DNA from: a virus
Lineage: Duplodnaviria; Caudoviricetes
Reading direction: 5' to 3' (one strand)
IMG/VR virus record: IMGVR_UViG_2563367078_000003
Location: 46,946 to 110,945 of that record
Length of the DNA: 64,000 nucleotides
In this document: piece by piece, positions 1 to 64,000 of the stretch
How the letters are laid out: each line of letters starts with the position of its first letter
Position numbering within the stretch: the stretch's first letter is position 1
Position numbers and translations under genes: made by a program
The notes under the pieces: generated by a model
Database searches by the model: none
What the model was told of the DNA's origin: nothing
Seen by the model: the letters and a program-made list of their open reading frames with translations, nothing else

Positions 1-58
1 AGCAGGCGATGTCGCTCCTCGCAGACGAAGGGCGCATGAAATTCGACTTCGACCGGCG

Positions 59-319
59 GTGGCGCTGACCATGACCGAGGATGTCGATCTTCTTCATCAG
101 ATGCCGACGCGCGAGATGTCTGCACACGACATGCACGTCGAACTCCACAAGAAGTGTCACCGGCAGTGCTTCCTGACGACGTGCCGCATGAAACAGCACT
201 GCTGGCAGGGCCTTCGGGAGATGAAGCACAACCCGGACAACCCCAAGAAGTGCGAGGCGTGCTTGGTTGGCGACTACGGCCGTCACGACTACCTCGCAGC
301 GGTGAGGATCGGCAAATGA
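59..319 (+). CDS. small Cys/His-rich putative Zn-binding protein (paralog of next ORF)
   Basis: ORF track; MH-x-EL...C-x-MK-x-HCW...CxxC pattern shared with 316..534. Confidence 0.7.
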   Translation: MALTMTEDVDLLHQMPTREMSAHDMHVELHKKCHRQCFLTTCRMKQHCWQGLREMKHNPDNPKKCEACLVGDYGRHDYLAAVRIGK

Positions 320-534
320 CCGCGCAAGAAAATCCCGTCTACTGCCAACTCCCCAAGCGGTACATGTCCCCGGCGGAGATGCACAAAGAGCTGACCTACC
401 GTCACGGGAGCTGCACAACCCTCGTCTGCGAGATGAAGCTGCACTGCTGGGAGGAATTGAAGAGACAGGGTCACGCGCCAGGGCCTGTTCGTCATTGCAT
501 GAAGTGCCGGAACAACAGCGAAGGGGAGGAATGA
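316..534 (+). CDS. small Cys/His-rich putative Zn-binding protein
   Basis: ATG at 316 overlaps previous stop (ATGA); C-terminal part of ORF 154..534. Confidence 0.7.
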   Translation: MTAQENPVYCQLPKRYMSPAEMHKELTYRHGSCTTLVCEMKLHCWEELKRQGHAPGPVRHCMKCRNNSEGEE

Positions 535-719
535 CTCCGGAACGACCTTGGTCTCAACACGTCGAGGGTATGATCAGCCGCGCGAGTAAAGCCGGTTACC
601 TGCTGGAATACCGTGGTGAACCGGACTTCGGCTGGAACTTCAAGCGCGACGGCAAAATGATCCTCGCAAACGTCGATACGACAACTGTCGAGATCGAAAT
701 GCAAAAGCTCGGCATCTAA
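531..719 (+). CDS. hypothetical protein
   Basis: ATGA overlap, GGGGAGG RBS. Confidence 0.6.
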   Translation: MTPERPWSQHVEGMISRASKAGYLLEYRGEPDFGWNFKRDGKMILANVDTTTVEIEMQKLGI

Positions 720-785
720 GCCACACCGAATTCGAAACACACCACAACTCTGCCCTTTTCACGGGGCACCAACAAAGGAACACGA

Positions 786-1184
786 GTGAAGAACAAGATT
801 GTCGCCGGATCGCTGGCGCTGGGCATCATCGGCCTCGGCGCGGGGACGGCTCACGCTGGCACTCCCGAGCAGAACACCCAGGCCATGAATACTTTCAGTG
901 CCACTGTCGGCGTAGCGACCACCACCGGAGCGCTCGTCGGGACCGGCCTCGGGGCAGTCGCTGGATGCATCATCGGCGGCGTAGTCACCAGTCCCACAGT
1001 CGTTTTCGTTCCGCTGGGGTGCCTGACCACCGGTGCCCTCGGAGCCAGCATCGGCGGCGTCGCCGGAACTCTGATCGTCGGCGGTCCGACTGCGGTGATC
1101 GCTGGCGTTCAGATGGTCGAGGTTTTGATCGCTCCTGCAACCCCGGCCCCGCCGATGAAGGCGGTCGGAGCCCCGCTCACCTAA
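786..1184 (+). CDS. secreted/membrane Gly-Ala-rich protein
   Basis: AAGGAA RBS, signal peptide ending AHA, glycine-zipper-like hydrophobic segments. Confidence 0.75.
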   Translation: MKNKIVAGSLALGIIGLGAGTAHAGTPEQNTQAMNTFSATVGVATTTGALVGTGLGAVAGCIIGGVVTSPTVVFVPLGCLTTGALGASIGGVAGTLIVGGPTAVIAGVQMVEVLIAPATPAPPMKAVGAPLT

Positions 1185-1203
1185 CCGCGAAAGGCTGAGG
1201 CGA

Positions 1204-1473
1204 ATGCCGTTCATGGCAACCGAGGCGAAACTTCTTGCCGCACTGCTTCACGCGGGGATCGGGCAGACCATCCCTCAGCTCAGAACCAAGACCGGCATCT
1301 CTGCGAGCACGATCGGATTGAAACTTCGGCAACTCGCGTATCAGGACATGGTCTACAAAGACCTCGCAGGCTGGCAGCTCAGTTTGCGAGGACGGCGGGC
1401 TATTTCGGCCCCCCGGTATCACGACATCGTCGCCGGACTTCGGCCTGAGCGGCACAACCTCGAAAGGAATTGA
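1204..1473 (+). CDS. winged-helix DNA-binding protein
   Basis: TIPQLRTKTGISASTIGLKLRQLAYQDMV...WQLS wHTH pattern; GAGG RBS. Confidence 0.65.
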   Translation: MPFMATEAKLLAALLHAGIGQTIPQLRTKTGISASTIGLKLRQLAYQDMVYKDLAGWQLSLRGRRAISAPRYHDIVAGLRPERHNLERN

Positions 1474-1477
1474 TCGA

Positions 1478-1609
1478 ATGCTTGGAATCGCAGCGCCTGG
1501 GGAATCCGGTAACGCCGAGGACAACATCAACTACAACACCGACCCCCGGCTGGATAAAGGCGGCGACGACGGCCCCCGGCAGGGACTCCGCGTCGGCGTG
1601 AAGCTCTGA
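1478..1609 (+). CDS. small hypothetical protein (43 aa)
   Basis: GAAAGGA RBS then ATG CTT GGA...TGA; below ORF-track cutoff. Confidence 0.35.
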   Translation: MLGIAAPGESGNAEDNINYNTDPRLDKGGDDGPRQGLRVGVKL

Positions 1610-1658
1610 CACTTCATTGAAAATCTTCCCTGGCCTACCCCTCATCGGGCCGGGGAAC

Positions 1659-1736
1659 GCGACAGGGCTCCGAGGTATTTCTCCTTTCGGAAGTCGAGGA
1701 GCAAAAGAGTACCGGGGACAATCGGAGCCCTGTCGC
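1659..1736 (+). promoter_or_regulatory. long stem-loop in leader of membrane-protein gene
   Basis: perfect 15-bp IR GCGACAGGGCTCCGA / TCGGAGCCCTGTCGC with nested stems. Confidence 0.55.
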
Positions 1737-1758
1737 ACCCAATCGAAAAGCACACGAA

Positions 1759-2013
1759 ATGGATTACGCTGATATGGAAGCCTGGCTGATTGTATTAGGC
1801 ATTGGGTTCGTTGTTGCGACCGTGGGATGGATGTTGTTCTGGCTGGATGCCCGATATGAAGCTGAACTCGAACACGAATTCGAACTCGGGCTGTACTACT
1901 CCTCGAATGCCGCAGAACTGATGGACCTCGCCAAGGAGCTGCCGCAGGTCCCCGTCGAGCCCACCTACACAGATCAGTACGGCGATGTGCGATACGCGGG
2001 CGTGCTGCGGTGA
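1759..2013 (+). CDS. membrane protein, single N-terminal TM
   Basis: hydrophobic WLIVLGIGFVVATVGWMLFWL. Confidence 0.7.
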   Translation: MDYADMEAWLIVLGIGFVVATVGWMLFWLDARYEAELEHEFELGLYYSSNAAELMDLAKELPQVPVEPTYTDQYGDVRYAGVLR

Positions 2014-2294
2014 GTACGGCTGAGCAAACCGAACCGCCCGCCGCGCTCCAGGCGTCAAATCCGTCGCAGTTCGTGGCAGCCGTCAGGCGCGATCCGTCAT
2101 GGTATCTCGTTCACGGGGGTTCGACGGGTTCCAAGCTTCGCCCGCGCGTGATCGTTGCGTTCTGCGGGCTCAGGGGCGGTCCGTGCAGCGCGGCGATATT
2201 CGAAGGCGGCAAGGTCGAAGTCCGGGATTTCGAAGGCGACTGGCTCGGCCGTCTGAATTACGTCGATCACCGGATGAGACACGCAAAACTCTGA
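2010..2294 (+). CDS. hypothetical protein
   Basis: GTGA overlap with previous gene. Confidence 0.55.
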   Translation: MSTAEQTEPPAALQASNPSQFVAAVRRDPSWYLVHGGSTGSKLRPRVIVAFCGLRGGPCSAAIFEGGKVEVRDFEGDWLGRLNYVDHRMRHAKL

Positions 2295-2391
2295 CGCGTG
2301 CGACCGATCAGAGTTTTGCGTGTCTGGGTACCGCCCGGCATAAATCGCAGCTCGTTGCATACCTTGCCGAACATCCGCATCCTACCAAAGG

Positions 2392-2637
2392 TTGACCGAA
2401 TTGAACAACGACCTCGTTCTCAGGCTGGCCCACTCCTACGACGGCAGCTCGCCTGAATTCACCCGTCTCGCAAACCTTTTCGCGACGAGCGCGTTAACCG
2501 CCGAAGAACTCCGCGCCGCTGAAGAACAAGGTTGCCGCGTGAACGCGTACTGGCGCGGGCAGTATATCGGCCAGTTCCCCCCGACCCAATCCCGGCAGAG
2601 TATCTGCAAGGAAGTCGCGGTCGCGCACGCTGGATGA
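2392..2637 (+). CDS. hypothetical protein
   Basis: ORF track, fits + strand gene string. Confidence 0.5.
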   Translation: MTELNNDLVLRLAHSYDGSSPEFTRLANLFATSALTAEELRAAEEQGCRVNAYWRGQYIGQFPPTQSRQSICKEVAVAHAG

Positions 2638-2761
2638 AGACTTCCCGGCCGGTTGACAGGCGATTACCGGACCGGGAGACGAAAACCCTTGGGACCAGTT
2701 ACCTCCCCCTGTACGAGGTCCCAAGGGTTTTCTTTCGTGTTCACATCTACAGGAATGGAAT

Positions 2762-3007
2762 ATGAGTTCTCGTCTCCTCTGCAACAAGCTCGAACGCGCG
2801 TGGATTTCCCAGACGATACAGCTGTACGTTTCCGGGACCGTCGCGTTCATCGCATGGCTGTTCTACACGTGGGCGTGCTTGGTTCAATCTCCGGCGTGGG
2901 CGGTATGGCGCTCCGTGCTGGGATGCCTTTTCGGACTGGGGACGCTGTGGCTCACCTTCGCCGTGCTGCGCCGGAAGCGTACAGAGCGCAAGATCCGGGG
3001 TTGGTGA
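2762..3007 (+). CDS. two-TM membrane protein
   Basis: two hydrophobic helices, basic C-terminus. Confidence 0.6.
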   Translation: MSSRLLCNKLERAWISQTIQLYVSGTVAFIAWLFYTWACLVQSPAWAVWRSVLGCLFGLGTLWLTFAVLRRKRTERKIRGW

Positions 3008-3011
3008 CGGC

Positions 3012-3218
3012 GTGGCACGGATGACTATCGAAATCAACGACCCTCGCCTGGATTTCGTCGACGGCGTTCAGCGGCTTCAGCAACTGGCGTCCACCTCGGG
3101 GCTGGATAAGCTGTCCGGCTGCCACATCTACGGCAGCGTCGACGGCCACGAGGTGTTCGAAAAGCACCCCACCGGACTCGCGCCGGTCATCCCCTTCCCG
3201 ACCTATCTCTGCCCATAG
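3012..3218 (+). CDS. hypothetical protein
   Basis: ORF track; followed by terminator-like hairpin. Confidence 0.6.
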   Translation: MARMTIEINDPRLDFVDGVQRLQQLASTSGLDKLSGCHIYGSVDGHEVFEKHPTGLAPVIPFPTYLCP

Positions 3219-3223
3219 AAACA

Positions 3224-3279
3224 CGTCAAGGCCCGCTCTGGTCTAAGTTTTCGACACTTAGATAGAGCGGGCCTTGACG
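3224..3279. terminator. hairpin between convergent genes with nested palindromic operator-like site
   Basis: 16-bp IR CGTCAAGGCCCGCTCT / AGAGCGGGCCTTGACG enclosing TCTAAGT-N7-ACTTAGA. Confidence 0.7.
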
Positions 3280-3313
3280 GTTTCCCGGAGAGCGATACGT
3301 CACGTGATGAAGG

Positions 3314-3835
3314 TCAGCTTTTGGGTTCGAACGCGCAGCCGCAGATGTCGCAGGTGATGCCGCCTTCGGTGAAGCGACCTGCCGCGATCCGGACCGGCCG
3401 GGAGGGCTTGCACTTACACCAGATCGTGATGTTGTTCTTGTCCGGCCTGGGCGGCTCGATGACCGGCTCCGCGTCCGGGTCGACGTCGGCACTGGCGCGC
3501 TTCAGGTAGTCGATGTACATCCTGCCCGCGTGACGCCACGCATACTCCACGTCTTTCACGATCTTGTCGACGCCGTCGATCTTGGCGAGGTCGGTTCTCA
3601 GCGCCTGGGCGTGCTTGTTCGGCAGGTCCGGAAAGTCGAATCTACGGTCGTAAATGCGATGCATCCGGTACACCAGCTCGCGATACAGCGGCTCCGGCAG
3701 TGTGTACGTCCACGCGAAGCCCCGGCCGGTGGATCTGCCGACAGGCGCTGGGAACCGCACACCCGTGGTCTCCTTACGGTGCGCGATCTCCAGCGCCTCT
3801 TTGGATTTCCCGCTGATCACCAGCTCGGGCATCAA
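3314..3835 (-). CDS. hypothetical protein with C-terminal Zn ribbon
   Basis: CKC...CDICG C-terminus; overlap with next gene. Confidence 0.7.
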   Translation of the reverse strand: MMPELVISGKSKEALEIAHRKETTGVRFPAPVGRSTGRGFAWTYTLPEPLYRELVYRMHRIYDRRFDFPDLPNKHAQALRTDLAKIDGVDKIVKDVEYAWRHAGRMYIDYLKRASADVDPDAEPVIEPPRPDKNNITIWCKCKPSRPVRIAAGRFTEGGITCDICGCAFEPKS

Positions 3836-4026
3836 TCCTCCGGCTCCTCGAAGTCCGACTCCTCGAGATCTCGCACGCCGTCGCGCCTGCTCTGAGCGTC
3901 ATCGATCACGCCGTCGTAGTGACCCATGACTTGGGCCTTGGCCTCGTCGAGTGTCAGCGGCTCGCCGTCGTGCTTGCCCCACCACGGCACGATCTCCGGC
4001 CCGGACCAATCGATGTAGAACTTCAC
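3832..4026 (-). CDS. hypothetical protein
   Basis: GGAGG RBS, overlapping start/stop. Confidence 0.65.
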   Translation of the reverse strand: MKFYIDWSGPEIVPWWGKHDGEPLTLDEAKAQVMGHYDGVIDDAQSRRDGVRDLEESDFEEPED

Positions 4027-4211
4027 TTTTCCTCCTTGTCGACCGCTGCCATGATCTCTTCCGCCAGCGAGTCCAATGCGGGTATGACGTCCCGGCGCTC
4101 CAGTCCATGCGTGGAATAGATTTCGAACAGCCGGGCGGCCTGGGTCAGAACAACGGCATCGCGGCGGGCGGCATCGCGGGCTTTTTTGCTGCGCAGACTG
4201 ACCTTGATCAC
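4023..4211 (-). CDS. hypothetical protein
   Basis: GTG at 4211 overlapping upstream stop. Confidence 0.55.
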   Translation of the reverse strand: MIKVSLRSKKARDAARRDAVVLTQAARLFEIYSTHGLERRDVIPALDSLAEEIMAAVDKEEK

Positions 4212-4432
4212 TTCGCGTCCTCGGCGTGGACCGGGCAGAAATCCTGACGGTCGGTGGGGAAGATTCCGACCTCGGCCTGCGACGGCGACGGGGGCCGCGT
4301 TCGGCTTGTCCACTCCTTCATCGCCTTGCTTCTGCGCATCTGACTCGGACTCTGGTTGACCTCGCCCATGATGTAGTTGGCGCACGGCGGCCGATGATCG
4401 CAGTGGATGAAGTAGTGCTTCGTCTCGCTCAT
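4208..4432 (-). CDS. small Cys-containing protein, probably leaderless
   Basis: MSETKHYFIHCD...DFCPVH; ATG 7 nt downstream of a TAACCT -10. Confidence 0.6.
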   Translation of the reverse strand: MSETKHYFIHCDHRPPCANYIMGEVNQSPSQMRRSKAMKEWTSRTRPPSPSQAEVGIFPTDRQDFCPVHAEDAK

Positions 4433-4439
4433 GCTGTTC

Positions 4440-4479
4440 AGGTTAGGGCATTGACTCTTAAGAAGCAATGCCCTAACCT
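4440..4479. promoter_or_regulatory. symmetric divergent SigA-type promoter pair
   Basis: 14-bp IR; TTGACT-17-TAACCT on + and TTGCTT-17-TAACCT on -. Confidence 0.75.
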
Positions 4480-4486
4480 CGGTATC

Positions 4487-4978
4487 ATGACCGACACACC
4501 CCGCAAGCTCAGCGAGACAATGCGGACCACTCTCGAAGCGCTGCACGGCTGGGAGAATATCCTGGGACGCGGCACATCGGCCGGGGAAATCGACGCTGCT
4601 GGCGGTTCGCGGAGTTGCCTTCGGCGCGCGATCGAAAACGGGTGGGCGATCAGCTACGGTAGCAACGAACTCAGGGATGCTCCCGTTTATCGCCGCACCA
4701 AAGCCGGGACCGAGCGCCTGCGGCAAGACGGCTGGGAAGAGGTTGATCCGGAGCCTACCGTGTATGTACGGATTCGCGTCGACGGCGAGTATGTTCGCGA
4801 AACGTTGCAGCTCGCGGAGGCATGCACGTCGGTGGAATTCTGCGTCAGGTCGGACCAGCACGAGGTGACCGTCGACGGCCGGAATGTGCACGTCCTCGAC
4901 AAACAAAACGGCGCTGATTGTGACTACGAATTCCCGACCGAGGTGTACGTGCCCGAAATCGCGAAGGCAGTCGAATGA
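4487..4978 (+). CDS. hypothetical protein, possible N-terminal wHTH; probably leaderless
   Basis: ATG 7 nt after -10; ...LRRAIENGW...YRRTKAGTERL resembles a wHTH wing. Confidence 0.65.
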   Translation: MTDTPRKLSETMRTTLEALHGWENILGRGTSAGEIDAAGGSRSCLRRAIENGWAISYGSNELRDAPVYRRTKAGTERLRQDGWEEVDPEPTVYVRIRVDGEYVRETLQLAEACTSVEFCVRSDQHEVTVDGRNVHVLDKQNGADCDYEFPTEVYVPEIAKAVE

Positions 4979-5163
4979 GGAACGTTGTTCATAAACGCAG
5001 CACGGTAGTGCATCTCCCCGTCGAGTCGAACGTCCATTATCCGTGGTGTAAGCGGGAGGCGTTGAAGACAGGGGTGAACCTCGGGCAGAGGCTGGCGCAA
5101 TACGAGTGGACGAACAGCATGTGGATCCACTGCCCGATCTGCCGCAAAGAGAGCAACAAATAA
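4975..5163 (+). CDS. small hypothetical protein (CxxC)
   Basis: ATGA overlap. Confidence 0.55.
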   Translation: MRNVVHKRSTVVHLPVESNVHYPWCKREALKTGVNLGQRLAQYEWTNSMWIHCPICRKESNK

Positions 5164-5199
5164 ATACATGCGCAGTATTGCATATCAAAGGAAACAGCG

Positions 5200-5391
5200 A
5201 TGAACGCCGGGGAACTCAACGCCACGCACATCGGCCGGACCATTTCTTTCGGAGAGGTCTCCGAAGAACTGAGACAGATATATCATGAGGGCGACTACCC
5301 GCACGGGCTGACTTATGTGTGCGTCGGAGAGGCCGTCCGCGAGTTTCAGCTGTACCAAAACGATCCGATCAGAATGGAAGACGCGGTATGA
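5200..5391 (+). CDS. hypothetical protein
   Basis: AAGGAA RBS. Confidence 0.65.
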   Translation: MNAGELNATHIGRTISFGEVSEELRQIYHEGDYPHGLTYVCVGEAVREFQLYQNDPIRMEDAV

Positions 5392-5618
5392 CGAACGTCG
5401 CCGACATGGCCGAATTCCATTACATCCTCACCTGGCAGTCCCCGGACGGCCGCTTCAACACAAAGGTGGGTACCGCGACCGCGACCGGCAGTACACGCGA
5501 GGAGATATTTCAATATATCGTAGACAGTGTCGGTATCGCACAAGGGGATCGGATTGCCATTATGTTCTTCAGTCTCGAGCCGAACGACCTTGGCGCGATA
5601 ATGCACACAAAGGAGTAG
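5388..5618 (+). CDS. hypothetical protein
   Basis: ATGA overlap. Confidence 0.6.
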   Translation: MTNVADMAEFHYILTWQSPDGRFNTKVGTATATGSTREEIFQYIVDSVGIAQGDRIAIMFFSLEPNDLGAIMHTKE

Positions 5619-5620
5619 TA

Positions 5621-5764
5621 ATGGCGAATTCGGAAGCACGCTACGACGCGGACGGCAACCGGCTGGTGTGGTCGATCATGGACAATGCGTGGATAAAGCT
5701 CACGGACTGGAACGAGATAGAACGTGAACGGCTCGCGCTACGAGAAAAGGATGGCAAGCGATGA
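5621..5764 (+). CDS. small hypothetical protein
   Basis: AGGAG RBS, MANSEARYD... Confidence 0.55.
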   Translation: MANSEARYDADGNRLVWSIMDNAWIKLTDWNEIERERLALREKDGKR

Positions 5765-6159
5765 GGCGGCAAAAACTTTTTCCGGTGACGCTGTCGTGCA
5801 AGCATGAGATCCTGCTTATGGATGCACCTCGGCTCGGCGCAGTCGTTGCATGTTACGAGTGCAGTCGCGGAAGCAAGGTGGTGTTCGTCCGCAAATACAC
5901 CGGCGATTGCCGCGACTGCACGTACCGCAACCACGAAGGCGACCTTACTCTAGCCAGCGGCAGGGCGCGGCAACACTGCGAGAAGCGCGGTCATCGTGTG
6001 CGGATGTGGTACCCGACGTTGGACGTACCGATCACTCTCATACCCGATCGAGAATTTGCGGCATTTCGCAACATTGACACCCGGTGGCGGGCGAGTTCGT
6101 GCTCAACGCCTCCAACTGAGCAACTGGGCGAACAGGACGAAAGCACCTCTAACCCCTGA
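5761..6159 (+). CDS. Cys/His-rich hypothetical protein
   Basis: CxH...CxxC, CxxC...H motifs; ATGA overlap. Confidence 0.6.
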   Translation: MRRQKLFPVTLSCKHEILLMDAPRLGAVVACYECSRGSKVVFVRKYTGDCRDCTYRNHEGDLTLASGRARQHCEKRGHRVRMWYPTLDVPITLIPDREFAAFRNIDTRWRASSCSTPPTEQLGEQDESTSNP

Positions 6160-6454
6160 TCGGGTTGCCTTGGGCGCGGATGGCGGCGTCTTGTACGCCT
6201 GGGACGGCGCTGCCTGCATATCGCGGATGTATTTGCCCCACATGATCTTTCTCCCCTCAGTGGAGGTTTCAACCTCCGGAACCCTGGGTACGCTAAAGCT
6301 CCTCTTCAGGCAGCGTCAAGGGGTCTTTAGTCCCTACATGGAGAGATAACGCTTCGATGAAGATCCAGACAACCGTCAGCAACGGACGTAACGTCACGAC
6401 ACATCAGGCCGCTACGTCCGTAGACATCAGTACCGAGTCGAGAGATAGCGAACC

Positions 6455-6931
6455 GTGAAGCACATCATCGCCGCAGCCGCAGTCGCCGCAATCCCCCTGG
6501 TTCTCGCCGGTTGTGGCAGCAGCGGCTCCTCCCAGACCGTCACCATCAAACCGGCCGACGCCACCGCCGCACCGCTCAGCGACATCGCCGTCAGCCCTAT
6601 CGGCGGCACGCTTACCGTCACTGTTCCGCAGGGCGCGGCCGAGTACACCGTCTCCAATCCCCGCGTCGTCGACGGCAAGACCCGGATCGACGTCACGGTG
6701 ACGGATCGGCAAGGAGGACTGTCCCCCGGCGAGTTCGACGGCATGGACGGATCCGGCACCAAGGTCCAGCAATCCGACGACTACGGCTCCGGCGCGCTCG
6801 ACGAATCCGGGTTCATGGTGCCACGCGAGGTGCGCAAAGGGTGGGTGGACATCCCGCTCACCGGAATCAAATCGCTATATCTGACGAACAACGAAGTCGC
6901 AAAGGTTGCAGCGCAATGGAATATCCCGTAG
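6455..6931 (+). CDS. lipoprotein
   Basis: signal peptide with lipobox LAGC; beta-rich body. Confidence 0.8.
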   Translation: MKHIIAAAAVAAIPLVLAGCGSSGSSQTVTIKPADATAAPLSDIAVSPIGGTLTVTVPQGAAEYTVSNPRVVDGKTRIDVTVTDRQGGLSPGEFDGMDGSGTKVQQSDDYGSGALDESGFMVPREVRKGWVDIPLTGIKSLYLTNNEVAKVAAQWNIP

Positions 6932-7209
6932 CCAAGAGGACGACCGCACTACACCGCGACCGCACCCCCGGCATTCTCCTGGACATCGTCTGGACCGCGT
7001 ACGACAAAGTCAGGGCCGTGGATCCCAAGACCGGCGCGGTGGTCGCTATCGCGGGGGTCGTGAAGGAAGAGGGCTGGGGCGAGGATCGCGTCGTGACGTG
7101 GGGGTTGATGCTTCCGGACTACCGCAGAACCTACACCGAAGTCGATGGTGAGGACTTGATTCAATCCCTGCGCAAACTGGTGGGAACCTACGAGCGGGCG
7201 GCAGCCTAA
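6916..7209 (+). CDS. hypothetical protein
   Basis: C-terminal part of ORF 6511..7209. Confidence 0.55.
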   Translation: MEYPVAKRTTALHRDRTPGILLDIVWTAYDKVRAVDPKTGAVVAIAGVVKEEGWGEDRVVTWGLMLPDYRRTYTEVDGEDLIQSLRKLVGTYERAAA

Positions 7210-7240
7210 CTGAATGAAGAGTTAGCGATAGGAAATAGCA

Positions 7241-7456
7241 ATGGCTAGCGTTACTGTAGGAATGAATGAAAAATGGGTTGCTGACCTGGCGAAGGCTGCT
7301 TGGGAGTGCGGCGCTGATTTCGATGGAATAGCCGACCCGATGTTCAGCTGGGATAGGCTGCCCGGCGACGTCAAGCTCGGGATGGTTACAGAAGTTTGCG
7401 CGGTATTGAAAGAGCTGGCGCGGCAGGGGCGTCTTCGAGAGCCGGTGGAAGCGTGA
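7241..7456 (+). CDS. hypothetical protein
   Basis: AGGAA RBS. Confidence 0.6.
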   Translation: MASVTVGMNEKWVADLAKAAWECGADFDGIADPMFSWDRLPGDVKLGMVTEVCAVLKELARQGRLREPVEA

Positions 7457-7647
7457 GTAGCCCCGACTTTCCGGGCGTCGCGTGGACGTTGCAAGACCGA
7501 ATGGACGAGGGCGACTTCGAATTGTTCGCCGTCGAGTATCAAGGACAGACCCACATCTTCGACGACCCTGGTGCCAGGAAGTTATGGATCGACGAAGAGA
7601 TCGAGAAGGGCGCAAAGCGAGAGGACTTCGAATCGTGGGAGGAGTAG
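7453..7647 (+). CDS. acidic hypothetical protein
   Basis: GTGA overlap. Confidence 0.55.
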   Translation: MSSPDFPGVAWTLQDRMDEGDFELFAVEYQGQTHIFDDPGARKLWIDEEIEKGAKREDFESWEE

Positions 7648-7669
7648 TCGGCCTCCTGTAGCAAATCCA

Positions 7670-7690
7670 TCTAAGTTTCGAAGACTTAGA
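7670..7690. promoter_or_regulatory. palindromic operator-like site
   Basis: TCTAAGT-TTCGAAG-ACTTAGA; near-identical inverted copy at 3242-3262. Confidence 0.6.
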
Positions 7691-7722
7691 CCAAAAAGTG
7701 AACACCGAGTTAGGAGTTAGCA

Positions 7723-8361
7723 GTGAGCAAGGTATTTCCCGAGCGGTACCCGGACGAGGTCAGGCAGAAGGCCGTGGACCTGATGAAGAAGTCCGCCAAG
7801 GAGGGCATGACTATCACCGAAGCGTCGCAAACTGTGTCGGGAAAGTTCCCGGACGGCCCGGATTCGACAACGATACTCGGATGGGCGAAAAAGGCTGGCA
7901 TCGGATTCGTGAGCGGGCAGCGCCGTTACTCCGAAGAGGATCGGGCGAAGTTCGTTGCCCGCGTGGATGAACTCCTCGCAGAAGGGGTGTCGGTCCGTTC
8001 GGCGTGTCGGCAAGCGGCGGAGTCCTCTGACGGCCCATCCACCGAATCGATCCACAATTGGTACAAGGAAGCGAAGGCTGTCGAGGCCGAGGACATCCCG
8101 GAGCCGCCGAAGAAGGTCGTCGACAAGCAGCCGAAGCGGCGGGATGATGGTCTCGAGCAGCGGGTCGCTGACCTTGAAATCAAGAACCTGGAGTCCATTC
8201 AGCGGATCGCCGACCTCGAAGCGGAGAACGCGGCAACTCTCCGAAAGTACGACGACGCGACGCACCAGATCGCCGACCTCGAAGCGAAGCACAAGCGCCT
8301 GAAAGAAAAGTACGACCTGCTCAAACCGATCGCCGCTCACATGTTCCTCGAAGAGAACTAG
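7723..8361 (+). CDS. tandem-HTH (IS3 OrfA-like) DNA-binding protein with C-terminal coiled coil
   Basis: two repeats RYP/SxExRxKxV...TIxxWxK; heptads IADLE; AGGAG RBS. Confidence 0.7.
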   Translation: MSKVFPERYPDEVRQKAVDLMKKSAKEGMTITEASQTVSGKFPDGPDSTTILGWAKKAGIGFVSGQRRYSEEDRAKFVARVDELLAEGVSVRSACRQAAESSDGPSTESIHNWYKEAKAVEAEDIPEPPKKVVDKQPKRRDDGLEQRVADLEIKNLESIQRIADLEAENAATLRKYDDATHQIADLEAKHKRLKEKYDLLKPIAAHMFLEEN

Positions 8362-8390
8362 CTCGTCCACCACTACCGAAAGGATTGCCG

Positions 8391-8891
8391 ATGGCTACGC
8401 AGTTCGAGATCGATCAGAAGAACGACAAGTGGCGGGCGTGGCTAGCGGACATGGATGCTGAGATCGACGTGCTGCTGCGGGAGGTGCCCGGCATGCCGGA
8501 GAATCCGTGGTCGCTGGAGGGGTTGCGGCACGTCGAACAATTCATCCTCAGGCGGTTCCCGTCGCTGGACGACGTCAGTAAGAACCCCGAGAACTGGCCG
8601 CTGGCGGATCGGCTGGCGCGGTTCATCGGCGAGGTATTCCACAGGCTGTTCGAAGGCAAGTGGGAAAACCATCCCGAGGAGTACACCACGATCGAGCGGT
8701 ATCCAGATTTCGGACCGGCGATAACCAACGAGTGGACCGACGTGCCGCTAGATGTAGGAAATGACATCACGATAATCATTCACCGGCAACGCGGCGAGCA
8801 TTTGTCGCTGATTTATCGCCATCGGGTTGAGGATTACGCTAAATGGGTGGAATCGGGTCGGCCACCTCGCATCGAATACCTGCTCACATAA
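8391..8891 (+). CDS. putative immunity protein
   Basis: WSLEGLRHVE...ARFIGEVF...GKW pattern recalled from polymorphic-toxin immunity families; directly upstream of nuclease. Confidence 0.55.
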   Translation: MATQFEIDQKNDKWRAWLADMDAEIDVLLREVPGMPENPWSLEGLRHVEQFILRRFPSLDDVSKNPENWPLADRLARFIGEVFHRLFEGKWENHPEEYTTIERYPDFGPAITNEWTDVPLDVGNDITIIIHRQRGEHLSLIYRHRVEDYAKWVESGRPPRIEYLLT

Positions 8892-8918
8892 CAGAAAAAT
8901 TCAGCCCCGGGGAAGACG

Positions 8919-10091
8919 ATGGAATGGAACAACGAACTCGAAGCGCAGTATCAACGCTACGCTGACGGTAAGTGGCGCAAAGATGGTCATGCTCGCGCGA
9001 TGTGGAGGCGGCGTGCGGATTGGCTCGAAGCGCGCCAAAGGTGGCAGAAATCCAAAGATGTCGGAGATCGGTTCCGCGATGGAATGTTGGCGATTCGCGG
9101 TCACACACCTGAACGGGGATACCGGAAAGAGCAGCACCTCCGGACCAACGAAGGTTCTCGATTTCACGACGTTAGACATGCCGAGACCGGTGACGCTTTC
9201 GAGTACAAGTCGGGTGCTCTCGATTCTCGAAAATCCATGCCGCAGCTGCAAAAAGATGAACGGCACCTGGCGGCCGATAGGTCGGTCGAGTGGGTCATCG
9301 TCGAAGGCGCTCGGATCGACAAAGATGTCAAGGCGAAAATCAAAGAGCTGAAAGAGCGTTACCCGGAGAATTTCCGCGTCGTGCAGGTCACGAAGGAACA
9401 GCTCCGAATGGCGCTCACCGTTGCAAAGCATCTGGAAAAGGCGAAGGAAAAGGCGGCACGGGCAGCACAGAAGGAGGCGCGGGAAGCCGCCGAGCGGGAA
9501 CGCAAACGCCTTGCACCGAAGCGATTGGTCGAGAAGACGAAAGATCTGACGCGTGTAGTGGAGGTCAATCGCCAGGCAATCAAGCAGGCCGAGAAGGACG
9601 GAAAGGTCTTTCCGGCTCGCGAGCTGACCGAGTCGCACAAGGATGTTCGCCGGTCGCTGCGCAAGGTCAACAAAGAGGGGCGGAGGCAGGCGCACGAGCT
9701 TGTTGCCGGACTGGGGTTGAGCGAGAAGCAATCGCGGGAGATGGAGGCGTATCTCGCCGAACGCCGCGCCGCGAAGCTGGAGCCGACCGCCCAGGGTGTT
9801 CGGGAGATCGGCGCGGCAGCTCGCGCCCGTGAGGCGGAGGAACGAGAGATCGCGGCGGCGCAGAAGGAGGCTCGAGAGAAGGAGGCTCGGGATCGTCAAT
9901 GGCGGGAGGAGCAGGCACGGGCGAAAGAGGCGCGAGAGCGGGCAGGGATCAATATCCCGGGGATGGAAGCCGTCCTGGGGGGTGGGAGCGTGGCACCATC
10001 GCAGGAACTAGCCCGAGGGTCGACCGAATTGCGCCCTCAGAGCCGGAGTCCGGAACGGGACAGTCGCGGCCTGAGCAGAGAACGGGACTGA
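8919..10091 (+). CDS. putative PD-(D/E)XK (Tox-REase-like) nuclease toxin with coiled-coil and Arg-rich tail
   Basis: EQHL..GSRFHD..AFEYKSG..QLQKD motif; C-terminus RSPERDSRGLSRERD. Confidence 0.6.
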   Translation: MEWNNELEAQYQRYADGKWRKDGHARAMWRRRADWLEARQRWQKSKDVGDRFRDGMLAIRGHTPERGYRKEQHLRTNEGSRFHDVRHAETGDAFEYKSGALDSRKSMPQLQKDERHLAADRSVEWVIVEGARIDKDVKAKIKELKERYPENFRVVQVTKEQLRMALTVAKHLEKAKEKAARAAQKEAREAAERERKRLAPKRLVEKTKDLTRVVEVNRQAIKQAEKDGKVFPARELTESHKDVRRSLRKVNKEGRRQAHELVAGLGLSEKQSREMEAYLAERRAAKLEPTAQGVREIGAAARAREAEEREIAAAQKEAREKEARDRQWREEQARAKEARERAGINIPGMEAVLGGGSVAPSQELARGSTELRPQSRSPERDSRGLSRERD

Positions 10092-10095
10092 AACG

Positions 10096-10140
10096 CAAAA
10101 AGACCCCCAGCTCCAGTTGGTAACTGAAACCGGGGGTCTT
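10096..10140 (-). terminator. intrinsic terminator of the late/lysis operon (possibly bidirectional)
   Basis: - strand AAGACCCCCGGTTTCAGTT-ACC-AACTGGAGCTGGGGGTCTT then TTTGCG; G-U pairs favour - strand. Confidence 0.8.
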
Positions 10141-10231
10141 GCAGGGAAGGGCCCGTAGCAGCGGACCGGCTTCTTTCTGCGGTTTGCTTCGACCATCGCC
10201 AAGCTATCAAAGATGTTGCGGCGCGGTCAAA

Positions 10232-10624
10232 TCAGCCGATTGACGCTTCGACGCTGTAGGTGAAGCTGGGCGTGGTGCCGCCGATGACGCTGCGGGTGCG
10301 GATGAACTCCGGGGTGACGAACGCGGCGCGGCTGGTGCCGGTGGTCGTGATGTTCGTCGGAGCGGTTGCCGTGGTGCCGACCGAGTAGCCGCCGGAGCCG
10401 ATCACCCCGAGCTGGAACCAGTTGGTCTCGTCGTCCGAGCCTTCGACAACGATGGTCATGGTCGGGGTAGTGCCGGACGCGGCGGTGACCTTAACGACGA
10501 TGCTCGTCATGCCGGGGCCGCCCGGGTGGGCAACGTTGTGGGTCGTGGAAGCGGTCTCGGCCGCCGACGCCTTGAATTCGAAGTGGTCGCCGCGCTGGAC
10601 GCCGGTAGAGCCTGCAAAGGCCAT
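10232..10624 (-). CDS. small beta-sandwich virion-type protein (paralog of 26983..27378)
   Basis: Thr/Gly-rich, GAGGT RBS, similarity to 26983..27378. Confidence 0.7.
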   Translation of the reverse strand: MAFAGSTGVQRGDHFEFKASAAETASTTHNVAHPGGPGMTSIVVKVTAASGTTPTMTIVVEGSDDETNWFQLGVIGSGGYSVGTTATAPTNITTTGTSRAAFVTPEFIRTRSVIGGTTPSFTYSVEASIG

Positions 10625-10626
10625 GA

Positions 10627-11154
10627 TTACCTCTTGTGGTTGAGAATGTGTTGGTGTGTGGCGTCCAGGCGCGAGCGCGCTTCAGCGGCCACGTACGGGT
10701 TCCGGACGACGGTGAGTGAGTTGTCCTGGGTCGTCTCGCCGGATGTGCTCCAGTTGGTCGAGCCGCCGATCACGTCCAGGCCGTCGACGACCACCATCTT
10801 GAGATGGACGATGTTGCCTCGCTCGCTTTTGCCGATCGCAATTGAGCTGGCGGGGAACACATCTCGCGCCAGGATGGTTTGTTCGTGCTTCCCGGCGGCT
10901 TGGCGGGAGTCGAGAGTCAGCTGAACGAACACGTGCTCGTCGTTGATCTTCTCGAGCAGCAGGTCCGCCAGCTCGTCGTCGTCGAACCCGAACATGCTGA
11001 CCACCAGCGAATGACTCGCGGATTTGATCATCGATACCAGGACGCCGTGGATGTTGTCGACGGGCGCGTAGAAGGTCCGCTGGTCGGCGGGATAGCCTGC
11101 CGGGATCGGAGTCCGTTTGAAGCTGTCCAGCGCCGACAAGTCAGTCAGTGCCAT
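10627..11154 (-). CDS. phospholipase D/Nuc-family enzyme (single HKD)
   Basis: HLKMVVVD (HxKxxxxD) + GSTNWS...QDN. Confidence 0.85.
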
Positions 11155-11401
11155 TGGTTTTCTTTCGGTCAGGGGTGAAATCCGTTCCGTGCCAGCGGTA
11201 TAGCGCGCGGATGTAGATGCAGGTGAGGGCCACCGACAAGGCGATCGTTCCGGGCTGGCCGGTGACAATCCCGTCGATGACCCACACCGATTGCGCGGCG
11301 ATGCCGAACAGCCATCCTTTACGCGGGTTGTGCGACGATATCCAGCATTGAATGATGCTGACCGCAGCGGTGATCCACGACCAGGCGGCCAATGCGGTCA
11401 T
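11141..11401 (-). CDS. small 3-TM PnuC-like membrane protein
   Basis: three TMs, GWLFG..Q..W and Y..Y.W motifs. Confidence 0.55.
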
Positions 11402-11697
11402 CCGATGAACAGTTCCGGCGGCGCGGGGAAATTCGGATCGACTTCGAGTGCGGCTTTGTGCGCCTTCAAATCCCACGACTGGTGGGGATACAGCGCCTTT
11501 TTGAATTCTCGGACGTCACTTTCGAGCTGGTCGCACCGCGCGGTCACACTCGATACCTGTGCCAGCGCATTTCGAGCCAGCTCGCTTGCCGTGTCGGCTT
11601 TGGTCTTTTTCCGATTAGCCCACGCCATGACGAGTGCTTGCAGCAAAGACCCTCCGGCGACAAGCGACAGAATAAGGTTTTCCAGGCCGACGCTCAT
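11398..11697 (-). CDS. lysis-cassette membrane protein (TM + coiled coil)
   Basis: N-terminal TM, coiled coil, PxPP end; downstream of holin. Confidence 0.7.
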   Translation of the reverse strand: MSVGLENLILSLVAGGSLLQALVMAWANRKKTKADTASELARNALAQVSSVTARCDQLESDVREFKKALYPHQSWDLKAHKAALEVDPNFPAPPELFIG

Positions 11698-11699
11698 GA

Positions 11700-11927
11700 T
11701 TACTTCCTCGCGGTCAGCTTCGCGACAGGGGTAACCTGCGAACGAATCAGCTCGGTAGCCGGGACACCCAGCACGATAGCGATCAGAGCGTCGATAGCGG
11801 CGGTGTCGGAGATTCCGAACTTCGCGAATACCACCGCGACAATACCGACGATAATGGTGTACAGCACCGAACGAACCGGGTTCATCGCCCAGAGGTTCTT
11901 CAGGTAGCTGCCTATTGCTTTGAGCAT
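11700..11927 (-). CDS. holin
   Basis: two TMs, IRSQVTPV C-terminal motif typical of actinophage holins. Confidence 0.75.
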   Translation of the reverse strand: MLKAIGSYLKNLWAMNPVRSVLYTIIVGIVAVVFAKFGISDTAAIDALIAIVLGVPATELIRSQVTPVAKLTARK

Positions 11928-11949
11928 TGCTGCCCTTTCTATTCAGTTG

Positions 11950-12705
11950 TTACAGCGCGGCGAGGTCACGCAGGAGGGCGGCCTTGTCGAAGTGCTCGGG
12001 GCTCTCGCCGTTGTGCAGGTATTCGTCACTGACGTAAGCGATTGCACGCATCGACTGCTGCACGTAGAACGCCCAGGTCATCTTCTGCAGCTTGCCCCAC
12101 GTCACGACCACGAAATAACCGTTGCGCCGAGCGACGACCGGGACGTAATGGCCGCCCATGACATCGCCGCCGAGGCGGAAACTCCACGGCTTGCCTGCGG
12201 CGAACTGCTCCTGCGCGATGTCCGTCACAGTGATGCCGATGCCAACCGCACCGAAAAGGTAAGTGGCAGCGGCCAATTCGTTGAGGTTGCCGGGCTCCAG
12301 CTCGAGATACGCCGCGATCTTGTGACGGTTACCGGCCGCGTCGATCATGCCGGTGTTCTTCCGATACTCCGCCGCCGTCGCCATGTCGGTGCCCTGGTCG
12401 GAGGTCGGGTCCGCCGGGTTGAAGCCGGTGATCGCCGAGTAGTCCGCCAGCGCGGTTTCGGTAGTGAATTCCGGAATCGGGTTGCCCGCCGCTGCATTCC
12501 AGAGCATCGCTTCGTGGTCGCTACCCGCGATGACGCAGTCGCCGACCTCGTCGTTGCCCAGCATGCCCCAGTCGGCGATCAGCTGTTCGTGGCCGAAGCT
12601 GCCGGGGATCTTGGGGAGTGCGGAGGTCTTCAGATAGCTCCCCAGCTTCAGCGGAAACGCCTCGTCGGGGGAATCATTGAGACCGAGCTTGTATTCAGTT
12701 GTCAC
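11950..12705 (-). CDS. papain-like cysteine peptidase (putative second endolysin)
   Basis: GNDEVGDC...GGHYVPVV...VTWG catalytic Cys/His layout. Confidence 0.75.
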   Translation of the reverse strand: MTTEYKLGLNDSPDEAFPLKLGSYLKTSALPKIPGSFGHEQLIADWGMLGNDEVGDCVIAGSDHEAMLWNAAAGNPIPEFTTETALADYSAITGFNPADPTSDQGTDMATAAEYRKNTGMIDAAGNRHKIAAYLELEPGNLNELAAATYLFGAVGIGITVTDIAQEQFAAGKPWSFRLGGDVMGGHYVPVVARRNGYFVVVTWGKLQKMTWAFYVQQSMRAIAYVSDEYLHNGESPEHFDKAALLRDLAAL

Positions 12706-12720
12706 GTAAGGTCTTTCGAG

Positions 12721-13680
12721 TTAGGAGTGGGCCGGAGGAGTGGGCGGCTGGTATCCCGGCATTCCGAGCTTCTGGCCGATCTCGGCGAGCGCGTCGACGA
12801 CCGTGCGTCCGTTCAGCTGCGGCCATCCGCCGTATTGGTGATTCGGGCCGCTGAGCTGGTCGCGGACCTCGCCAATAGCGTCGACCGGAGTCAGGCCGCC
12901 CAGCTGGGTCCAACCCGCGCCGTTGATGCCGCGCAGCTGATCCCAGATCTCTTGGAGCATCTGAGCCTGTGCAGGTGTCATATCTGTTTCTCCAATTCCG
13001 CAGGCGGCAGCGAAATCGCTGGGGGAAAGACCGTCTGCTGAGTTCATGTCGCAAAAGCCGAAAGGCGGGCACCACGTCGGCAGAGAACCGCCGAGCAAGG
13101 CTGCCAGTTTGTTGTCGGCGTGGTTGTGCAGTATTCGCTTATACGCGCTGGAATAGACGCCGTCCGTGAATTGGTGCGCGATCTGGCCGGGTAAATTCGG
13201 GTTCGTTCCGTATCCCGCGCCGACCATGCGAAGTCCATCCGGCCGGGTGCGCCACATCGAGTAGAAGTCGTTGGCGTTGGCGTAGCCGATTACTCTGCGA
13301 GTGCCGATATCATTGGTAGTGCCGAGCCAGTCCGTCCACTGCCAGTACATTTTGTTGACGCCATCCGATTGATCGCCGCCGGGATTTCCACCGGATTCGA
13401 GGTCGATCATCATCACCAACTTGGGATGTGGACCGCCCTGGGCTTCGATCATGTTTATCGCGGTCTGCCCGGTCGCCTGCCAGTTGGAGCGCCAGAACGA
13501 ATACACGATGAAACAGCTGAGTTTCCCGGATTCGACGGCGTTGACGGCCCATCGGTAGTTCTGCGCGAAATTCGGATCTTCGTAGACGCCGTCGTTCGCA
13601 CGGAAGCAGAAGATTTGATAGGGGTAGGTGTCGTCTACCGGGATTTGCCATGAGCTGACGTCGGCGTACAAAGAGTCCAC
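12721..13680 (-). CDS. lysA: endolysin, GH25-like muramidase with C-terminal LGG/W-x-QL repeats
   Basis: ADVSSWQ, MIDLES, HQFTD, CDMN motifs; GGAGG RBS before GTG 13680. Confidence 0.85.
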   Translation of the reverse strand: MDSLYADVSSWQIPVDDTYPYQIFCFRANDGVYEDPNFAQNYRWAVNAVESGKLSCFIVYSFWRSNWQATGQTAINMIEAQGGPHPKLVMMIDLESGGNPGGDQSDGVNKMYWQWTDWLGTTNDIGTRRVIGYANANDFYSMWRTRPDGLRMVGAGYGTNPNLPGQIAHQFTDGVYSSAYKRILHNHADNKLAALLGGSLPTWCPPFGFCDMNSADGLSPSDFAAACGIGETDMTPAQAQMLQEIWDQLRGINGAGWTQLGGLTPVDAIGEVRDQLSGPNHQYGGWPQLNGRTVVDALAEIGQKLGMPGYQPPTPPAHS

Positions 13681-13691
13681 AACGATGCCTC

Positions 13692-14117
13692 CTATTGTGT
13701 TAAAACGCCCAGCAGAGTCGTCGCCGCCAGAACTGCGGTGAGGACTCCGTAGGTTTCGATCACGACCCGCAGCCACGAACTACCGGGCGTATGACGAGCC
13801 CAGGTGATGCCAGCGGCGACGACCGCGACCATGACCAGCGCCAGCGCGATAGCTGGAATCCCGGTCAGGAACAGGTACGGGAATGCGGGGATGAGCGCGC
13901 CGACTCCGGAGGCAATTCCGATCGCCGCCGGAGTCGCGAAACTTCCACTGTCGGAAAGCCATTCGCCGCAGCCCATGCCGATCACTTCCGCGATAGCCAG
14001 GCCGATTGCGGCGAGCAGGATCGCGGAGGGATGGTTGTGCAGCGACATGAGAACGCCTGTGCCGCAGGTCAATCCGTCGACGAGACCGAAGATCACCGCA
14101 CTTTTCAAGATTTTCAT
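13692..14117 (-). CDS. VIT1/CCC1-like membrane protein
   Basis: FGLVDGL...AEVIGMGCGEWLS...GALIPAFPY. Confidence 0.7.
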   Translation of the reverse strand: MKILKSAVIFGLVDGLTCGTGVLMSLHNHPSAILLAAIGLAIAEVIGMGCGEWLSDSGSFATPAAIGIASGVGALIPAFPYLFLTGIPAIALALVMVAVVAAGITWARHTPGSSWLRVVIETYGVLTAVLAATTLLGVLTQ

Positions 14118-14166
14118 TTATGTTTCGAATCGTTCGATGCTAAAGCCGATATGATAAAATCGACAT

Positions 14167-14898
14167 GTGCCTAAAATGTGTGAAATCGAAGGTTGTGCAA
14201 ACTCGTCGTCATGCCGGAAAATGTGTCCAGCCCACTACGCTCGGTGGCGAAGGACCGGAGATCCGCAGCCTGAGATTCCCATAGCCACAAAGAAGCCCAG
14301 CAACGGGTCGTGCGATGTTCCAGAATGCGGACGACCGCGATCGACTGACGGTCTGTGCTCGACACACAATGAACGACTCAAACGCTATGGCGATCCTGAA
14401 TTCACAGGCCCCATACGTGGGCGACGCCGGAAAGGTCTGGCACTAGCCGAGGTATTCGCTCTTTACATGCCCGGCGAACTCCCTGCCGATGAAACGCCCT
14501 GGATATGGCAGGGGCGTGTAGACAAAGACGGATACGGGCAGCTGACTCACGAAAACGTCGTATGGGCAGCCCACCGTGCCGCGTACACGATTTTTGTAGG
14601 ACTCATCCCTGCTGGTTTGATGATTCGGCATAAAAATGACACTCCGCTTGACGTTAACCCCCTCAATCTCGAACTCGGCACTCATGCAGATAATCAACAA
14701 GACAAGATGGAGCGTGGCAGACAGCCTCTAGGCTCCGCGCATGGTCAGTCTAAACTGACCGAGGACTCCGTTCGGGAGGCTCGGGAGCTTTACGCCACGG
14801 GGAACTATACGCAACTGGAACTAGCGCGGTTTTACGGCATTGACGATAGTACGATGTGTGTACTGCTTCAGCGTAAAACATGGAAACATGTTGCCTAG
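14167..14898 (+). CDS. HNH homing endonuclease (antisense insertion)
   Basis: two C-x4-C..C..HY modules, GYG..AHR..RH..N..NL..GT..N..D, C-terminal HTH; TGATAAAAT -10 just upstream. Confidence 0.85.
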   Translation: MPKMCEIEGCANSSSCRKMCPAHYARWRRTGDPQPEIPIATKKPSNGSCDVPECGRPRSTDGLCSTHNERLKRYGDPEFTGPIRGRRRKGLALAEVFALYMPGELPADETPWIWQGRVDKDGYGQLTHENVVWAAHRAAYTIFVGLIPAGLMIRHKNDTPLDVNPLNLELGTHADNQQDKMERGRQPLGSAHGQSKLTEDSVREARELYATGNYTQLELARFYGIDDSTMCVLLQRKTWKHVA

Positions 14899-15287
14899 GT
14901 GGGCAACCCCTCCAGGCTATCCGGGTCGTAGTCCAGGCCGTCCTGCAGCGGTTTGTCGCCGTAGCCTTCGATCGCGTACCCGCATGCCGCCAGCGCCCAG
15001 GTGAAGCAGCCGTCCATGTGGTGCTGCGCGGCGTGCGGGTCTCCCAGAGGGGTGAACGATCCAGCTCGGCGGCGAAGCGAAGTCTCTGCGGGCTGGCCGA
15101 GCCGATTGGCGTGAAAGACAAGCACTTCGGCGTTGGCGTGCTCCCGCTCGGGATGTACCACAATGGTCAGGAACCCGAAGGCGAAGCCGTTGTCGAAAAT
15201 GGGTGGAGTGACTTCATAGCACCGCGCATAGCCGCCGTATCCGAGAACGTTCTCGAGGTGCAGCCGCGCGGTTTTCGTTGTAGGCAT
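14895..15287 (-). CDS. hypothetical protein of tail module
   Basis: AAGGAA RBS; follows tail gene. Confidence 0.7.
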   Translation of the reverse strand: MPTTKTARLHLENVLGYGGYARCYEVTPPIFDNGFAFGFLTIVVHPEREHANAEVLVFHANRLGQPAETSLRRRAGSFTPLGDPHAAQHHMDGCFTWALAACGYAIEGYGDKPLQDGLDYDPDSLEGLPT

Positions 15288-15298
15288 TGATGTTTCCT

Positions 15299-16933
15299 TT
15301 ACGGCGTGGAGATGACCCAGACCATTCCGGCGTTTCCGCCGCCGCCTCCGCCGGGAGTTTCGCCGGGAATGCAGCCGCCACCTCCGCCACCCGCGCCTCC
15401 GGGGTAGCCTCCTGAGCCGCCCTGGCCGCCTTCGCCGGATGCCGAACCAGCGCCTCCACCCCCGCCCGCTGCGGGCCCGTAGGAGCCTGTGGGGAGGTTC
15501 GTGCCGTCCGAGCCGCTGAGGCCGTCTGTGGTGGCCCCGGCTCCGCCGGTCGCGTTAGCGCCGTTGCCGCCTGCTGTGCCTGGTATGGACGTCGGTGAGC
15601 CGCCGGTGCCTCCGCCTGCGTTGTAGGTCGAGGTGTTGCCGGTGCCGGGGCTTGCCGGGCCGCCTGCGTTGTAGACGCTTCCCGGGGGGCCACCGCCTGC
15701 GACAACCGAAGTGCCGTCTGTGCCGGTGAAGCTGCTTGCGGTGCCTGCGGTGCCGTCGAGGTTTATCGCGGTAATCGTGTCGATCGCAGGGCTGTGGAAA
15801 TCGTTTTGAAATACCGGATAATTGCCCTCGGTGATGAAGCCGAAATGGCGGTTACCCGCGCCGGTCGGGACGGTGCTTCCGGTGTCGGTCCAGGTGCAGA
15901 CGGTGACTCCGTTGATTTTCCCGGTGAACACATTTCCGCGCCGGGTGAGCGAGATCGTCTGGCCGTGCGCCACGCTGGTGGACGATTGAGCGACGACCGT
16001 CTGACCCGACAGCGTGCCCTCGGCCGAATACGGGCTGACCGGTGCATTGACCTGCGTCATCATTCCCGATCCCGAGCCGGTAGATGCTCCGAACACCACG
16101 ATTTTCGAGCTGGAGGAGTACGTCGTCGGCGCGGGGAAATATACGCAGGTGACGTTGTCGGTGGCTTCGGGGATCGACGGTGCGACGACAACAGCTTCGA
16201 TAGTGACGTCGTCGCACAACATTTCGCCGCCGACGTAGGTTGCCCACTGCCCGTTCTCGCCCGCGCCACCGGAATCGGTTCTGGCTTCGGCGGTGTTGCT
16301 GATGATCTGCGGCGAGTTGCTGCCCGAGTCGATTCGCCAGTTGGCGCCGAGGCTGGTCGAGTTCGCGCGGCCGAAGTCGTCGTAGTAGTAGGCGTACGCG
16401 CCAATCCCTTGGATGCCGATTGTGACGGCGTAGCTGGACAGGGACAGGTCGGAGTCGTTGAATGTCGTTTCCTGCCACCCGCCCATTCCGCCGCCCTGAC
16501 CGCCGTATTCGGGCCCGGAATCCTCTCCGCCCATTCCGCCGCCACTGCCAGCGATGCAGATCACTTTGTGCGTCGAATAGCCGGTCGGTTTGTGCCAGAC
16601 ATCGTTGACGTAATAGACCGCGATCAACTGCCCGTTTTCGAGCTTGGTGATCCTGTTTTCGTGATTGGCGAGGGTGAGCGATGACGAGGTCAGGTGTGTG
16701 GCGTTATCGGCGATCGGCTGGAGAACATTCGATTGGTGCACGTTCTGCGCGTTGGTGAACGACGCGATCGGCGTGCCTTTCAGCATGTTCTGAATCGTGG
16801 TTGTCGTCCAGTCGCTTTGAACGCCTTTCACGCCCGCTGTCTGGCCGTTCGAGGATTGCGTGCCGTAGTTGGCTTCCGGGCCGTAAGCGAAAATGTAGTC
16901 GCCGAGCGGCGCGCCTTGATCAGGAGCTGTCAC
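15299..16933 (-). CDS. minor tail protein / receptor-binding, Gly-rich
   Basis: GGGGG-rich segments flanking a lectin-like beta domain (DDFGRAN..LGANW). Confidence 0.8.
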   Translation of the reverse strand: MTAPDQGAPLGDYIFAYGPEANYGTQSSNGQTAGVKGVQSDWTTTTIQNMLKGTPIASFTNAQNVHQSNVLQPIADNATHLTSSSLTLANHENRITKLENGQLIAVYYVNDVWHKPTGYSTHKVICIAGSGGGMGGEDSGPEYGGQGGGMGGWQETTFNDSDLSLSSYAVTIGIQGIGAYAYYYDDFGRANSTSLGANWRIDSGSNSPQIISNTAEARTDSGGAGENGQWATYVGGEMLCDDVTIEAVVVAPSIPEATDNVTCVYFPAPTTYSSSSKIVVFGASTGSGSGMMTQVNAPVSPYSAEGTLSGQTVVAQSSTSVAHGQTISLTRRGNVFTGKINGVTVCTWTDTGSTVPTGAGNRHFGFITEGNYPVFQNDFHSPAIDTITAINLDGTAGTASSFTGTDGTSVVAGGGPPGSVYNAGGPASPGTGNTSTYNAGGGTGGSPTSIPGTAGGNGANATGGAGATTDGLSGSDGTNLPTGSYGPAAGGGGGAGSASGEGGQGGSGGYPGGAGGGGGGCIPGETPGGGGGGNAGMVWVISTP

Positions 16934-17409
16934 GCGTCACCGCCCAGGACTTCTTCGGCCGTGGTGCCTCGCTGGATCTTGACTTGCAATTCGTCCCAGG
17001 TGGTTGCTGCGGCGACGGGGCCACGGTCCGGCGGAGGGTCGGTGATATGCCCGACGTTGCGAAGTTCCTGGTGGATCCATTCGCGTTCCTGCGTGGTCAT
17101 CCCGCGCACATTCGGCAGCACCAGCGGTTCGACTTCTTCCGCGTCCATCGGCACCCACCGCGCCAGACCGTTCAGGAAGCTGGGGTTGCCCCGGGGCGGG
17201 AGACGCAATTTCTTCGTCTGGAGCTTGCTGTGGTGCCGGAAGCCGAGTTCGAAAAGGTGCTTCGAGATGACCTTCGCGGTATTCAGCTGGATGGGCATGG
17301 TTTCGGTGTCGCCCATCTGAATCTGCGTGAGCGCCCACAGGAAATGCTCGGTCGGGTCCTTCGGGTCACACTCGTCGTACTGGGGGAATCGTTTGTTCGT
17401 CGATGCCAT
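16930..17409 (-). CDS. minor tail protein (DUF2744 / mycobacteriophage gp29-like)
   Basis: FPQYDECDPKDPTEHFLWAL...SKHLFELGFRHH...WVP. Confidence 0.8.
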   Translation of the reverse strand: MASTNKRFPQYDECDPKDPTEHFLWALTQIQMGDTETMPIQLNTAKVISKHLFELGFRHHSKLQTKKLRLPPRGNPSFLNGLARWVPMDAEEVEPLVLPNVRGMTTQEREWIHQELRNVGHITDPPPDRGPVAAATTWDELQVKIQRGTTAEEVLGGDA

Positions 17410-17764
17410 CGTTGCGGGCCTGCAATTCGGAAATCAGAGTGTCGAGCTTGGTGTTCAGTTCGTCGACGGCGCGCATGGTGTGGACCGCGACTTCTTGGTT
17501 TCGTGTGTCTTGTCTTCGACCGGCGAGAAGGATCAGCGGCGCGGCGAAGGCGGCTTGGGTGGACAGCGCGAGATTCAGCAAGACGTACGGATAGTGATCC
17601 CAGTGCGGGAATCCGGCTACGACGTTCACGGTCATCCAGATCGCCATGAATACGGCTTGGACCAGGATGAACGTCCAGCTGCCCATTCCCTTGACGGACG
17701 TATCCGCTACGCGTTCGCCGATGCTGAGTTCGTGACCGGCTCGGACTGCTGGATGCTGAGGCAC
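17366..17764 (-). CDS. DUF1003 membrane protein
   Basis: GERVAD..GSWTF..DHYPYVLLNLALSTQAAFAAPLILL..RRQ. Confidence 0.85.
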   Translation of the reverse strand: MPQHPAVRAGHELSIGERVADTSVKGMGSWTFILVQAVFMAIWMTVNVVAGFPHWDHYPYVLLNLALSTQAAFAAPLILLAGRRQDTRNQEVAVHTMRAVDELNTKLDTLISELQARNDGIDEQTIPPVRRV

Positions 17765-17781
17765 GCGCTGCCCCCTTCTTT

Positions 17782-17799
17782 ATCGTTAGCTTTGCTAAA
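17782..17799. promoter_or_regulatory. 18-bp repeat with TTAGC-TTT-GCTAA palindrome, copy 1
   Basis: ATCGTTAGCTTTGCTAAA identical at 40170-40187. Confidence 0.65.
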
Positions 17800-17802
17800 T
17801 AA

Positions 17803-19617
17803 TTAGATGACCCCGAGATCATGGATCGCGCCCATAATTGCTTGAATGCGCTCGAAAGCACGCGCCACCGGATCGACCGGAATGCGTTGACCGATAGTGA
17901 TGTTCCACGTCGGCGCGGTTTTGCGATCCCAGGTCAGCGTAATTTCCGAGACACGGTCCACGTAAATAGACCCGGGAGGTGTGCCTCGAACGGTAGAGCC
18001 GATTCTGTCGCCGACATAAAAGTGACCGAAACCGTTTTGACCGACCAGCCATGGCAAGCCGTCAGCGACCGAGAATTTATGCGTGAATATCTCGCGCGTC
18101 GCCCACATCGATGCCCGGAGTCCAAGCAGTGCGGAAATGGTGTAGGCGTTGTCTCCTCCAGCCGCGAATCGCTCTCTGTAATGACTGAATCCAAGGCTTT
18201 GCGCGCGACTCGGATCCTTCCATGCCATAAAACTCAGAAAAACGTCGGTATATAGCGGCTTGAGCAGGGAATCCAACATTCCGCCAATAGGTGGAACGCC
18301 GATCATCATTGCGATCATGTCTCCGGCCATATTCACGGTCGCGGAGATCAATTCATTGACACCGGGCATCGAGTGTCCGCCCGTTACGTGCTGAACGTCT
18401 TTCGCTGGAGAACCGGTGAACAATGACGTCTGAATACCCGAGTGGGCTTCTTCGCGGTAGATGATTCCGGGGCACTGCGGCAGCGTTCCGATCCATCCCG
18501 GCTGGTAGTACTCCTCGGGGAAGTTCGGGTCGGGAATCGGCAGCGTGCCGTCGTCGAAACCATCGGTGGCGAACTGCTGCACGGCATAGAGGAGACCGGT
18601 GAACAAATCGCCGCCGAAACTGGTCCCGGTGGTGTACCCCGATTTGTCGAGGATATCGATGATCAGGCAGCCGTTGCGGAGCTTAGCGCCTTCCCAGGGG
18701 GGTGGATCTCCGGTGAGATATCTTCGGAATGTCGGCGTGAGCTGAGCGTCCTGAAGAATCGGCTTCGCGACGGTGAAGAAATCTTTGAACCGCGCCAGAA
18801 GAATAGCGAAGACAGAATTGTCCTGCCCGACCGGATCAGGCGCGACGACCATTGACCACGACGACTGATCCAGGTCGAACCACTGATTAGCATCGAGGGG
18901 GTCGTCCGGCAGCATCCACAAAGACGATTCGAGCCGGAGAATATTACAGAAAAGCGTCGTTTTCAGACACCACTTAGCAGGTCCGAAAAGCAGCCACCAT
19001 TTTGGAAACTGGATCTCGGCGGGCAAAAAAGGATTGGAGCATATTTACCTTGCCAGGTCCACCCCCCGCCTAGTCTTCCGGGTAATCCAGAATTTCAGCG
19101 GGGGGCGGACCCAGCACAGGATGTGCTTCAATTCTTCGAAATCATGCTTGAACAGCACCCGGCAAATCATCGTGCCGTCTTGCTGTTTCTCGATTTCGTA
19201 GTGATCCATGCGGCCCGACCAGCGGACCCCATCCTTATCGACGGTTACATGGATATTCTTGGTCGTACGACCATCATGGTTGATAACCCATTGACTGAGG
19301 TAATAGTCGACAGGCATCTCGATCTTGCCCGAGCCGGTCTCGCCGTCGATCTCCTGGAAACTCGCGGTATAGGCGTGCGCGACCCTCCCTCGCAGGATCC
19401 AGTTGCCGTCGAATAGTTTGACGGTCGGCATCCTGAGGCGGTTGTCGCGCTGTTGTTTGATGTTGTTGACGATCGACCAGTATTCGGCGTCGCAATCGAT
19501 CGGAGTTACTTCGGAATCAGGCTCGCCGGGGCCGCGATGAAACGGCTTTCGCAGCGTTACGGTCTGAGCCTCTTGCCGATATCGGCGGGCGTCTGTTGGC
19601 CCGAGGTTGTGAATCAT
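17803..19617 (-). CDS. large minor tail protein (L5 gp28-like) interrupted by an in-frame stop-containing 72-nt insertion
   Basis: ORFs 19045..19617 and 17803..19026 are in one frame; KHILCW | SNPFLPAEIQFPK rejoin on removing 19039-19110 (~580 aa). Confidence 0.8.
19039..19110 (-). other. 72-nt hairpin insertion: candidate bypass element or mini-intron
   Basis: 20-bp stem 19116-19097 / 19070-19051, inner 6-bp stem, in-frame TAA at 19045-19047. Confidence 0.7.
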
Positions 19618-19630
19618 GCAGAGCCTTTGC

Positions 19631-20605
19631 TCACTCTAGTCCCCAAGGTCTCGACCAGCTGCGGGGGCATCTGAGTTGAATGGAATTGCCGACTCCTGCG
19701 CCGGACACCGCGATCGGAACCGGGGTAGGCTGCGTATACGCGGGAATCGGGTACAGGAATTCGACGCCGTTCATCCGCTGGTAAATCGCGGTGTCGAGGC
19801 TGGAGACGACCTGTCCGGCCATTGTCATTTCATCGGTGTCGACGACGACGTTTTCACCTGCGATCAGCGAGGGCATGGTGATCATGCGGCTGGCGTCGAC
19901 GGTGGCGCGGTTGAAGCGGCTGTCGCCGTAGGAGTAATCGGGCAGGTGCCAGGTGATACCGGCGTTACCGGCTTGCAGGACCCATTTCGCCCACTGTTCG
20001 TTGTTGGTGGGGTTCCACTCGGTCAGCGTCGTTGTTTCGAGGCCGCCGTGCGTGGTGTCCGTCTTTGTAATGTAAGTCTGTGTCCAGTCGTCTTCGACCC
20101 ATCGCGGATATGCGGCGACGAACGTGACGAGAAGTAGGCCATACCGGCGCTCGTTCGGGTCGGATTGGACTTTGAGTTTCGGCGTGCCCTTCATGCGGAC
20201 CGTCAAATACCTCGTGGATTCGCCGACGATCTTGCAGTAGATCCGGCCGTCCTGCGTATAGCTCAGGCTCTTGCGGAACCGCGAATCGTTGACACGCCAC
20301 GGAACGTCTTGTGTCGATTTGACGTTGAACGCGAACGCGAATTCGAACATATTCTCGCGCAGGCCGGTGTATCTGCCGCCGATCTCGAACGCCGTGGACT
20401 GGTAGATGGTGTCGATCGGCGATTCGTAGACGTCCTCGAAAGCTGTGCCGAGGCTTTGCGCGGTGAGGGTGATGCCTTCGTTGCCGTGAAAGTCGCCGCC
20501 AGACCAGTGATAGACGTTGTTGTCGGGGCCGACGTAATAGATTTCAAGCTTCTCGGGAGGGGCGGCCAATGCGGGACCTTTCGAGCAGAAGAAAAGGCCC
20601 TCCAT
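19631..20605 (-). CDS. distal tail (Dit-like) minor tail protein; real start probably TTG near 20569
   Basis: first gene after tape measure; A..PRW..D, NPT...W.KW, PRSWSRPWGLE end. Confidence 0.85.
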   Translation of the reverse strand: MEGLFFCSKGPALAAPPEKLEIYYVGPDNNVYHWSGGDFHGNEGITLTAQSLGTAFEDVYESPIDTIYQSTAFEIGGRYTGLRENMFEFAFAFNVKSTQDVPWRVNDSRFRKSLSYTQDGRIYCKIVGESTRYLTVRMKGTPKLKVQSDPNERRYGLLLVTFVAAYPRWVEDDWTQTYITKTDTTHGGLETTTLTEWNPTNNEQWAKWVLQAGNAGITWHLPDYSYGDSRFNRATVDASRMITMPSLIAGENVVVDTDEMTMAGQVVSSLDTAIYQRMNGVEFLYPIPAYTQPTPVPIAVSGAGVGNSIQLRCPRSWSRPWGLE

Positions 20606-20630
20606 CCATCACTGAACGAAGGGCCTTTTC
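20591..20630 (-). terminator. terminator-like hairpin after tape measure gene
   Basis: GAAAAGGCCCTTC...GGAGGGCCTTTTC followed by TTCT. Confidence 0.65.
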
Positions 20631-20639
20631 TGGTGTATG

Positions 20640-23600
20640 TCAGCTGCCGAAGATTCCGAGCGGGTCGAAACCCAGGGTCGCTTCGCGCTGAGTTTGCTTC
20701 CACTTCCCCATCGCCTCGTCGACGTCGCTCACGTGGAAATGAACTTCGGTCGGGTGGAGGAATTGAGAAAGCGGATTCTGATTTTGCTGTTGCTGCGGCT
20801 GTGCGCCAGGAGGAGGCGTTCCCGGTTGCGTCGTGACACCCTCTTGTCCGGGGTCGAGCGGATTCGCCGGAGGCTTGGACAAGTCGCCTTGAATCTGATT
20901 GGACAGGGTTTGGTACGCGGGTTTGCCGAGCTTTCCCGACTTCTGATACGCGTCCAGCGCCAGCAGATAACTCGGAACCTGCGTGAATGCCGCTTCTGCA
21001 AGGCCGTCACCGCTCGTAGATCCGCCGAGGTCTCCGACGAATTGATCGAAGTTGGCTTTCGCGAACGCCTGACCCGCCGACTGCGCCTTCAGTCCGAGAC
21101 CGTTGGCTTGCGCTGCGGCGTTCCAGTTGTCGTTGAGATTGCCGAGCATGTTGTTCGGAATGACGGTTTCGCCGCCGCCGAACAGCACCAGTTCCGGGCC
21201 GAGTTCGCCGACCAGGGACCACCCCTTCTTCGCGTTCGTCGTTCCGGTCGCGTAACCCTTCGGAGGCATATTCGCGTTCGCTTGCTGCACCCGATCAATC
21301 CCGCCGTATTTCGACTTGATGTAATTGATGCTCGCTGCGAGGTTGTCGACACCTTCGAAGATGTTTTTGTGGCCTGGTGCGGCGAATGCCGCGAACGTGG
21401 TCCCCGTCGTTTGAGCCAAACCCTTCGATGGATTACCGGCTTTCGCGTTGTCGTCCCAGTCGTTGATCGCGCCGGTATTCCACCCGGATTCGCGCTCGAC
21501 GAGGGTGTTCATCCCGGCTTCCCACTGCTCTTTCGTGCCGGGAGGCGGAGTGTGGGTCAGTGCCAGCGCGGCATCGATCACCGCCAGCCGGTCACCGGTC
21601 GGGATTGCTCCGCCGATGGTGTTCGTCGATTCGTGGCCGCGAATGAGGTTGGCGATGTCGTCACGGCTCTTGGTCGCGATCTGCTTCGGGAAGCTACCGA
21701 GGAAGCCCTTCTGGCCGCCGATCATCGGGTCGGGAATCGCGTTCAGCACCGGGTCGGTCAGCTTCTGGAACAAATCCGAAATGCCGGACCGGACGCCGCC
21801 GACCACTGCCTGGAACGCGCTGCCGATCATGCCGAAGAAGCCGCCACCAGATCCCTTGTCCCCATCAGCTCCAGCGCCCGAATATGCGGGGTTGAAGAAC
21901 TTCCCGGGCAGGTAGTAGTGGTCAGCGAACTGCGAGTCGTCAGCGCCGATTGCAGGGCCGTCTACGCGGATGTCATCGTGAACGCCGCCCGACTCCAGCT
22001 TGTGTCCGGCGAGAGTGGTCGCCATGTGTCCGTAATTGCCGGGCAGCGGTGTGACGCCGATCTCCATGATTCCGCCACGTCCTGGAACGAACCCGAGCGC
22101 GGTGAAGTCGGAGGTCGTAGTGAATTCCCGCTTCGGAGTACGACCCAGGAGCGAGTCGTAGATACCGGAAGCCAAACCCGAACAGTCCAGCCAGCCTTGG
22201 TCGTTGTATGGCCTGCCTTGATAGCCAGCAGCCCACTGCAGAGCACGGGCGATTGCCGGGTTGGTCGAACCGTCTGTCGGGCCGCCGTCAGCGAATCTCA
22301 GTCCGGCCGCTTTGCGCATATGCCGGAACGCGATGCCGCCGAGGGAGAATCCCGGAACTTCGGCCTCGGCGTGTGCGGGTGTGCCGCCGAGTGCGAACCC
22401 TGGAATCATCGCGCGTTCGCCGCCGAAATTCATGGCATCCAATACCGCGCGGTTGCGGCTGGTCGCTTCGGCGTTGACGATGTATTCCCGGTTGGAAACG
22501 GCTACGACATGTTTGTCCTCGCGCGAACCGCCGGTGCCGTTGATATATCCGGGTGAACCGTCCGGCTGACCACCGCTTGCGTATCCCGGAATAGTATCAA
22601 TTTTGCCCAGGCCGGGAATCTTGCCGACGATGTCGTTGTTCCAGATGCCGATAACCCAGTTGATCGGGGTAGCGAACACCTTTTTGATTCCGTCCCAGAT
22701 ATCGCCGATATCCTTCAGCAGCCCGGAGAAGGTGCCTTTGATTCCGTCGACGAAGCTGCCGATGCCGGTGTCGTTCTTCAGCGCATCCCACGCCTTCGAA
22801 GCGATATCCTTGACGTCGCCCCACAATTTCGTGAACGCGTCGGCGATTTTCTTTCCGAGATCTTCGACGAGCTTGATCAGTTTATCGGGCAGCGATTCGA
22901 ACCATTTGATGACGTCGTTGACCAAGTCCGGGATAATCGAGTGACCGACCATTTCGTCGTACAGCCATTCGAACCAGTGGATAATTCCGTTGACAATTCC
23001 GAGAACGATTCCTTCGACGGTTTTCCAGGCACCCTTCAGGATGTCGATGACCTCGCCGAACAGCGACGTAACCAGGTGCCATACTCCGGCAAAGAATGTG
23101 CCCAGTCCGGACAGCATATCTTTAAATCCGTTGCCTATTCCGTCGAGTCCGCTCTTGAACGTCGAGAAATCGCCGGTGAATACACCCTTCAGGAGGCCGA
23201 ATATGGTCTTGAAGAAATTGAAGCAGATTTCGAAGACGCCCTTCACGGTCTCGAAGAATCCGCTGATCATCATAATCAGGCCGCGGACCGCGTTGACGAT
23301 ATTCTTGATCGTGTCGACAAAAACGCCGATAATCGGCCCTATGACCCCGGAAATTACGCTCATCACGACTTTTCCGATAGCGACGAACGCGCCGCCGATA
23401 AAGTCGAGAATAGGCTTCGAGTTATTCCACAGAACCTTCAGCGAAGACCACAAAGAATCGAACGCCGGTTTCAGGTCTTTATCCCATTCGGCTTTCAGGC
23501 TCGACCATATTCCGCCGAACGTAGCCTTCATATCCTGGAGTTCAGGAGCGAATGTTTTGCCGAGCGACTTTCCGGCGGAGACTACCGCGCCACCGACGCT

Positions 23601-26600
23601 GGACCCGGCGTGCATGATCGCGCTTCCGGTTTTCTGCAGGCCGGTCTGACCGTTGGAATCCTTCTTCGTCGCGAAGCTCGCTACAGCGCCGCCAGCCTTC
23701 TTCGTGTCGTTGACGACGGCCGCGCCGAACTCCTGGACCCCCTTGGGCATCTTGTTCCAGATGTCTTGGAAGACCTTGGTTTGCGTTGCGAGGTAACCGA
23801 TTCCGGCTGCGACGCCTGCGATAGCGCCCGCAATCAACACGAACGGGTTCAGGTCCAGTGCCGCGTCGAGCAGGAACCACCCGGCGGCTAGGGGAGCCAG
23901 GATCGGCAGCATCGGCTGGAGCCAATTCATCACTGCGGCAAAGCCGGTCGCGAGATCCTTGATGATCGGGGCGATGGCGATGATCGCGGGGAACGAACTC
24001 TGCACGAGAATGCCGATGATCTGGCCGACGTCCTTCATCACGCTCGCGATGGCGCTGGCGATGACGGGCAGATCCTTCATCCCGGGACCGAGGCCGTTCA
24101 GAAACCCCGCAGCCAGGTCATTGACGCCTTGCAGCAGCGTCGACAGCGCCTGAGAAGCGGGTCCGGCGTACTGGCCGATGAATGTGCCGATCTGAATGAG
24201 GAACTTACCGACCTGATCACCCAGCGAGCGCCACAGATCACCGAAACCGGCCGACCCTGCAGACATCTGCGAGAACATCGTGCCGATATCGGTTCCGAGT
24301 GAGCGCATCCCGTCGCGGAAGCCCGTAACAGCTGGTTGCGAATTCTGCAGCGCCGTAACGACTCCCGGCACGGGCCCGAGCATCAACCCGGTCAGTGCGT
24401 CGGTGAACGGCTGAACGTAATCGGCCGCGCTCTGGAAGCCCTGCTGAATAACCGGCTTCATGTCCATGAACTGCTGTTTCAGCGACTGCATCGCGTTGTG
24501 CAACGGGCCCTGAAGTGGCGCAGCGAGATCCGCGAACATCGCAGACATCTGAGACATCGCGCTATTAGCGTCCTTGGTCGCTTTCGCGAGTTCGCTATTG
24601 GCGCGGGCCTGTTCCTGAAGCGCGACCTTGACAGACTCGGCGGCTTTGAGCTGAGCTTCGGCGGTCTCGCGCTGAGTGTTGACGAGATCCTGTTGCGAGA
24701 CCTTCTGCTGATAATCTGCGTCAGCCAGAGCCTCTTTACCCTTGATGACCTTGTCGTTGCCTTCGACACCCTTTTTGGCTGCGACAGCCGCGTTGTCCTG
24801 AAGCTGCTGATTCTTCACGCGAACTTCGTCTTGGTGGGCTTTCGCTTCATCGATTTGATTGAAAGCGTCTTCGTAATCAAGCGGCGTAACGTCTTGCCGC
24901 TTACCGAGTTGGGTGAGGTTTTGGTATGCGCGCGCTACACCAATGTCGGCGGAACGCTGATTGATCGGAGCCTGCTCGAGCTGCAGCTGCAGATCCTCGA
25001 GTTCCTGGCGAGCGTCGCGGTATGCCTCGGTGAGTGACCGGCGGGCATCTTCCTCGTTGCGGTCGGCCATCTGTACTTCGTGCTGCGCTGCCGCGATCCT
25101 CTGGCTGGATTCGATCGCCGTATCGGCGACATCTCGGTACGCCTGGGCGAGGTCACGCTTGGCGGTCTCGGCTTGCAGCTGCGCGGCGTCCATCGCCTCT
25201 TTGTGGCTGGCGGCGAGCCGCTTGTTGACCGCGATAGCCGCTCCACCGGCTGCGATGACACCAGCGGCAAGACCGGTCGTCATCACCGCGCCCAGAGCCG
25301 CAGAGCCGAGGCTGACCAGCGCCATAGCCGACGCAAGATCCTTGACCGACTTCGTAGCCTTATCAGCAGCGCTCTTGATGCCGTCCAGGCCGCTGGAGTC
25401 GGTATCGACCCTTGCAGTCCGCGCCTTTGCGACTTCGTCGAGTTGGGCTCTCGCTTCGGCGGTGTCGGCCTTCGCGGTGATCACTGCCTCGCGCTGTTGT
25501 GCGGAGTGCTCGAACTGCGCATTCGATATACCGGTCGCAGCTGTGTTCTTGATCGTCGAGATAGTGCGGCTGGCGTCGGCGTCGACTTGGTCGCGATTTT
25601 CGCCCCGGTAGACGGCCACCTGACGCGTCGCGACGGCTCGGTCGATGTCGCGTTTAGCTCCTGCGCTCCGTTGGTCGATGTCGAGCTTTTTGTTTCGTGC
25701 CGCGAAATCGAGGTTGTCCTTCGCGCTGGTGATCATCGTCTGGATTTCCATCGGCCGCTTGCCGGGGAAAGCCTTGTCGAGTTCGTCCTTCGCGTTCTTC
25801 AGATCAAGATCAATTTGAAGTTTGCGGCGCTTGGCTACGTCATCGATCGCGGCCTTCGCATCACCGGCTTGCGCCTGGACCCTGATCGTCGCTGTACGAT
25901 CCTCGGCGGTCTTGTCGATCTTCGCTTTGGCCGTTGCCGCCGATTCCATCGCTTTCTGAGCCTGGGACTGCTTGCGTGCGTGAGCTTTTTCCGCAGCGCT
26001 CTGGTCGCGAGCGTCCTGGACGATTCCGGCTTTGGTTTTCTTCGTGGTGGCGCGTTCGTCGATCCCTTGCTGATCCGCCCACTGCTGGACTACGTTCTTT
26101 TGCCGCAGCTCATCCATCCGCGCGGAGTTCTTGGCGTTCTTCGCCTCGGATTCGAGCCCGCTCTTTTCATTGAACGCCGCACGCGCCGATTGCGGATTTC
26201 GCCTTCGATCGGGATATCGTTCATTGACGTCGCGTTTCGCCTGCCCGAGCCCTTCATCGATCTCGACGTAGCGCTTGCGGCGCACCTCTTCGATCGCGTA
26301 ATTCATCCTGTTTTTCTGGGCGATCAGGTCGCTCATGCGCTTTTGCGAGGCGGCGTCGGCTTCGATTTTCGCTACGATCGGCGAGACGCGGGGTTTCGCG
26401 AGTTCGTTGAGTTCGGCATTGGCTTCGGAGACGTTCTCGGGGGTTGCGACGAACTCCGCTGCGCGTTTCTGGTTCAGCCCGTCGAAAGCGGCTGCTGCTT
26501 CGGAGACGCCTTGGACTTCCGTGCCGATGACGTTGGTGCGGTCGCGCATAGCGTCATCGGCAGCAGTGGCGGCTTCGCGAGCATTCTCGGGCCGATACCG

Positions 26601-26960
26601 GATGATCACCGTGCGGTCGTGCGCAGCCTGGTCGAGATCCCGCACCGCGTCCGCTGTCTCGGCTACAGCCTTCATCGTCACCGGACGGAAGCGGGCGGTT
26701 TCGTTGAGCTGCCCCTCGGCGGTCTTGGTGTCGGCAACGCCGTGGAGATGAACGTCCTGGGGCGTGCTCGTCAGAGCCTTGATTTCCGCTATATCATCGT
26801 CGAGGCCGGACAGCTTGACGCGGATGTTGATCGCCTCGTCGGCCAATTTTTGGAGTTCGGTGCGCGTCTCCAAAAAGTCCTTGCGAGCGGCTTCCATCGC
26901 CGGTTTACCGAGATATGCGGCGGTGATGGAGAATTCCAGCGAGGACCTTACTGTTGCCAT
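20640..26960 (-). CDS. tape measure protein with NlpC/P60-like peptidase and lytic transglycosylase domains
   Basis: 2106 aa helical; TM region; DCSGL..GHMA; RESGWN..AINDWD.N..G.PSKGL.Q. Confidence 0.92.
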   Translation of the reverse strand: MATVRSSLEFSITAAYLGKPAMEAARKDFLETRTELQKLADEAINIRVKLSGLDDDIAEIKALTSTPQDVHLHGVADTKTAEGQLNETARFRPVTMKAVAETADAVRDLDQAAHDRTVIIRYRPENAREAATAADDAMRDRTNVIGTEVQGVSEAAAAFDGLNQKRAAEFVATPENVSEANAELNELAKPRVSPIVAKIEADAASQKRMSDLIAQKNRMNYAIEEVRRKRYVEIDEGLGQAKRDVNERYPDRRRNPQSARAAFNEKSGLESEAKNAKNSARMDELRQKNVVQQWADQQGIDERATTKKTKAGIVQDARDQSAAEKAHARKQSQAQKAMESAATAKAKIDKTAEDRTATIRVQAQAGDAKAAIDDVAKRRKLQIDLDLKNAKDELDKAFPGKRPMEIQTMITSAKDNLDFAARNKKLDIDQRSAGAKRDIDRAVATRQVAVYRGENRDQVDADASRTISTIKNTAATGISNAQFEHSAQQREAVITAKADTAEARAQLDEVAKARTARVDTDSSGLDGIKSAADKATKSVKDLASAMALVSLGSAALGAVMTTGLAAGVIAAGGAAIAVNKRLAASHKEAMDAAQLQAETAKRDLAQAYRDVADTAIESSQRIAAAQHEVQMADRNEEDARRSLTEAYRDARQELEDLQLQLEQAPINQRSADIGVARAYQNLTQLGKRQDVTPLDYEDAFNQIDEAKAHQDEVRVKNQQLQDNAAVAAKKGVEGNDKVIKGKEALADADYQQKVSQQDLVNTQRETAEAQLKAAESVKVALQEQARANSELAKATKDANSAMSQMSAMFADLAAPLQGPLHNAMQSLKQQFMDMKPVIQQGFQSAADYVQPFTDALTGLMLGPVPGVVTALQNSQPAVTGFRDGMRSLGTDIGTMFSQMSAGSAGFGDLWRSLGDQVGKFLIQIGTFIGQYAGPASQALSTLLQGVNDLAAGFLNGLGPGMKDLPVIASAIASVMKDVGQIIGILVQSSFPAIIAIAPIIKDLATGFAAVMNWLQPMLPILAPLAAGWFLLDAALDLNPFVLIAGAIAGVAAGIGYLATQTKVFQDIWNKMPKGVQEFGAAVVNDTKKAGGAVASFATKKDSNGQTGLQKTGSAIMHAGSSVGGAVVSAGKSLGKTFAPELQDMKATFGGIWSSLKAEWDKDLKPAFDSLWSSLKVLWNNSKPILDFIGGAFVAIGKVVMSVISGVIGPIIGVFVDTIKNIVNAVRGLIMMISGFFETVKGVFEICFNFFKTIFGLLKGVFTGDFSTFKSGLDGIGNGFKDMLSGLGTFFAGVWHLVTSLFGEVIDILKGAWKTVEGIVLGIVNGIIHWFEWLYDEMVGHSIIPDLVNDVIKWFESLPDKLIKLVEDLGKKIADAFTKLWGDVKDIASKAWDALKNDTGIGSFVDGIKGTFSGLLKDIGDIWDGIKKVFATPINWVIGIWNNDIVGKIPGLGKIDTIPGYASGGQPDGSPGYINGTGGSREDKHVVAVSNREYIVNAEATSRNRAVLDAMNFGGERAMIPGFALGGTPAHAEAEVPGFSLGGIAFRHMRKAAGLRFADGGPTDGSTNPAIARALQWAAGYQGRPYNDQGWLDCSGLASGIYDSLLGRTPKREFTTTSDFTALGFVPGRGGIMEIGVTPLPGNYGHMATTLAGHKLESGGVHDDIRVDGPAIGADDSQFADHYYLPGKFFNPAYSGAGADGDKGSGGGFFGMIGSAFQAVVGGVRSGISDLFQKLTDPVLNAIPDPMIGGQKGFLGSFPKQIATKSRDDIANLIRGHESTNTIGGAIPTGDRLAVIDAALALTHTPPPGTKEQWEAGMNTLVERESGWNTGAINDWDDNAKAGNPSKGLAQTTGTTFAAFAAPGHKNIFEGVDNLAASINYIKSKYGGIDRVQQANANMPPKGYATGTTNAKKGWSLVGELGPELVLFGGGETVIPNNMLGNLNDNWNAAAQANGLGLKAQSAGQAFAKANFDQFVGDLGGSTSGDGLAEAAFTQVPSYLLALDAYQKSGKLGKPAYQTLSNQIQGDLSKPPANPLDPGQEGVTTQPGTPPPGAQPQQQQNQNPLSQFLHPTEVHFHVSDVDEAMGKWKQTQREATLGFDPLGIFGS

Positions 26961-26982
26961 GACGTACGTCCTTCGCTGATAT

Positions 26983-27378
26983 TCAGTTGACTAGATATGC
27001 CGCCACGGTGTAGGTGATCGCGTTAGCGTTGCTGTGGGTGACGACGATTCGCGTGAAAGGCGGCAGGAAATCCGAAGCAGCGAGATTCGCCGTCGTGGTG
27101 ATGCCGGGGTGGATTTTCAATGCCGTCGTGCCGACTGCGGTGATAGCGGGCGAAGTGAGGATCGTCCATGTATTGCCCGACAAGCGGTCTACGCCTTGAA
27201 TCGACACGGTAATCGATGGCGTGGAAACAACCGCGCTGACATCGCAGACCACGACAAGGCCGCTGTAGCGATCGATGCCTTGAATTTCATATGTATCAGG
27301 GCTGGCGGTGCGCGAAGCGGAGGTGAGGATATTGACGGCAGGACCGGCCTGGGTCGCCTCGAGTATGTGATTCGCCAT
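26983..27378 (-). CDS. small beta-sandwich virion-type protein between chaperone and tape measure
   Basis: AAGGAA RBS; similar to 10232..10624. Confidence 0.75.
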   Translation of the reverse strand: MANHILEATQAGPAVNILTSASRTASPDTYEIQGIDRYSGLVVVCDVSAVVSTPSITVSIQGVDRLSGNTWTILTSPAITAVGTTALKIHPGITTTANLAASDFLPPFTRIVVTHSNANAITYTVAAYLVN

Positions 27379-27412
27379 TTAAAGCTTTCCTTTTGAAGCT
27401 GGCAGGCCGGTT

Positions 27413-28119
27413 CTAGCCGCCGAATTGAGCGTCGAGTTCGCCGATGTCTTCGCTGATCCCCTCGTCCTCGTCGGGTGCGAAAATCTCGTTGGGGCGCGGA
27501 ACTCGATACCTCGGCGGGACGGGGTTTTCGCCCTCTCCGGACCACGCGCCGCCAGTGAGATACAGTAAATCTTGGAGCTTTTCGTGGATGTGGGCGAGCA
27601 TGTCGTCCGAATAAGCGCGGTCGAGGGGGCCGGATGCTTGTTCGTATGCTCGCCACTCCGCGAGTTCATGAGATGAGATGGTTTCGAGTAGTTCCTCGAC
27701 CGTTCTCCCGAGCGCGAGAGCTAGTCGGAAATAGAATCCGCGTCGGGAGTCTCGTCGAAAGATTCGGTCAGCTCCTCGACATCCTCATCCGTCATTCCGT
27801 TCAGCCGCTGGGCCGCGTTGAATACACGCTGAAGTGCCGCGACGCTTTTGTTGCCGAGCATGTCGATCTCAGCGCGGGTTTTGAACATCCGCTCGCCGGA
27901 TTCGTCGACCATGCACAGCCCGACCAGCCGGGCCCGGAAGTTGACGAAGTTCTCTTCACGCTTACCGCCGCGCGTACGGACGGTCGAGGACTCGAATTCG
28001 TCGCGCTCGCGGCCGGACAGGGTACGAACCAAGACCGAACCACCCCACTCGGGGACGTCGACTTCCTCGGTCTTGCGGTCTTCAGCGGCGAGAATCTGAT
28101 CACGATTAAGCAGAGCCAT
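27413..28119 (-). CDS. tail assembly chaperone, long (-1 frameshifted, gpGT-like) form
   Basis: -1 frame reads FYFRLALALGRTVEELL..SSHELAEWRAYE..GPL with no start codon of its own ahead of this motif. Confidence 0.75.
27721..28119 (-). CDS. tail assembly chaperone (gpG-like)
   Basis: MALLNRDQIL..VPEWGG.V.VR.LSG.ERD.FE; GAAAGG RBS. Confidence 0.85.
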   Translation of the reverse strand: MALLNRDQILAAEDRKTEEVDVPEWGGSVLVRTLSGRERDEFESSTVRTRGGKREENFVNFRARLVGLCMVDESGERMFKTRAEIDMLGNKSVAALQRVFNAAQRLNGMTDEDVEELTESFDETPDADSISD

Positions 28120-28239
28120 TTTGCGGGGCCTTTCAAAACTGTTGCGGGGCTTGATAAAACGCGGGCATGGGGAATTAAGGGATGGGTGCAGGGGCCCGCA
28201 AAAAACCTGCACCCTCCCGTCTATGAGAGGTGTTGAGCC

Positions 28240-28773
28240 TCACGCTTTTGTTTCGCCAGCCGAGCCGATCTCTTCCGCTGCGCGGTCTCCGATGGCCTGC
28301 ATCTTCGGCTCGAGTTCTTCGTCGACCTTGCTCGGCTCCATGACGTCGACCCACCAGGAGTATTTGCCGTCCTGGTGGTACCACTTCCAGTTCTTGCGCA
28401 GTTCGTCCTTTTTGGCGAACAACGGATGCCAGAAGCCGCCGTACGTGGTGTCGAAGCCGCGAGGGAGGTTTTCTTCGTTCTCTTCCGGCATCGACGTGAT
28501 GATGTGCATGCCATCGCCGCCGTCTTCGGAGAACTTCTCGACCTGGATGCCTTCCGCGATCTCGCCGAGGATGTCCTTCTTCGCCTTCGATTCGCCGCGC
28601 TGGCCTTTGATCGACTTTTGGGCCTCGCGCTGGAGTTGCTTGGCCTCTTTTTCGATCTCGGCTTGGATCCACTTCGGGAAGTTGCGGTCGACTCGGCCGA
28701 TAATGCGAGCGACGTCGCCGAACTTTTCGTAGCCTTCGAGCTTGACGTTGATCCGGGCGTCGTGTTCGGACAT
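28240..28773 (-). CDS. neck/tail-completion protein (HK97 gp10-like, tentative)
   Basis: HPLF..W..Q motif; position in tail operon. Confidence 0.55.
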   Translation of the reverse strand: MSEHDARINVKLEGYEKFGDVARIIGRVDRNFPKWIQAEIEKEAKQLQREAQKSIKGQRGESKAKKDILGEIAEGIQVEKFSEDGGDGMHIITSMPEENEENLPRGFDTTYGGFWHPLFAKKDELRKNWKWYHQDGKYSWWVDVMEPSKVDEELEPKMQAIGDRAAEEIGSAGETKA

Positions 28774-29192
28774 TAGGAAGTGGCGCGGGTGATGCCGGTG
28801 CGCTGGGTCGGGAACTTCACCTTGGTCGTCGAGAGGTCACCAACCTTGCCGGTCAACGGGGTGTACTCGAGCAGAATGCAGGTGCCGGTGAAGGACGGGT
28901 TGGTCGCCGAGACTGCGGATGCGACAGGCTTGACCACGACGGGGAACTCGGACTCGAGGTCGTACAGCGGGAACAGCGTCGCGTCGACTTCGGCGGCATT
29001 GAAATCCTGCTGAAAGTCGATGGTGAACTCGTCTTCCTTCAGGCCCGCCTGAGCTTCCTTTCCCCCACCCGCGAAATTGGTAGTATCGATTGACGCCTTC
29101 TTCAGGGCGATCTCGACGCTGGAAACGTGGTCGGAGAAGTCGACGCCATTGACGGTGATCGAGCAGTTCCGCAGGATAAACTTGTGAGCCAT
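28773..29192 (-). CDS. major tail (tube) protein
   Basis: D.SDHVSSVEI..D.T.F..GLK..F.QDF..SATNP.F.G..GKVGDL. Confidence 0.8.
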   Translation of the reverse strand: MAHKFILRNCSITVNGVDFSDHVSSVEIALKKASIDTTNFAGGGKEAQAGLKEDEFTIDFQQDFNAAEVDATLFPLYDLESEFPVVVKPVASAVSATNPSFTGTCILLEYTPLTGKVGDLSTTKVKFPTQRTGITRATS

Positions 29193-29195
29193 GGG

Positions 29196-29555
29196 TTATT
29201 TGCCCCTTCGGGTTCTAGGGGCAGACGGCCCCTTCTGGGCAGGTGTTTCTTCTGCCTCTGGAGTGGTTTCTGTGAATGGCACCGGAGGACCGGCTTCGGG
29301 GTTCAGACCGAGAAAATCAGGCTCCGAATAGTCGGCCGGAAATTCGCCGGGGGTTTCGAACGGGATTTCCATGATGTGACCCGCGAGAATCAATGCGTCG
29401 GCCTGATCTCTGGTGACTTCCAGTTCGACCGTCTCGCCCGTACATTTCCCCGCGACCGTGTGCGGACCGACCACCCGGAAAAGCCGTTTCGCCAGTCCTT
29501 GATCGCGGTTGGCGCGACGGATTTCCTCCCACCTCTGCGCATGAGGGCTAACCAA
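29196..29555 (-). CDS. hypothetical virion-operon protein
   Basis: TTG overlapping upstream stop; acidic Pro-rich tail. Confidence 0.55.
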   Translation of the reverse strand: MVSPHAQRWEEIRRANRDQGLAKRLFRVVGPHTVAGKCTGETVELEVTRDQADALILAGHIMEIPFETPGEFPADYSEPDFLGLNPEAGPPVPFTETTPEAEETPAQKGPSAPRTRRGK

Positions 29556-29880
29556 CCTGGACCACCGCCACAGTGACACTTGTCGCTGCATCGAGCGCCA
29601 GATGGGCAATGCCGGTGCCGTCGTCGTACGCCTTGCGCAGCGGAACCCACACCTCGCCGGTAGTCGCGGCAATGGTGACCGTCTTCTGCGGAAGCGCCAC
29701 GCCGTACGTAGTTGTTCCGGCGACGGTAATGGTCAGGGTGTGTGTGCTGGTATCAGCATTCTTATAAACGACGAATGTGTTGGTGCCGTTGCCGATCGCG
29801 GTTGTATCGGCGGTTGTCGCAGCGGAAAAGGTGGGCTTGGTGCCAGCGTCGGAAAGCAGCTGAATAGTAAGAGCAGCCAT
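29548..29880 (-). CDS. small structural protein
   Basis: Thr/Ala-rich beta protein, GAAAGG RBS. Confidence 0.7.
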   Translation of the reverse strand: MAALTIQLLSDAGTKPTFSAATTADTTAIGNGTNTFVVYKNADTSTHTLTITVAGTTTYGVALPQKTVTIAATTGEVWVPLRKAYDDGTGIAHLALDAATSVTVAVVQVG

Positions 29881-29910
29881 TTGTCGGCTCGCCTTTCAGA
29901 AAAGAAGAAT

Positions 29911-30336
29911 TCAGGAGTGCACGGTGATCATCAACACGGCACCGATGTGATTGATGGCTGCCGAAGAAAACGAGCCGCCATAGTCCTTCATCCCGTAGCA
30001 GTGCGCGAACACCGAGTCGTCCAGCCCGAGATTGGGGGTGTCTTCGATCGCCTGAGGGATGCTTGTCGAGCCTTTGCCGGTGATGTATCCATCGAGCTTC
30101 TGGTATGCATAGAAAGGCTCGGTGCGACTGACCATGATGTAGCAGTAGAAATGCCAGACGTGGTCACCGCCCTGCATAGCGCCATCAAAGTCGGCGAATC
30201 GGGGCTCGAGGATCGCGCAGGGAACTTCGGTCATTTCCTCGACCGACCTGTAGACGATCAGTCCGGGAATCGAGTTGCGGATCGTGGTCGTCATCGCGGT
30301 CCGGATCTGGGTGAGGGAATATGTCATTCCGGTCAC
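29911..30336 (-). CDS. tail terminator / head-tail joining protein
   Basis: IPGL..LD.Y..G.G..SI..AIE...LG; position. Confidence 0.7.
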   Translation of the reverse strand: MTGMTYSLTQIRTAMTTTIRNSIPGLIVYRSVEEMTEVPCAILEPRFADFDGAMQGGDHVWHFYCYIMVSRTEPFYAYQKLDGYITGKGSTSIPQAIEDTPNLGLDDSVFAHCYGMKDYGGSFSSAAINHIGAVLMITVHS

Positions 30337-30974
30337 CCGACCATTGGATGATCAGCGCAGTACGGATCGAGCATTTCGGCCGCCTGCGGCATATCGTGAA
30401 CGCGCACCGTGGGCAAACCTCGACCACCGCTGAGCTGCGTACCTGATACGCCGAGCGGTGCGGTGCCCATTTTGTAGTTCTGCGCGGCCACGGCCAGGCA
30501 TGCTTGTTTGACAGCGTCGGGAACCGCAGCCCAACCCCAATGCGCGGTTATTTCGAGCCGGGAGATATCCCACAAATAGCGCCAGAACGGCAGAACCATG
30601 CGTCGATACGGCCACCCGGCCACGCCATTGACGACGCCATTGAACGGCTCGAGTTCGTAATCGGTGTTCACATTGAACGTCGTCAGCGCCGTCGAGGTGA
30701 TCGTGCGGTGCTGAATGACCAGGTCGGCGGTGGTGTACAAGTCGTCGATCAGTACCAACCGCACCGCCGAAGGCCGGAACACTCGCGTAGTCGCAGGCTG
30801 TCGGACGCCATTGACGTCGTAGTCATTGTTGAACTGCCTGGCGCAATAATTCTCGATCTCGCGGCTTGCGGCATTGATCGCGGCCGTCAACGACGTATCG
30901 AAGTTGGTTTCGGTCGGATCGAGATGCATATACGCTTTGATGTCGGCCAGGGTGCAGTAGTTGTCGCCGTACAT
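30333..30974 (-). CDS. head-to-tail adaptor
   Basis: YCTLADIK..AASREIENYC.RQF..GWAAVPDAVKQAC..LDPY. Confidence 0.85.
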   Translation of the reverse strand: MYGDNYCTLADIKAYMHLDPTETNFDTSLTAAINAASREIENYCARQFNNDYDVNGVRQPATTRVFRPSAVRLVLIDDLYTTADLVIQHRTITSTALTTFNVNTDYELEPFNGVVNGVAGWPYRRMVLPFWRYLWDISRLEITAHWGWAAVPDAVKQACLAVAAQNYKMGTAPLGVSGTQLSGGRGLPTVRVHDMPQAAEMLDPYCADHPMVG

Positions 30975-30992
30975 GTCACGCCATCTCTCGGG

Positions 30993-31256
30993 TTATTCGG
31001 CAGCCTTCGGGGGGCGACCCGGGCGCTTGACCGGCGCGGGCTTTTCAGCCGGGGCTTCGAGGGCGTCGTTGACCACAACCCGTCCGTTGTCCATGCGCTC
31101 AGGCTCGAGAACGTCATCCGGTTTGAATAGCGACATCCGGCCGTCGAGGATCTTGTGCCCTTCGCGGACGCGGGTGCCGACAGCACAGAACTGGTGATCG
31201 CCGTTGTCGTCGTGGTACCAGAAACTGGTCTTGGCGAGGTAGATTTCGCCTGCCAT
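30993..31256 (-). CDS. small protein following major capsid
   Basis: GAAAGGA RBS; KRPGRPPK tail. Confidence 0.7.
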   Translation of the reverse strand: MAGEIYLAKTSFWYHDDNGDHQFCAVGTRVREGHKILDGRMSLFKPDDVLEPERMDNGRVVVNDALEAPAEKPAPVKRPGRPPKAAE

Positions 31257-31272
31257 ATCAATCCTTTCGAAA

Positions 31273-31347
31273 TAAACGAGGTCAATTCCGCAACGATTTA
31301 AAGCCTCCGTATGCGGAATTCGTTACCGGCTTCATCGACCTCGTTTA
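31273..31347 (-). terminator. stem-loop after major capsid gene
   Basis: TAAACGAGGTC / GACCTCGTTTA IR. Confidence 0.5.
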
Positions 31348-31357
31348 AATCAATCGA

Positions 31358-34063
31358 TTACGCCTGGCCCTGAAGGACCTTGAAAGCGTTCGGAACCAGA
31401 ACGACCGAGTTGTTCATCCAGATCGCATAAATACCGCGCTGGCCGGTCGGACGCTGGTTCGAACCGAATACCTGGGGGATCAGCTCGACACTCATGCCGA
31501 TACGGTCCACAATCAGGAACTGCTGGAAATCACCAAAGATCAGGAACAGGTCGCCGGTAGCGTGGGTCGACGCCATGACCGAGGACTCCAGAGCTGGGTA
31601 ACCCAGCAGCTCCGAAGGCATTCCCGCGCCAATGCGCTGCCACAGCTGAGCGCCACCGTACTGATCGAACTGGCGAATCTTATTGTAATTCGCGCGGTGA
31701 GCGATAAACTTGGCGTTCGCATTACGCCAGCGCGGATCGAGGCTTTCCTCGAGGTGGTAAACATCAGCGGCAGTGAATGCCTGACCCGGAGTCGCGGCCA
31801 CGTAGGAACCGCCCGGCAGAGTGCCGATGACGCCGCCCGCGTTGGTGCCGGTGCCATCCCCCAGCATGAACGAGTTCGCCTCTTCGCGACCCTTGGCGTC
31901 AACCAGAGCGCGGGTGATCTCGGAACGCACCTGCGACCAAGACTCAGCCAATTCGTACGAGAACGGAATGAAGCCAGCGACACGGTTGGTCTTCACGGTC
32001 GGCTGGGTCAGGGAGAAGCTGTTGTCCGACGCTTCCGACGCCTCAGCAGAACGGGTGACGCTGGTGCCCGCAGACACGACGCCCATCCATTCCTTGCCGA
32101 CGATCTGCTCGACGCGGGAAACGCTCCGCAGCGGATCGATGACGCCAGCACTCGTAAGGATTACAGTAGGATCGAGTTCGAACGGCACAGCATACCCGCC
32201 GCTACCGTCAGTTCCCAAAGACAGAGCACGATATTCCTCGCCGGACAGCATCTGCGGCGTACCCGCAGCAACCGTCTTCGACCAGGCGCGCTCATACAAG
32301 CTCGAGCCGGTCCGCAGCATCCGATGAGCCAGGGTGGCGTTCTCGTCGTCGACGGTGTCCAGCAGCGCCTGTGCGCTCGTCTGAGCGTCCTCCTTGGCAA
32401 CCATGCGGGTGTAGTTGGCGCGCTCGATTGCACGGGCGGCGTTGTCCCGGACCAGCTGCAGGTAGTCGTCCTCGTTGTGCGACGCCTGGCGGATCTCGTT
32501 CAGGTCGTAGATGTTCTCCGGCTTGCGGCTACCGGTCGGAGCAGACGAGAACGAACGCTCGGTGCGGCCCTCCCGCTCGCCCTCGGCCAGCTCGTCCATC
32601 CGCTTCAGAATCGCGGCGATACGAGCCTCCACCTTCGGCCGCTCATCGCGGAGTTCGGTGTTCTCGGTCTCGACGTCGGCAGGCAGCTCAGCGTCACGGA
32701 ATTCGACATTGATCTCGGCAACGCGGGCATCGATCTCCGCCAGGCGCTGCCGCAACTCGGTAAGAGTCACAGGGGTTTTCCTCTTTACGGGAGCCTCATC
32801 GGCTCGGGTTTCTTTCTTTTCGGACTCCCGTGCGCGCAAGGTGCCTTCATCGGCGGCGTTGTCGTCTTCGGGGTTAATGGCGTCGGTCAGGGTGTCGCGT
32901 TGTTCGACGGCGCTGTCCTCAGCGGATTTGGATTCGATGTCAGCGCCGAACTTCTTCGCTGCGGCCCTGATCTTCGATTTGATTGCCTGCAATTCATCGG
33001 GGCTGTAGCCCTTCTGGTTTTTCGGCATGTTTATGTACGACCACGCGGCCCTGACGTGAGCCTTCGTGTCGATCGGGTATTTGCCGTTCTTCGGATCTGC
33101 GTAAGCGACGTCGCCGTAAGGCTTTTTGTCATCGCTGGCGCGGCCGTCCGGCATAGTCGGGGAATGCGTCATACAGACGCCGTTGGAAAAGGAATGCTCT
33201 ACGCCGTCTTCATCGACATACGTATCGACCTCGGCGTCGACATCCTTTGTGTCGTCATCGCCATCGGTGTCGCCGTCGAGTGCGGTTTCCGGCGGATCGG
33301 TCGGGCCGTCGCGGAGTTCTTTCGCCGTCTCGATCGCCTTGTCGACATCCGCCATATGAATGTGGATCTCGGTCTTCGGAGGTTCGCTGCGGACGGTTTC
33401 ATCGGCCTTCGGAGCGGCTTCCAGCTCGGCCATCGTTCGGCGGTATTCATCGACAATCGCCTGGCGCTGTTCGTCGGTGATCTCGTCCATCGAACGGACG
33501 CCAACCGAAGTGCCTTCGTAAGCCGGATAAATCACAGGCCCGGCTTCCATCAGCTTGACCTCGCGGATAGTCCGCTGCAATGGGCCGCGATCTCCGGCAT
33601 CCCACAGGAGCCTGTTCAGCTCATTGCCGCCAACGCTCCGCCCCTGAGAGTCGGACCAGTCCTGGCGAGTGACAGTGAAAGTGAACGACATTCCGCTGAT
33701 GGCCTGCGCTTCAATGGCCTGGCGGATCGGCTCGACGAGGTCGTTTTCAAAAAGCCGTGCCTCTACATACAAGCCGTGGTCGTCTTCGCGCATCTCGGTG
33801 AAGACGCCGATCGGGACGCCACCAGTGCGGGAATCACGGCCGTGCGCGAACTGGCAAATAGGAAGCTTGCCCTCTTGGAGGGTCTTTTTGAAGCAGCCAG
33901 GAGCCAAGCGCTCGGTAAACGCGCCTTCGAAACTATTGATTTGCGTGTCTTGTCCAAAAACAGCCGCGTAGCCGCACAACGTTCTCTTATCACTGGGAGC
34001 ATCACCGGTTGCGGCTAGCGTGAAATCGACGTCGCGAGTTATGATTCTATTGGCTGGAGGCAT
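31358..34063 (-). CDS. prohead protease - linker domain - HK97-fold major capsid fusion
   Basis: GYAAVF..GCF..H..GMSF.F..E..P.YEGT protease; GGYAVP, GDF..F.I.DR.G capsid motifs. Confidence 0.92.
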   Translation of the reverse strand: MPPANRIITRDVDFTLAATGDAPSDKRTLCGYAAVFGQDTQINSFEGAFTERLAPGCFKKTLQEGKLPICQFAHGRDSRTGGVPIGVFTEMREDDHGLYVEARLFENDLVEPIRQAIEAQAISGMSFTFTVTRQDWSDSQGRSVGGNELNRLLWDAGDRGPLQRTIREVKLMEAGPVIYPAYEGTSVGVRSMDEITDEQRQAIVDEYRRTMAELEAAPKADETVRSEPPKTEIHIHMADVDKAIETAKELRDGPTDPPETALDGDTDGDDDTKDVDAEVDTYVDEDGVEHSFSNGVCMTHSPTMPDGRASDDKKPYGDVAYADPKNGKYPIDTKAHVRAAWSYINMPKNQKGYSPDELQAIKSKIRAAAKKFGADIESKSAEDSAVEQRDTLTDAINPEDDNAADEGTLRARESEKKETRADEAPVKRKTPVTLTELRQRLAEIDARVAEINVEFRDAELPADVETENTELRDERPKVEARIAAILKRMDELAEGEREGRTERSFSSAPTGSRKPENIYDLNEIRQASHNEDDYLQLVRDNAARAIERANYTRMVAKEDAQTSAQALLDTVDDENATLAHRMLRTGSSLYERAWSKTVAAGTPQMLSGEEYRALSLGTDGSGGYAVPFELDPTVILTSAGVIDPLRSVSRVEQIVGKEWMGVVSAGTSVTRSAEASEASDNSFSLTQPTVKTNRVAGFIPFSYELAESWSQVRSEITRALVDAKGREEANSFMLGDGTGTNAGGVIGTLPGGSYVAATPGQAFTAADVYHLEESLDPRWRNANAKFIAHRANYNKIRQFDQYGGAQLWQRIGAGMPSELLGYPALESSVMASTHATGDLFLIFGDFQQFLIVDRIGMSVELIPQVFGSNQRPTGQRGIYAIWMNNSVVLVPNAFKVLQGQA

Positions 34064-34653
34064 CTATCTAGCTCCTCGATAAACTCCTCAGCAGTCTTCG
34101 CATTCTTCCGAAGGTTGCACTGCTGGCAGGAACGAACGAGGTTCCACCAATGATCGGTGCCGCCTCGAGATAATGGATTCATGTGATCGACATGCATCGA
34201 CTCAGCGGATTTCCCGCAGTAATAGCAGGGGTCGTTGGCTATACGTTTGCGCCATTCAACCGAGTCGATCTTGTCTTGGGCCGTCATGCCGACTGCGCCT
34301 TGGTGACGCCTTCTGGCGCTGTGGGCGCGGAAATATTCAGGATGGCCGTCTCGCCACTCTTTGTTCATGGCGAGGATGTGCTCTTTATTCGCTAGGTAAC
34401 GATCCCGGAAGTAGCCAGGATTGGCCTCGCACCAGTTCTTGAATCGCTCCTGCGAGGCTTCTTTGTTGCGCCAGTAGTAGTCACGCATGTCCGCCAGGTT
34501 CTTGTCGCGGTTCTCGTAATATCGGGCGCGCTTATTGGCTAGCAGCTTTTCGCGATTTTCCGCTTCGTAAGCTTTTCTGTAGTGCGGTCTGCACTTCTTT
34601 TTGCAATAGACTGGATCGTTGCAATTTTCGATCTCGCAAACAGGCTTACTCAA
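34039..34653 (-). CDS. HNH endonuclease inserted between portal and capsid
   Basis: CYYCG..HVDHMNPLSRGG..WNL..C..CN..K. Confidence 0.88.
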   Translation of the reverse strand: MSKPVCEIENCNDPVYCKKKCRPHYRKAYEAENREKLLANKRARYYENRDKNLADMRDYYWRNKEASQERFKNWCEANPGYFRDRYLANKEHILAMNKEWRDGHPEYFRAHSARRRHQGAVGMTAQDKIDSVEWRKRIANDPCYYCGKSAESMHVDHMNPLSRGGTDHWWNLVRSCQQCNLRKNAKTAEEFIEELDRCLQPIES

Positions 34654-34665
34654 GGGCTTTAGTCC

Positions 34666-36192
34666 TTATTGCTGCTTTGATTGCCCTTGCTGCGGGCTTT
34701 TCTTTGCGGGCTTTACGGGCTTGACCGGTTCTGGACCGTCTGCTTTGTTCGGGTCCGCAGCCAATTGCTGATCGCGAGGAGGCAGCGTTTCGGTCGGGGC
34801 GTCGCCGGAGTAGTCGGTCATATGGCCGAGGCCGGGAGCCATCAACTGGACCGAGAAAAGGCCGCTGTGCTCGAGCAGAGTCCAGTCCTTTTCGATCAGC
34901 GCCTTCACGACCGACTCTGGCGTGTAGCCTTCTTGGACGAGCCGCGCGATAGTCATTGCCTCTGTCTGCTGCAGCTGAGCGACGATTTCGCGGTCCTCTT
35001 GCAAGAACGAGATATCGCGGTCGTCGTACCAGAGGCGGCAGTTCGCAGGGACGGTGATCAGCGGCGCGTACGCGGCACACAAATCACGCCACAGCGGCCG
35101 GATCGTGCCGTTCGCGAACTGATCAGCGGCTGCCTGGTAGTTGCCCTCATTGAGAGCGGAACCGCGCATGCCTTCCGTCAGGCCGACAACGGTCGGAGGA
35201 ACCCGCGCGGCGGCGGCGATGCGCAATTCGGCGATGGAAGTCAGCTTCGAGAAGTCGATTTCCTGGATTTTCGACCCGAGCGGGGAAACCGTAGCGCCGC
35301 CACCGAGATACAGCGTCTCGCCAGCGTGTGACAAACCGTGCTTGGATTGGTTCATCATCGTCATGAACTCGTGGAATTGCTCGGAGGTCACGGTCGGATC
35401 GAACGACACCAGCAAATTCGGCTGCGCGGAGTTGTTGAAGTAGTTGACTTTGTAGGTCGATGCGGCTTCATCGGAGATGACTTCTTTGATGATCGGAGTC
35501 ATCCACGACATGCCGCGATACTGCGCGAGAGGATCCGGAATGGGAGCCCAGTGCGCGACAATGCCGTTCGAGCCGTCAGCGGGGAACAATTCCCACTTCG
35601 TTTTGTCGTCAGTATTGCCGGGCTTGTAGATGTACCCCTGGATATCGGAGTGAAGCGCTTCCTCGGGGTTCTTCGTCAGAACGATCGACACCCAATCCGG
35701 GCGCAACCTGCGCAATCGAGGACCGTCAGGGCCGTCTTCGCGCAGCACGTAATGGTTGCCGCAGAGGTCGACATCTTGTATCGCGTGCGCGAGGAGCTGA
35801 GAAGTGGTGCCGTTGGGCCATGGTGTGCGCAGCAGCCTGATCGACCGTTCGTTTTCGTCGGTGAAGTCTCCGGGGCGGCCTTTGCTCATTTTCTGGAACG
35901 CGAACCGGACTTCGGTGAAAACCATTTGCCGGGCGAGGCAGCACGCGAACACGACGCCGCTGGACTTGTATCCGGCGTTGACGTACCCGGCGAAGTCGTT
36001 GGGGATTGTTTCGTGGCGCTTATTACTGGAGGCATCGTAGGTTACGAACGGAAAAGCACCGCCGAAGCCGCCTGCGATCGGATAGGCGCTGCCTTGGAAG
36101 GTGAAGTATTCGGCGAGGGCGTTTTGATCGACGACCGGGAAGCCTTGATCTCGCTTTTCCGGGCGGCGCAGGAGAGACCAGAGATTGGGCAT
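34666..36192 (-). CDS. portal protein (HK97-like)
   Basis: GN.Y..LRPD.V..RGMS..IAAA..VPP..G; follows terminase. Confidence 0.9.
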   Translation of the reverse strand: MPNLWSLLRRPEKRDQGFPVVDQNALAEYFTFQGSAYPIAGGFGGAFPFVTYDASSNKRHETIPNDFAGYVNAGYKSSGVVFACCLARQMVFTEVRFAFQKMSKGRPGDFTDENERSIRLLRTPWPNGTTSQLLAHAIQDVDLCGNHYVLREDGPDGPRLRRLRPDWVSIVLTKNPEEALHSDIQGYIYKPGNTDDKTKWELFPADGSNGIVAHWAPIPDPLAQYRGMSWMTPIIKEVISDEAASTYKVNYFNNSAQPNLLVSFDPTVTSEQFHEFMTMMNQSKHGLSHAGETLYLGGGATVSPLGSKIQEIDFSKLTSIAELRIAAAARVPPTVVGLTEGMRGSALNEGNYQAAADQFANGTIRPLWRDLCAAYAPLITVPANCRLWYDDRDISFLQEDREIVAQLQQTEAMTIARLVQEGYTPESVVKALIEKDWTLLEHSGLFSVQLMAPGLGHMTDYSGDAPTETLPPRDQQLAADPNKADGPEPVKPVKPAKKSPQQGQSKQQ

Positions 36193-36193
36193 T

Positions 36194-36352
36194 TCAGTCG
36201 TCCTTGACGTCGATCACCAGCGCGGCAGCGAGAACCAGCAGGCCGCACACGATGAGCGCGATAGGGCCCCATTCCAGATATGCGCCTGCGGTAGCCGATG
36301 CGATGCCGGAGAAAGCGGCGATTACGGCCACGAGGGGCTTTACATGCTTCAC
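36194..36352 (-). CDS. small 2-TM protein between terminase and portal
   Basis: GAAAGG RBS, VAVIAAFSG...ALIVCGLLVLAALVI. Confidence 0.7.
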   Translation of the reverse strand: MKHVKPLVAVIAAFSGIASATAGAYLEWGPIALIVCGLLVLAAALVIDVKDD

Positions 36353-36362
36353 GTGGGGCCTT

Positions 36363-37949
36363 TCAACCGCGATAGAACCAGATATTCGCCGGTTTGGTGA
36401 AAATGTGCTTTTTGTAGCCGAAATAGGCGAGTGTCATCGCGGTCAGCGGGGTAATGTCGGCCGAGGATTCGATCTTGTCCCACGCCCACAGCTCTTGAAG
36501 TTTGCGGGTGTTCGCGTTCGCGACGGCGATATCGAGAGGAGCTTGGTCGATGTGCGTGAACTCGCCTTTTTCCTTGTTGCCCTTCAGCACGATCGAGTCT
36601 TTGAAGTCGCCGCAGCCTTGCGCGTATTCGCGGGTGGTGACGGTTTCGACTTTGACGCCGCGTGATTCGAGTTCGGGAATCAGTCGACCGGCCGGAGTAG
36701 CGGGATTCACGACAACGAAAGCCGGTTTGTTGGCCTTCCAGATGTCGACGACGCGCTCAACAGCCCATTTGATACCGGGGCGATAGTCGAAAAGCTTTTC
36801 TTCTTCGATGCCGGTGATTTCGCCGTGGATCTGCTTGTCTTCGTTCGCGCCTACGGCGGTGATGCACGTCCAGTCGGCGTCGGGCGAGGAGTCCAGAGCG
36901 AGGCAGAACTTCCCTTGCAGCTGCGACAGCGCGTTACGCCGGTCATCCCACGCGGTTTTCGAGATGACACGCCAGCCACCGTCCTCTGCGGGCCAATCAC
37001 CTACGGACAGACGCTCTTTCGCGAAGCCGGCGGGCGACATCGCCTTCTTCTCGGTCTCGCGGATGTACTCCTCGGAGATCCGAATTCCCAAGGCGGGGTT
37101 GGCTTTCGCCCACGTGCGGGGGTCGTTGGCGTCGTCGTGGTCTTCGCAGTCCGGCGGGCAGTACGACGTGCACAGTTCGACGCTCCACTCCATCCAGCCG
37201 AAGCGGACTTCGCGGGCTTCCTTGGCGATCACCTTCATGGCGCGGTTGCGGGCCCGGCCGAAGTGCTCGGCTTCTGCGGTACCGGCGGACCCGGCGTAGA
37301 TGATCTGGTGATTCGGCTGCGCGGATACCGTGGGCATGGAGGCTTCGATGACCGAGCTGTCGAGGTTTTTCATCGCCTCGTCGTAGACAACCAGCGGAGC
37401 CGAGAACCCGCGTCCCGTGCTGCCCGACCTCGCCTTGAAGATCAACTTCTGGCCGCTGCGGAGATAGATGCCTTCTTGGCCGTGACCGGCTTTGATCTGC
37501 AGGACTTCGCTGCGGAGGTCGGGGGTGTCCTCGATCAGTCGGCGGATGCGCTCGAAGTGCTTCTGCGACGTGTCGAATAGGTGCGCCGAGTGGATGATCT
37601 CCTTCTCGCCGAACAAAAACAGACCAGCCAGTTCGCGAGCTTCGAGGATTCCGCCTTTTCCGTTCTGTCTGGCTACCACAAGCCCGAATTCGGCTGCCGC
37701 CCACTGGTTTTCGTAGCGGCCGTTGACCTCGTCCCAGTACTCTTCGTCGCGGATCGCGAGCATGTTCTCCAGGACGAGGCACTGCCACGGATCGAGTTCC
37801 AGGCCAGCGACTCGCGCGAGATCAATCGCCTCGGAAGCGCGGCTGTCGACCGCCTTGTACTCTGGGGGCAGCCTTCGTGCCGAGTCCGGAATCGTGTGAT
37901 GGCTCGGGTACTGGTCGCCGATCAGCGGCGCGGTTACGTATGGAGGCAA
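36363..37949 (-). CDS. terL: terminase large subunit
   Basis: PWQ, ARQNGKG Walker A, VYDEA Walker B, ANPALG, LD, DITPL. Confidence 0.95.
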   Translation of the reverse strand: MPPYVTAPLIGDQYPSHHTIPDSARRLPPEYKAVDSRASEAIDLARVAGLELDPWQCLVLENMLAIRDEEYWDEVNGRYENQWAAAEFGLVVARQNGKGGILEARELAGLFLFGEKEIIHSAHLFDTSQKHFERIRRLIEDTPDLRSEVLQIKAGHGQEGIYLRSGQKLIFKARSGSTGRGFSAPLVVYDEAMKNLDSSVIEASMPTVSAQPNHQIIYAGSAGTAEAEHFGRARNRAMKVIAKEAREVRFGWMEWSVELCTSYCPPDCEDHDDANDPRTWAKANPALGIRISEEYIRETEKKAMSPAGFAKERLSVGDWPAEDGGWRVISKTAWDDRRNALSQLQGKFCLALDSSPDADWTCITAVGANEDKQIHGEITGIEEEKLFDYRPGIKWAVERVVDIWKANKPAFVVVNPATPAGRLIPELESRGVKVETVTTREYAQGCGDFKDSIVLKGNKEKGEFTHIDQAPLDIAVANANTRKLQELWAWDKIESSADITPLTAMTLAYFGYKKHIFTKPANIWFYRG

Positions 37950-38208
37950 GACTGATTACCCCCTTGGCAGCTTCCGCTTCTAGATCTTGTTCGGCCGGAA
38001 GGGCTGCAAGATCCTCGATGATCTTCTGTAGGCGCAGGACAAGCGCGGCGGTGTCTCCGGTGCGGAGCTGGCTCATCGCGCATTTGCTGCAGCGGTTGCC
38101 TTCGAGTTCGTGAGCGACGTAGTCCCGCAACGCAATCAAGCTCCGGCGGGTGTCACCGGATTCGACCTCGGTGGTGAGCGATTTCTGATCGATGAATTCT
38201 TCGGTCAT
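37822..38208 (-). CDS. terminase small subunit (probable)
   Basis: L.ALRD..A.EL..DTAAL..RL..I; overlaps terL start. Confidence 0.7.
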   Translation of the reverse strand: MTEEFIDQKSLTTEVESGDTRRSLIALRDYVAHELEGNRCSKCAMSQLRTGDTAALVLRLQKIIEDLAALPAEQDLEAEAAKGVISLASIRNRAADRRPVPEPSHDSGLGTKAAPRVQGGRQPRFRGD

Positions 38209-38876
38209 TCGGGCCTGATCGAATCTGTGAGAACTTCCGGCCGGATTTTGCGAGTCCGGATCTCCGGAAGAATGGGATACGTGCGCGGGTCGGCTGGCAC
38301 GAGGTGAATTCGGCTGCCGACGACCTTGCCGTTGATCAGCGGCCACGTCGGTTCGATATTGCCGCCTTCATCCGCCGCGTGGACGATGATGGTTGCGGCG
38401 TCGGCACCATGGCCGGTTTCTGCGGCGAATTCGGTGACGGTCGCTATCGCAGATTCGGTGCCTGAGCCGGTATCGCTGCCGGAGGCAATGTTGATCGCTT
38501 TGCCGGAGTCGACGCCGGAACCGGTATCCGCAGTTGCCGTCACAGTGACGTTAGCGGTGTCGACTCCAGAGCCGGTGTCCGCTGTTGTATCGGTGATGTT
38601 CGCGGTGTCCGCGCCGGAGCCGGTGTCCGCGTCGGTCGTCGTGATGCCGGAAGCCGAGTCCGCACCCGAGCCGGTATCGCTGCCCGCAACAACGTTGGTT
38701 GCTATCGCGGTATCCGCGCCGGAGCCGGTGTCACTGACGATGAACGTGACCGCCGAGACGACTGCGGAGTCAGCGCCCGAGCCGGAATCCGAAGCGGAAA
38801 CAACTACTGGGCCGGAACTGGCTTTCGGTTTGTTGATGTAGTTCCGGACTGGGAATGTGCGGCCTATCCGGGCCAT
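38205..38876 (-). CDS. repeat (DTGSGAD) fibre-like structural protein
   Basis: about eight D(T/S)G(S/H)G(A/V/T)(D/E) repeats; GGAGGT RBS. Confidence 0.75.
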   Translation of the reverse strand: MARIGRTFPVRNYINKPKASSGPVVVSASDSGSGADSAVVSAVTFIVSDTGSGADTAIATNVVAGSDTGSGADSASGITTTDADTGSGADTANITDTTADTGSGVDTANVTVTATADTGSGVDSGKAINIASGSDTGSGTESAIATVTEFAAETGHGADAATIIVHAADEGGNIEPTWPLINGKVVGSRIHLVPADPRTYPILPEIRTRKIRPEVLTDSIRPE

Positions 38877-38931
38877 GGGTTACCTCCAGGCCGAACGACC
38901 ACCTAATTCGCAAACTGCGGTGTGATGTAGC

Positions 38932-39447
38932 TCACTCTTCCCATATGCAATAGCAAGTCACATTGATCGCGGTGCTCGCGGTGGGAGTTGCGCGGATTCG
39001 AAGAACGTTGCCTGCGGGGATTTCCCATTCGCGACCGAGCGGCCACAGTCGGCTGTAATACAAGCCGTTCTCGTAGTGGTAGTCGAAAAGCCTGGTCGAG
39101 GTGATGGATCCTTCAGCGGAGGCGTTGTAACCGGTCGCCGAGGTGCCGAGGGTGACGCTGCTGGATACGCCGGTCGGGACATTGACTTTATGAATTCCGG
39201 CGGCGACATGCGCGGTAACGGTCGCGGCGACAGAGCCGGTTTCGATCAGCTCCATGCGGCAGTTGTTGGCCGGAGCAGTATCGAAGGTGTATCCCCACTC
39301 GAGGACGCGAATCGGATTGCCCGTGCCGGTCTGAATCTGAAGCAAAGTCTTGACGGTGCCGGAAGTGGCGGAGGTGGCGTTGGTGGCAACCGGAGACGTC
39401 AGAGCGCCCGTCGCATTGTTCCACGCTGCAAAACAGGCTGCTGGCAC
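38932..39447 (-). CDS. structural (fibre/spike-associated) protein
   Basis: beta-rich, ends WEE; AGGAG RBS. Confidence 0.65.
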   Translation of the reverse strand: MPAACFAAWNNATGALTSPVATNATSATSGTVKTLLQIQTGTGNPIRVLEWGYTFDTAPANNCRMELIETGSVAATVTAHVAAGIHKVNVPTGVSSSVTLGTSATGYNASAEGSITSTRLFDYHYENGLYYSRLWPLGREWEIPAGNVLRIRATPTASTAINVTCYCIWEE

Positions 39448-39456
39448 GAAAGTCTC

Positions 39457-40149
39457 CTAATACAGATTCGACCGCGTGACCGAAGTACTGAGTCGGTTAT
39501 CTTGATGAATGATGGTCGGGCTGGGAATAGCGACTGTGAGCGCTGTATAGGTGCCCGCGAAGGTGACGCCGGTCCATGCTCCGGGAGTCTGACTGGATGC
39601 GATGGCGTTGAGTTCGGCGCTGGCAATGAATGCGTCGGTCGTGACGCCAGAAGTGCCCGTGTTAGCCGATTGGTAATTGCTCCAGCCACTGGGAGCGCCG
39701 GTCGGGTCGTAGAAGGTCGGCCGCGTTCCGGCATCGATGATCAACCACTGATAGCTGATATTGCCGAGGGGTGGCGTAAGAGCTGGAGAGGTGGGCGATG
39801 TCGAGCTGCCGGTTGCCGATGCGACCGCGATTCCGCCGCCGGGCCATGCACCGGTCAATCGTAGGGACGCCCAGGCCGCCTGCACCGACGCGCTCGAGGT
39901 GACCGTCAACGAGCTGACCGGGCCCTGCTCTCCGGTGAAGAGGGTGATGTAGATGCCGCTGGCCGCGCCCCAGGTACCTGCGATGCTCCAGCCCGCCGAG
40001 GACGTGGAAAGTGTTGCGGCCGATGGGGTTGTCACGAAGACGAGATAGAGGTCACCGGTATTGGCGCTGGTGTTGGGGAGCGTGACGGAGTACGAAGTTC
40101 CTGCGCTCGAGGTGTTTCCGGTACTGCGCTGGGCGACGGCGATTGTCAC
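39457..40149 (-). CDS. Ser/Thr-rich beta protein, fibre-like
   Basis: GDL..FV..GW.. pattern typical of actinophage fibre domains. Confidence 0.7.
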   Translation of the reverse strand: MTIAVAQRSTGNTSSAGTSYSVTLPNTSANTGDLYLVFVTTPSAATLSTSSAGWSIAGTWGAASGIYITLFTGEQGPVSSLTVTSSASVQAAWASLRLTGAWPGGGIAVASATGSSTSPTSPALTPPLGNISYQWLIIDAGTRPTFYDPTGAPSGWSNYQSANTGTSGVTTDAFIASAELNAIASSQTPGAWTGVTFAGTYTALTVAIPSPTIIHQDNRLSTSVTRSNLY

Positions 40150-40169
40150 TGCATCACCACCCGAGGACG

Positions 40170-40187
40170 ATCGTTAGCTTTGCTAAA
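40170..40187. promoter_or_regulatory. 18-bp repeat, copy 2
   Basis: identical to 17782-17799. Confidence 0.65.
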
Positions 40188-40189
40188 CA

Positions 40190-40866
40190 CCAGACTTGCC
40201 CGCGCGGTGGTTGTGGATTACACCGGGAGAGAAGGGAAGTGGAGGGAGCGCAGGGGTACCCCGGTACTGCGAAGCACGGATACACCCTTGACGCGATTAC
40301 ACCGGTCGCTTCGGTCGCTACGGTCGCTTGGTATGTACGCAGGCGCGGGGATTATTCGGCCTGCCGGGACTGGGATACTGCACAGAGTCCGGCCACCGGC
40401 GCAGAGCACGGGGAACCCGGATGCCGCCAGATGATCCGCCCAGCTGCCGCCAGGTCGCTCCGAGTCCGCCTTTACGCGCAACTCTGTGTCATCGGATGGT
40501 TGCAGCAGCCCCTCTGACGGGCGACGACTGCGCGGGCAAGGCGCATCACCCGCGACGGTGCCTACGGGCGCAACGGCCAAGGGGTGAGTGGCTGATCAGC
40601 CAGAATCGTGAGGTAGGATGTGGTCCTACGGCGCGGATCTGCTATACCCAGGTTCTCGCCCAGGCCCCGGTTGATGCTGTGAACATCTTCCGGGGCTGAC
40701 TTGTATCTGGGACAGTAGCACAGCGATCTCGAGGTGCACGTGAACCCGGCGGCCTCGCGATTGAGGTTCGTCCGCCCTACCGTGTATCATGGTGTGCGCG
40801 GGACGCATTAGCGTCTCTGAAGTGAACCCGGCAGCCATCCGGACGGTTGGTGAGCCGGGTTTCGCG
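40190..40866 (+). ncRNA. candidate large structured RNA, antisense to late operon
   Basis: 720-nt gap with no credible ORF; many nested stems whose wobble pairs are G-U only on the + strand. Confidence 0.6.
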
Positions 40867-40869
40867 CAT

Positions 40870-41460
40870 CTAGGACAGGGTAAGTGTCGCAGCGAGCGAC
40901 CAGATAGCCCCACTGGATTTCGTTCCGAGGCTTTGGATCTTGTGATTCAGCAATACCGGCGAGGTGCCGACAGAGGCGAGAGTCGTTCCAGCGGTGATAG
41001 TTCCGGACGCGACCGCCCAGCCCCATTCCTGCCAGGCGAAGTTCGCATTGCCCGACTGGTACGTACACGTGATATTGATCGTGCCGTTGGACTGCGTCGG
41101 AGAACCTGAGTCGGCTTGCTGGTAATACGCATTCGCCGTACCGTCCGCGCCGAGCGCAGTATCACCAATCACCGCAGTGGTCGTGGAGTTACCAACGCCG
41201 ACAACCGCATCCGCGTGAGCCAGTGGGGTTCCGCCGCCACCGATGATCAGATTGGTGATTCGGTTAAGGCCGACCGTGGTCAACAGGTTGCCGGGAACGT
41301 CGACAATGTCGTCCGGGACCAGCAGCCCGATAGATTCCAGATGCCGGAGGTGATATCCGGTGGGCTCGTGCCCGAACTGGTTTGTCAGTCGCTCGACGGT
41401 CTCAGGCTCGTACTTGATGACCTTCGCCGTCATATTCCATTTGATGCCGTCGCCAGCCAT
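40870..41460 (-). CDS. structural protein (fibre-attachment type)
   Basis: NLLTT.G..VGVG.STT....DT.L..ANFAWQEWG..NHK...LGTK. Confidence 0.75.
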   Translation of the reverse strand: MAGDGIKWNMTAKVIKYEPETVERLTNQFGHEPTGYHLRHLESIGLLVPDDIVDVPGNLLTTVGLNRITNLIIGGGGTPLAHADAVVGVGNSTTTAVIGDTALGADGTANAYYQQADSGSPTQSNGTINITCTYQSGNANFAWQEWGWAVASGTITAGTTLASVGTSPVLLNHKIQSLGTKSSGAIWSLAATLTLS

Positions 41461-41517
41461 GATGGACGTCCTCTATGAAGTTCTTGAATGCAGGCATTAG
41501 TACGTCTGCATGAGTGA

Positions 41518-41811
41518 TCACTGGTTTTCGATGATGATCCGAATGGATCTGGCCCTCGTCCGGCCGCCGACAGTCACGATGGTGTTGGTGACCGTGTAAT
41601 AGTTCGGGATGCTGCCGCCGGAGACCCAGACGACGCAAAAAGTAGGGTTCGGCGGCGATGCGCTCAGGCCGAGGTCGCTGGGCGAGGATGTGACAGCCAT
41701 TGTCGACGACGCGATCGTGTCATTGATAGGCGCGAGCCACTGCGACCAGTCGAACAGGTAATCCAGGACGTCGCCGGGGTTTTTCCTAAATTCGTCGGCT
41801 ATCGGACTCAC
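41518..41811 (-). CDS. fibre/tail adaptor-like protein
   Basis: K.P.DVLDY.FDWS.WL..D.I..S..VWVSGG...Y.VTN.I.T.GGR. Confidence 0.75.
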   Translation of the reverse strand: MSPIADEFRKNPGDVLDYLFDWSQWLAPINDTIASSTMAVTSSPSDLGLSASPPNPTFCVVWVSGGSIPNYYTVTNTIVTVGGRTRARSIRIIIENQ

Positions 41812-41832
41812 CCCTGGCGTTTTCAGGTCAAA

Positions 41833-42111
41833 TCAGCCCCATTTGCGGGAAATATTGACGTTTTGTTCGTAGTGTCCGCCGCGCTTTTCATTGCAGTCGC
41901 GATGCGCTGGTCGAATATTGGATGGGTCGTAGATGCGATGTGGCGCGAGATGGCGCGGCTGCACATGATCGGCGGTCCAGCCCCACTTGGCAGTTCCAGG
42001 CAGCGACAGATCTATCTCCGCGCCGCAGATGTGACACACCGGAGCCAGAGTCGCTTTCAGGCGTCTACACAGATTTTTCCACTCGGCGGTCTTCAGCTCC
42101 GGTGCGGACAT
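41833..42111 (-). CDS. small HNH endonuclease (packaging-associated type)
   Basis: CHICG..DH..P..N.RPAH..CN..RG. Confidence 0.85.
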   Translation of the reverse strand: MSAPELKTAEWKNLCRRLKATLAPVCHICGAEIDLSLPGTAKWGWTADHVQPRHLAPHRIYDPSNIRPAHRDCNEKRGGHYEQNVNISRKWG

Positions 42112-42223
42112 TCAGATCAGATCCAACCCTGCGCGAACGCGTAATCGACGATGTTCTCGACGAGAGTCCAAGCGCCATGCAGAGCGCCCAAAAGATAAAC
42201 CACGGTAGTCACCTCCATTTCCG

Positions 42224-42862
42224 TTACTGAAAAACCACTCCGGATGCGGTGGTCGAATAATCGGCTGCCGAAAAGTCGTAGTCGGTGTGCGCACCGAGGA
42301 AGTAACCAATCGGGCCAGCGACGGCGTTGCAGACACCATCGGCCGCGTGACACACCTCGAGGACCGGCACCGAACCGAAGTCGGCGTCAGCGCCGGAGTA
42401 GTCGGGGTACGGCAGCCACTCCATCGGCGCGACAGCCATGAAGCCGGGTCCGCCGGGGCCAGCGACGCGCTTCGGATCCGCGAGGAGGACAGCGTTGAGA
42501 TTGGAGGCCGATTTGTGCTCGCTGACCCAGACGTGGACGACCGCAGCGCCGCCGGAGTGACCCAGGAGCAGGATGTGGTCGGCCGGGCACTGAGCGCGGT
42601 GATCGTCGACAAGCCGGTTCAGCTCGTGCACGCCAGCCGGGAGATCGATCGAGTTGTAGCCGACGCGCTGATCGACCTGCAGATAGTCGGAGTCCTCAGC
42701 CGTGAATGCCAGCGGCCAGCCGAAGTTGACCCGAAGGCCGCCGACTCCGATCGACCACACGCCGGTACAGACATCGGCATACGCGGGAGCGGGGATGAAA
42801 GGAAGAATGCCGCCGATCGCCAAAACCGCAGCGAAGAACAGGCTCAGACATTTGCGGACCAC
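42224..42862 (-). CDS. secreted cutinase/PE-PPE-like alpha/beta hydrolase
   Basis: signal peptide AYA; GHSGG nucleophile, LLADPK, C..D.VC..H. Confidence 0.8.
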   Translation of the reverse strand: MVRKCLSLFFAAVLAIGGILPFIPAPAYADVCTGVWSIGVGGLRVNFGWPLAFTAEDSDYLQVDQRVGYNSIDLPAGVHELNRLVDDHRAQCPADHILLLGHSGGAAVVHVWVSEHKSASNLNAVLLADPKRVAGPGGPGFMAVAPMEWLPYPDYSGADADFGSVPVLEVCHAADGVCNAVAGPIGYFLGAHTDYDFSAADYSTTASGVVFQ

Positions 42863-42888
42863 GGGCGGCAGCTCTCTCGGAATGGAGT

Positions 42889-42971
42889 AAGAGAAAGCCC
42901 CTCGCGCTGAATCAGCTCAGCCGCCACACCACCAAATCAATAACTGCGGGGCGATATCGAGCGCGAGGGGC
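42889..42971 (-). terminator. terminator-like hairpin in late leader
   Basis: GCCCCTCGCGCT / AGCGCGAGGGGC followed by TTTCTCTT on -. Confidence 0.6.
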
Positions 42972-43028
42972 ATGGTCACCCGGAGTGGAGAAGGCAGCCT
43001 TCAGATCGGCGCAACTCAACGGGTGGCA

Positions 43029-43087
43029 CAAAAAATGCCCCGGCGATTTGCCTGACCTTTTCGGGCCGGTAGGGATCGTTCCGGGGC
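43029..43087 (-). terminator. terminator-like hairpin just after putative late promoter
   Basis: GCCCCGG...CCGGGGC-ATTTTTTG on -. Confidence 0.6.
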
Positions 43088-43132
43088 TTTGCATTGAATT
43101 CGGCGGATGTGGGCATTGAACCGCCTAACGCA

Positions 43133-43141
43133 AGTTTACCA
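43133..43141 (-). promoter_or_regulatory. putative extended -10 late promoter
   Basis: TGGTAAACT (TGn-TAnnnT) on -. Confidence 0.4.
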
Positions 43142-43479
43142 CGACGTGTCAGGTATTCGCATTCAGGTCTATTTCCAAAGCCATTTCCGGCGACATTTAC
43201 GCGGCGGCTCGAGCGAGAAGGCGGCGGTCCAGGCGCTGGGATGGCGAGGCCGAGGACGTCGAATTTGCGCTGATCATGATATTCGTGTACAAGCGGCTCC
43301 TGTTCACGGCGAGCGTGGGGATGGCCGGTTTTGCCGTCACTCTAGTTACCACACGGCTATCCACTTTTTGAACGGCTGCGTGATATCGCTTCGCCCCGAA
43401 ATTAGATACCCCAGGGGGGTACACGGAATTCCTGCTCGAAATTCGGGGAAAAATCGTTCTGGCCTGGTCCTCGGAAAGT

Positions 43480-43892
43480 CATAACCGCAGGTCAGGGCAT
43501 TTTTTCACTAGAGAGAGAAGCGGCTCGGGGGCCGTCCCGTATACCCTCCCCGCCGCCTGGTCGCACCCCCTCCCCCCTATGCCTGGCGTCTCACATTGTG
43601 GGATGGGGTCTCGGATGCTGGGATCGCTGGCTACCGACGGGCATCTAGGGGACCTGGAAGCGGGGGCCCTGCCCGAGATCGGCTGTAGGGACTCGAGCCG
43701 ATCTTGGTAGGGCCCGGCCTATCGGCGTGTCGCGGCGTGTCGTAGTGAGGTATCTCTCATTGACAGGTGGGGATGCATGCTGTATTCACGCGCGGTTCCT
43801 ATCCATCTCCGGACTGCCACGCTGGCACCGAAAACATACTCTGACCTGCGGTTATGCCATGCGTAGCCGTGGGGCGGTGCCTCTGACCTGCG
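43480..43892. repeat. CTGACCTGCG(GTT) motif cluster around possible genome end/packaging site
   Basis: 16-bp IR 43480-43495 / 43841-43856, third copy 43883-43892. Confidence 0.6.
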
Positions 43893-43966
43893 CATTTGCA
43901 CGTGGACACATTGCGTGTACCTTGGACACCAACGGACACCCAACGCACCACTGTGAGGATTGAGTC

Positions 43967-44938
43967 ATGACTACCAACACCAATGCCAACGCCAACACCA
44001 ATGCCAATGCCGATGCCGATGCCGATGCCGATGCCGATGCTGTGCGTACTGCCTTGCTGGCGAGCGACACCGGCATCACCGTAAGTGACCTTGTCGCCGC
44101 TACGGGCGGAACTACGGCCACCGTGCGCAAGGTGCTGGCTGGCCTCGAGTCGGACGGGCTGGCACAGCGTGAGCGCGTCGGGCGTAGCGACCGCTGGTCT
44201 GCCGTTGCCGAGTCTGCCGAGGTTGTGACCGAACGGGGCATGACTCATGCCGGACTGGACGTGGCGGGTACCGGTATCCGTCTGGTGGAAGACACGCCGG
44301 GCGTGTGGATTGCTCTTAAGGGTGGCAACGCACATCGGCCGGGGCTTGCCGCGCGTGTCGGTACTGTCATGGTGATCAGCGAGGGCAAGTTGCTCGCGAT
44401 CGGCGAAGGCATGCAAACTGAATACGTCGAATCGCTCGAGGCGGGGGGTCGGTTCATCGCTGGCACGGTCAAGGTGCGCAAGTCGACTAAATCCGCGCTG
44501 GCACAAGTGAAGCTCGATATCAAGGACAGCGCTCGCGCCCGTAACACCTTGCTCGCGCGCAAGAACGGACTCAACAAAGCCGCGTACGCGACCCTTGCCG
44601 CGCGTATCGAGACTCTTTCCGAGCGCGTGACGGTTGCGAGCGACAAGCATGCAGAGAAGGGCTTGCGTGCCACCGACGCGCGTCTGTTCACGGCTGGTCA
44701 GTCTCTCGAGGAGTCTCAGGCGCGCCAGACGCTCGCTGTTAATCAGTTGGCAGAGGTGAACCGTCGGTTGCGCCTCGAAATCGACAACCTCCGTGCATTG
44801 CGCGACAAGGCGCTCGGTATGGGCGTTCCGCAGTCCGAGGTTGACCAGCTGGTCGCGTCCGTGAAGCGCTCGGGTGATCCCGTAGCGGAAGCTGCGCAGA
44901 TTGCCGAGATGTTCGCTGGTCCCGAACCTGCCGAGTGA
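43967..44938 (+). CDS. wHTH-containing protein with N-terminal (N/D)A repeats and coiled coil
   Basis: TVSDLVAATG.TTATVRKVL..LE.DG...R..W; (GCCGAT)n tract. Confidence 0.75.
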   Translation: MTTNTNANANTNANADADADADADAVRTALLASDTGITVSDLVAATGGTTATVRKVLAGLESDGLAQRERVGRSDRWSAVAESAEVVTERGMTHAGLDVAGTGIRLVEDTPGVWIALKGGNAHRPGLAARVGTVMVISEGKLLAIGEGMQTEYVESLEAGGRFIAGTVKVRKSTKSALAQVKLDIKDSARARNTLLARKNGLNKAAYATLAARIETLSERVTVASDKHAEKGLRATDARLFTAGQSLEESQARQTLAVNQLAEVNRRLRLEIDNLRALRDKALGMGVPQSEVDQLVASVKRSGDPVAEAAQIAEMFAGPEPAE

Positions 44939-44939
44939 A

Positions 44940-45780
44940 TGCCTCGAGCCTAGCGGGCCCAACGTCACAGTGACGCAATCACCCGCTAGGTTCACATAGG
45001 CTTACCGCGTAATCGGTCGGTCTATGTGAGCCAGACGGCTCGAAACGGTCCCCAGTGTCACGCCCTAACAAGCGGACGCGCAACGGGATCACAGCAGGAA
45101 AACAGCGCGACGCCCTAAAAAGCGCGCGGACGGTCGGCCCGGACCGCAACCGGTGTCCACATGATTTGTTCTCAATTCCATAGCGTGAGGCAAGAACGGC
45201 GAGCGGGTAGCGTTGTATCATCCCGTAATCGCGCGTCTGATCAGTAGATACCGGCGTCGGTGCGTATTGGCCTGGTCCGCATGTGAGCGCTTAGGAGGCT
45301 CGCGGATACCGCAATGACAAGCCAACGTGCCCGGTCTGTCGATATCGGTAGCGGCGCACAGATGTTTTGTGCGATTGGCTTCGCGCCCTGGTAACCGTTC
45401 TTGTCGACACATATCCACGCCGCAATATCTCTGCGCGCAGGCTGGCACATTGTAGGGTGTCCGCCTGCGCGTTCGCGGTATTGCGTTGGCAGTGATGAGA
45501 GTTTCTACTGTCCGGCAGTGCTGTCTGTTCGATCTAGGATCACGGGCATTGCCGAAAAACCGGTAGGTCCCGATGACATGGAAACTCGGCGAAGGCTATG
45601 CGTTCGCGTTCTGTTGCATCCGCTTGTGTCGGTGCGAATGGTCGCGAAAAACGCTAAATGTCTGGATTCATTCGATGAAATTGAATCGGTTAGATAGGCC
45701 ATAGCTGTGCGCATTCGTGCGTGCGGTCATGGCCGACTAGTCGACTTAATCAGTTGGCTGAAACGCGAGAAAGGGTGACT
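44940..45780 (+). ncRNA. candidate large structured RNA / leader of early operon
   Basis: 840 nt without credible ORF; serial and long-range stems with + strand G-U pairs. Confidence 0.55.
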
Positions 45781-45782
45781 TC

Positions 45783-46109
45783 ATGCATGACAGATTCGAT
45801 GCCGAGAAAATGGCGGCGGATATGTTAGAGGAGGCACAAGAGCGCACGGCAGGACTTCAATGGTCTGTCGAAATACAGGAATTCACAACTGAGCGCGAGT
45901 TTGGCAAAAAGCGCATCTATCGAGCCGAAATGGACGATTGCTTTCGGCTGTTCGACGAATACCGCGCACTGTTGATCGCTACCGGCGCGCGGCAGACGTG
46001 CGGCAACGGTTGGTATTACAGCCTTGAATTGCCCAACAATAGAGCGTGTGTCGTAACGCTGTTCGCAGGCGACAAAATGTATACCGGCATTCGCCTGAGC
46101 GGCGAGTAA
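45783..46109 (+). CDS. hypothetical protein
   Basis: AAAGGGTG RBS. Confidence 0.65.
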   Translation: MHDRFDAEKMAADMLEEAQERTAGLQWSVEIQEFTTEREFGKKRIYRAEMDDCFRLFDEYRALLIATGARQTCGNGWYYSLELPNNRACVVTLFAGDKMYTGIRLSGE

Positions 46110-46127
46110 ACAAAAGGAGACGCAACA

Positions 46128-46310
46128 ATGTCGAAATTCATTAGAGGTAATACGGTTACCGTCAATGGACGCGAAGCGAAGGTCCTCGGAGTTATCACCG
46201 AAACTACCCTCAAAATTAGGTTCGAGGGTGAATATCACGCGGACATCGTTTCCGTTGATGACATTTCCGGCAACGCGATTGGCTTCGACTTCAAGACGTA
46301 CATGTCCTGA
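46128..46310 (+). CDS. small SH3-like hypothetical protein
   Basis: AAGGAG RBS; F.RG..V.V. Confidence 0.65.
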   Translation: MSKFIRGNTVTVNGREAKVLGVITETTLKIRFEGEYHADIVSVDDISGNAIGFDFKTYMS

Positions 46311-46400
46311 TGCTGTAGCGGAGATAGCGGGGTGCGATGTTGTTTGTCGCACCTCAGCTACCGCGCTATATCGGCGTGGCATCGAGAGGGGAAATTGAAA

Positions 46401-46640
46401 ATGACTGTCTCACCATGGCAGGATGACCGTCCGCCGAATTATCGCGGGCGCGTAGCGGATTGCAGCTGGGCGCTGGCGAGCGGACCGGACTCGAGATGGA
46501 CTGCCAGGGAGTTCCTGAGAGGCAACCCGTTCGAACTGTGCCTGATCGTCCGAGTGTTCGGGCGGGAGTATTACACGACAACCACGAACGACCTGTTCGA
46601 CCGGTTGGTGGATCCGGAGATCGTGGCGGTGCTGCTGTGA
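46401..46640 (+). CDS. hypothetical protein
   Basis: GAGGGG RBS. Confidence 0.55.
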   Translation: MTVSPWQDDRPPNYRGRVADCSWALASGPDSRWTAREFLRGNPFELCLIVRVFGREYYTTTTNDLFDRLVDPEIVAVLL

Positions 46641-46822
46641 CGCTGTGGCTGTACATCATCGATCCAACCAAGGCCACTGGGCACTACGGGGTGTATCCCG
46701 CTCCGCTCGCTCGCTGGCTGGTCCGCAAGGCGAATGAGTTGTGGGTTACGTACGCCGCCGCTCCGGATGTCTTTCACCGGCTGAGCTACGCCACACGTGA
46801 GGACACGTTTCCGACCAGGTAG
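46637..46822 (+). CDS. hypothetical protein
   Basis: GTGA overlap. Confidence 0.5.
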   Translation: MTLWLYIIDPTKATGHYGVYPAPLARWLVRKANELWVTYAAAPDVFHRLSYATREDTFPTR

Positions 46823-46830
46823 CACCAAGA

Positions 46831-46893
46831 GTCCCGTTCGCCTACTCGAGGCGGCATAGAGACGAGATTCGAACCGTCACGGGACGCTATGCC
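46831..46893 (+). ncRNA. tRNA-like intergenic element 1
   Basis: 7-bp GTCCCGT/ACGGGAC stem, small hairpin, GACG-..TTCGAAC-CGTC T-arm-like. Confidence 0.45.
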
Positions 46894-46930
46894 CACGTCG
46901 GGCAGAAACACAACAGCGGGAGCAGGGGAA

Positions 46931-47614
46931 ATGGAAATTGGTACCGAAACGCGAACTATCGAATTCGAGTCGTCGTGGGATTATGACAGGGGCCGGACAA
47001 CCAAGCCTTTCGATTTGATGCAAGCCTACTTCGAGCTGCACTACCGGGAGATTGCCGCGCACGTCAACAGCTCGATCAGCAACGGGAGGTCTGACGTTTA
47101 CTCCGCGTCTGAATGGCTGCTCAAATCTCTGGCTGCGGAGGCGTTCCCCGACCTGGACTCGACGGCCGTCTATGATGCGATGATCGACGCGGGAGAGTGC
47201 AGTATGGGGGTTGTGAGCCACCTGCGAGCGGATAAAGCGTCACAGTACGGAACGATCGCAACCCAGTATTGCCCATACTGCGGCGAGGGCGTGTCGGTTG
47301 TCGAGGCTGTCGGCGGGGGGCACCACTGGACCTGCCCCAAGGGTCACGCGGACACCGTCTATCTGGTCGAGCGCAACCTCATCGGCGGAATCACCCTCGC
47401 CGACGAACTCGACATCGAACCGGATGATGGAGATCATGACCTGCCGTACGTCGTGAGCTTGAACGGCGACATCCTGGGGCAGATCGACTCGGTTGACGGC
47501 GAGAAGATCGGCGTATGGATGTACGGCAACGATGACCTCCCGATCGATATCGGCCAGTACGAAACCTGCCTTGCCGCGATTCAAGCGCTCGCCGACAAGT
47601 ACGACAACCAGTAG
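46931..47614 (+). CDS. acidic hypothetical protein with central Zn ribbon
   Basis: CPYCG...CPKGH; AGGGG RBS. Confidence 0.65.
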   Translation: MEIGTETRTIEFESSWDYDRGRTTKPFDLMQAYFELHYREIAAHVNSSISNGRSDVYSASEWLLKSLAAEAFPDLDSTAVYDAMIDAGECSMGVVSHLRADKASQYGTIATQYCPYCGEGVSVVEAVGGGHHWTCPKGHADTVYLVERNLIGGITLADELDIEPDDGDHDLPYVVSLNGDILGQIDSVDGEKIGVWMYGNDDLPIDIGQYETCLAAIQALADKYDNQ

Positions 47615-47624
47615 GGGTGAGCAA

Positions 47625-47963
47625 ATGATATCGACACAGTTTCTCGGCTGGCTTCCAACTCATGCAGATTGGTTCTGCGAGTCGTTCTATTACGACATGG
47701 TCGACCAGATGAACGCCGAGGCCGTTATGGCGGACTGTGCATTCGTCAGGTATACAGCCACACCGCAATACCCACCGTGCGAGGAGATTCCAGAAGTGCC
47801 TGCTACGCCGATCGTCAAGTACCGGGCCGCCAACGGTCACACGATGGAATACTGGGCAGATGAGGATAACCCGCGTATGCCAGCACGAGGGGCGGCGTGG
47901 CAGGCGTGGTGCGCGGATGATTGTCCGGCCTGCGCGAACGGCGAACCGCTTCCGGATTGGTGA
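47625..47963 (+). CDS. hypothetical protein
   Basis: AGGGGTG RBS; C..DCPAC end. Confidence 0.6.
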   Translation: MISTQFLGWLPTHADWFCESFYYDMVDQMNAEAVMADCAFVRYTATPQYPPCEEIPEVPATPIVKYRAANGHTMEYWADEDNPRMPARGAAWQAWCADDCPACANGEPLPDW

Positions 47964-48018
47964 TAGCGGGTACCAAGAATTGACCGACCGATGCGACAGC
48001 GAATAGGAGAGTACGCAA

Positions 48019-48237
48019 ATGGCAGAGATCGACTACGAGGGAACCGATAACCCGGAGGCAATCCTGGTGGATGACATGGGCATCATTCGCACCCTCGAAG
48101 CGCAATTGTCCAAGGTGAATATCATCAATGATGGAGAACTCTGGATCACGGCATACATTAGCGGCATGGAATGCGAGATCTCTATCAAGGGCAAGGATGT
48201 TCTCATGCAAATCATCAGGGCAATCAACAATCCCTAG
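48019..48237 (+). CDS. hypothetical protein
   Basis: AGGAG RBS. Confidence 0.65.
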   Translation: MAEIDYEGTDNPEAILVDDMGIIRTLEAQLSKVNIINDGELWITAYISGMECEISIKGKDVLMQIIRAINNP

Positions 48238-48250
48238 CGGAGGCGCAACA

Positions 48251-48496
48251 ATGGAATATCCGGAAATCGACTACAGCGGTATCAGCATTCACGAACGGCA
48301 GGACGGGAGCTGGTACGTGCCATTCACAAACGGGCGCAGCGTATTCGTTGTTCCTGGCGAGGTTGACGGCGAATTGCAGCGATTCACAACCCAACTTGAC
48401 GGCGTAGCGGTGCCTGCTGTCGTAGCCATATCGAAGGGCCCGTTGGATTACCGAGTAGCCGAAGCGGCGAAGTCTCGGATCATCTCCGGCCATTAG
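48251..48496 (+). CDS. hypothetical protein
   Basis: GGAGG RBS. Confidence 0.65.
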   Translation: MEYPEIDYSGISIHERQDGSWYVPFTNGRSVFVVPGEVDGELQRFTTQLDGVAVPAVVAISKGPLDYRVAEAAKSRIISGH

Positions 48497-48505
48497 GGGT
48501 AAGTA

Positions 48506-48721
48506 ATGAAGATAACAACGATCAAGTCAAGAGCCGACTATCGGGCCGCAATCGAGGGAAAACGGTTCCATTTCGTGCGGGTTGACGATGCCGTATGGAT
48601 CTACACGCCGACCGCAAACCTTGGCGGATACAATCTCGACCGCTTCGGGGGAACGCTCACGCCCGCAAGTATCCGGAAATTTATGGATACATTTCTCTCG
48701 CCGGAGAGTGGCGGGAAATAA
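48506..48721 (+). CDS. hypothetical protein
   Basis: AGGGGT RBS. Confidence 0.65.
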   Translation: MKITTIKSRADYRAAIEGKRFHFVRVDDAVWIYTPTANLGGYNLDRFGGTLTPASIRKFMDTFLSPESGGK

Positions 48722-48724
48722 CAC

Positions 48725-48801
48725 CATAGCCCTTGCATTGGCGTACATCTCGCAGCCAGCGGGAGCGTATACCGGTTCGACTCCGGTCCGGGCACTATGC
48801 C
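48725..48801 (+). ncRNA. tRNA-like intergenic element 2
   Basis: canonical T-arm ACCGG-TTCGACT-CCGGT (48771-48787), closing CATAG-CCC / GGG-CA-CTATG; no anticodon cloverleaf. Confidence 0.5.
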
Positions 48802-48840
48802 GCACACGCGGCAGAAATCTCGACAACAAAGGGATAGATC

Positions 48841-49101
48841 ATGACAACGACCGAATTCCACTTGTGCAGCGACTGCGCGAAAGAAAGGACCGAAGGCGTC
48901 GACAGTCCGGCGCGCAGCCCCGAGAACTTCAGCACCGAGAATGAATGGCTCGAAAACGTGGCGTCGCGGGATGCGAGTATCGAAGTGATGGGGGACGCTG
49001 CGCACGCCGGTACACGCGACATCGGCTGCTTCACGTGTTTTGTATGCGACGACATCGATTACGGGCAGGCTCACATTTTCGAAGGTGAGGAGAAAGGTTA
49101 G
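48841..49101 (+). CDS. acidic Cys-containing hypothetical protein
   Basis: AAGGGA RBS; CxxC twice. Confidence 0.6.
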   Translation: MTTTEFHLCSDCAKERTEGVDSPARSPENFSTENEWLENVASRDASIEVMGDAAHAGTRDIGCFTCFVCDDIDYGQAHIFEGEEKG

Positions 49102-49105
49102 AGCA

Positions 49106-49315
49106 ATGTCGAGATTCGCTAAAGGACAGAAGATCCAATATGAGACGGTCGGTCGTGGATGGGTTAAGGGGGTGGTCGTCACTCCGAGCATCGGCGAAGG
49201 CTTTACCGAACAGGTGGAATGGCGTGTCACATCCCGCAATCGTACAGACTACCCGTGCGGCCTGATAGAGCGAACGTTTGCAGATTCGTCCGCACTGGTC
49301 GCAAGAGAGGATTAG
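49106..49315 (+). CDS. small SH3-like hypothetical protein
   Basis: GAAAGG RBS; F.KGQ.I...W..G.V. Confidence 0.6.
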   Translation: MSRFAKGQKIQYETVGRGWVKGVVVTPSIGEGFTEQVEWRVTSRNRTDYPCGLIERTFADSSALVARED

Positions 49316-49319
49316 AACA

Positions 49320-49673
49320 ATGACACTAAGCGATCTTATGGAATTCGGTCATGTCGTCTATTCGGACGGCAATGGCAATGTGTCGGATGCGGACGGCATA
49401 TACGCCCCGGAGCTTTACGCGGACACGCTCGACGACGACATTCACAGCTATTCGGGCACCTATGATGTGTCGGACGGCTGGGAATTGCTGAAGGGCTTCA
49501 CGATGCAGTACGGGGGATTTCTGACCGAGTTTATGCACAGCTCCGAACTCATCGGCGGCGACCTCGAGACTCACATCCGAGAGAACGCCGGTTACTACGT
49601 TGCGGTGGAGGTTCGCACTTACCACGACGATGAGCCGGATAACTGGGCTGTGGCATTCAAGGAAGCGGAGTAA
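49320..49673 (+). CDS. acidic hypothetical protein
   Basis: GAGGA RBS. Confidence 0.7.
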   Translation: MTLSDLMEFGHVVYSDGNGNVSDADGIYAPELYADTLDDDIHSYSGTYDVSDGWELLKGFTMQYGGFLTEFMHSSELIGGDLETHIRENAGYYVAVEVRTYHDDEPDNWAVAFKEAE

Positions 49674-49678
49674 CGCAG

Positions 49679-50134
49679 ATGTCCGGATATATGACAGACA
49701 ACGTGCTGTACGACGGCGACGGATTCGACCTCGAGAGGTCGCGGGTATTCAACCTCGACAACGAGGACGACTCGCGGGCGTATCAGGAATTCAGGCAGAA
49801 CAACGATGCGCGGCGAGTAATGTACACGCAGCGTGAAACGTACCGCACGCATGATTGCCCTGCTGATTACGCCGAAGATTGCCAGTGCGATGATGTGCGG
49901 GAAACCGAGGCTGAAGCTGTGGTGAATCCAACGCCTATGTACGTGGTGGAATTCCTGCGGCATTGGGGATTGTCCGAGAATGGCGGTGATCCGTCCGATT
50001 GGGATTACGACGGGACGGACTCATATCACACCGCAGACGGTGAATTTGAAGCGACCTATCACGCACGACTGGAAGGCTTCAAAGATTTGCAGTTGTCCAT
50101 AATGTCTCACGCTGTCAAAGCGGTCAGGAAGTGA
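49679..50134 (+). CDS. acidic hypothetical protein
   Basis: GGAG RBS. Confidence 0.7.
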   Translation: MSGYMTDNVLYDGDGFDLERSRVFNLDNEDDSRAYQEFRQNNDARRVMYTQRETYRTHDCPADYAEDCQCDDVRETEAEAVVNPTPMYVVEFLRHWGLSENGGDPSDWDYDGTDSYHTADGEFEATYHARLEGFKDLQLSIMSHAVKAVRK

Positions 50135-50138
50135 AGTA

Positions 50139-50519
50139 ATGGCTGAACCATGGGACACGATAACGGCATATGCGGAGCGGTACGCGAAGACCTTGGCCAT
50201 TGATTATCGGCAGTATGGCATCCAAGAAGGGGTTTTGATGACTTCCGCGCAACATGCGAACGAAATACTTGCCAAACTGAACGGCTGGGACTACTCGACA
50301 TTCAAGGATGCTGTGGGCGACACCGTTCATCGCTATCAGCGCGTAGATGTCCAGATCGATGTCGAATATTCAAAATCGGGTCGAATTAAATTCGCGAATC
50401 GTCGGCACCTCGACAGCGGCGTATGGGTAAGTCCGCTGGGCCAGGGTAATATCTTGTCCCCCGACTTTCCGGGCAAACGCGAGACTGTCGCCGAATGGCT
50501 ATCCGCTGATACCCAGTAA
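50139..50519 (+). CDS. hypothetical protein
   Basis: ORF in + strand string. Confidence 0.65.
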   Translation: MAEPWDTITAYAERYAKTLAIDYRQYGIQEGVLMTSAQHANEILAKLNGWDYSTFKDAVGDTVHRYQRVDVQIDVEYSKSGRIKFANRRHLDSGVWVSPLGQGNILSPDFPGKRETVAEWLSADTQ

Positions 50520-50520
50520 T

Positions 50521-50575
50521 TGGTGACTCGACAGGGTGTCCGGCCCAACCTCCGGGTGCCCAATCGAATTACCGA
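50521..50575 (+). repeat. intergenic hairpin family copy A
   Basis: GGGTGTCCGG-N8-CCGGGTGCCC on longer lower stem. Confidence 0.65.
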
Positions 50576-50598
50576 ACTGCAACCAATAGAAAGTAGTA

Positions 50599-51045
50599 AT
50601 GATGAACGATTGGGAATGCCTGTACTCCGAACCGGTACCTAATGGCACGCCGGGTTGCGATGGAGCGGTATCGGACTACATATCGGTGCGCTGGGTCAAT
50701 CGTAAACGCGGGGCCATGATCACGAGTAGCTGGTACGTCGTCGACCTCGCCGAGCGCAACGGGCTGGACAAGGTCGACGACGCTGAGCAGATCGCGGAAC
50801 GCTTTGGAGACAACGTTTTCGACGTCGAGCAAGAGATTGAATATTTGGTGTGCGGCGATTTGGATGATCCTGGGGCTACCGAGGTAGCATCCGACATTCA
50901 ATACCGGGATGATCTGACACTCAATGGATTCGCCAGCAAGAGCGAGGCAGAAGCATACGCCTTGAATCAATGCGCGCAAGAGCTGACACCAGGACGGTTT
51001 GAACGAGACTATCAATGGTCAGGTCGGGCTGAAGATCTGCGCTGA
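50599..51045 (+). CDS. acidic hypothetical protein
   Basis: ORF track. Confidence 0.7.
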   Translation: MMNDWECLYSEPVPNGTPGCDGAVSDYISVRWVNRKRGAMITSSWYVVDLAERNGLDKVDDAEQIAERFGDNVFDVEQEIEYLVCGDLDDPGATEVASDIQYRDDLTLNGFASKSEAEAYALNQCAQELTPGRFERDYQWSGRAEDLR

Positions 51046-51085
51046 TATTAGAAAGCGCGTACACGCACAAAGGAGAAATACGCAC

Positions 51086-51277
51086 ATGGCATATCTCATT
51101 GACGCCTACGACGCGGCCGACAATCTGGTGGGCCAACGCAGCGTCAGTTCGAGCAAGATCGACGGATATTTTGCAAGAGCCAAAAGGAAGGGGCTTTCGC
51201 TCGAGCTGTCCGACTTCGCATTCCTCGACGGCGAATTGTGTATCGACAGCCAATACCCTAACGACTATTTCAGCTGA
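51086..51277 (+). CDS. hypothetical protein
   Basis: AAGGAG RBS. Confidence 0.6.
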   Translation: MAYLIDAYDAADNLVGQRSVSSSKIDGYFARAKRKGLSLELSDFAFLDGELCIDSQYPNDYFS

Positions 51278-51299
51278 ACCCAACCAGGGAGAATAGATA

Positions 51300-51527
51300 G
51301 TGAGTCTTCACCATAGCCAGATAATCGACGACGAATGCACGCATTTCAAGTGCTACCGGTCGATACGAAATAGCAAACCGGCGGTGTATGTCGAGATAGC
51401 CGAAGGGTACACAACTCCGGGCTGGGCAGGCGGCGACGCGAGAAAAACAACGCTGCTGCAATTCGACAAGGAAACGCTTGTAACTCTGAGTTCATACTTC
51501 CAAACCCTAGCGCAATCGCTCGACTGA
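51300..51527 (+). CDS. hypothetical protein
   Basis: GGGAG RBS. Confidence 0.6.
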   Translation: MSLHHSQIIDDECTHFKCYRSIRNSKPAVYVEIAEGYTTPGWAGGDARKTTLLQFDKETLVTLSSYFQTLAQSLD

Positions 51528-51550
51528 ACCCAGCAAGGGAGAACACAACA

Positions 51551-51874
51551 ATGGATAACACACCACACGCGCCGGGGATGGTTCGGTATGCGCGACAGGT
51601 GATCGCGGAGTCCGAGCCGGGCAGCCGGTCAGCAGAGGCAGCGCGCAAGATCCTCGCCGAGTACGGGCAGGAGGTGTTCGAGGTCGGTCAGCCGGTTTAC
51701 GTCCTGCTGAAATGGCCTGAGGCGGAGTCATCTACCAGGTATCCAGCGAAGATCCGCAAGAACGGCAACCGAACAGCGCTGGTGGACATCGAGTGCATGC
51801 CGGAGTCTCCGGTGTCGGTGACGTATGACAACATCCGGTCTCGTACGCCCGACGATGAACAGCTGCCGTTCTGA
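51551..51874 (+). CDS. hypothetical protein, C-terminal SH3-like
   Basis: GGGAG RBS; FEVGQPVYV. Confidence 0.65.
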   Translation: MDNTPHAPGMVRYARQVIAESEPGSRSAEAARKILAEYGQEVFEVGQPVYVLLKWPEAESSTRYPAKIRKNGNRTALVDIECMPESPVSVTYDNIRSRTPDDEQLPF

Positions 51875-51886
51875 GGAGGTCGAGCG

Positions 51887-52048
51887 ATGACAGGGCAGGA
51901 ACTTATCGAGTGGATCGAACAGCACGGGCCGCAGTTGCAGATACGGTTCACCGGGTGGGATCACTACAACGACGAACCACGTGATTGGCTTCTGGAAATT
52001 TCCGACCTGTCGGTGGAGAACGGTGAGTTAGTCATCAACACGCTGTGA
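51887..52048 (+). CDS. small hypothetical protein (53 aa)
   Basis: GGAGGT RBS; MTGQELIEW... Confidence 0.6.
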   Translation: MTGQELIEWIEQHGPQLQIRFTGWDHYNDEPRDWLLEISDLSVENGELVINTL

Positions 52049-52101
52049 ATTCTAAGAAGCATGAAGTAGACCAGTAGCGATCGACACGAAAGGTTAGACA
52101 G

Positions 52102-52383
52102 ATGCGGGATATCGAGTGGACTGTTGTCCCCACCAACGGCAATGGCGATGAATTCCAGTTCAGGGGCGAGACGTTCGACATCGGCGACTTTCAGCGTATG
52201 CGCTCGCCGTGGGGAGATGCGCCGAACGCCGATTGGCTGGAATCGCAGGGCGTCGACGGCTGGATGGCTCGCGGTGCGGGTAATGCCGATTCGTACATGT
52301 ACGTGGTCAACCTCGACAACATGTACGACGAGGAGTCGGTGAAGGTCGCGCTGATCAACACGAACGAACTGAACGGAGAATAA
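52102..52383 (+). CDS. hypothetical protein
   Basis: GAAAGG RBS. Confidence 0.7.
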   Translation: MRDIEWTVVPTNGNGDEFQFRGETFDIGDFQRMRSPWGDAPNADWLESQGVDGWMARGAGNADSYMYVVNLDNMYDEESVKVALINTNELNGE

Positions 52384-52387
52384 GAAA

Positions 52388-52750
52388 ATGACTGAGCAGG
52401 TTTCGATTTACGGTTACCGCTGGTTCGGCGGCAGCAAGGACCCGAACACCTATCACACCGTGATCGTTTACGCGGACGGCAAAGAGGTGTTCCGCAGCAC
52501 GAAATCTGAATATGGGTACGGAGAACAGTACCAGGAGACGGGCTTGCGAGAGTTCCTGAAAGCAATTGGCGAGAGCTACCCGCCGAATCGTCTCGGCTAC
52601 GACCACTGGCCGGTGAATGCTCACGAATATTTCGACGATCGCGGTATTCACTACAACACCGAGGCGTATGACGTGAAGCGAGAGCAGGAGTTGTTCGCTT
52701 TCCAGCCGTTCGGCGGGCAGGTGAGACGGAGCGGTAACACACTGCCGTAA
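52388..52750 (+). CDS. hypothetical protein
   Basis: GGAG RBS; RWF..NTYH...YGYG.QY. Confidence 0.7.
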   Translation: MTEQVSIYGYRWFGGSKDPNTYHTVIVYADGKEVFRSTKSEYGYGEQYQETGLREFLKAIGESYPPNRLGYDHWPVNAHEYFDDRGIHYNTEAYDVKREQELFAFQPFGGQVRRSGNTLP

Positions 52751-52753
52751 ACG

Positions 52754-52811
52754 TCCGGCGATTCGACAGGGTATCCGGCGTCAATTCCGGGTATCCAGTC
52801 GTTCTACCGGA
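52754..52811 (+). repeat. intergenic hairpin family copy B
   Basis: GGGTATCCGG-N8-CCGGGTATCC. Confidence 0.65.
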
Positions 52812-52843
52812 GCGAAAAAACCCAACAAATAGGAGAATGAAAA

Positions 52844-53146
52844 ATGAGTGACGAAATAACCGACGTGTTCACCGAGATTGCCGACAATGAGCCTACCGGG
52901 CATCTCTACGGGAAGATCCAGGAACTTGCAGCGGATGTGTCGGATACTCGCGAGCTGGGGCAGGCTATCCGCGAGTTCATGTACAGCGAGACGGTCGACA
53001 TGCCTGGGTATATCGGCACACTGCTGCGGGAGTACATGGGGAATGTCGAGTGGAGCGACGTCGGCGAGTTTTACAAGGAGATGATCCCCGAAAGCGACGA
53101 GGACGAGGACGAGGACGAAGACGAAGACGAGGAGAGCGAAGCATGA
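52844..53146 (+). CDS. very acidic protein with poly-DE tail
   Basis: AGGAG RBS; DEDEDEDEDEDEESEA. Confidence 0.75.
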   Translation: MSDEITDVFTEIADNEPTGHLYGKIQELAADVSDTRELGQAIREFMYSETVDMPGYIGTLLREYMGNVEWSDVGEFYKEMIPESDEDEDEDEDEDEESEA

Positions 53147-53457
53147 AAACCGGAGAACACAGCGAGCGCGGTAGGTACGTCACCGAGCAAGTGGCATTGT
53201 GGATTGCCAACGAAGGTGACGCAACTTTCTACAAGGGCACCAATGATCGAATCGCCTTTATCGCCGCACGACACGCATGGGATGGCGAGCTTGATGCGCT
53301 TGCGCGATTTGCCACCCATCTGATCAGGACTGCACAGCCAGCTCATGCGGCATGGCAGGTACAGCAAGAACTCGCGCCGAACGATTACGACCGCATCCGC
53401 TGGGAAGATGTCGCGGCGGAGCTGAAAGCAACATTCGACAAGGAAGGTTTGAACTGA
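53143..53457 (+). CDS. hypothetical protein
   Basis: ATGA overlap; T..VALWI.N.....I.W..VA. Confidence 0.7.
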   Translation: MKTGEHSERGRYVTEQVALWIANEGDATFYKGTNDRIAFIAARHAWDGELDALARFATHLIRTAQPAHAAWQVQQELAPNDYDRIRWEDVAAELKATFDKEGLN

Positions 53458-53957
53458 TGGAAATCACTCTCGACATGACAGCAATCCGCAACAAGACGGT
53501 CCGCGAGCTTGCGAATCAGATTGGTTGCAAAGTCCCCGCAGCCGACGATTCACCGGGCGGCCTGCTCTTGCAGAAGGTACGGGACGAGACGGTTGAAGCG
53601 GTGGAGAACGCTATCAGCCTGGACAACGAGCCGGACTCCGTGAAAGAAGGGGATGATCTCAACAATATCGAAGGACTGGCACCCGCCAAGGATAAGGCGG
53701 AAATGTGGTCGCAGTTCGTCGATCTCGGCGGCTGGGATGACTCTTGGCGGGAAATGAACGACGAGACAATACGCGGCCTCATTGACGAATGGAGGTACAC
53801 GCGGGAATTGCCGTTCGGGGATAAGGTTCCGAGCATTTCCAGCTTCGCCGTAGTCGCGTTGATGGAGATGGCTCGGACGCTGGCTTGGCAACTGACGGAC
53901 GAACTGCAAACCCAGTACGAAGCGATCGAGCCCGACGACGAGGAAGGTTTGGAGTAA
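53457..53957 (+). CDS. acidic helical protein, possible Ocr-like DNA mimic
   Basis: LA...C..P..DSPG..L..VRD..MW.QFVDLG.W; highly acidic. Confidence 0.55.
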   Translation: MEITLDMTAIRNKTVRELANQIGCKVPAADDSPGGLLLQKVRDETVEAVENAISLDNEPDSVKEGDDLNNIEGLAPAKDKAEMWSQFVDLGGWDDSWREMNDETIRGLIDEWRYTRELPFGDKVPSISSFAVVALMEMARTLAWQLTDELQTQYEAIEPDDEEGLE

Positions 53958-54274
53958 TGTCCCGCATTTCTTTCCTGAACGGCTGGTCGGCCGAATTCGA
54001 TCAGAACGGCGAAACCGTACCCGGCAGCAGCGAGGGCAAGATTCTCGAACTGGTTCGCGAAGTTGACGGCAAAGATACGCAGCTGTTTTGGATGTCGATG
54101 GATGAGCTGTGCGCGGCTTTTCCTGCGGTGCGTGTCGAAATTAATCGAGAACTGCGTCTGGACGAGCCATATACACGGATCTGGACCGTTCCGGGTGTGC
54201 GTATGCGGGTCATGGCCGAACTCGAAGAACTCACAACCGATGGCCGATGGGTTGTGACGTCCCGCTGGCACTGA
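53957..54274 (+). CDS. hypothetical protein
   Basis: TAATG overlap. Confidence 0.65.
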   Translation: MSRISFLNGWSAEFDQNGETVPGSSEGKILELVREVDGKDTQLFWMSMDELCAAFPAVRVEINRELRLDEPYTRIWTVPGVRMRVMAELEELTTDGRWVVTSRWH

Positions 54275-54279
54275 ACATA

Positions 54280-54337
54280 GCGGGTGGTTTGTCGGGTACT
54301 CGGTGTTCCTTTCGAGTGCCCTATCCGATTACCACGC
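54280..54337 (+). repeat. intergenic hairpin family copy C
   Basis: GGGTACTCGG-N8-TCGAGTGCCC. Confidence 0.6.
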
Positions 54338-54364
54338 AGGCGATCAACACAGGAGGTAACGACA

Positions 54365-54514
54365 ATGAACCTTTCGGAATTTATCAACGCAGTCATGCCG
54401 ACGGTTGGCGAACGATGCCCCGTCTCCGGATGCCCCGACTATCAACATCATTACTGCCGAGACGATATAGCGCGTTGTTCGTCTCACTGCACATGCAAGG
54501 ATCGCGACCAATGA
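54365..54514 (+). CDS. small Cys/His-rich protein
   Basis: AGGAGGT RBS. Confidence 0.6.
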   Translation: MNLSEFINAVMPTVGERCPVSGCPDYQHHYCRDDIARCSSHCTCKDRDQ

Positions 54515-54669
54515 TCAACAACTACCTATGCGACGCGTGCGGCCGGTCGGGTGATTTCGACTGGCTGTGGGGTCATGTACATCACTGGTCTGAGACTCCG
54601 TTCGAATTCCGGGCGTATCACCAGGACGACAACTACAACCATCCGATCAAGGAAGTGATCACAATATGA
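54511..54669 (+). CDS. small C2H2-like protein
   Basis: ATGA overlap; CDACG..H..H. Confidence 0.5.
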   Translation: MINNYLCDACGRSGDFDWLWGHVHHWSETPFEFRAYHQDDNYNHPIKEVITI

Positions 54670-54851
54670 ATAGCGATTTGAGAAACATTTTGCTGTCCGC
54701 GCACGAGCAGGGGCTGGATATCTGGCCGATCATAAACGACGTCACCGACTCTTTCCGGCTGGCTATGCGCAACGCTGGCGTCGACTCGGAGGTGATCAAA
54801 TCGGTGATGACGACCGTAACCGACTATACAGCCAACCACTACGGAGACTAA
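54666..54851 (+). CDS. hypothetical protein
   Basis: ATGA overlap. Confidence 0.6.
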   Translation: MNSDLRNILLSAHEQGLDIWPIINDVTDSFRLAMRNAGVDSEVIKSVMTTVTDYTANHYGD

Positions 54852-54854
54852 ATA

Positions 54855-55121
54855 ATGAGTGGATATCAGTGCAGCCCGAGAGACATTCAGCTGATCGAAT
54901 CATTCGCAGGTTGGTTCAACGCCCTGGATGCCGACGACCGGCAGAGGTACAACGCGCCCGAAGATGCCGACCCGTTCGCCGATTGGGACAACGATACAGA
55001 CTGGGCGGCTGTCGACGACTACGACCAGCTGATCGAACTGCACAGCATGGGGTTCATCGAATACGACGAGCGTAAAGCGTACATCCATCCGTTCACGTAC
55101 AAGAAAGGAGATGAGAAGTGA
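54855..55121 (+). CDS. acidic hypothetical protein
   Basis: GGAG RBS. Confidence 0.65.
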   Translation: MSGYQCSPRDIQLIESFAGWFNALDADDRQRYNAPEDADPFADWDNDTDWAAVDDYDQLIELHSMGFIEYDERKAYIHPFTYKKGDEK

Positions 55122-55363
55122 GTATCGAATTCCCCGGCGACGACAAACGCTGCGACTGGTGCGACAAACTCGGCGTTCCGTATGAGTACAAAGGGCTGAC
55201 GTTCTCGGGTTTGTGCTCAACCGACGAAGGCAAACTCTGCCCCGGATGCCGCGACACGTATTGCGACAACCGAAACGACGAGCGGGCCGCAGACTACTAC
55301 GGACTCACGGTCGATAATCTGCGGAAGCACGGCCGACCGATAACACCGCGCCTGCCGCGATAG
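55118..55363 (+). CDS. Zn-finger-like hypothetical protein
   Basis: CDWC...CPGC; GTGA overlap. Confidence 0.65.
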   Translation: MSIEFPGDDKRCDWCDKLGVPYEYKGLTFSGLCSTDEGKLCPGCRDTYCDNRNDERAADYYGLTVDNLRKHGRPITPRLPR

Positions 55364-55386
55364 ATCCACCGAAAGGAAAACGGACA

Positions 55387-56073
55387 ATGACCATCAAATT
55401 TTCAGACTTCGACTACGACGCCCGCGACGGCGATTACGTGCTGGTAGTCGACAACGACACTCTGGCGAAACTGACCGATCGCGATGTCAATCAGGCGTCC
55501 GGACTGTTCGGCGGTGGCGAGATCGGGACGGTGAGAATCAGCCGCGACGGCGAAGCAAGTCTCGAAAACAACCTCAGCGATGTTGCCGGGGAGGGCGGGG
55601 CTGTAGGACCCACCGACCAGGCGGGGTACAGGTGGAGAATCCCGGTACGCGAGGACGACTCCGACCCGAAGGTTACGAAGATTCTCGAGGCCCGCAAGAG
55701 GCTGCAAGGCGACTACGAGGATACCGACAGTGAAGGTGACTACGGTTTCCGGATCCTTGCTCGATATGCGGCACTGCTGGGGCGTCGGTACGAAATCGAT
55801 CAGCTGCAATGCTACAACGACTTCGCGAGTGTGTGGACGATAACGCCCGCCTACCGCGAGAAGAACGCGACGATCCAGGAATACAAGGAGATCTTCGAAG
55901 GCAACGTTTTCAATATCGACGTAGAGCTGAAGTCTCCTATCGCAGGCAAGGAGTTCAGTGAATCGGTCGGCGGTTGCATCGGCAAAACGCAGGCGGTCGA
56001 GGTGGCACGCGAACTCGCTACCGATGCTGTGAGCGGGATTCAGAAGCAGGTACAGGAGGCGCGGAATGGCTGA
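55387..56073 (+). CDS. hypothetical protein
   Basis: GAAAGGA RBS. Confidence 0.7.
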   Translation: MTIKFSDFDYDARDGDYVLVVDNDTLAKLTDRDVNQASGLFGGGEIGTVRISRDGEASLENNLSDVAGEGGAVGPTDQAGYRWRIPVREDDSDPKVTKILEARKRLQGDYEDTDSEGDYGFRILARYAALLGRRYEIDQLQCYNDFASVWTITPAYREKNATIQEYKEIFEGNVFNIDVELKSPIAGKEFSESVGGCIGKTQAVEVARELATDAVSGIQKQVQEARNG

Positions 56074-56293
56074 GACTCGAGGGCGGCTCAACATCTGGTT
56101 TACCGACAAAGACCTACTGCAACGCGCAGAACGGCGAGCCAGGCTGGAAGGAAGGCCGCTGCCGGAAGTTATACGCGAATGGCTGGACACTGATTACGCA
56201 CGGCCGGACCTTACCGACGAGGAGATCGTCCAAGAGAATAGTGACCGATTGCAAAGAAGGATAGACGCCGAGAAGAACGGACTCGAGGATTAG
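56066..56293 (+). CDS. ribbon-helix-helix-like DNA-binding protein
   Basis: RLNIWF...LL.RAE.RA..EGR.L.EVIRE.L; GGAGG RBS. Confidence 0.65.
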   Translation: MAETRGRLNIWFTDKDLLQRAERRARLEGRPLPEVIREWLDTDYARPDLTDEEIVQENSDRLQRRIDAEKNGLED

Positions 56294-56296
56294 AAA

Positions 56297-56599
56297 ATGG
56301 AAGACGAACAGCAACTGCCACGAACCCCGGACGAGATCGCCGAAGCGGAGAAGGAGTACTTCGATCGAATCTGGTATCACCGGTCGTTGATGAGTGAGTA
56401 CAAACTCGAGAAAGCCGGTGATGCTGAACGTCTGGCATTTACTCGCGACCTCGCGGAACCACATCGTCGGTGCGTAGAAGAGAAATACGGCGTCGAAAAC
56501 CTTGGTCCGTACACCGACTTCGAACTCGGAATGCTGCACGGAAAGTTGTCAGCACTTCGATGGGCGTTGGGTATGGACTGGGATTTCCTCGACACCTAG
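56297..56599 (+). CDS. hypothetical protein
   Basis: DFE.GM..GKLSALRW.LG..WD.LDT C-terminus. Confidence 0.75.
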   Translation: MEDEQQLPRTPDEIAEAEKEYFDRIWYHRSLMSEYKLEKAGDAERLAFTRDLAEPHRRCVEEKYGVENLGPYTDFELGMLHGKLSALRWALGMDWDFLDT

Positions 56600-56611
56600 A
56601 AGGATTGGCAG

Positions 56612-58057
56612 ATGGCTGTAACCAAAGAGGGGATGGCATACCGGATCGCGGCCGGGTACAAGACATCGGGCGAGGCTGTGGAATTCGGCTCGGTCGTCAT
56701 CGACGGTCAGCCTTACCCTGCGTGCCGAGTTCGCGCCGACTTGGGGAGCCTGACTCAGCACGGCATAGTCCTCGGAGCGACCGGCGGCGGCAAAACCAAG
56801 ACGCTGCAACTGATAGCCGAGCAGTTGTCAGATGCCGGAGTGCCGGTCGTGATGACCGATGTCAAGGGTGACCTGCAAGGGCTTGCGCAGGAAGGGTTCT
56901 ACACCGACGAGATTGTCGACCGGGCTATCAGCTCCGGCTGTGATTCCTGGGACTCGACGAGCTTTCCGGTGGAGTTCGCGACGCTGGGATCGGAAGGGCA
57001 CGGCATACCTATCCGGGCGTCGGTGCGGTCGTTCGGGCCGCTGCTGCTGGCGAAGGTGTTGGAGATCAACGACACGCAGGAGAGTGTGCTGCGGTTGATT
57101 TTCGGCGAAGCCGTCCAGCAGGAGCTGCCGTTGGACACCCTTGAAGATCTGCGCGAGGCGGTAAGTGCGGTGTCGCGGCAGAACGATGACGACGACCTGG
57201 GGTTCATCTCGAAAGCGACGGCGAGCGTCATCATGCGGGCGATCCGCAACCTCGAGAACGACGGAGGCCGAACGTTTTTCGGGACGCCGGGGTTCGATCC
57301 CAGGGATTTGATGCGCGTTACCGACGACCCTCAGCCTCGCGGGTACATCACGCTGTTCGAGCTGGAGGATCGGCGGCCGGTGCTGTTCGCGATCTTCATG
57401 ATGTGGATGCTCGAAAAACTCACCGAGATCTTGCCCGAAGCCGGTGTCGTCGACAAGCCGAAGCTCGTGATGATCCTGGACGAGGCGCATCTGTTGTTCA
57501 ACGGCGCATCGAAAGCGTTTGTCGAACAGATGATCTCGACGGTGCGCCTGGTGCGATCGAAGGGGGTCGGCCTGATCCTGTGCTCGCAGACAGCGAAAAG
57601 CATCCCCGGCGAGGTCATGGAGCAGATGGGGTTCAGGGTTCAGCACGCACTGCGGGTACGCACACCGGAGGCGCACAGGGCGCTGGCTCATACCGTGCTG
57701 ACGTTCCCGGAGACCGACGTTTACGACCTGCGGAAGGAGATCCCTGCACTGAGGAAGGGCGAGGCGGTGGTGACGGCGCTGACTCCGGACGGCGGCGAGA
57801 CCCCTGTCGCTGAGACGAAGATCCGGCCGCCGAGGTCGCATATGGGCCCGATCGGCAACAACGCGGTACGCCGGATCGTCAAGGCGAGCGAGCTGTACGA
57901 CAAGTATCACGTCGAACCTGAGCCTGAGCCCGAGCCGTCGCATGAAACACCAGGAGAACCGATCCGGCTCTCGAATCACTTGCCTCCGTACAAATCTCTC
58001 AGCTTCGACGAGTTGCTGGCGATGTCAGATCCAAATCATCAACCAATAAAGGAGTAG
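56612..58057 (+). CDS. HerA-like ATPase, DUF853/YjgR family
   Basis: HG.V.GATGGGKTKTLQ..AEQLS.AGVPV..DVKGDL; LDEAH; VRLVRSKGVG; QHALR. Confidence 0.88.
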   Translation: MAVTKEGMAYRIAAGYKTSGEAVEFGSVVIDGQPYPACRVRADLGSLTQHGIVLGATGGGKTKTLQLIAEQLSDAGVPVVMTDVKGDLQGLAQEGFYTDEIVDRAISSGCDSWDSTSFPVEFATLGSEGHGIPIRASVRSFGPLLLAKVLEINDTQESVLRLIFGEAVQQELPLDTLEDLREAVSAVSRQNDDDDLGFISKATASVIMRAIRNLENDGGRTFFGTPGFDPRDLMRVTDDPQPRGYITLFELEDRRPVLFAIFMMWMLEKLTEILPEAGVVDKPKLVMILDEAHLLFNGASKAFVEQMISTVRLVRSKGVGLILCSQTAKSIPGEVMEQMGFRVQHALRVRTPEAHRALAHTVLTFPETDVYDLRKEIPALRKGEAVVTALTPDGGETPVAETKIRPPRSHMGPIGNNAVRRIVKASELYDKYHVEPEPEPEPSHETPGEPIRLSNHLPPYKSLSFDELLAMSDPNHQPIKE

Positions 58058-58062
58058 CAGTA

Positions 58063-58419
58063 ATGAGCACACCACAGCATGAAACGGTCACGGTCTACTA
58101 CGTCGGCGCGACAAAATACGAGGCACTGTACACCCGCGCGATTACAGACCGGGAGGAGGCAAAGCGTATCGCAGAGAAGGAGGGGCGCAAGCTTTTCATG
58201 GCTGAGGCTGCAGTGGATCTGGGCACCGTACGCGAGGTTCCCATGATTCAAACGCGCATTCACCGAGATCCCCTGCAAGGTAACCGATTTCAGGCTCAGT
58301 ACAGGAACTCGGACGATGAACCGTGGTTCGACATCGGCGACGTTAAGAACACCAAGCTGGGAGCCGAAGAGTCGCTGATGGAATTCAAAGAACGCTACAA
58401 GGGCCACAACCGCATCTAA
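58063..58419 (+). CDS. hypothetical protein
   Basis: AAGGAG RBS. Confidence 0.7.
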   Translation: MSTPQHETVTVYYVGATKYEALYTRAITDREEAKRIAEKEGRKLFMAEAAVDLGTVREVPMIQTRIHRDPLQGNRFQAQYRNSDDEPWFDIGDVKNTKLGAEESLMEFKERYKGHNRI

Positions 58420-58436
58420 ATGAAAGGGTACAAACA

Positions 58437-58931
58437 ATGGCCAAGACCACTCGTCAGATCCTCGAAGCGATGCGGGACGACACCCGGTTCACCCGCGCGC
58501 AGGTCGAGTCGGTTCAGGAGGAGGTTGCGCAGTGGTGCGAGAACGCCGAAACGATCGTCGACAACCTGCGTGACATCGCGGACATGGACACCGATCTGGA
58601 GGTGCACGACTCTCTAGTAAACATCAAAGTGTCAAACAAACATGCTGATCCGGCTGCGGGCTATTCGTATCCGTATGAGGGGGTCGCGGATGCGCTGCAG
58701 ATCCTCAGCGACGCCCAGGAACACGCCAGTGAGCTGAAGGAGGCTCTGGACGGGCTGACGGATGCGTGGAGCAGCATGGAGGATCCGGTCGAGGTCTGGT
58801 TGGACGAGGGTAGTGAGAAGGACGACCGTGTCGACGCTCGCGAGACGATGTGCAGCTGCGCCGGAGAGATCCTGGACAAGCTGTCGGACCTCGAGGCGCT
58901 GGGCGTGAATATCGAAGATGTGGAGGCGTGA
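58437..58931 (+). CDS. acidic helical hypothetical protein
   Basis: AAAGGG RBS. Confidence 0.7.
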   Translation: MAKTTRQILEAMRDDTRFTRAQVESVQEEVAQWCENAETIVDNLRDIADMDTDLEVHDSLVNIKVSNKHADPAAGYSYPYEGVADALQILSDAQEHASELKEALDGLTDAWSSMEDPVEVWLDEGSEKDDRVDARETMCSCAGEILDKLSDLEALGVNIEDVEA

Positions 58932-59401
58932 TGCCGGGCGACACCGAGCCTGCGATCATCTATGGCCGAAAAGAGATCGGCGCAATGTTCGACGCGAAGC
59001 CGAGCACGGTATCCAACTGGATTCATCGGTACGACGACACTCCTGCCGCGCAATTCAGGACCCCGGATGACAACCGGTACTGGGACCAGGGTGGCAAAAA
59101 CGAGTGGGCGGAATGGTACAAGAACAAATGGCCGCACGAACCTTCGCCCAGGGGGTCACGGCCGAGCCGCAAAGGTCCGAACGAAAAGTTACGTCGCGAC
59201 TGGCGCGTGGAGTTCGAAACCTCGGACACAAAACAAGGTGTCGCGACTCGTTCATTCGAAGATGAAGATTCGGCGCGGCAAGCTGCCCAACAAATCGTCA
59301 ATGGTGACGGCGGCATTGCGGCGGTGTTCTACGTCGATCCGGCGGGCGAGCGTCAACGTAAGGACTGGCAGCTCATCGCCGAATATCACAACGAAGCGTA
59401 A
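58931..59401 (+). CDS. HTH (excisionase/MerR-like) DNA-binding protein
   Basis: G..EIG.MF..KPSTVSNW..R...P.A.....YW. Confidence 0.7.
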   Translation: MPGDTEPAIIYGRKEIGAMFDAKPSTVSNWIHRYDDTPAAQFRTPDDNRYWDQGGKNEWAEWYKNKWPHEPSPRGSRPSRKGPNEKLRRDWRVEFETSDTKQGVATRSFEDEDSARQAAQQIVNGDGGIAAVFYVDPAGERQRKDWQLIAEYHNEA

Positions 59402-59410
59402 GGATTTGCA

Positions 59411-59587
59411 ATGATTACCAATGAGAAGATCGCAAAGGCCAAGGAACTCGCCTACGGGCTGAAGTACCTGATCAACGACATCGGCACCGGCAGCAACGAG
59501 GCGGACATCGCGTCTGATCTCAAGGAGGCGTTGCCGAGGTTGCAGGCCCTGGTGACGCTCGCCGAAGACATCGAGGCGGGGGTGTGA
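59411..59587 (+). CDS. small hypothetical protein
   Basis: AAGGA RBS; GTGA overlap with next. Confidence 0.6.
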   Translation: MITNEKIAKAKELAYGLKYLINDIGTGSNEADIASDLKEALPRLQALVTLAEDIEAGV

Positions 59588-60057
59588 CCATGACTCTGCC
59601 ACCTTTCACCAACAACGTTGTCGACCGGCTGAGGCACACGCTGGCGGCTTTTGAGGGCTCACCGGATGACCGGGAGGTGCTAACTGCTACGAACGACGGA
59701 CGGGGCAACTGGACCGGCTTGACGCTGGGGGACTTGCGGCGGCTATCGTCGGCCTTCCGGGATGAGGGCCAGGAACTTCCACTGCCGCCGAAAGAGGGCT
59801 ACGTGTTGCGGACTGTGACGGAAGCGGACGGCTCCCTGTTTTCCGAGCACTACTGTTCGTACGAATCGACGCTCGCGGCTGTTGTGCACGAGATGAGCCA
59901 GCCCGACGACGACACCGGCTATCAAACCGCGCAGATCGACGAAACCACCGGCCATGCCGAGGTCGTGTACACGTGCACGAAGGGTGAACACAAAGGCTGG
60001 AAATGGGTCTTCGCATTCACCACCGATTACCTCATCGAAGATAAGTCGGAGGACTGA
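59584..60057 (+). CDS. hypothetical protein
   Basis: ORF track; TGLTLGDLR motif. Confidence 0.65.
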   Translation: MTMTLPPFTNNVVDRLRHTLAAFEGSPDDREVLTATNDGRGNWTGLTLGDLRRLSSAFRDEGQELPLPPKEGYVLRTVTEADGSLFSEHYCSYESTLAAVVHEMSQPDDDTGYQTAQIDETTGHAEVVYTCTKGEHKGWKWVFAFTTDYLIEDKSED

Positions 60058-60058
60058 T

Positions 60059-60346
60059 ATGACTGACATCGACATGCCGCTGATCGCGTTTCTCACCGAG
60101 TCGGTGGACATGATGTCGCAGACGGAGGAAGTTCAAAAGGGAGTTGAAGAGGCGGTCGGCAGGGCATTCGCGAAACTGTCCCGCAAGGTGCTTACCGACG
60201 ACTACATCTTCCCTGGCGACGTCACCCCGCGGCAGGTGCTGGAGGCGGCATCGGACATCGTTACCGGCATCCACACCGGCACCGCTGAGCACAAAGAGTA
60301 TCTGCACACCGTCTATCTGGCACTCAAAGGCGCGCTGGAGGATTGA
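60059..60346 (+). CDS. hypothetical protein
   Basis: GGAGG RBS. Confidence 0.65.
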   Translation: MTDIDMPLIAFLTESVDMMSQTEEVQKGVEEAVGRAFAKLSRKVLTDDYIFPGDVTPRQVLEAASDIVTGIHTGTAEHKEYLHTVYLALKGALED

Positions 60347-60416
60347 CTATGAAATGGATCATCGAAATCGACCCGGGTGGGATGTACGATCACCTGATTC
60401 CGAAGTGGGGTCGGTG

Positions 60417-60590
60417 GTGACCGGCGAGATGGGCGTATGCCGTAATTGCGGAGAACCGATCCGTCGCGTCATCGACGAATACAACATCGACAACGCCGCA
60501 GTATGGGTGCACGTGCAGTCCGAACACTCACTCGTCGATTACTCTTATCGATACTGTGAACTTAGTGTCGCTGAACCGGAGCTGGGATGA
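60417..60590 (+). CDS. small Zn-binding protein
   Basis: CRNCGEPI...W.H...C...AEP. Confidence 0.55.
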   Translation: MTGEMGVCRNCGEPIRRVIDEYNIDNAAVWVHVQSEHSLVDYSYRYCELSVAEPELG

Positions 60591-60997
60591 TGAACGAGAC
60601 GACGGAGAGCAAGGCTGTAAAACGGCATATCGCCTTCGAGCATGCATATGTCGTAACGACCACGGACGGCACGGATCACATGGTGCTGGACCAGACGACC
60701 TACGAAATGTGCACCAATGAAGAGATCGAGGTGCGCACAGCTCAATATGAGGCAATGGGGTTCGACGACATAGAAGAATTCCTGGATGAATGGCTAGGAC
60801 GGCCGTTGATGCCCACCGCAGATGGTTTTGTGGTAACGGCGCACATCACCTCCGCTCGCTTCGAGGTCACTGCCCGTGATGCCGAAGGGGATGAAAGGGA
60901 TTCCTGCGAGCACAACGCCCAGATCGATGAGCTGATTCAGCTCGAACATAAGGTTCCGAACGAGCACTCATCGGACGGAGAGACGGAGACGGATTAA
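60587..60997 (+). CDS. acidic hypothetical protein
   Basis: ATGA overlap. Confidence 0.65.
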   Translation: MMNETTESKAVKRHIAFEHAYVVTTTDGTDHMVLDQTTYEMCTNEEIEVRTAQYEAMGFDDIEEFLDEWLGRPLMPTADGFVVTAHITSARFEVTARDAEGDERDSCEHNAQIDELIQLEHKVPNEHSSDGETETD

Positions 60998-61248
60998 TGA
61001 TAATTGATGACGAAACGATGGACGTCGAACTCGGAACCCTGATGAGACGCATCGACGGACCGGCGGCTGTCAACCAGGACAATATCCTGAGCTGGATTGT
61101 CGGCGACGGGATTAGAGGGCTGGAACAACGGCGAGACGGCAACTTTCAGTTCTGGGCGTGTTCTCAGCACTCGTCGGAGGATTGCGAATGCGAGGAACTG
61201 GACTCGGCGTACCTGCTGGAGATCTCTACCGCTGGGTGGACGGAATGA
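60997..61248 (+). CDS. acidic hypothetical protein
   Basis: TAATG overlap. Confidence 0.6.
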   Translation: MIIDDETMDVELGTLMRRIDGPAAVNQDNILSWIVGDGIRGLEQRRDGNFQFWACSQHSSEDCECEELDSAYLLEISTAGWTE

Positions 61249-61284
61249 CCGTGATCGCGATGCCCATGAAAGTGAGGGATTGAC

Positions 61285-61500
61285 ATGAAGTGCGCGGTGT
61301 GCCTGAAGCTGGACGAATCGGTCTACTGCATGAAGCTCTACACGTCGGACTTCGAGGTTCTGGACGCGGTGACGACCGCGGACGGTCACGCGGTCTGCGA
61401 CGATCATCTGTGGTGCTTCGAGGAGAAGGTTTCGGACATCGCGTCGAAGCTCAGCAGGATTGCCGGGGAGCGGTATCAGGCGCGGAAAAACAAGCTGTGA
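61285..61500 (+). CDS. small Zn-binding protein
   Basis: CAVC...G.AVC..H; GAGGG RBS. Confidence 0.6.
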   Translation: MKCAVCLKLDESVYCMKLYTSDFEVLDAVTTADGHAVCDDHLWCFEEKVSDIASKLSRIAGERYQARKNKL

Positions 61501-61588
61501 CGCCTGTTTCGTGCATCGCATCTAGCAGGTTGAACCGGCAACGCGCAAGGGGCTGAATGCCTTTATTTTAAAGGAAAGAATTATCCGG

Positions 61589-61646
61589 AACCGCAGGTCA
61601 CGCCTACCAAATAGGTGGTTGGTGAAATATATCGTGACCTGCGGTT
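61589..61646. repeat. 14-bp inverted repeat of TGACCTGCGG motif in AT-rich intergenic
   Basis: AACCGCAGGTCACG / CGTGACCTGCGGTT. Confidence 0.6.
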
Positions 61647-61800
61647 TCCCCATGAACCCAGAAGTTAAACGCATTCCGGACATAACGATTTAGTCTACTT
61701 TGTAGCACTCCGGGATCTGCGTCGATAATCGTTTTGCTTGCCTCAAGTAACCAACGGCGATTCCTGCGACGCGACGCAGCCTGACCTAACGAGACCGACT

Positions 61801-62112
61801 ATGACGACACCCCCTGGAGCGCTGCTGCTGACTACCAAGGGCACTATCCGACCCATCACCCCCGAGGAGGGACGAGCCATGAAAGCGCATATCCACGAGT
61901 GTCTGAAGACGGATCAGGTCGGCCCGACCAGCCTCGGCCCCGACCTGGCCGTATGGAAAGCCCTGGACGGCACCTCCGGGCATCTGATTCTGACTTCGTA
62001 CGTCGCACACGACATCACCGAGCCGACTGTTTTGTCCGGATTGGGATGGCTCACGCTGAAGAAACTGACCCTTCAACATCTGCGCGAAAGGTGCAAGGTG
62101 TGCGAGTCGTAG
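61801..62112 (+). CDS. hypothetical protein
   Basis: ORF track; start uncertain. Confidence 0.45.
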   Translation: MTTPPGALLLTTKGTIRPITPEEGRAMKAHIHECLKTDQVGPTSLGPDLAVWKALDGTSGHLILTSYVAHDITEPTVLSGLGWLTLKKLTLQHLRERCKVCES

Positions 62113-62183
62113 TTAGTGTGCGGACTCCGATCCGCTCCGGTCCACACCGTCAGATGATGGTCGACCGGAGCGGATTTTTTGTG

Positions 62184-62921
62184 TCAGCTGCGGGCGAGCG
62201 CGACGATGTCTCCGAATCTGAAAAGATACTCTCCGGAATGGTTCTTTCCTTCGCTTCTCAGCCTGCCTCGGCGTCGCCACGTCTGAATAGTGCCCGGCTT
62301 TAGTTGCCTGCCGGAGATCTCGCCTAATTGCGCTGCCTCGCGGGCTGTGACGAGCTGTTCGGCCCCCTGAGCTACATGTGCCGCCCGGGTCGCGCCGACG
62401 CCCCAGACCACGCCGCAGGCACACGCAACGGCCTTCTGGTCCGCCCGCGCCTGCACCGGCCGACCGCACGTGCACTCCCCCAGCCGCATCTTGGGCTGCC
62501 TCCGGCCGATCGCGTGCATCGACTTGCCTAGGATGCCGCGCAGATCGTCGAAATACAGGCCGCCGTCTTCGAACCTGCTGACCGTGATGTAGTGCCGCAG
62601 ATGCCAGTCGACGAGCTTGTGCGCTTTCACCACCGGGTCCAGTCCCTGCAGAACCAACGGATCGACTTCGGACACGCCGCCGTACCACGACGCGAGGGTC
62701 TTGATCAGATCATCGAAAACCTCGCTGGCGTGGACGTCGAACGGCAACACCGGATCACCCGAGCCTCGACCGACCGCCGGAGCGCCCTTCGATTGGCGGG
62801 TGACCTGGAGTTGCAGTTCGACGATCATCTCGCGGAGGTCGAGCAGGATCTTCCGCACCTTCCCGAGACATTCCCAGCACAACGGATCCTGCGTCTCGGC
62901 ACTGCACTTCTGGCACGTCAT
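62184..62921 (-). CDS. Zn-finger + C-terminal HTH protein (putative late transcription regulator)
   Basis: CxxC..LCxxC, G.C.CG..CACG, TI.TW.RRGRL....Y/F.FGD; GGAGGT RBS. Confidence 0.75.
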   Translation of the reverse strand: MTCQKCSAETQDPLCWECLGKVRKILLDLREMIVELQLQVTRQSKGAPAVGRGSGDPVLPFDVHASEVFDDLIKTLASWYGGVSEVDPLVLQGLDPVVKAHKLVDWHLRHYITVSRFEDGGLYFDDLRGILGKSMHAIGRRQPKMRLGECTCGRPVQARADQKAVACACGVVWGVGATRAAHVAQGAEQLVTAREAAQLGEISGRQLKPGTIQTWRRRGRLRSEGKNHSGEYLFRFGDIVALARS

Positions 62922-63256
62922 GCGTAGATCACCTCCGCACCGAACGCCCGCGCGAGATTGATCACCATTTTGTCGTCGTCACTTCTGTCGCCTTCGACGT
63001 ACATGACATCCGCCTGCATTCCTCGGACGCCGTGCATTGCGGGCATGAAATGAATCGACGGCCTTCCGCCAATGCGCCGGATGATCGCGGTGCCGTAAAG
63101 CTTCTTGTACAGGTAATCCCTTTCCCCGCCGGGCCACGACGTCAGATACGACTTAACCATGTCGAACGAGTCCCAGTAGTCGGGCAAGCAGCAGACGATC
63201 TTCTTTTCGTTGATAGCCAATTCATGCGCTATACCGAGCGCGGTCAGTTTATTCAT
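62918..63256 (-). CDS. hypothetical protein
   Basis: ATGA overlaps both sides. Confidence 0.6.
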   Translation of the reverse strand: MNKLTALGIAHELAINEKKIVCCLPDYWDSFDMVKSYLTSWPGGERDYLYKKLYGTAIIRRIGGRPSIHFMPAMHGVRGMQADVMYVEGDRSDDDKMVINLARAFGAEVIYA

Positions 63257-63642
63257 TCAGCGCAGCACCCATCGCAGCTATGCATTCCTCGCCATTCCTC
63301 GCCGATCTCTTGCCAGTAAGCGAATTGGCTGGGGTCCTTGTGGCCGACGCCGTGCTCGCATATGCGCTCAAACCCTTCGTACCGGCCGCGCCACACCACC
63401 GGCCAATCACGCATCGAATGGGACAGCGGGTTGTGCATGACACAGGCTCGGCCGTGACACAGCATCGGGTCGTGGACGTCCGTCAGGCCGAGGTCATTCG
63501 GGTCGGTTATCGGCTTCGGACGTCCTTCAAGCCATTCCTGGTATTGCTCCCACGTCCAGCCGAGATATTCATGCAGGTCCATCCCGAGTCCGGCTCCGTT
63601 GTGCCACTCGTCAACGCGGTCGTCGATCTCGTCGTCGGTCAT
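63253..63642 (-). CDS. Cys/His-rich hypothetical protein
   Basis: C.G..C..HNP..H.M..ER.C.HGVGH.DP..H.CDGCC; GGAGG RBS. Confidence 0.75.
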   Translation of the reverse strand: MTDDEIDDRVDEWHNGAGLGMDLHEYLGWTWEQYQEWLEGRPKPITDPNDLGLTDVHDPMLCHGRACVMHNPLSHSMRDWPVVWRGRYEGFERICEHGVGHKDPSQFAYWQEIGEEWRGMHSCDGCCAE

Positions 63643-63863
63643 CACGCCTCCGACGACAACAGCAGAGCCAGGACGGCGTCCTCCGGCGCGATGTCGTGAC
63701 ACATGACGTAGTCGTGGAATCGCTCGATGAACCACACCGGCTGGGCAAAACCGAGCAGATCTGTCCAATTACCTTCGGGATCGCCGTCGATGATGATCGG
63801 AACGTCGTCGTCGTAGTTCGCGAGGATCCGCTTCAGTTGTCCGGCGTTCATTCGCGCTCCCAT
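63642..63863 (-). CDS. hypothetical protein
   Basis: M.AGQL...L..YDDD.P.....D.EGN. Confidence 0.65.
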   Translation of the reverse strand: MGARMNAGQLKRILANYDDDVPIIIDGDPEGNWTDLLGFAQPVWFIERFHDYVMCHDIAPEDAVLALLLSSEA

Positions 63864-64000
63864 TTCTCGCGGAACAGCAGCAGCTTCGCGCGGATCGCGG
63901 CCAGGGCCGTGTCGTCGTCGAGGTCTTCGTCTTCGGCTATCTCGTGCAGCGCTGCGATTAGGTCGTCCTGCTCGAAAAAAAGCTCATCGGTGCCGTTCAC
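63848..64000 (-). CDS. partial hypothetical protein (runs off window)
   Basis: open frame ...EQDDLIAALHEIAEDED...KWERE stop at 63848. Confidence 0.5.
   Translation of the reverse strand: MNGTDELFFEQDDLIAALHEIAEDEDLDDDTALAAIRAKLLLFREKWERE

Follow-up and report, generated by a model that had tools for sequence, protein, structure and literature searches.

Long-range programmed bypassing is among the rarest departures from linear decoding, and to our knowledge, it has so far been proven in phages only for T4. The established examples are T4 gene 60 with its homologs and the mitochondrial byps of Magnusiomyces, with phiHau3 as a short-gap candidate (10.1101/2022.08.31.505936; PMC10732093). As described by Manning and Atkins (10.1101/2022.08.31.505936), gene 60 contains a 50-nt coding gap and has homologs in myovirus topoisomerase genes, its bypass requires a take-off codon within a hairpin, and a stop or undecodable codon follows take-off both there and in the mitochondrial byps. 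The same source gives 81 inserts of 27–55 nt in 12 genes for the byps of Magnusiomyces capitatus. In the terminase gene of the Streptomyces phage phiHau3, PMC10732093 describes a candidate UUA-triggered bypass of 10-nt inserts, with mass-spectrometric support obtained in E. coli. A further possible bypass, at the start of a tape-measure gene, is unrelated as far as its description in PMC4351075 goes. In the literature that we searched, hairpin gaps are not described for the tail genes of actinophages.

Here, we describe a prophage tail gene that is interrupted by 72 nt. Judging from sequence comparisons, these 72 nt probably constitute a coding gap that is skipped by programmed translational bypassing, and the family of gaps to which they belong is likely to be unrelated to T4 gene 60 and the mitochondrial byps, though alike in mode. 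In the following, the window refers to the whole 64,000-nt stretch of DNA that was analyzed; its minus strand reads as quoted in an earlier note on this DNA. The relevant features, in the order of translation, are:

19111..19617, minus strand: 5' coding segment of the hub gene (Tal-like, PF14594), 169 codons ending in ..EELKHILCW, assigned by Pfam, the solved chain 9d93_Oa and an alignment with REQ3 and Shuman
19111..19113, minus strand: proposed take-off codon UGG (Trp169), the last codon common to uninterrupted homologs, with all three bases paired in the 5' arm of the predicted fold
19051..19116, minus strand: main hairpin with a GC-rich stem of about 20 bp, a C-rich 5' arm and a G-rich 3' arm, the Cys-Trp codons forming its base
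19039..19110, minus strand: coding gap of 72 nt, 24 in-frame codons including one UAA, absent from uninterrupted homologs
19076..19092, minus strand: inner 6-bp mini-hairpin inside the large loop (predicted fold)
19046..19050, minus strand: SD-like AAGGU, positioned about 6 nt ahead of the landing codon, read off the sequence, with a putative role by analogy to gene 60
19045..19047, minus strand: UAA, the only stop of the gap, in frame 0, which here is also the resume frame
19039..19041, minus strand: proposed landing codon UGC, sharing its first two bases with UGG
17803..19038, minus strand: 3' coding segment, 411 codons, beginning with the resume codon UCC (19036–19038), followed by NPFLPAEIQFPK.. 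and ending with the stop at 17803–17805

The insert (19039–19110, minus strand) interrupts a PF14594 baseplate-hub gene, with ..HILCW directly before it and SNPF.. directly after it. If reading began with the ATG at 19617 and stayed in frame 1 throughout, the gene would contain 24 extra codons, including one UAA, before continuing with ..SNPFLPAEIQFPK.. to the stop at 17803. In Pfam, profile positions 2–104 match a 190-aa ORF and positions 105–369 a 407-aa ORF, scoring 90.8 and 231.5 bits, respectively, where the cut-off is 26.2. A single solved chain, 9d93_Oa ('Baseplate hub, gp25'), covers both halves with its residues 4–141 and 148–599; the 'Baseplate hub' match in the PDB has an E-value of 6.5e-104, and the solved hub homologs are single chains of 587–600 aa. 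When aligned to Orf50 of REQ3 and gp23 of Shuman, two Rhodococcus phages, the window gene has 24 codons cleanly inserted between W and (S/P)NPF. Since the Pfam halves, this alignment and the single solved chain agree, we conclude that one gene is interrupted. The earlier note had described a 72-nt insert with an in-frame stop, the removal of which restores a protein of about 580 aa, and had predicted an empty site in relatives; sequence and alignment bear this out, with exactly 72 nt, one UAA, 169 + 411 codons that both match one solved chain, and two Rhodococcus phage proteins that do not have the 24 codons.

The hub gene follows the tape-measure gene and a Dit-like gene, no ORF lies between the tail genes neighboring it in the window, and it is the only hub homolog in the genome at E<=1e-20 (one match). 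The other structural ORFs of the prophage are whole, namely those for TerL (528 aa), portal (508), protease-capsid (901), tape measure (2106), Dit-like protein (324) and endolysin (351). Because these genes are intact and both halves of the hub gene are under purifying selection (see below), the prophage is unlikely to be defective.

The hairpin has a minimum free energy of −64.3 kcal/mol over 121 nt (z = −7.35), and none of 200 dinucleotide shuffles folds as well. The predicted arms (19051–19069 and 19098–19116) reproduce the 20-bp pairing, including the Cys-Trp codons, that had been proposed from the letters alone. The interval of 19039–19116 given with that proposal starts at the correct position, but its end marks the outer edge of the 5' arm and not the end of the insert. 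Folding energies are −53.2 kcal/mol for the sense and −36.5 kcal/mol for the antisense strand, and the G–U pairs of the hairpin are therefore sense-specific, as the note had held.

This gap has many counterparts. Among the stronger matches listed, we found at least 28 distinct gaps in 26 hub genes, which come from IMG/VR contigs and from prophages (Nocardia in the named records). The gaps occupy six sites within strongly conserved motifs rather than at linkers, and the residues ahead of each site are conserved hub motifs. L036 and L156 are each interrupted twice, their three segments all being open, and no other stop or frameshift occurs in the examined segments of the 26 genes. Most gaps (26/28) are 48–55 nt long and the other two measure 61 and 72 nt; their lengths leave a remainder of 0, 1 and 2 upon division by three in 11, 12 and 5 cases, respectively. 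All 28 begin with G. In the predicted folds, the take-off codon lies throughout in the 5' arm of a GC hairpin, fully paired in 26 gaps and partly paired in two, and in 23 of 28 folding is more favorable for the sense than for the antisense strand. One further gene (L158) was left out as a plain frameshift with no hairpin, and L081 and L101 resemble an ordinary terminator hairpin. Separate from the 28, several N-terminal fragments give hints of similar interruptions: P0002, P0004, P0006 and P0007 end in ..CW or ..VW followed by a short tail starting with V, and P0003 ends in ..ILF plus a tail.

For the window alone, the gap's length, a multiple of three, and its single stop would also permit readthrough of the UAA, with the 24 in-frame codons translated into a 24-residue loop of the hub. 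Such a loop would fall within the invariant CW-SNPF motif, however, and the two relatives found at the DNA level with a gap at the same site, L026 and L137, have gaps of 55 and 61 nt, neither a multiple of three. In L026, a frame-0 stop combined with a stop in the resume frame bars any linear reading, and across the family, 16 of the 28 gaps are not decodable linearly even if one frameshift is allowed. Together with the constraint on the window gap, which follows RNA structure and not codon position (one change in 72 nt, see below), this makes readthrough highly improbable. The gap of L137 has the same two-tier architecture as that of the window, with a wholly different inner-stem sequence.

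In all 28 gaps, the triplet just before the resume codon can pair with the take-off tRNA at two or more of three positions, and in 12 it does so fully; at 21 other offsets from −15 to +6, a match at two or more positions is found in 0–12 gaps and a full match in 0–1. The middle base of the take-off/landing pair is kept in 27 of 28. The UGG/UGC pair of the window matches at two positions and has a C-C clash at the wobble position, and L137 has a perfect UGG/UGG pair at the same site. In pairs of UGG with UGC, UGA or UGU and of UUU with UUG or UUA, the mismatch is at the 3'-terminal base. The codon match could be the relic of a 3-nt target-site duplication and not a product of selection, but two observations suggest selection on the match, namely the invariance of the middle base and a match that persists where orthologous gaps have diverged. 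Of the two hops that had been suggested for the window, the one from UGG to UGC is favored by the same-site gaps of non-triplet length and with a codon match in 28/28 at a single offset, whereas a hop from UGC to UGC is disfavored because the aromatic residue (W or Y) found in all aligned homologs would be lost.

These end matches might instead guide a polymerase in switching template across the hairpin base, one of several ways in which the gap could be removed as nucleic acid; it could also be cut from the mRNA by an endonuclease and a ligase, or from the DNA upon induction. The hairpin juxtaposes the gap ends, and G–U pairs that favor the sense strand would suit any process at the RNA level. 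Yet the distance between the stem foot and the resume codon varies across the gaps, which leaves the codon match as the only constant 3' feature, and mismatches at the 3'-terminal base fit the wobble tolerance of a tRNA better than the re-annealing of a nascent 3' end. Group I and group II introns are far larger than 48–72 nt, as the earlier note had also pointed out for the window, and an Rfam scan of 18800–19350 returned no intron or ribozyme family, only microRNA-like hairpins that all scored below the threshold. As to DNA, contigs from two sequencing runs cover parts of the stretch, those from one of the runs ending near the gap, and the one contig of a relative that spans the site retains the gap. 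Overall, removal as nucleic acid seems quite unlikely to us.

Another way to live with the interruption would be a split gene, from which two polypeptides (three in double-gap genes) are made and assemble non-covalently, the downstream one through non-canonical initiation or by ribosomes that terminate in or near the hairpin and then re-initiate. Frame-0 stops inside the gap, often in the loop, are present in 13 of 21 elements checked, the codon before the resume codon is UUG or GUG in L017 and L032, and the window has a UUG four codons past the resume codon. This UUG is the nearest in-frame start 3' of the gap and its use would forfeit SNPF, in keeping with the earlier remark that the downstream half has no good start. 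More generally, in 14 of the 21 elements checked, the stretch from the last in-frame stop to the resume codon contains no AUG, GUG or UUG, and L026, L034, L035 and L036b have no start up to 36 nt downstream either. A split gene does not predict a take-off/landing match that peaks at one offset, and it sits poorly with cuts inside strongly conserved motifs of a protein that forms a single chain in its solved homologs. It would account for purifying selection on both halves as well as bypassing does, but on balance we regard it as unlikely. An SD-like motif near the landing codon was read off the sequences as AAGGU in the window and RAAGGG at the NPF site; none was seen near the landing codon of the site-2 gaps. 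The SD-like AAGGU, the UAA and the UGC ahead of the resume codon UCC are all present in the window, just as the note had listed them.

In close gap-bearing pairs, dN/dS is about 0.1–0.3 in both halves of the gene at a pS of 0.3–0.8, showing that both are under purifying selection. A metagenome relative of the window differs at 25 of 243 flanking coding nucleotides, with 20 of the changes at third positions and 4 of 81 residues changed; within the 72-nt gap it has a single change, which turns a G–U into an A–U pair and preserves the structure. The constraint on the gap thus acts on RNA structure, with no codon-position pattern, as far as one change in 72 nt reveals. Among the 12 hairpins at site 2, 97.5% of the alignment cells pair, compared with 41–52% in slid controls, 12 of 20 pairs have double-sided changes, and the covariation score of 0.70, against 0.22 in shuffled alignments, is reached by none of 500 shuffles. 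The hairpin structure is under selection.

These observations bear on whether the gaps are inactivating insertions, that is, a mobile palindromic element that knocked out the hub in cryptic prophages and left its halves dead or dying. All gap hosts are indeed prophages or uncultured contigs, DNA-level searches with two gap regions found no match in cultured phages, and inserts at several sites, with mini-inteins nearby, mark the gene as a target of selfish elements. But dead genes would hardly retain a dN/dS of 0.1–0.3 at near-saturated synonymous divergence between gap-bearing pairs, place 20 of 25 changes at third positions around a nearly invariant gap, and remain free of other stops and frameshifts in the examined segments of 26 genes; the window prophage also retains every other large structural ORF, including one of 2106 codons for the tape measure, and the elements are absent elsewhere in 267 genomes. 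Inactivation is thus a very unlikely reading.

A pattern of the UUU type matched seven times in 267 genomes of the genus, always in hub genes, compared with no match for the control, and all three of its matches in IMG/VR are in hub genes. Pattern A, run on the named genome collection, hit 12 stretches, six of which contain a hub gene (five from Nocardia, one from an uncultured Actinomycetota MAG); the remaining six, from Endomicrobium (four), Clostridia and Gemmatales, have none and were set aside. So were 36 of 42 IMG/VR matches to a looser site-2 pattern, which lie outside hub genes, and all five matches to a UGG-type pattern in metagenome contigs, none of them in a hub gene and all due to chance. 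A dispersed palindromic repeat of the REP or MITE kind was rejected, given that the window gap is single-copy, with no second copy in the 10.4-Mb genome, and that the UUU-type pattern is confined to hub genes. Among 50,697 phage records, 2549 of which hold a hub homolog, the gene region including the gap gave no megablast match and the gap regions of L100 and L033 gave no blastn match, a negative for cultured phages that covers searches at the DNA level only. In these searches, the family of 48–72-nt hairpin gaps is restricted to six conserved motif sites in the hub genes of Nocardia-type prophages. In behavior the gaps resemble small selfish inserts and, in the best explanation, they are tolerated because they are removed during expression. 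The sequences show the interruption, the family, its structure and covariation, the codon matching, and purifying selection on flanks and gap; the ribosome as the place of removal, the efficiency of this process and the way in which the elements move are what we infer.

For programmed bypassing, the following course appears plausible. The ribosome would translate the hub mRNA as far as Trp169 (UGG), at the base of the very stable GC hairpin, where the peptidyl-tRNA(Trp) would detach from its codon and remain in the P site. The mRNA would then slide, with the refolded hairpin drawing both gap ends together, until, 72 nt further on, the tRNA pairs anew with UGC. Decoding would restart at UCC and yield a single hub protein of about 580 aa with the junction ..HILCW-SNPFLPAEIQ.., from which the tryptic junction peptide would be HILCWSNPFLPAEIQFPK.

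Compared with T4 gene 60 as described in the source cited above, the hub gaps share a frame-independent gap of about 50 nt in a gene that the phage needs, a stem-loop with the take-off codon on its 5' side, and a selfish-element setting. The hub gaps also end in a codon that matches the take-off codon at least in part, after which decoding would resume, and the SD-like motif about 6 nt before landing in the window gap may correspond to that of gene 60. By contrast, there is no sequence similarity, the gene encodes a baseplate hub and not a topoisomerase, and the gaps reside in siphovirus-like prophages of high-GC actinobacteria. Unlike in the MobA element of gene 60, no homing-endonuclease gene is adjacent to the hub gene of the window, and the 20-bp GC stem there is much larger than the small A-site take-off stem-loop of gene 60. 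The codon match is often just two of three, and there are six insertion sites as opposed to one. Finally, no stop or hungry codon directly follows take-off in the hub gaps: this codon is an ordinary sense codon, GUC in the window and GUN, GCN or GGC in 28/28, and a stop is the second gap codon in only two (L079 and L176).

The mitochondrial byps, in the same account, are likewise short (27–55 nt), GC-rich, hairpin-forming and apparently mobile, and they too occupy several sites, occur more than once per gene, have matched flanking codons and leave the host gene functional. The hub gaps differ in that they involve bacterial ribosomes and a phage gene instead of yeast mitochondria, in that they number at most two per gene in one gene family compared with 81 inserts in 12 genes, and in that a common sense codon, not an unassigned one, occupies the A site. 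The phiHau3 terminase gene, as presented in PMC10732093, is also an essential structural or packaging gene of an actinobacterial phage that is broken by short non-coding blocks, but its gaps are 7–10 nt long, a rare UUA serves as trigger, a regulatory role is proposed, and neither a long hairpin nor a multi-site family is described.

Closer at hand, hub genes L030, L041 and L042 contain mini-inteins near LLF/GPAKW and six residues after MPGV/NE. They comprise about 150 in-frame codons and match the intein splicing domain PF14890 (44.1 bits, cut-off 35.8). Like the hairpin gaps, they are selfish, lie at neighboring conserved motifs and are removed during expression; however, they are coding and leave at the protein level, whereas the hairpin gaps contain stops and have no coding content. 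This tail-tip gene would then have been colonized by two different kinds of self-removing elements.

At even chances, in our estimation, the hub gaps represent a bacterial counterpart of byps: mobile GC hairpins, about 50 nt in length, which invade conserved motifs of the hub gene and are skipped efficiently by ordinary ribosomes, with the hairpin itself as the trigger and no slow A-site codon involved. The take-off codon would then sit in the stem foot and the landing codon a few bases beyond the other foot. If true, long-range bypassing would have a new route, one driven by the hairpin. There is also a practical consequence, in that gene callers split gap-bearing hub genes in two and the fragments are publicly listed as separate proteins of 140–240 aa. 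An independent family, if confirmed, would separate the essential features of bypassing from the incidental ones, and it would offer a broad basis for this comparison, with high-GC actinobacterial prophages as hosts, dozens of variants, several sites, double gaps and no stop at take-off. The roughly 28 natural variants at six sites would then amount to a ready-made and experimentally tractable mutational series.

The window lies within a 10.4-Mb bacterial genome of 174 contigs and harbors a prophage tail module on its minus strand, in which the gene for the baseplate hub is split by a short hairpin insert, hereafter the gap:

Tail-module features in the window
20640-26960, minus strand, tape measure, 2106 aa
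19631-20605, minus strand, Dit-like minor tail protein
19045-19617, minus strand, upstream piece of the hub ORF, 190 aa
17803-19026, minus strand, downstream piece of the hub ORF, 407 aa
19039-19110, minus strand, hub-gene gap, 72 nt

Read in one frame, the 190-aa and 407-aa ORFs are separated by nothing but a single UAA. Together they match the Pfam family PF14594 (Sipho_Gp37), with profile positions 2-104 in the former and 105-369 in the latter, and one solved chain (9d93_Oa, 'Baseplate hub, gp25', 600 aa) covers both halves with residues 4-141 and 148-599. Aligned to the uninterrupted hub proteins of the Rhodococcus phages REQ3 and Shuman, the gene shows 24 extra codons cleanly inserted after ..HILCW and before SNPF.., and no second hub gene was found in the window's genome at E<=1e-20. 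The gap region forms a stem of about 20 bp with the Cys and Trp codons at its foot and a large loop that contains a 6-bp mini-hairpin. Its minimum free energy is -64.3 kcal/mol (z = -7.35; none of 200 shuffles equally stable), and the antisense strand is 17 kcal/mol less stable. The earlier note had described the locus correctly in all details we checked.

Such gaps are not confined to the window. A search with the C-terminal hub half against all 267 genomes of the same genus gave a match in 150, and among the matches listed, every row that had a short open frame, an internal stop or a match in pieces contained a hairpin insert. Two IUPAC patterns built from these inserts uncovered more gaps in IMG/VR, and among 80 hub loci sampled from IMG/VR with a profile as guide, nine genes bore gaps, three of them identical to loci already in the set. 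In total, we found at least 28 distinct gaps. They occupy six sites and are spread over 26 genes, of which L036 and L156 have two gaps each:

Hub motifs flanking the gaps
..CW and SNPF: 3 gaps, window included
..NPF and LP: 7 gaps
..FPRxW and (I)LF: 2 gaps
..LLF and GPAKW: 2 gaps
..W(A/C)L and KTT: 1 gap
..SMPGV and NE: 13 gaps

The gaps measure 48-55 nt in 26 of 28 cases, the others being the window's and that of L137 (61 nt), and their length modulo 3 is 0 in 11, 1 in 12 and 2 in 5. L137, which shares the window's site, also shares its two-tier architecture of outer stem, CUGAAA and inner 6-bp hairpin, with an unrelated inner-stem sequence. In public protein collections, a further five short N-terminal fragments have the same motifs and similar tails at their ends. 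All named hub-bearing pattern matches come from Nocardia species or an uncultured actinobacterial MAG.

Some hub genes are interrupted in other ways. Mini-inteins of about 150 residues occur in other genomes of the genus, in L030 (2650-3159, minus strand; PF14890, 44.1 bits against a cut-off of 35.8), L041 (about 1900-2360), L042 (about 1810-2305) and L043. They start with C..GET.I, finish with ..HN followed by C or T, and lie near LLF/GPAKW and six residues past MPGV/NE, motifs that also bear hairpin gaps; seven further rows (match start at residue 13-14, open frames of 743-859 aa) probably contain the same putative intein. The IMG/VR hub gene L158 has a plain frame change without a hairpin (985-1060, close to reference residue 109-110; overlapping matches), which may reflect a sequencing error, a genuine mutation or programmed frameshifting.

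A general dispersed repeat is ruled out, as the window's genome contains the gap only once and the UUU-type pattern is hub-specific: its seven matches in the 267 genomes all lie in hub genes (reversed control, none), as do three of three in IMG/VR. The same pattern has 53-nt matches in four contigs of one Endomicrobium MAG (L111, L112, L113, L117), which suggests an unrelated repeated palindromic element of that genome. Likewise, a dead prophage is disfavoured by the open frames for terminase, portal, protease-capsid, adaptor, tape measure, Dit-like protein, a 544-aa tail protein and endolysin.

Several other features of the window were noted. A 901-aa ORF (31358-34063, minus strand) has a head maturation protease match at residues 7-248 as well as matches to families of major head proteins, and looks like a protease-capsid fusion. 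Residues 746-1331 of the tape measure also match the endolysin-annotated PHROG phrog_971, which suggests embedded cell-wall hydrolase domains. Several perfect 16-18-bp inverted repeats occur at 2277-2325, 2681-2732 and 3224-3279. G+C stays at about 55-62% across 1-64000 and shows no obvious shift towards another host's composition, so the prophage or island may reach past the structural module.

Both the gene and the hairpin are under selection. In close pairs of gap-bearing genes, dN/dS is about 0.1-0.3 for either half, at synonymous differences of 0.3-0.8 and gap identities of 75-89%. Twelve hairpins of site-2, one of the six motif sites, share a 20-bp helix with 97.5% of cells paired (41-52% in slid controls), 12 of 20 pairs with changes on both sides, and a covariation score of 0.70 against 0.22 when shuffled (0/500 as high). 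A single 338-nt metagenome contig (depth 3.7) spans window positions 19017-19353 without alignment gaps; its coding part differs at 25 of 243 bases, 20 of them third codon positions, with 4 of 81 residues changed, and its gap differs only once, from a G-U to an A-U pair. Since the sense strand is the more stable one in 23 of 28 gaps, selection points to the mRNA.

We consider programmed translational bypass the best explanation, and a reasonably probable one. The take-off codon, the last codon shared with uninterrupted homologs, lies in the hairpin's 5' arm and is fully paired in 26 gaps and partly in two; for T4 gene 60, Manning and Atkins (bioRxiv 10.1101/2022.08.31.505936) name a take-off codon in the 5' side of a stem-loop as a key requirement. 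The landing triplet, just before the resume codon, can pair with the take-off tRNA at two or more positions in 28/28 gaps and fully in 12, compared with 0-12 and 0-1 at 21 other offsets (-15 to +6). Recurrent pairs are GUU>GUC (five), UUU>UUC and GUC>UUC (four each), UUU>CUC (three) and UGG>UGA (two); single ones are UGG>UGC (window), UGG>UGG (L137, a perfect pair), UGG>UGU, UUU>UUG, UUU>UUA, GUC>GUG, GUC>GUC, GUC>GCC, CUU>CUC and GUG>UUG. The middle base is changed only once. This match could instead descend from a 3-nt target duplication, and the window's own codons fit bypass imperfectly, agreeing at only two of three positions. Linear decoding is impossible even with one frameshift in 16 of 28 gaps, and 14 of 21 elements checked offer the downstream piece no start codon in the stretch from the last in-frame stop to the resume codon. 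A resume-frame stop (UGA, UAA or UAG) directly precedes the landing codon (UUN or UGG; L017, L033, L036a, L131, L137, L156a) in L137 and in most gaps at the NPF site; the window has it one codon further upstream. Such a stop may end translation by ribosomes entering the gap in that frame.

In how they work, the hub-gene gaps would resemble T4 gene 60 and the Magnusiomyces byps, yet they belong to neither: they share no homology, lie in another gene, phage type and host, and come without a MobA-type endonuclease. Their stem far exceeds the take-off stem-loop of gene 60 in size, and an ordinary sense codon follows take-off in 28/28, a misfit with the slow A-site codon that Manning and Atkins give for gene 60 and byps. 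The phiHau3 candidate of Streptomyces phages, as described in PMC10732093, has gaps of 7-10 nt at UUA. A search of the literature, exclusive of supplements, found no description of hub-gene hairpin gaps.

In the window, peptidyl-tRNA(Trp) would let go of UGG, the hairpin would refold and shorten the path to its 3' foot, and the tRNA would re-pair at UGC, perhaps aided by AAGGU six bases upstream, with decoding restarting at UCC. The solved entry contains the hub as three chains, so bypass of modest efficiency could suffice, and this low demand may explain why the gene tolerates such inserts.

What the first reader, a model, noticed from the sequence alone, without database searches (positions are those of the whole stretch)
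40190..40866. ~680-nt multi-domain structured RNA encoded antisense inside the virion operon
Seen: a 720-nt gap in an otherwise tightly packed operon. A long-range stem CUUGCCCGCGCGGU (40195) / ACUGCGCGGGCAAG (40526) closes a ~330-nt domain. Nested stems include GCACAGAGU/ACUCUGUGU (40380/40481), UGCUAU-CCCAG/CUGGG-GUAGCA (40640/40707), GGCCCCGG/CCGGGGCU, GUAGGA/UCCUAC, GGCCUC/GAGGUU, GACGC/GCGUC and GAACCCGGC/GCCGGGUUU. The wobble positions I checked read G-U on + (A-C on -), so the RNA runs opposite to the flanking genes. Internal repeats: GAUUACACCGG x2, CGGUCGCU x3, UGCCGCCAG x2, GUGAACCCGGC x2. I could not match it to RNase P, tmRNA, group I or group II hallmarks. Known: phages encode large ncRNAs of unknown function (GOLLD, ROOL). 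Inference: a new large ncRNA class; a link to the 72-nt insert is possible but unsupported.
Basis: partly seen in the sequence, partly recalled or inferred. Interest (0 to 1): 0.85.

Follow-up and report, generated by a model that had tools for sequence, protein, structure and literature searches.

The report
Replication-origin-type RNA in Nocardia prophage
The 720-base gap holds a real, conserved folded RNA gene, but it belongs to the RNA-only replication origins already known from plasmid-like mycobacteriophages, found here in an integrated prophage that has no partition genes.

Summary
The gap (40150-40869) is real and non-coding. It holds two separate things. One is a 519-nt conserved element (40217-40735). 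The other is an unrelated 88-nt hairpin module (40783-40870).

The 519-nt element has 18 long copies in 17 of 200 other same-genus genomes, at 70-75% identity. Covariation is strong: 39 base pairs with compensatory changes, reached by 0 of 500 shuffles. Rfam has no match.

It is not a new class. [quoted passage not shown] The reciprocal profile search hits only this element in the 10.4-Mb genome.

The setting is new. The prophage is integrated, with an integrase at the island edge and no ParA/ParB. The element lies about 2.3 kb upstream of the terminase and carries an extra distal domain.

The published transcript direction and a conserved extended -10 promoter (16 of 18) point to the - strand, the same direction as the flanking genes. 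Wobble statistics are mixed, and a short + strand antisense RNA is possible.

This scan found the same family before on other DNA (e1-5912100).

The parts
40217..40735 (.). Conserved structured element of 519 nt, the whole family-homologous unit in this subfamily.
   Evidence: It is the only nhmmer hit of the subfamily profile in the whole genome (C99:105399-105909, E 4.3e-129). There are 18 long copies in 17 of 200 other same-genus genomes at 70-75% identity. Alignments: A1, A2, A3.
40217..40705 (-). Predicted long RNA. The start near 40705 is inferred from the promoter. The 3' end is not defined and may run on towards the 230-aa gene.
   Evidence: A conserved extended -10 lies just upstream. 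The published homologous transcript runs opposite to parA, which corresponds to the window - strand. The - strand consensus has 101 pairs, 39 of them with compensatory changes; 0 of 500 shuffles reach this.
40712..40720 (-). Extended -10 promoter TGCTACTGT (pattern TGnTAnnnT).
   Evidence: TANNNT sits at a fixed position, 12-13 nt before the conserved ACAAGTC, in 17 of 18 subfamily sequences; 16 of 18 also have the TGN extension. There are 5 sequence variants, and they differ only at the N positions. It is the only conserved TANNNT site on the - strand.
40489..40572 (.). Most conserved core block, including CCCCTCTGACGGGCGACGAC, the hairpin 40529-40545 and the hairpin CCCG...CGGG. It is shared with Cluster A phage ori regions.
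   Evidence: A profile built only from Cluster A sequences hits C99:105672-105753 (window 40491-40572) at E 2.2e-9 across the whole genome. blastn to AnnaL29 and Loser gives 77.5% over 87 nt. Hairpin variants are listed.
40227..40255 (.). Purine-rich tract on + (pyrimidine-rich on -) at the end of the element next to the 230-aa gene. It is conserved in both clades.
   Evidence: Alignments. The second colinear hit of the Cluster-A-only profile covers window 40227-40369 (E 1.2e-3). A role as an R-loop or primer site is inference only.
40379..40491 (.).
   Evidence: It is helix 12 on - (11 pairs, 4 with compensatory changes) and helix 8 on +.
40341..40362 (.). Hairpin with the conserved loop GAUUAYUC (read on +).
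   Evidence: The stem covaries across both clades (GCUCGG/CGAGC, CGUCGG/CGACG, CUCCGG/GGAG) while the loop stays nearly invariant.
40303..40329 (.).
   Evidence: repeat D8. The same repeated pentamer region is present in same-genus and Cluster A copies. Its function is unknown.
40580..40712 (+). Distal domain specific to this subfamily, with four hairpins. It is a candidate short + strand countertranscript of roughly 40626-40708. A -10-like TAGGAT lies at 40614-40619 and a GC-rich terminator-like hairpin at 40664-40696.
   Evidence: This is the only conserved TANNNT site on + (16 of 17). In covarying pairs of this domain, G-U outnumbers A-C 15 to 3 on + (my tally). Two more pairs are mostly wobble on +: G-U in 15 of 17 and U-G in 11 of 17. 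Caveat: the TANNNT also forms part of a covarying hairpin stem, so the promoter reading is weak.
40783..40870 (.). Separate 88-nt conserved module of two hairpins. It starts at the stop codon of the 196-aa gene, looks like a terminator on -, and is not part of the RNA family.
   Evidence: About 90% identity at 16 places in 14 same-genus genomes, none with a long RNA match. In loci L020 and L021 the neighbouring protein is not homologous. A 40-nt core matches an intergenic gap in the tail operon of Gordonia phage Zitch.
40195..40211 (.). It lies outside the conserved element.
   Evidence: The repeat is present (I1), but these columns are not conserved in A1.
40870..41460 (-). Upstream flanking gene, 196 aa, function unknown.
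   Evidence: phrog_23653, E 1.3e-36.
39457..40149 (-). Downstream flanking gene, 230 aa, Ser/Thr/Ala-rich, first gene of the block that leads to the large terminase (36363-37949).
   Evidence: No family hit. GC3 is 0.73. Homologs were found in 2 of 200 other same-genus genomes. In the closer one (G068) no match to the 196-aa protein was found and the gap to the nearest upstream open frame is under about 10 nt.

Best explanation
The element is a member of the RNA-based, initiator-protein-free replication-origin family first defined in non-RepA parABS Cluster A mycobacteriophages.

Shown here:
- Homology to the experimentally defined ori segments.
- A covariation-supported multi-hairpin fold.
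- No conserved reading frame.

Inferred:
- A long RNA of about 490 nt starts near 40705 on the - strand, from its own extended -10 promoter (40720-40712). It runs in the same direction as the late genes and ends around the pyrimidine-rich tract at 40255-40227.
- A short + strand RNA (about 40626-40708) may be antisense to its 5' end.
- By analogy with the phage ori and with ColE1, the long RNA would act in cis to start DNA synthesis by host enzymes, and the short RNA would set copy number.
- In this integrated prophage that would give replication of the excised or infecting genome without a phage initiator.
For: Homology:
- The same-genus profile hits the ori regions of LadyBird (E 2.1e-14), Alma (8.7e-13), Gladiator (2.1e-9) and AnnaL29 (1.5e-19), and also Gordonia phage Daredevil (8.8e-13).
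- Those hits fall inside the published ori coordinates and the Alma and LadyBird ori deletions.
- A profile built only from 13 Cluster A sequences finds just two hits in the 10.4-Mb genome. Both are colinear and inside this element (E 2.2e-9 and 1.2e-3).
- In all 6 Cluster A records I fetched, the element lies directly upstream of parA.

Published function (PMC7157519, sections 10, 11 and 15 read):
- About 600 bp upstream of parA is sufficient for autonomous replication.
- Stop codons placed in the overlapping ORFs do not abolish replication.
- Ori deletions destabilise lysogeny.
- The RNA is transcribed opposite to parA.

Non-coding:
- 208 of 234 indel runs (A3) and 216 of 233 (A2) are not multiples of three.
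- The GC frame plot is flat across the gap.
- The five gap ORFs I scanned have no Pfam hit.

Structure:
- On the - strand there are 101 pairs, 39 with changes on both sides, and 96.6% of cells are paired against 86.8% in shuffles. 0 of 500 shuffles reach the observed values, and slid controls give 6-13 such pairs.

Strand of the long RNA:
- The extended -10 is conserved in 16 of 18 sequences and is the only conserved TANNNT on -.
- In the broad 26-sequence core alignment, helices common to both strands show 5 G-U against 31 A-C on +. In the three cleanest hairpins the count is 4 against 13.
- In the window, Daredevil, the L077-type prophages, L056 and L063, the flanking genes run in the - sense of the element.
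Against: - There is no partition system. Pfam CbiA (PF01656) matches nothing in the island, and tblastn with Cluster A ParA/ParB finds nothing with E below 1 in C99:1-140000.
- The element sits in a chromosomally integrated island of about 110 kb, with a tyrosine integrase at its edge. A plasmid-state origin has no obvious use there.
- In Alma and LadyBird the ori deletion left lytic growth normal.
- Homology to the phage ori covers only about two thirds of the element (profile positions 8-371). The distal domain has no counterpart.
- Other same-genus copies lie beside ordinary chromosomal genes and defence-like islands, not in phages.
- The strand is not settled. The + strand consensus has the lower energy (-128.1 against -119.0 kcal/mol). 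It also shows strong covariation (32 pairs, 0 of 500 shuffles). The distal domain favours + by wobble counts.
- No conserved - strand TANNNT was found in 12 Cluster A regions.
- There are no expression data for this genome.
Confidence: 0.5

Rival explanations
1. It is the same RNA family but does not act as an origin here. It could be a regulatory or competitive RNA. One version is a trans-acting incompatibility or exclusion determinant that interferes with the replication of incoming plasmid-type (parABS) phages using the same origin type. Another is a cis-acting leader that controls the downstream late genes.
For: - The prophage is integrated and has no par genes.
- Origin-specific incompatibility is published: an Et2Brutus prophage was maintained in 0% of cells under selection for an Et2Brutus ori plasmid.
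- Copies occur in non-phage chromosomal islands.
- In the window, Daredevil and the L077-type prophages, the - sense RNA lies directly upstream of genes on the same strand that lead to the terminase.
Against: - The only experimental function known for any family member is replication.
- In Cluster A phages the RNA is convergent with the neighbouring genes, so a leader role cannot be general.
- No target or terminator-readthrough signature was identified here.
Confidence: 0.22
2. One reading: the functional molecule is one RNA of about 500-680 nt on the + strand, antisense to the late genes.
For: - The + strand consensus energy is lower (-128.1 against -119.0 kcal/mol).
- Many G-U pairs are invariant on +, for example six pairs in the distal domain and the long-range stems.
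- Covarying pairs of the distal domain show 15 G-U against 3 A-C on + (my tally).
Against: - There is no conserved promoter-like site upstream of the + sense 5' end. The only conserved + TANNNT lies inside the element, at 40614.
- The four long-range helices predicted only on + have no compensatory change in 19 pairs.
- The published transcript of the homologous phage region runs the other way.
- The broad core alignment favours -.
Confidence: 0.13
3. It is a relic: an origin module inherited through mosaic exchange that no longer has a function in this prophage.
For: - It sits at a mosaic junction. A related prophage (G068) has the 230-aa gene homolog, but no match to the 196-aa protein was found there and no RNA-sized gap lies upstream of it.
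- There are no par genes.
Against: - All conserved helices and the promoter are intact in the window copy.
- Copies at 70-75% identity keep their pairing through compensatory changes, which indicates purifying selection on the lineage.
Confidence: 0.1
4. It is a protein-coding gene or pseudogene, or a double-stranded DNA site such as cos or pac upstream of the terminase.
For: - Open frames of 84-124 codons exist on both strands.
- The position about 2.3 kb upstream of the large terminase is where packaging sites often lie. That is general knowledge and was not tested here.
Against: - About 90% of indel runs break the reading frame. No single frame is kept among homologs. The five gap ORFs have no Pfam hit.
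- Compensatory base-pair changes indicate a single-stranded fold, not a duplex recognition site.
- The Cluster A homologs lie in the centre of the phage genome and act as ori.
Confidence: 0.03

Closest known systems
RNA-based ('non-RepA') prophage replication origins of parABS Cluster A mycobacteriophages: Alma, LadyBird, RedRock, Gladiator, Et2Brutus (Wetzel et al. 2020, mBio, PMC7157519)
   Same: Sequence homology over about two thirds of the element. No conserved ORF. Shared blocks: the purine-rich tract, the GGTCG repeats, the GAUUAYUC-loop hairpin and the CTCTGACGGGCGACGAC core.
   Different: The window copy has no adjacent parABS and lies in an integrated prophage with an integrase. It sits upstream of the terminase block, not between the tail genes and parA. 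Relative to the flanking genes it has the opposite orientation. It carries an extra distal domain of about 130 nt with its own - strand promoter. The paper's main text describes no secondary structure (0 occurrences of 'secondary structure'). Replication activity of this copy is untested.
ColE1-type origins (RNA II primer and RNA I antisense). Properties are as summarised in the introduction of PMC7157519 and otherwise recalled.
   Same: It works like this by analogy. There is no initiator protein, a structured RNA of about 500 nt, and possibly a short antisense RNA over its 5' end.
   Different: There is no sequence or model similarity; nothing in Rfam matches. The host phylum is different. 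Priming, dependence on RNase H or Pol I, and the antisense RNA are all unshown.
Large phage-associated ncRNAs GOLLD and ROOL
   Same: A large, ornate ncRNA carried by phages.
   Different: No Rfam model reaches even E 0.4 on this stretch. Unlike those RNAs, relatives of this family have an experimentally shown function.

Membership tests
RNA-based (non-RepA) prophage origin of Cluster A actinobacteriophages | Sequence homology to the experimentally defined ori segments | tested here: met
   Profile hits to LadyBird, Alma, Gladiator and AnnaL29 at E 2e-9 to 1.5e-19. The reciprocal Cluster-A-only profile hits only this element in the whole genome. Coordinates fall inside the published ori segments.
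RNA-based (non-RepA) prophage origin of Cluster A actinobacteriophages | No protein product needed; no conserved ORF | tested here: met
   208 of 234 and 216 of 233 indel runs are not multiples of three. The GC frame plot is flat. The five gap ORFs have no Pfam hit.
RNA-based (non-RepA) prophage origin of Cluster A actinobacteriophages | Lies beside a parABS cassette, in a phage without an integrase | tested here: not met
   PF01656 matches nothing in the island. tblastn with four Cluster A ParA proteins and one ParB finds nothing with E below 1 in C99:1-140000. A tyrosine integrase lies at C99:18378-18881, at the edge of the low-GC island.
RNA-based (non-RepA) prophage origin of Cluster A actinobacteriophages | Expressed as a non-coding RNA in the lysogen, opposite to parA | not testable with these tools
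   No sequencing run was listed for this stretch. Only a conserved - strand promoter is predicted.
RNA-based (non-RepA) prophage origin of Cluster A actinobacteriophages | The fragment alone supports autonomous replication | not testable with these tools
   This needs the vector-transformation assay of PMC7157519.
ColE1-type RNA II / RNA I replicon | Match to known RNA I / RNA II models | tested here: not met
   No Rfam match at the gathering threshold. The best match of any family has E 0.43 and is an unrelated sRNA.
ColE1-type RNA II / RNA I replicon | A long primer RNA with a short antisense RNA over its 5' end | tested here: inconclusive
   Conserved -10-like sites occur on both strands in the expected arrangement, and the distal domain has a + strand wobble bias. 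There are no transcript data, and the + site doubles as a hairpin stem.
Self-splicing intron or other insertion that splits a gene | The flanking ORFs are halves of one gene in relatives | tested here: not met
   Homologs of the 230-aa protein in 2 of 200 other same-genus genomes start at their own N-terminus. The 196-aa protein has no match beside them. Rfam intron models do not match.
tRNA, tmRNA, RNase P, GOLLD, ROOL and all other Rfam 15 families | A covariance-model or ARAGORN match | tested here: not met

The most novel reading that the evidence does not exclude
This RNA may be a portable, protein-free replicon module with ColE1-like sense and antisense control that moves among actinobacterial mobile elements: plasmid-prophages, integrated prophages and defence-type genomic islands. 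In islands it sits at the very edge, with its purine-rich end facing outward. It could drive replication of the element after excision, or in place. It could also serve as an incompatibility weapon against rival plasmid-phages.
Probability: 0.3. Interest if true: 0.75.

Novelty: new variant of a known kind. Interest (0 to 1): 0.55.

Why it matters
RNA-only origins in Actinobacteria are known from one functional study, which gives no structure for the RNA. This window, together with its relatives, adds several things:
- A covariation-backed fold.
- Conserved promoter positions.
- A defined conserved core.
- Evidence that the module occurs well outside parABS phages: in integrated prophages of another genus, in Gordonia phages, and at the edges of chromosomal islands.

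That makes the mechanism directly testable: which strand primes, where DNA synthesis starts, and whether an antisense RNA sets copy number. It may also provide small origin cassettes for Nocardia genetics. It does not add a new class of RNA.

Tried and rejected
Protein-coding gene or pseudogene. Rejected by frame-breaking indels, by frames that are not kept among homologs, by the lack of any Pfam hit for five gap ORFs, and by the flat GC frame plot.

tRNA or tmRNA. None found in the window.

Known RNA families. None matched.

Single-sequence thermodynamic stability as evidence. The z-scores are only -1.8 and -1.6, from 20 shuffles each, so this was dropped in favour of comparative evidence.

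It is not conserved.

By eye on the alignments, complementarity holds in the window and one clade but not in L003, L010, L013 or L017. The GTAGCA arm is better read as the - strand -10.

Intron or gene-splitting insertion. Rejected.

A link to the 72-nt insert at 19039-19110. I did not test it directly. It is unsupported because most copies have no tail genes nearby.

Strand assignment from wobble pairs. The result is ambiguous: 13 G-U against 17 A-C in shared helices of the subfamily, 5 against 31 in the broad core alignment, and 15 against 3 the other way in the distal domain (my tally). Some helices in the broad alignment are doubtfully aligned between the clades.

The sigma-70 consensus scanner. 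It found only one unrelated + strand site in the gap. It found one terminator-like site in Alma and none in AnnaL29.

Expression data. No RNA holder was listed, and no run of any kind was listed.

The neighbouring 423-aa and 71-aa genes in seven same-genus loci. They have no family hit. The sources attached to their relatives label them hypothetical proteins of Nocardia. They are host genes and do not explain the RNA.

Literature. Three full-text searches found only PMC7157519 on this RNA. I read its outline, sections 6, 7, 8, 10, 11, 13 and 15, and some find passages. I could not see its figures or its supplements (Fig. S1, Table S1), which may give transcript ends and the phage list. The 2016 parABS paper (its reference 16) is not held.
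Full report
**1. The observation**

The window is G000:C99:65182-129181, from a 10.4-Mb genome in 174 contigs. Two - strand ORFs, 39457-40149 (230 aa) and 40870-41460 (196 aa; phrog_23653, E 1.3e-36), leave 720 nt between them.

The surrounding - strand genes form a virion module:
- large terminase, 36363-37949
- portal, 34666-36192
- an HNH endonuclease
- a 901-aa protease/major-capsid protein, 31358-34063
- a 2106-aa tape measure protein
- minor tail proteins
- endolysin, 12721-13776

The gap therefore lies about 2.3 kb upstream of the terminase, at the head of the late block rather than among the tail genes.

The GC frame plot is flat from 40150 to 40750 and periodic in both flanks. Folding the single sequence is not exceptional: z is -1.81 on + and -1.57 on -, and 2 of 20 shuffles fold as well in each case.

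**2. Conservation and fold**

A BLAST search of 200 other same-genus genomes found 18 long matches in 17 genomes. They are 260-510 nt long, 70-75% identical, and cover window positions about 40220-40725. Their flanking genes are unrelated to those in the window. At family level, 14 of 400 other genomes match at E <= 1e-6, in 5 of 34 genera.

All three + frames stay open in many copies, but no single frame is kept. About 90% of indel runs are not multiples of three: 208 of 234 and 216 of 233.

RNAalifold results:

| Strand | Pairs | Pairs with compensatory changes |
|---|---|---|
| + | 97 | 31 (32 by the count) |
| - | 101 | 39 |

With the count of structure pairs, 0 of 500 shuffles reach the observed values on either strand. 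Sliding the partners by 1-3 columns cuts paired cells from about 97% to 34-46%. The element is a real folded single-stranded molecule.

Its conserved extent is 40217-40735. The subfamily profile finds it once in the genome.

The stretch 40783-40870 is a different element. It matches at about 90% identity at 16 places in 14 same-genus genomes. None of those genomes has a long RNA match, and the neighbouring genes are not homologous.

**3. Identity**

Rfam 15 has no match, and ARAGORN finds no tRNA or tmRNA.

blastn against the phage collection gave short hits of the core in unannotated gaps of Cluster A mycobacteriophages. In AnnaL29 the hit lies in the 600-nt gap upstream of parA.

The paper reports:
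- Non-RepA parABS phages carry a region of about 600 bp upstream of parA.
- That region is sufficient for autonomous replication in M. smegmatis.
- No ORF in it is needed.
- It expresses a non-coding RNA in the direction opposite to parA.
- Its deletion in Alma and LadyBird destabilises lysogeny but leaves lytic growth normal.

I tested the homology in three steps:
- The AnnaL29 gap matches 128 phage records. These include Gladiator 24464-24912, LadyBird 25881-26247 and Alma 26443-26794, which lie inside the published ori coordinates (Table 4).
- The profile built from the same-genus copies hits LadyBird, Alma, Gladiator, AnnaL29 and Gordonia phage Daredevil at E 2e-9 to 1.5e-19.
- A profile built only from 13 Cluster A sequences, searched against the whole 10.4-Mb genome, returns two hits. 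Both lie in this element and are colinear.

The homologous part is about two thirds of the element (window roughly 40225-40600). The distal 130 nt is specific to the subfamily.

A pattern scan of IMG/VR returned 57 loci, and 30 of them hold a homolog.

**4. Strand**

Window + corresponds to the parA direction in Cluster A phages. The published transcript therefore corresponds to window -, the strand of the flanking genes.

Three lines of evidence agree with a - strand long RNA:
- An extended -10 (TGnTAnnnT) lies at a fixed distance before the conserved start ACAAGTC in 16 of 18 subfamily sequences, and TANNNT in 17 of 18. Variation is confined to the N positions. It is the only conserved TANNNT site on that strand. 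This places a start near 40705.
- In the broad alignment, helices common to both strand predictions show 5 G-U against 31 A-C when read on +. That alignment used 26 sequences, after removing copies above 93% identity from the 42 with a near-complete core. In the three best-aligned hairpins the count is 4 against 13.
- In five phage settings outside Cluster A, the neighbouring genes run in the - sense of the element. These are the window, Daredevil, the L077-type prophages, L056 and L063.

Other evidence points the other way:
- The + consensus has the lower energy.
- Shared helices within the subfamily give 13 G-U against 17 A-C, which does not decide the matter.
- In the distal domain (40600-40712) the covarying pairs favour +, 15 G-U against 3 A-C. 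Two more pairs are mostly wobble on + (G-U in 15 of 17, U-G in 11 of 17) and would be A-C on -.
- That domain also holds the only conserved TANNNT on + (16 of 17). It ends in a GC-rich hairpin directly before the - strand start.

One reading that fits all of this is a long - strand RNA plus a short + strand countertranscript over its 5' end. This is inference.

All 12 Cluster A regions I aligned have a conserved + strand -10 just after the core, mostly with the TGN extension. In Alma a hairpin with a T-run follows it. The scanner found none in AnnaL29. I found no conserved - strand TANNNT in those 12 regions, so the promoter of the published leftward RNA remains unlocated.

**5. Setting**

Contig C99 is 396,892 bp long. 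A low-GC stretch (about 59%, against 66.8% for the genome) runs from about 20 to 130 kb. A tyrosine integrase lies at 18378-18881.

No ParA or ParB is present in the island. No serine recombinase is on this contig. The prophage is integrated.

A related prophage (G068) has a homolog of the 230-aa gene. The nearest upstream open frame lies within about 10 nt of it, and no match to the 196-aa protein was found. The element therefore sits at a mosaic junction and does not split a gene.

**6. Other copies in the genus**

Seven loci place the element next to two host genes of 423 aa and 71 aa. The sources attached to relatives of the 423-aa protein label them hypothetical proteins of Nocardia. On the other side lie a C5 DNA methylase, a Z1-domain protein and large helicases.

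Other loci border ordinary genes:
- M13 peptidase
- a metallo-beta-lactamase-fold protein
- an ABC transporter
- RidA
- DUF3017
- a Cys/Met PLP enzyme
- CtaG
- HrpB

Some of these loci also carry VapBC, Fic and transposase genes.

At the 423-aa/71-aa site I compared the 15 closest loci:
- In 3, homology runs on through the RNA.
- One is G108, whose RNA lies about 4.7 kb further on.
- In the other 11, homology stops 17-59 nt before the first conserved RNA position, and different DNA follows.

The RNA is therefore the first feature inside a variable island, with its purine-rich end facing outward. I did not map the other ends of these islands.

**7. Function**

Shown here: family membership by sequence, the fold, and the non-coding nature.

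Taken from the literature: relatives act as initiator-free origins.

Inferred for this copy: the long RNA primes or opens DNA for host replication enzymes, possibly at the purine/pyrimidine tract at its 3' end. This would give the excised or infecting genome a way to replicate.

Because par genes are absent and the prophage is integrated, I put only about 0.5 on this. I keep a regulatory or incompatibility role, the + strand reading, and a relic as rivals.

**8. Novelty**

The kind is known, and this scan has met the family before on other DNA (e1-5912100; one search lists related notes). New relative to the one paper are:
- the covariation-supported structure
- the conserved promoter
- the subfamily-specific distal domain
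- occurrence in an integrated prophage without parABS
- the island-edge copies

Three literature searches found no description of these points.

Noticed in passing
window 40783-40870: An 88-nt module of two hairpins begins at the stop codon of the 196-aa gene. It recurs at about 90% identity at 16 places in 14 same-genus genomes, next to unrelated genes. Its 40-nt core is 95% identical to an intergenic gap in the tail operon of Gordonia phage Zitch. It may be a shared terminator or a small mobile hairpin.
   Followed up: partly
L030:7930-7990 and loci L104-L118 (same-genus genomes): The site downstream of a conserved 423-aa/71-aa gene pair is a hot spot for variable DNA. In 11 of the 15 closest loci, homology stops 17-59 nt before the position where the RNA begins in RNA-bearing genomes. 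The RNA is thus the outermost feature of an island. In 5 of 7 such loci a C5 DNA methylase follows, together with Z1-domain or helicase genes.
   Followed up: partly
L001:3109-3117, L022:1909-1917, L024:1929-1937 (AnnaL29, Alma, LadyBird): All 12 Cluster A ori regions I aligned have a conserved + strand -10, mostly with a TGN extension. It lies just after the conserved core and before parA, and a GC-rich hairpin with a T-run follows about 40-60 nt later. It could be a short countertranscript or an attenuator ahead of parA. No conserved - strand -10 was found for the published leftward RNA.
   Followed up: partly
L025:3003-3354 (Gordonia phage Daredevil, record 3422-3759): A homolog of the ori-type RNA lies in a 1.2-kb unannotated gap between an HNH endonuclease gene and the terminase block of a 90-kb Gordonia phage outside Cluster A. 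Its position and relative orientation match those in the window.
   Followed up: partly
L056:11214-11753 (IMG/VR contig of 72 kb): A full-length copy of the window's subfamily (E 1e-126) lies directly after a Dit-like minor tail gene that follows the tape measure gene.
   Followed up: no
G000:C99, about 20000-130000: The window lies in a low-GC island of about 110 kb (59% against 66.8%), with a tyrosine integrase at C99:18378-18881. I did not settle whether it is one very large prophage or two elements in tandem.
   Followed up: no
window 31358-34063 and 34039-34653: A 901-aa ORF joins a head-maturation-protease domain to a major-capsid domain. An HNH endonuclease gene lies between it and the portal gene.
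   Followed up: no
I did not examine it, and I found nothing linking it to the RNA.
   Followed up: no
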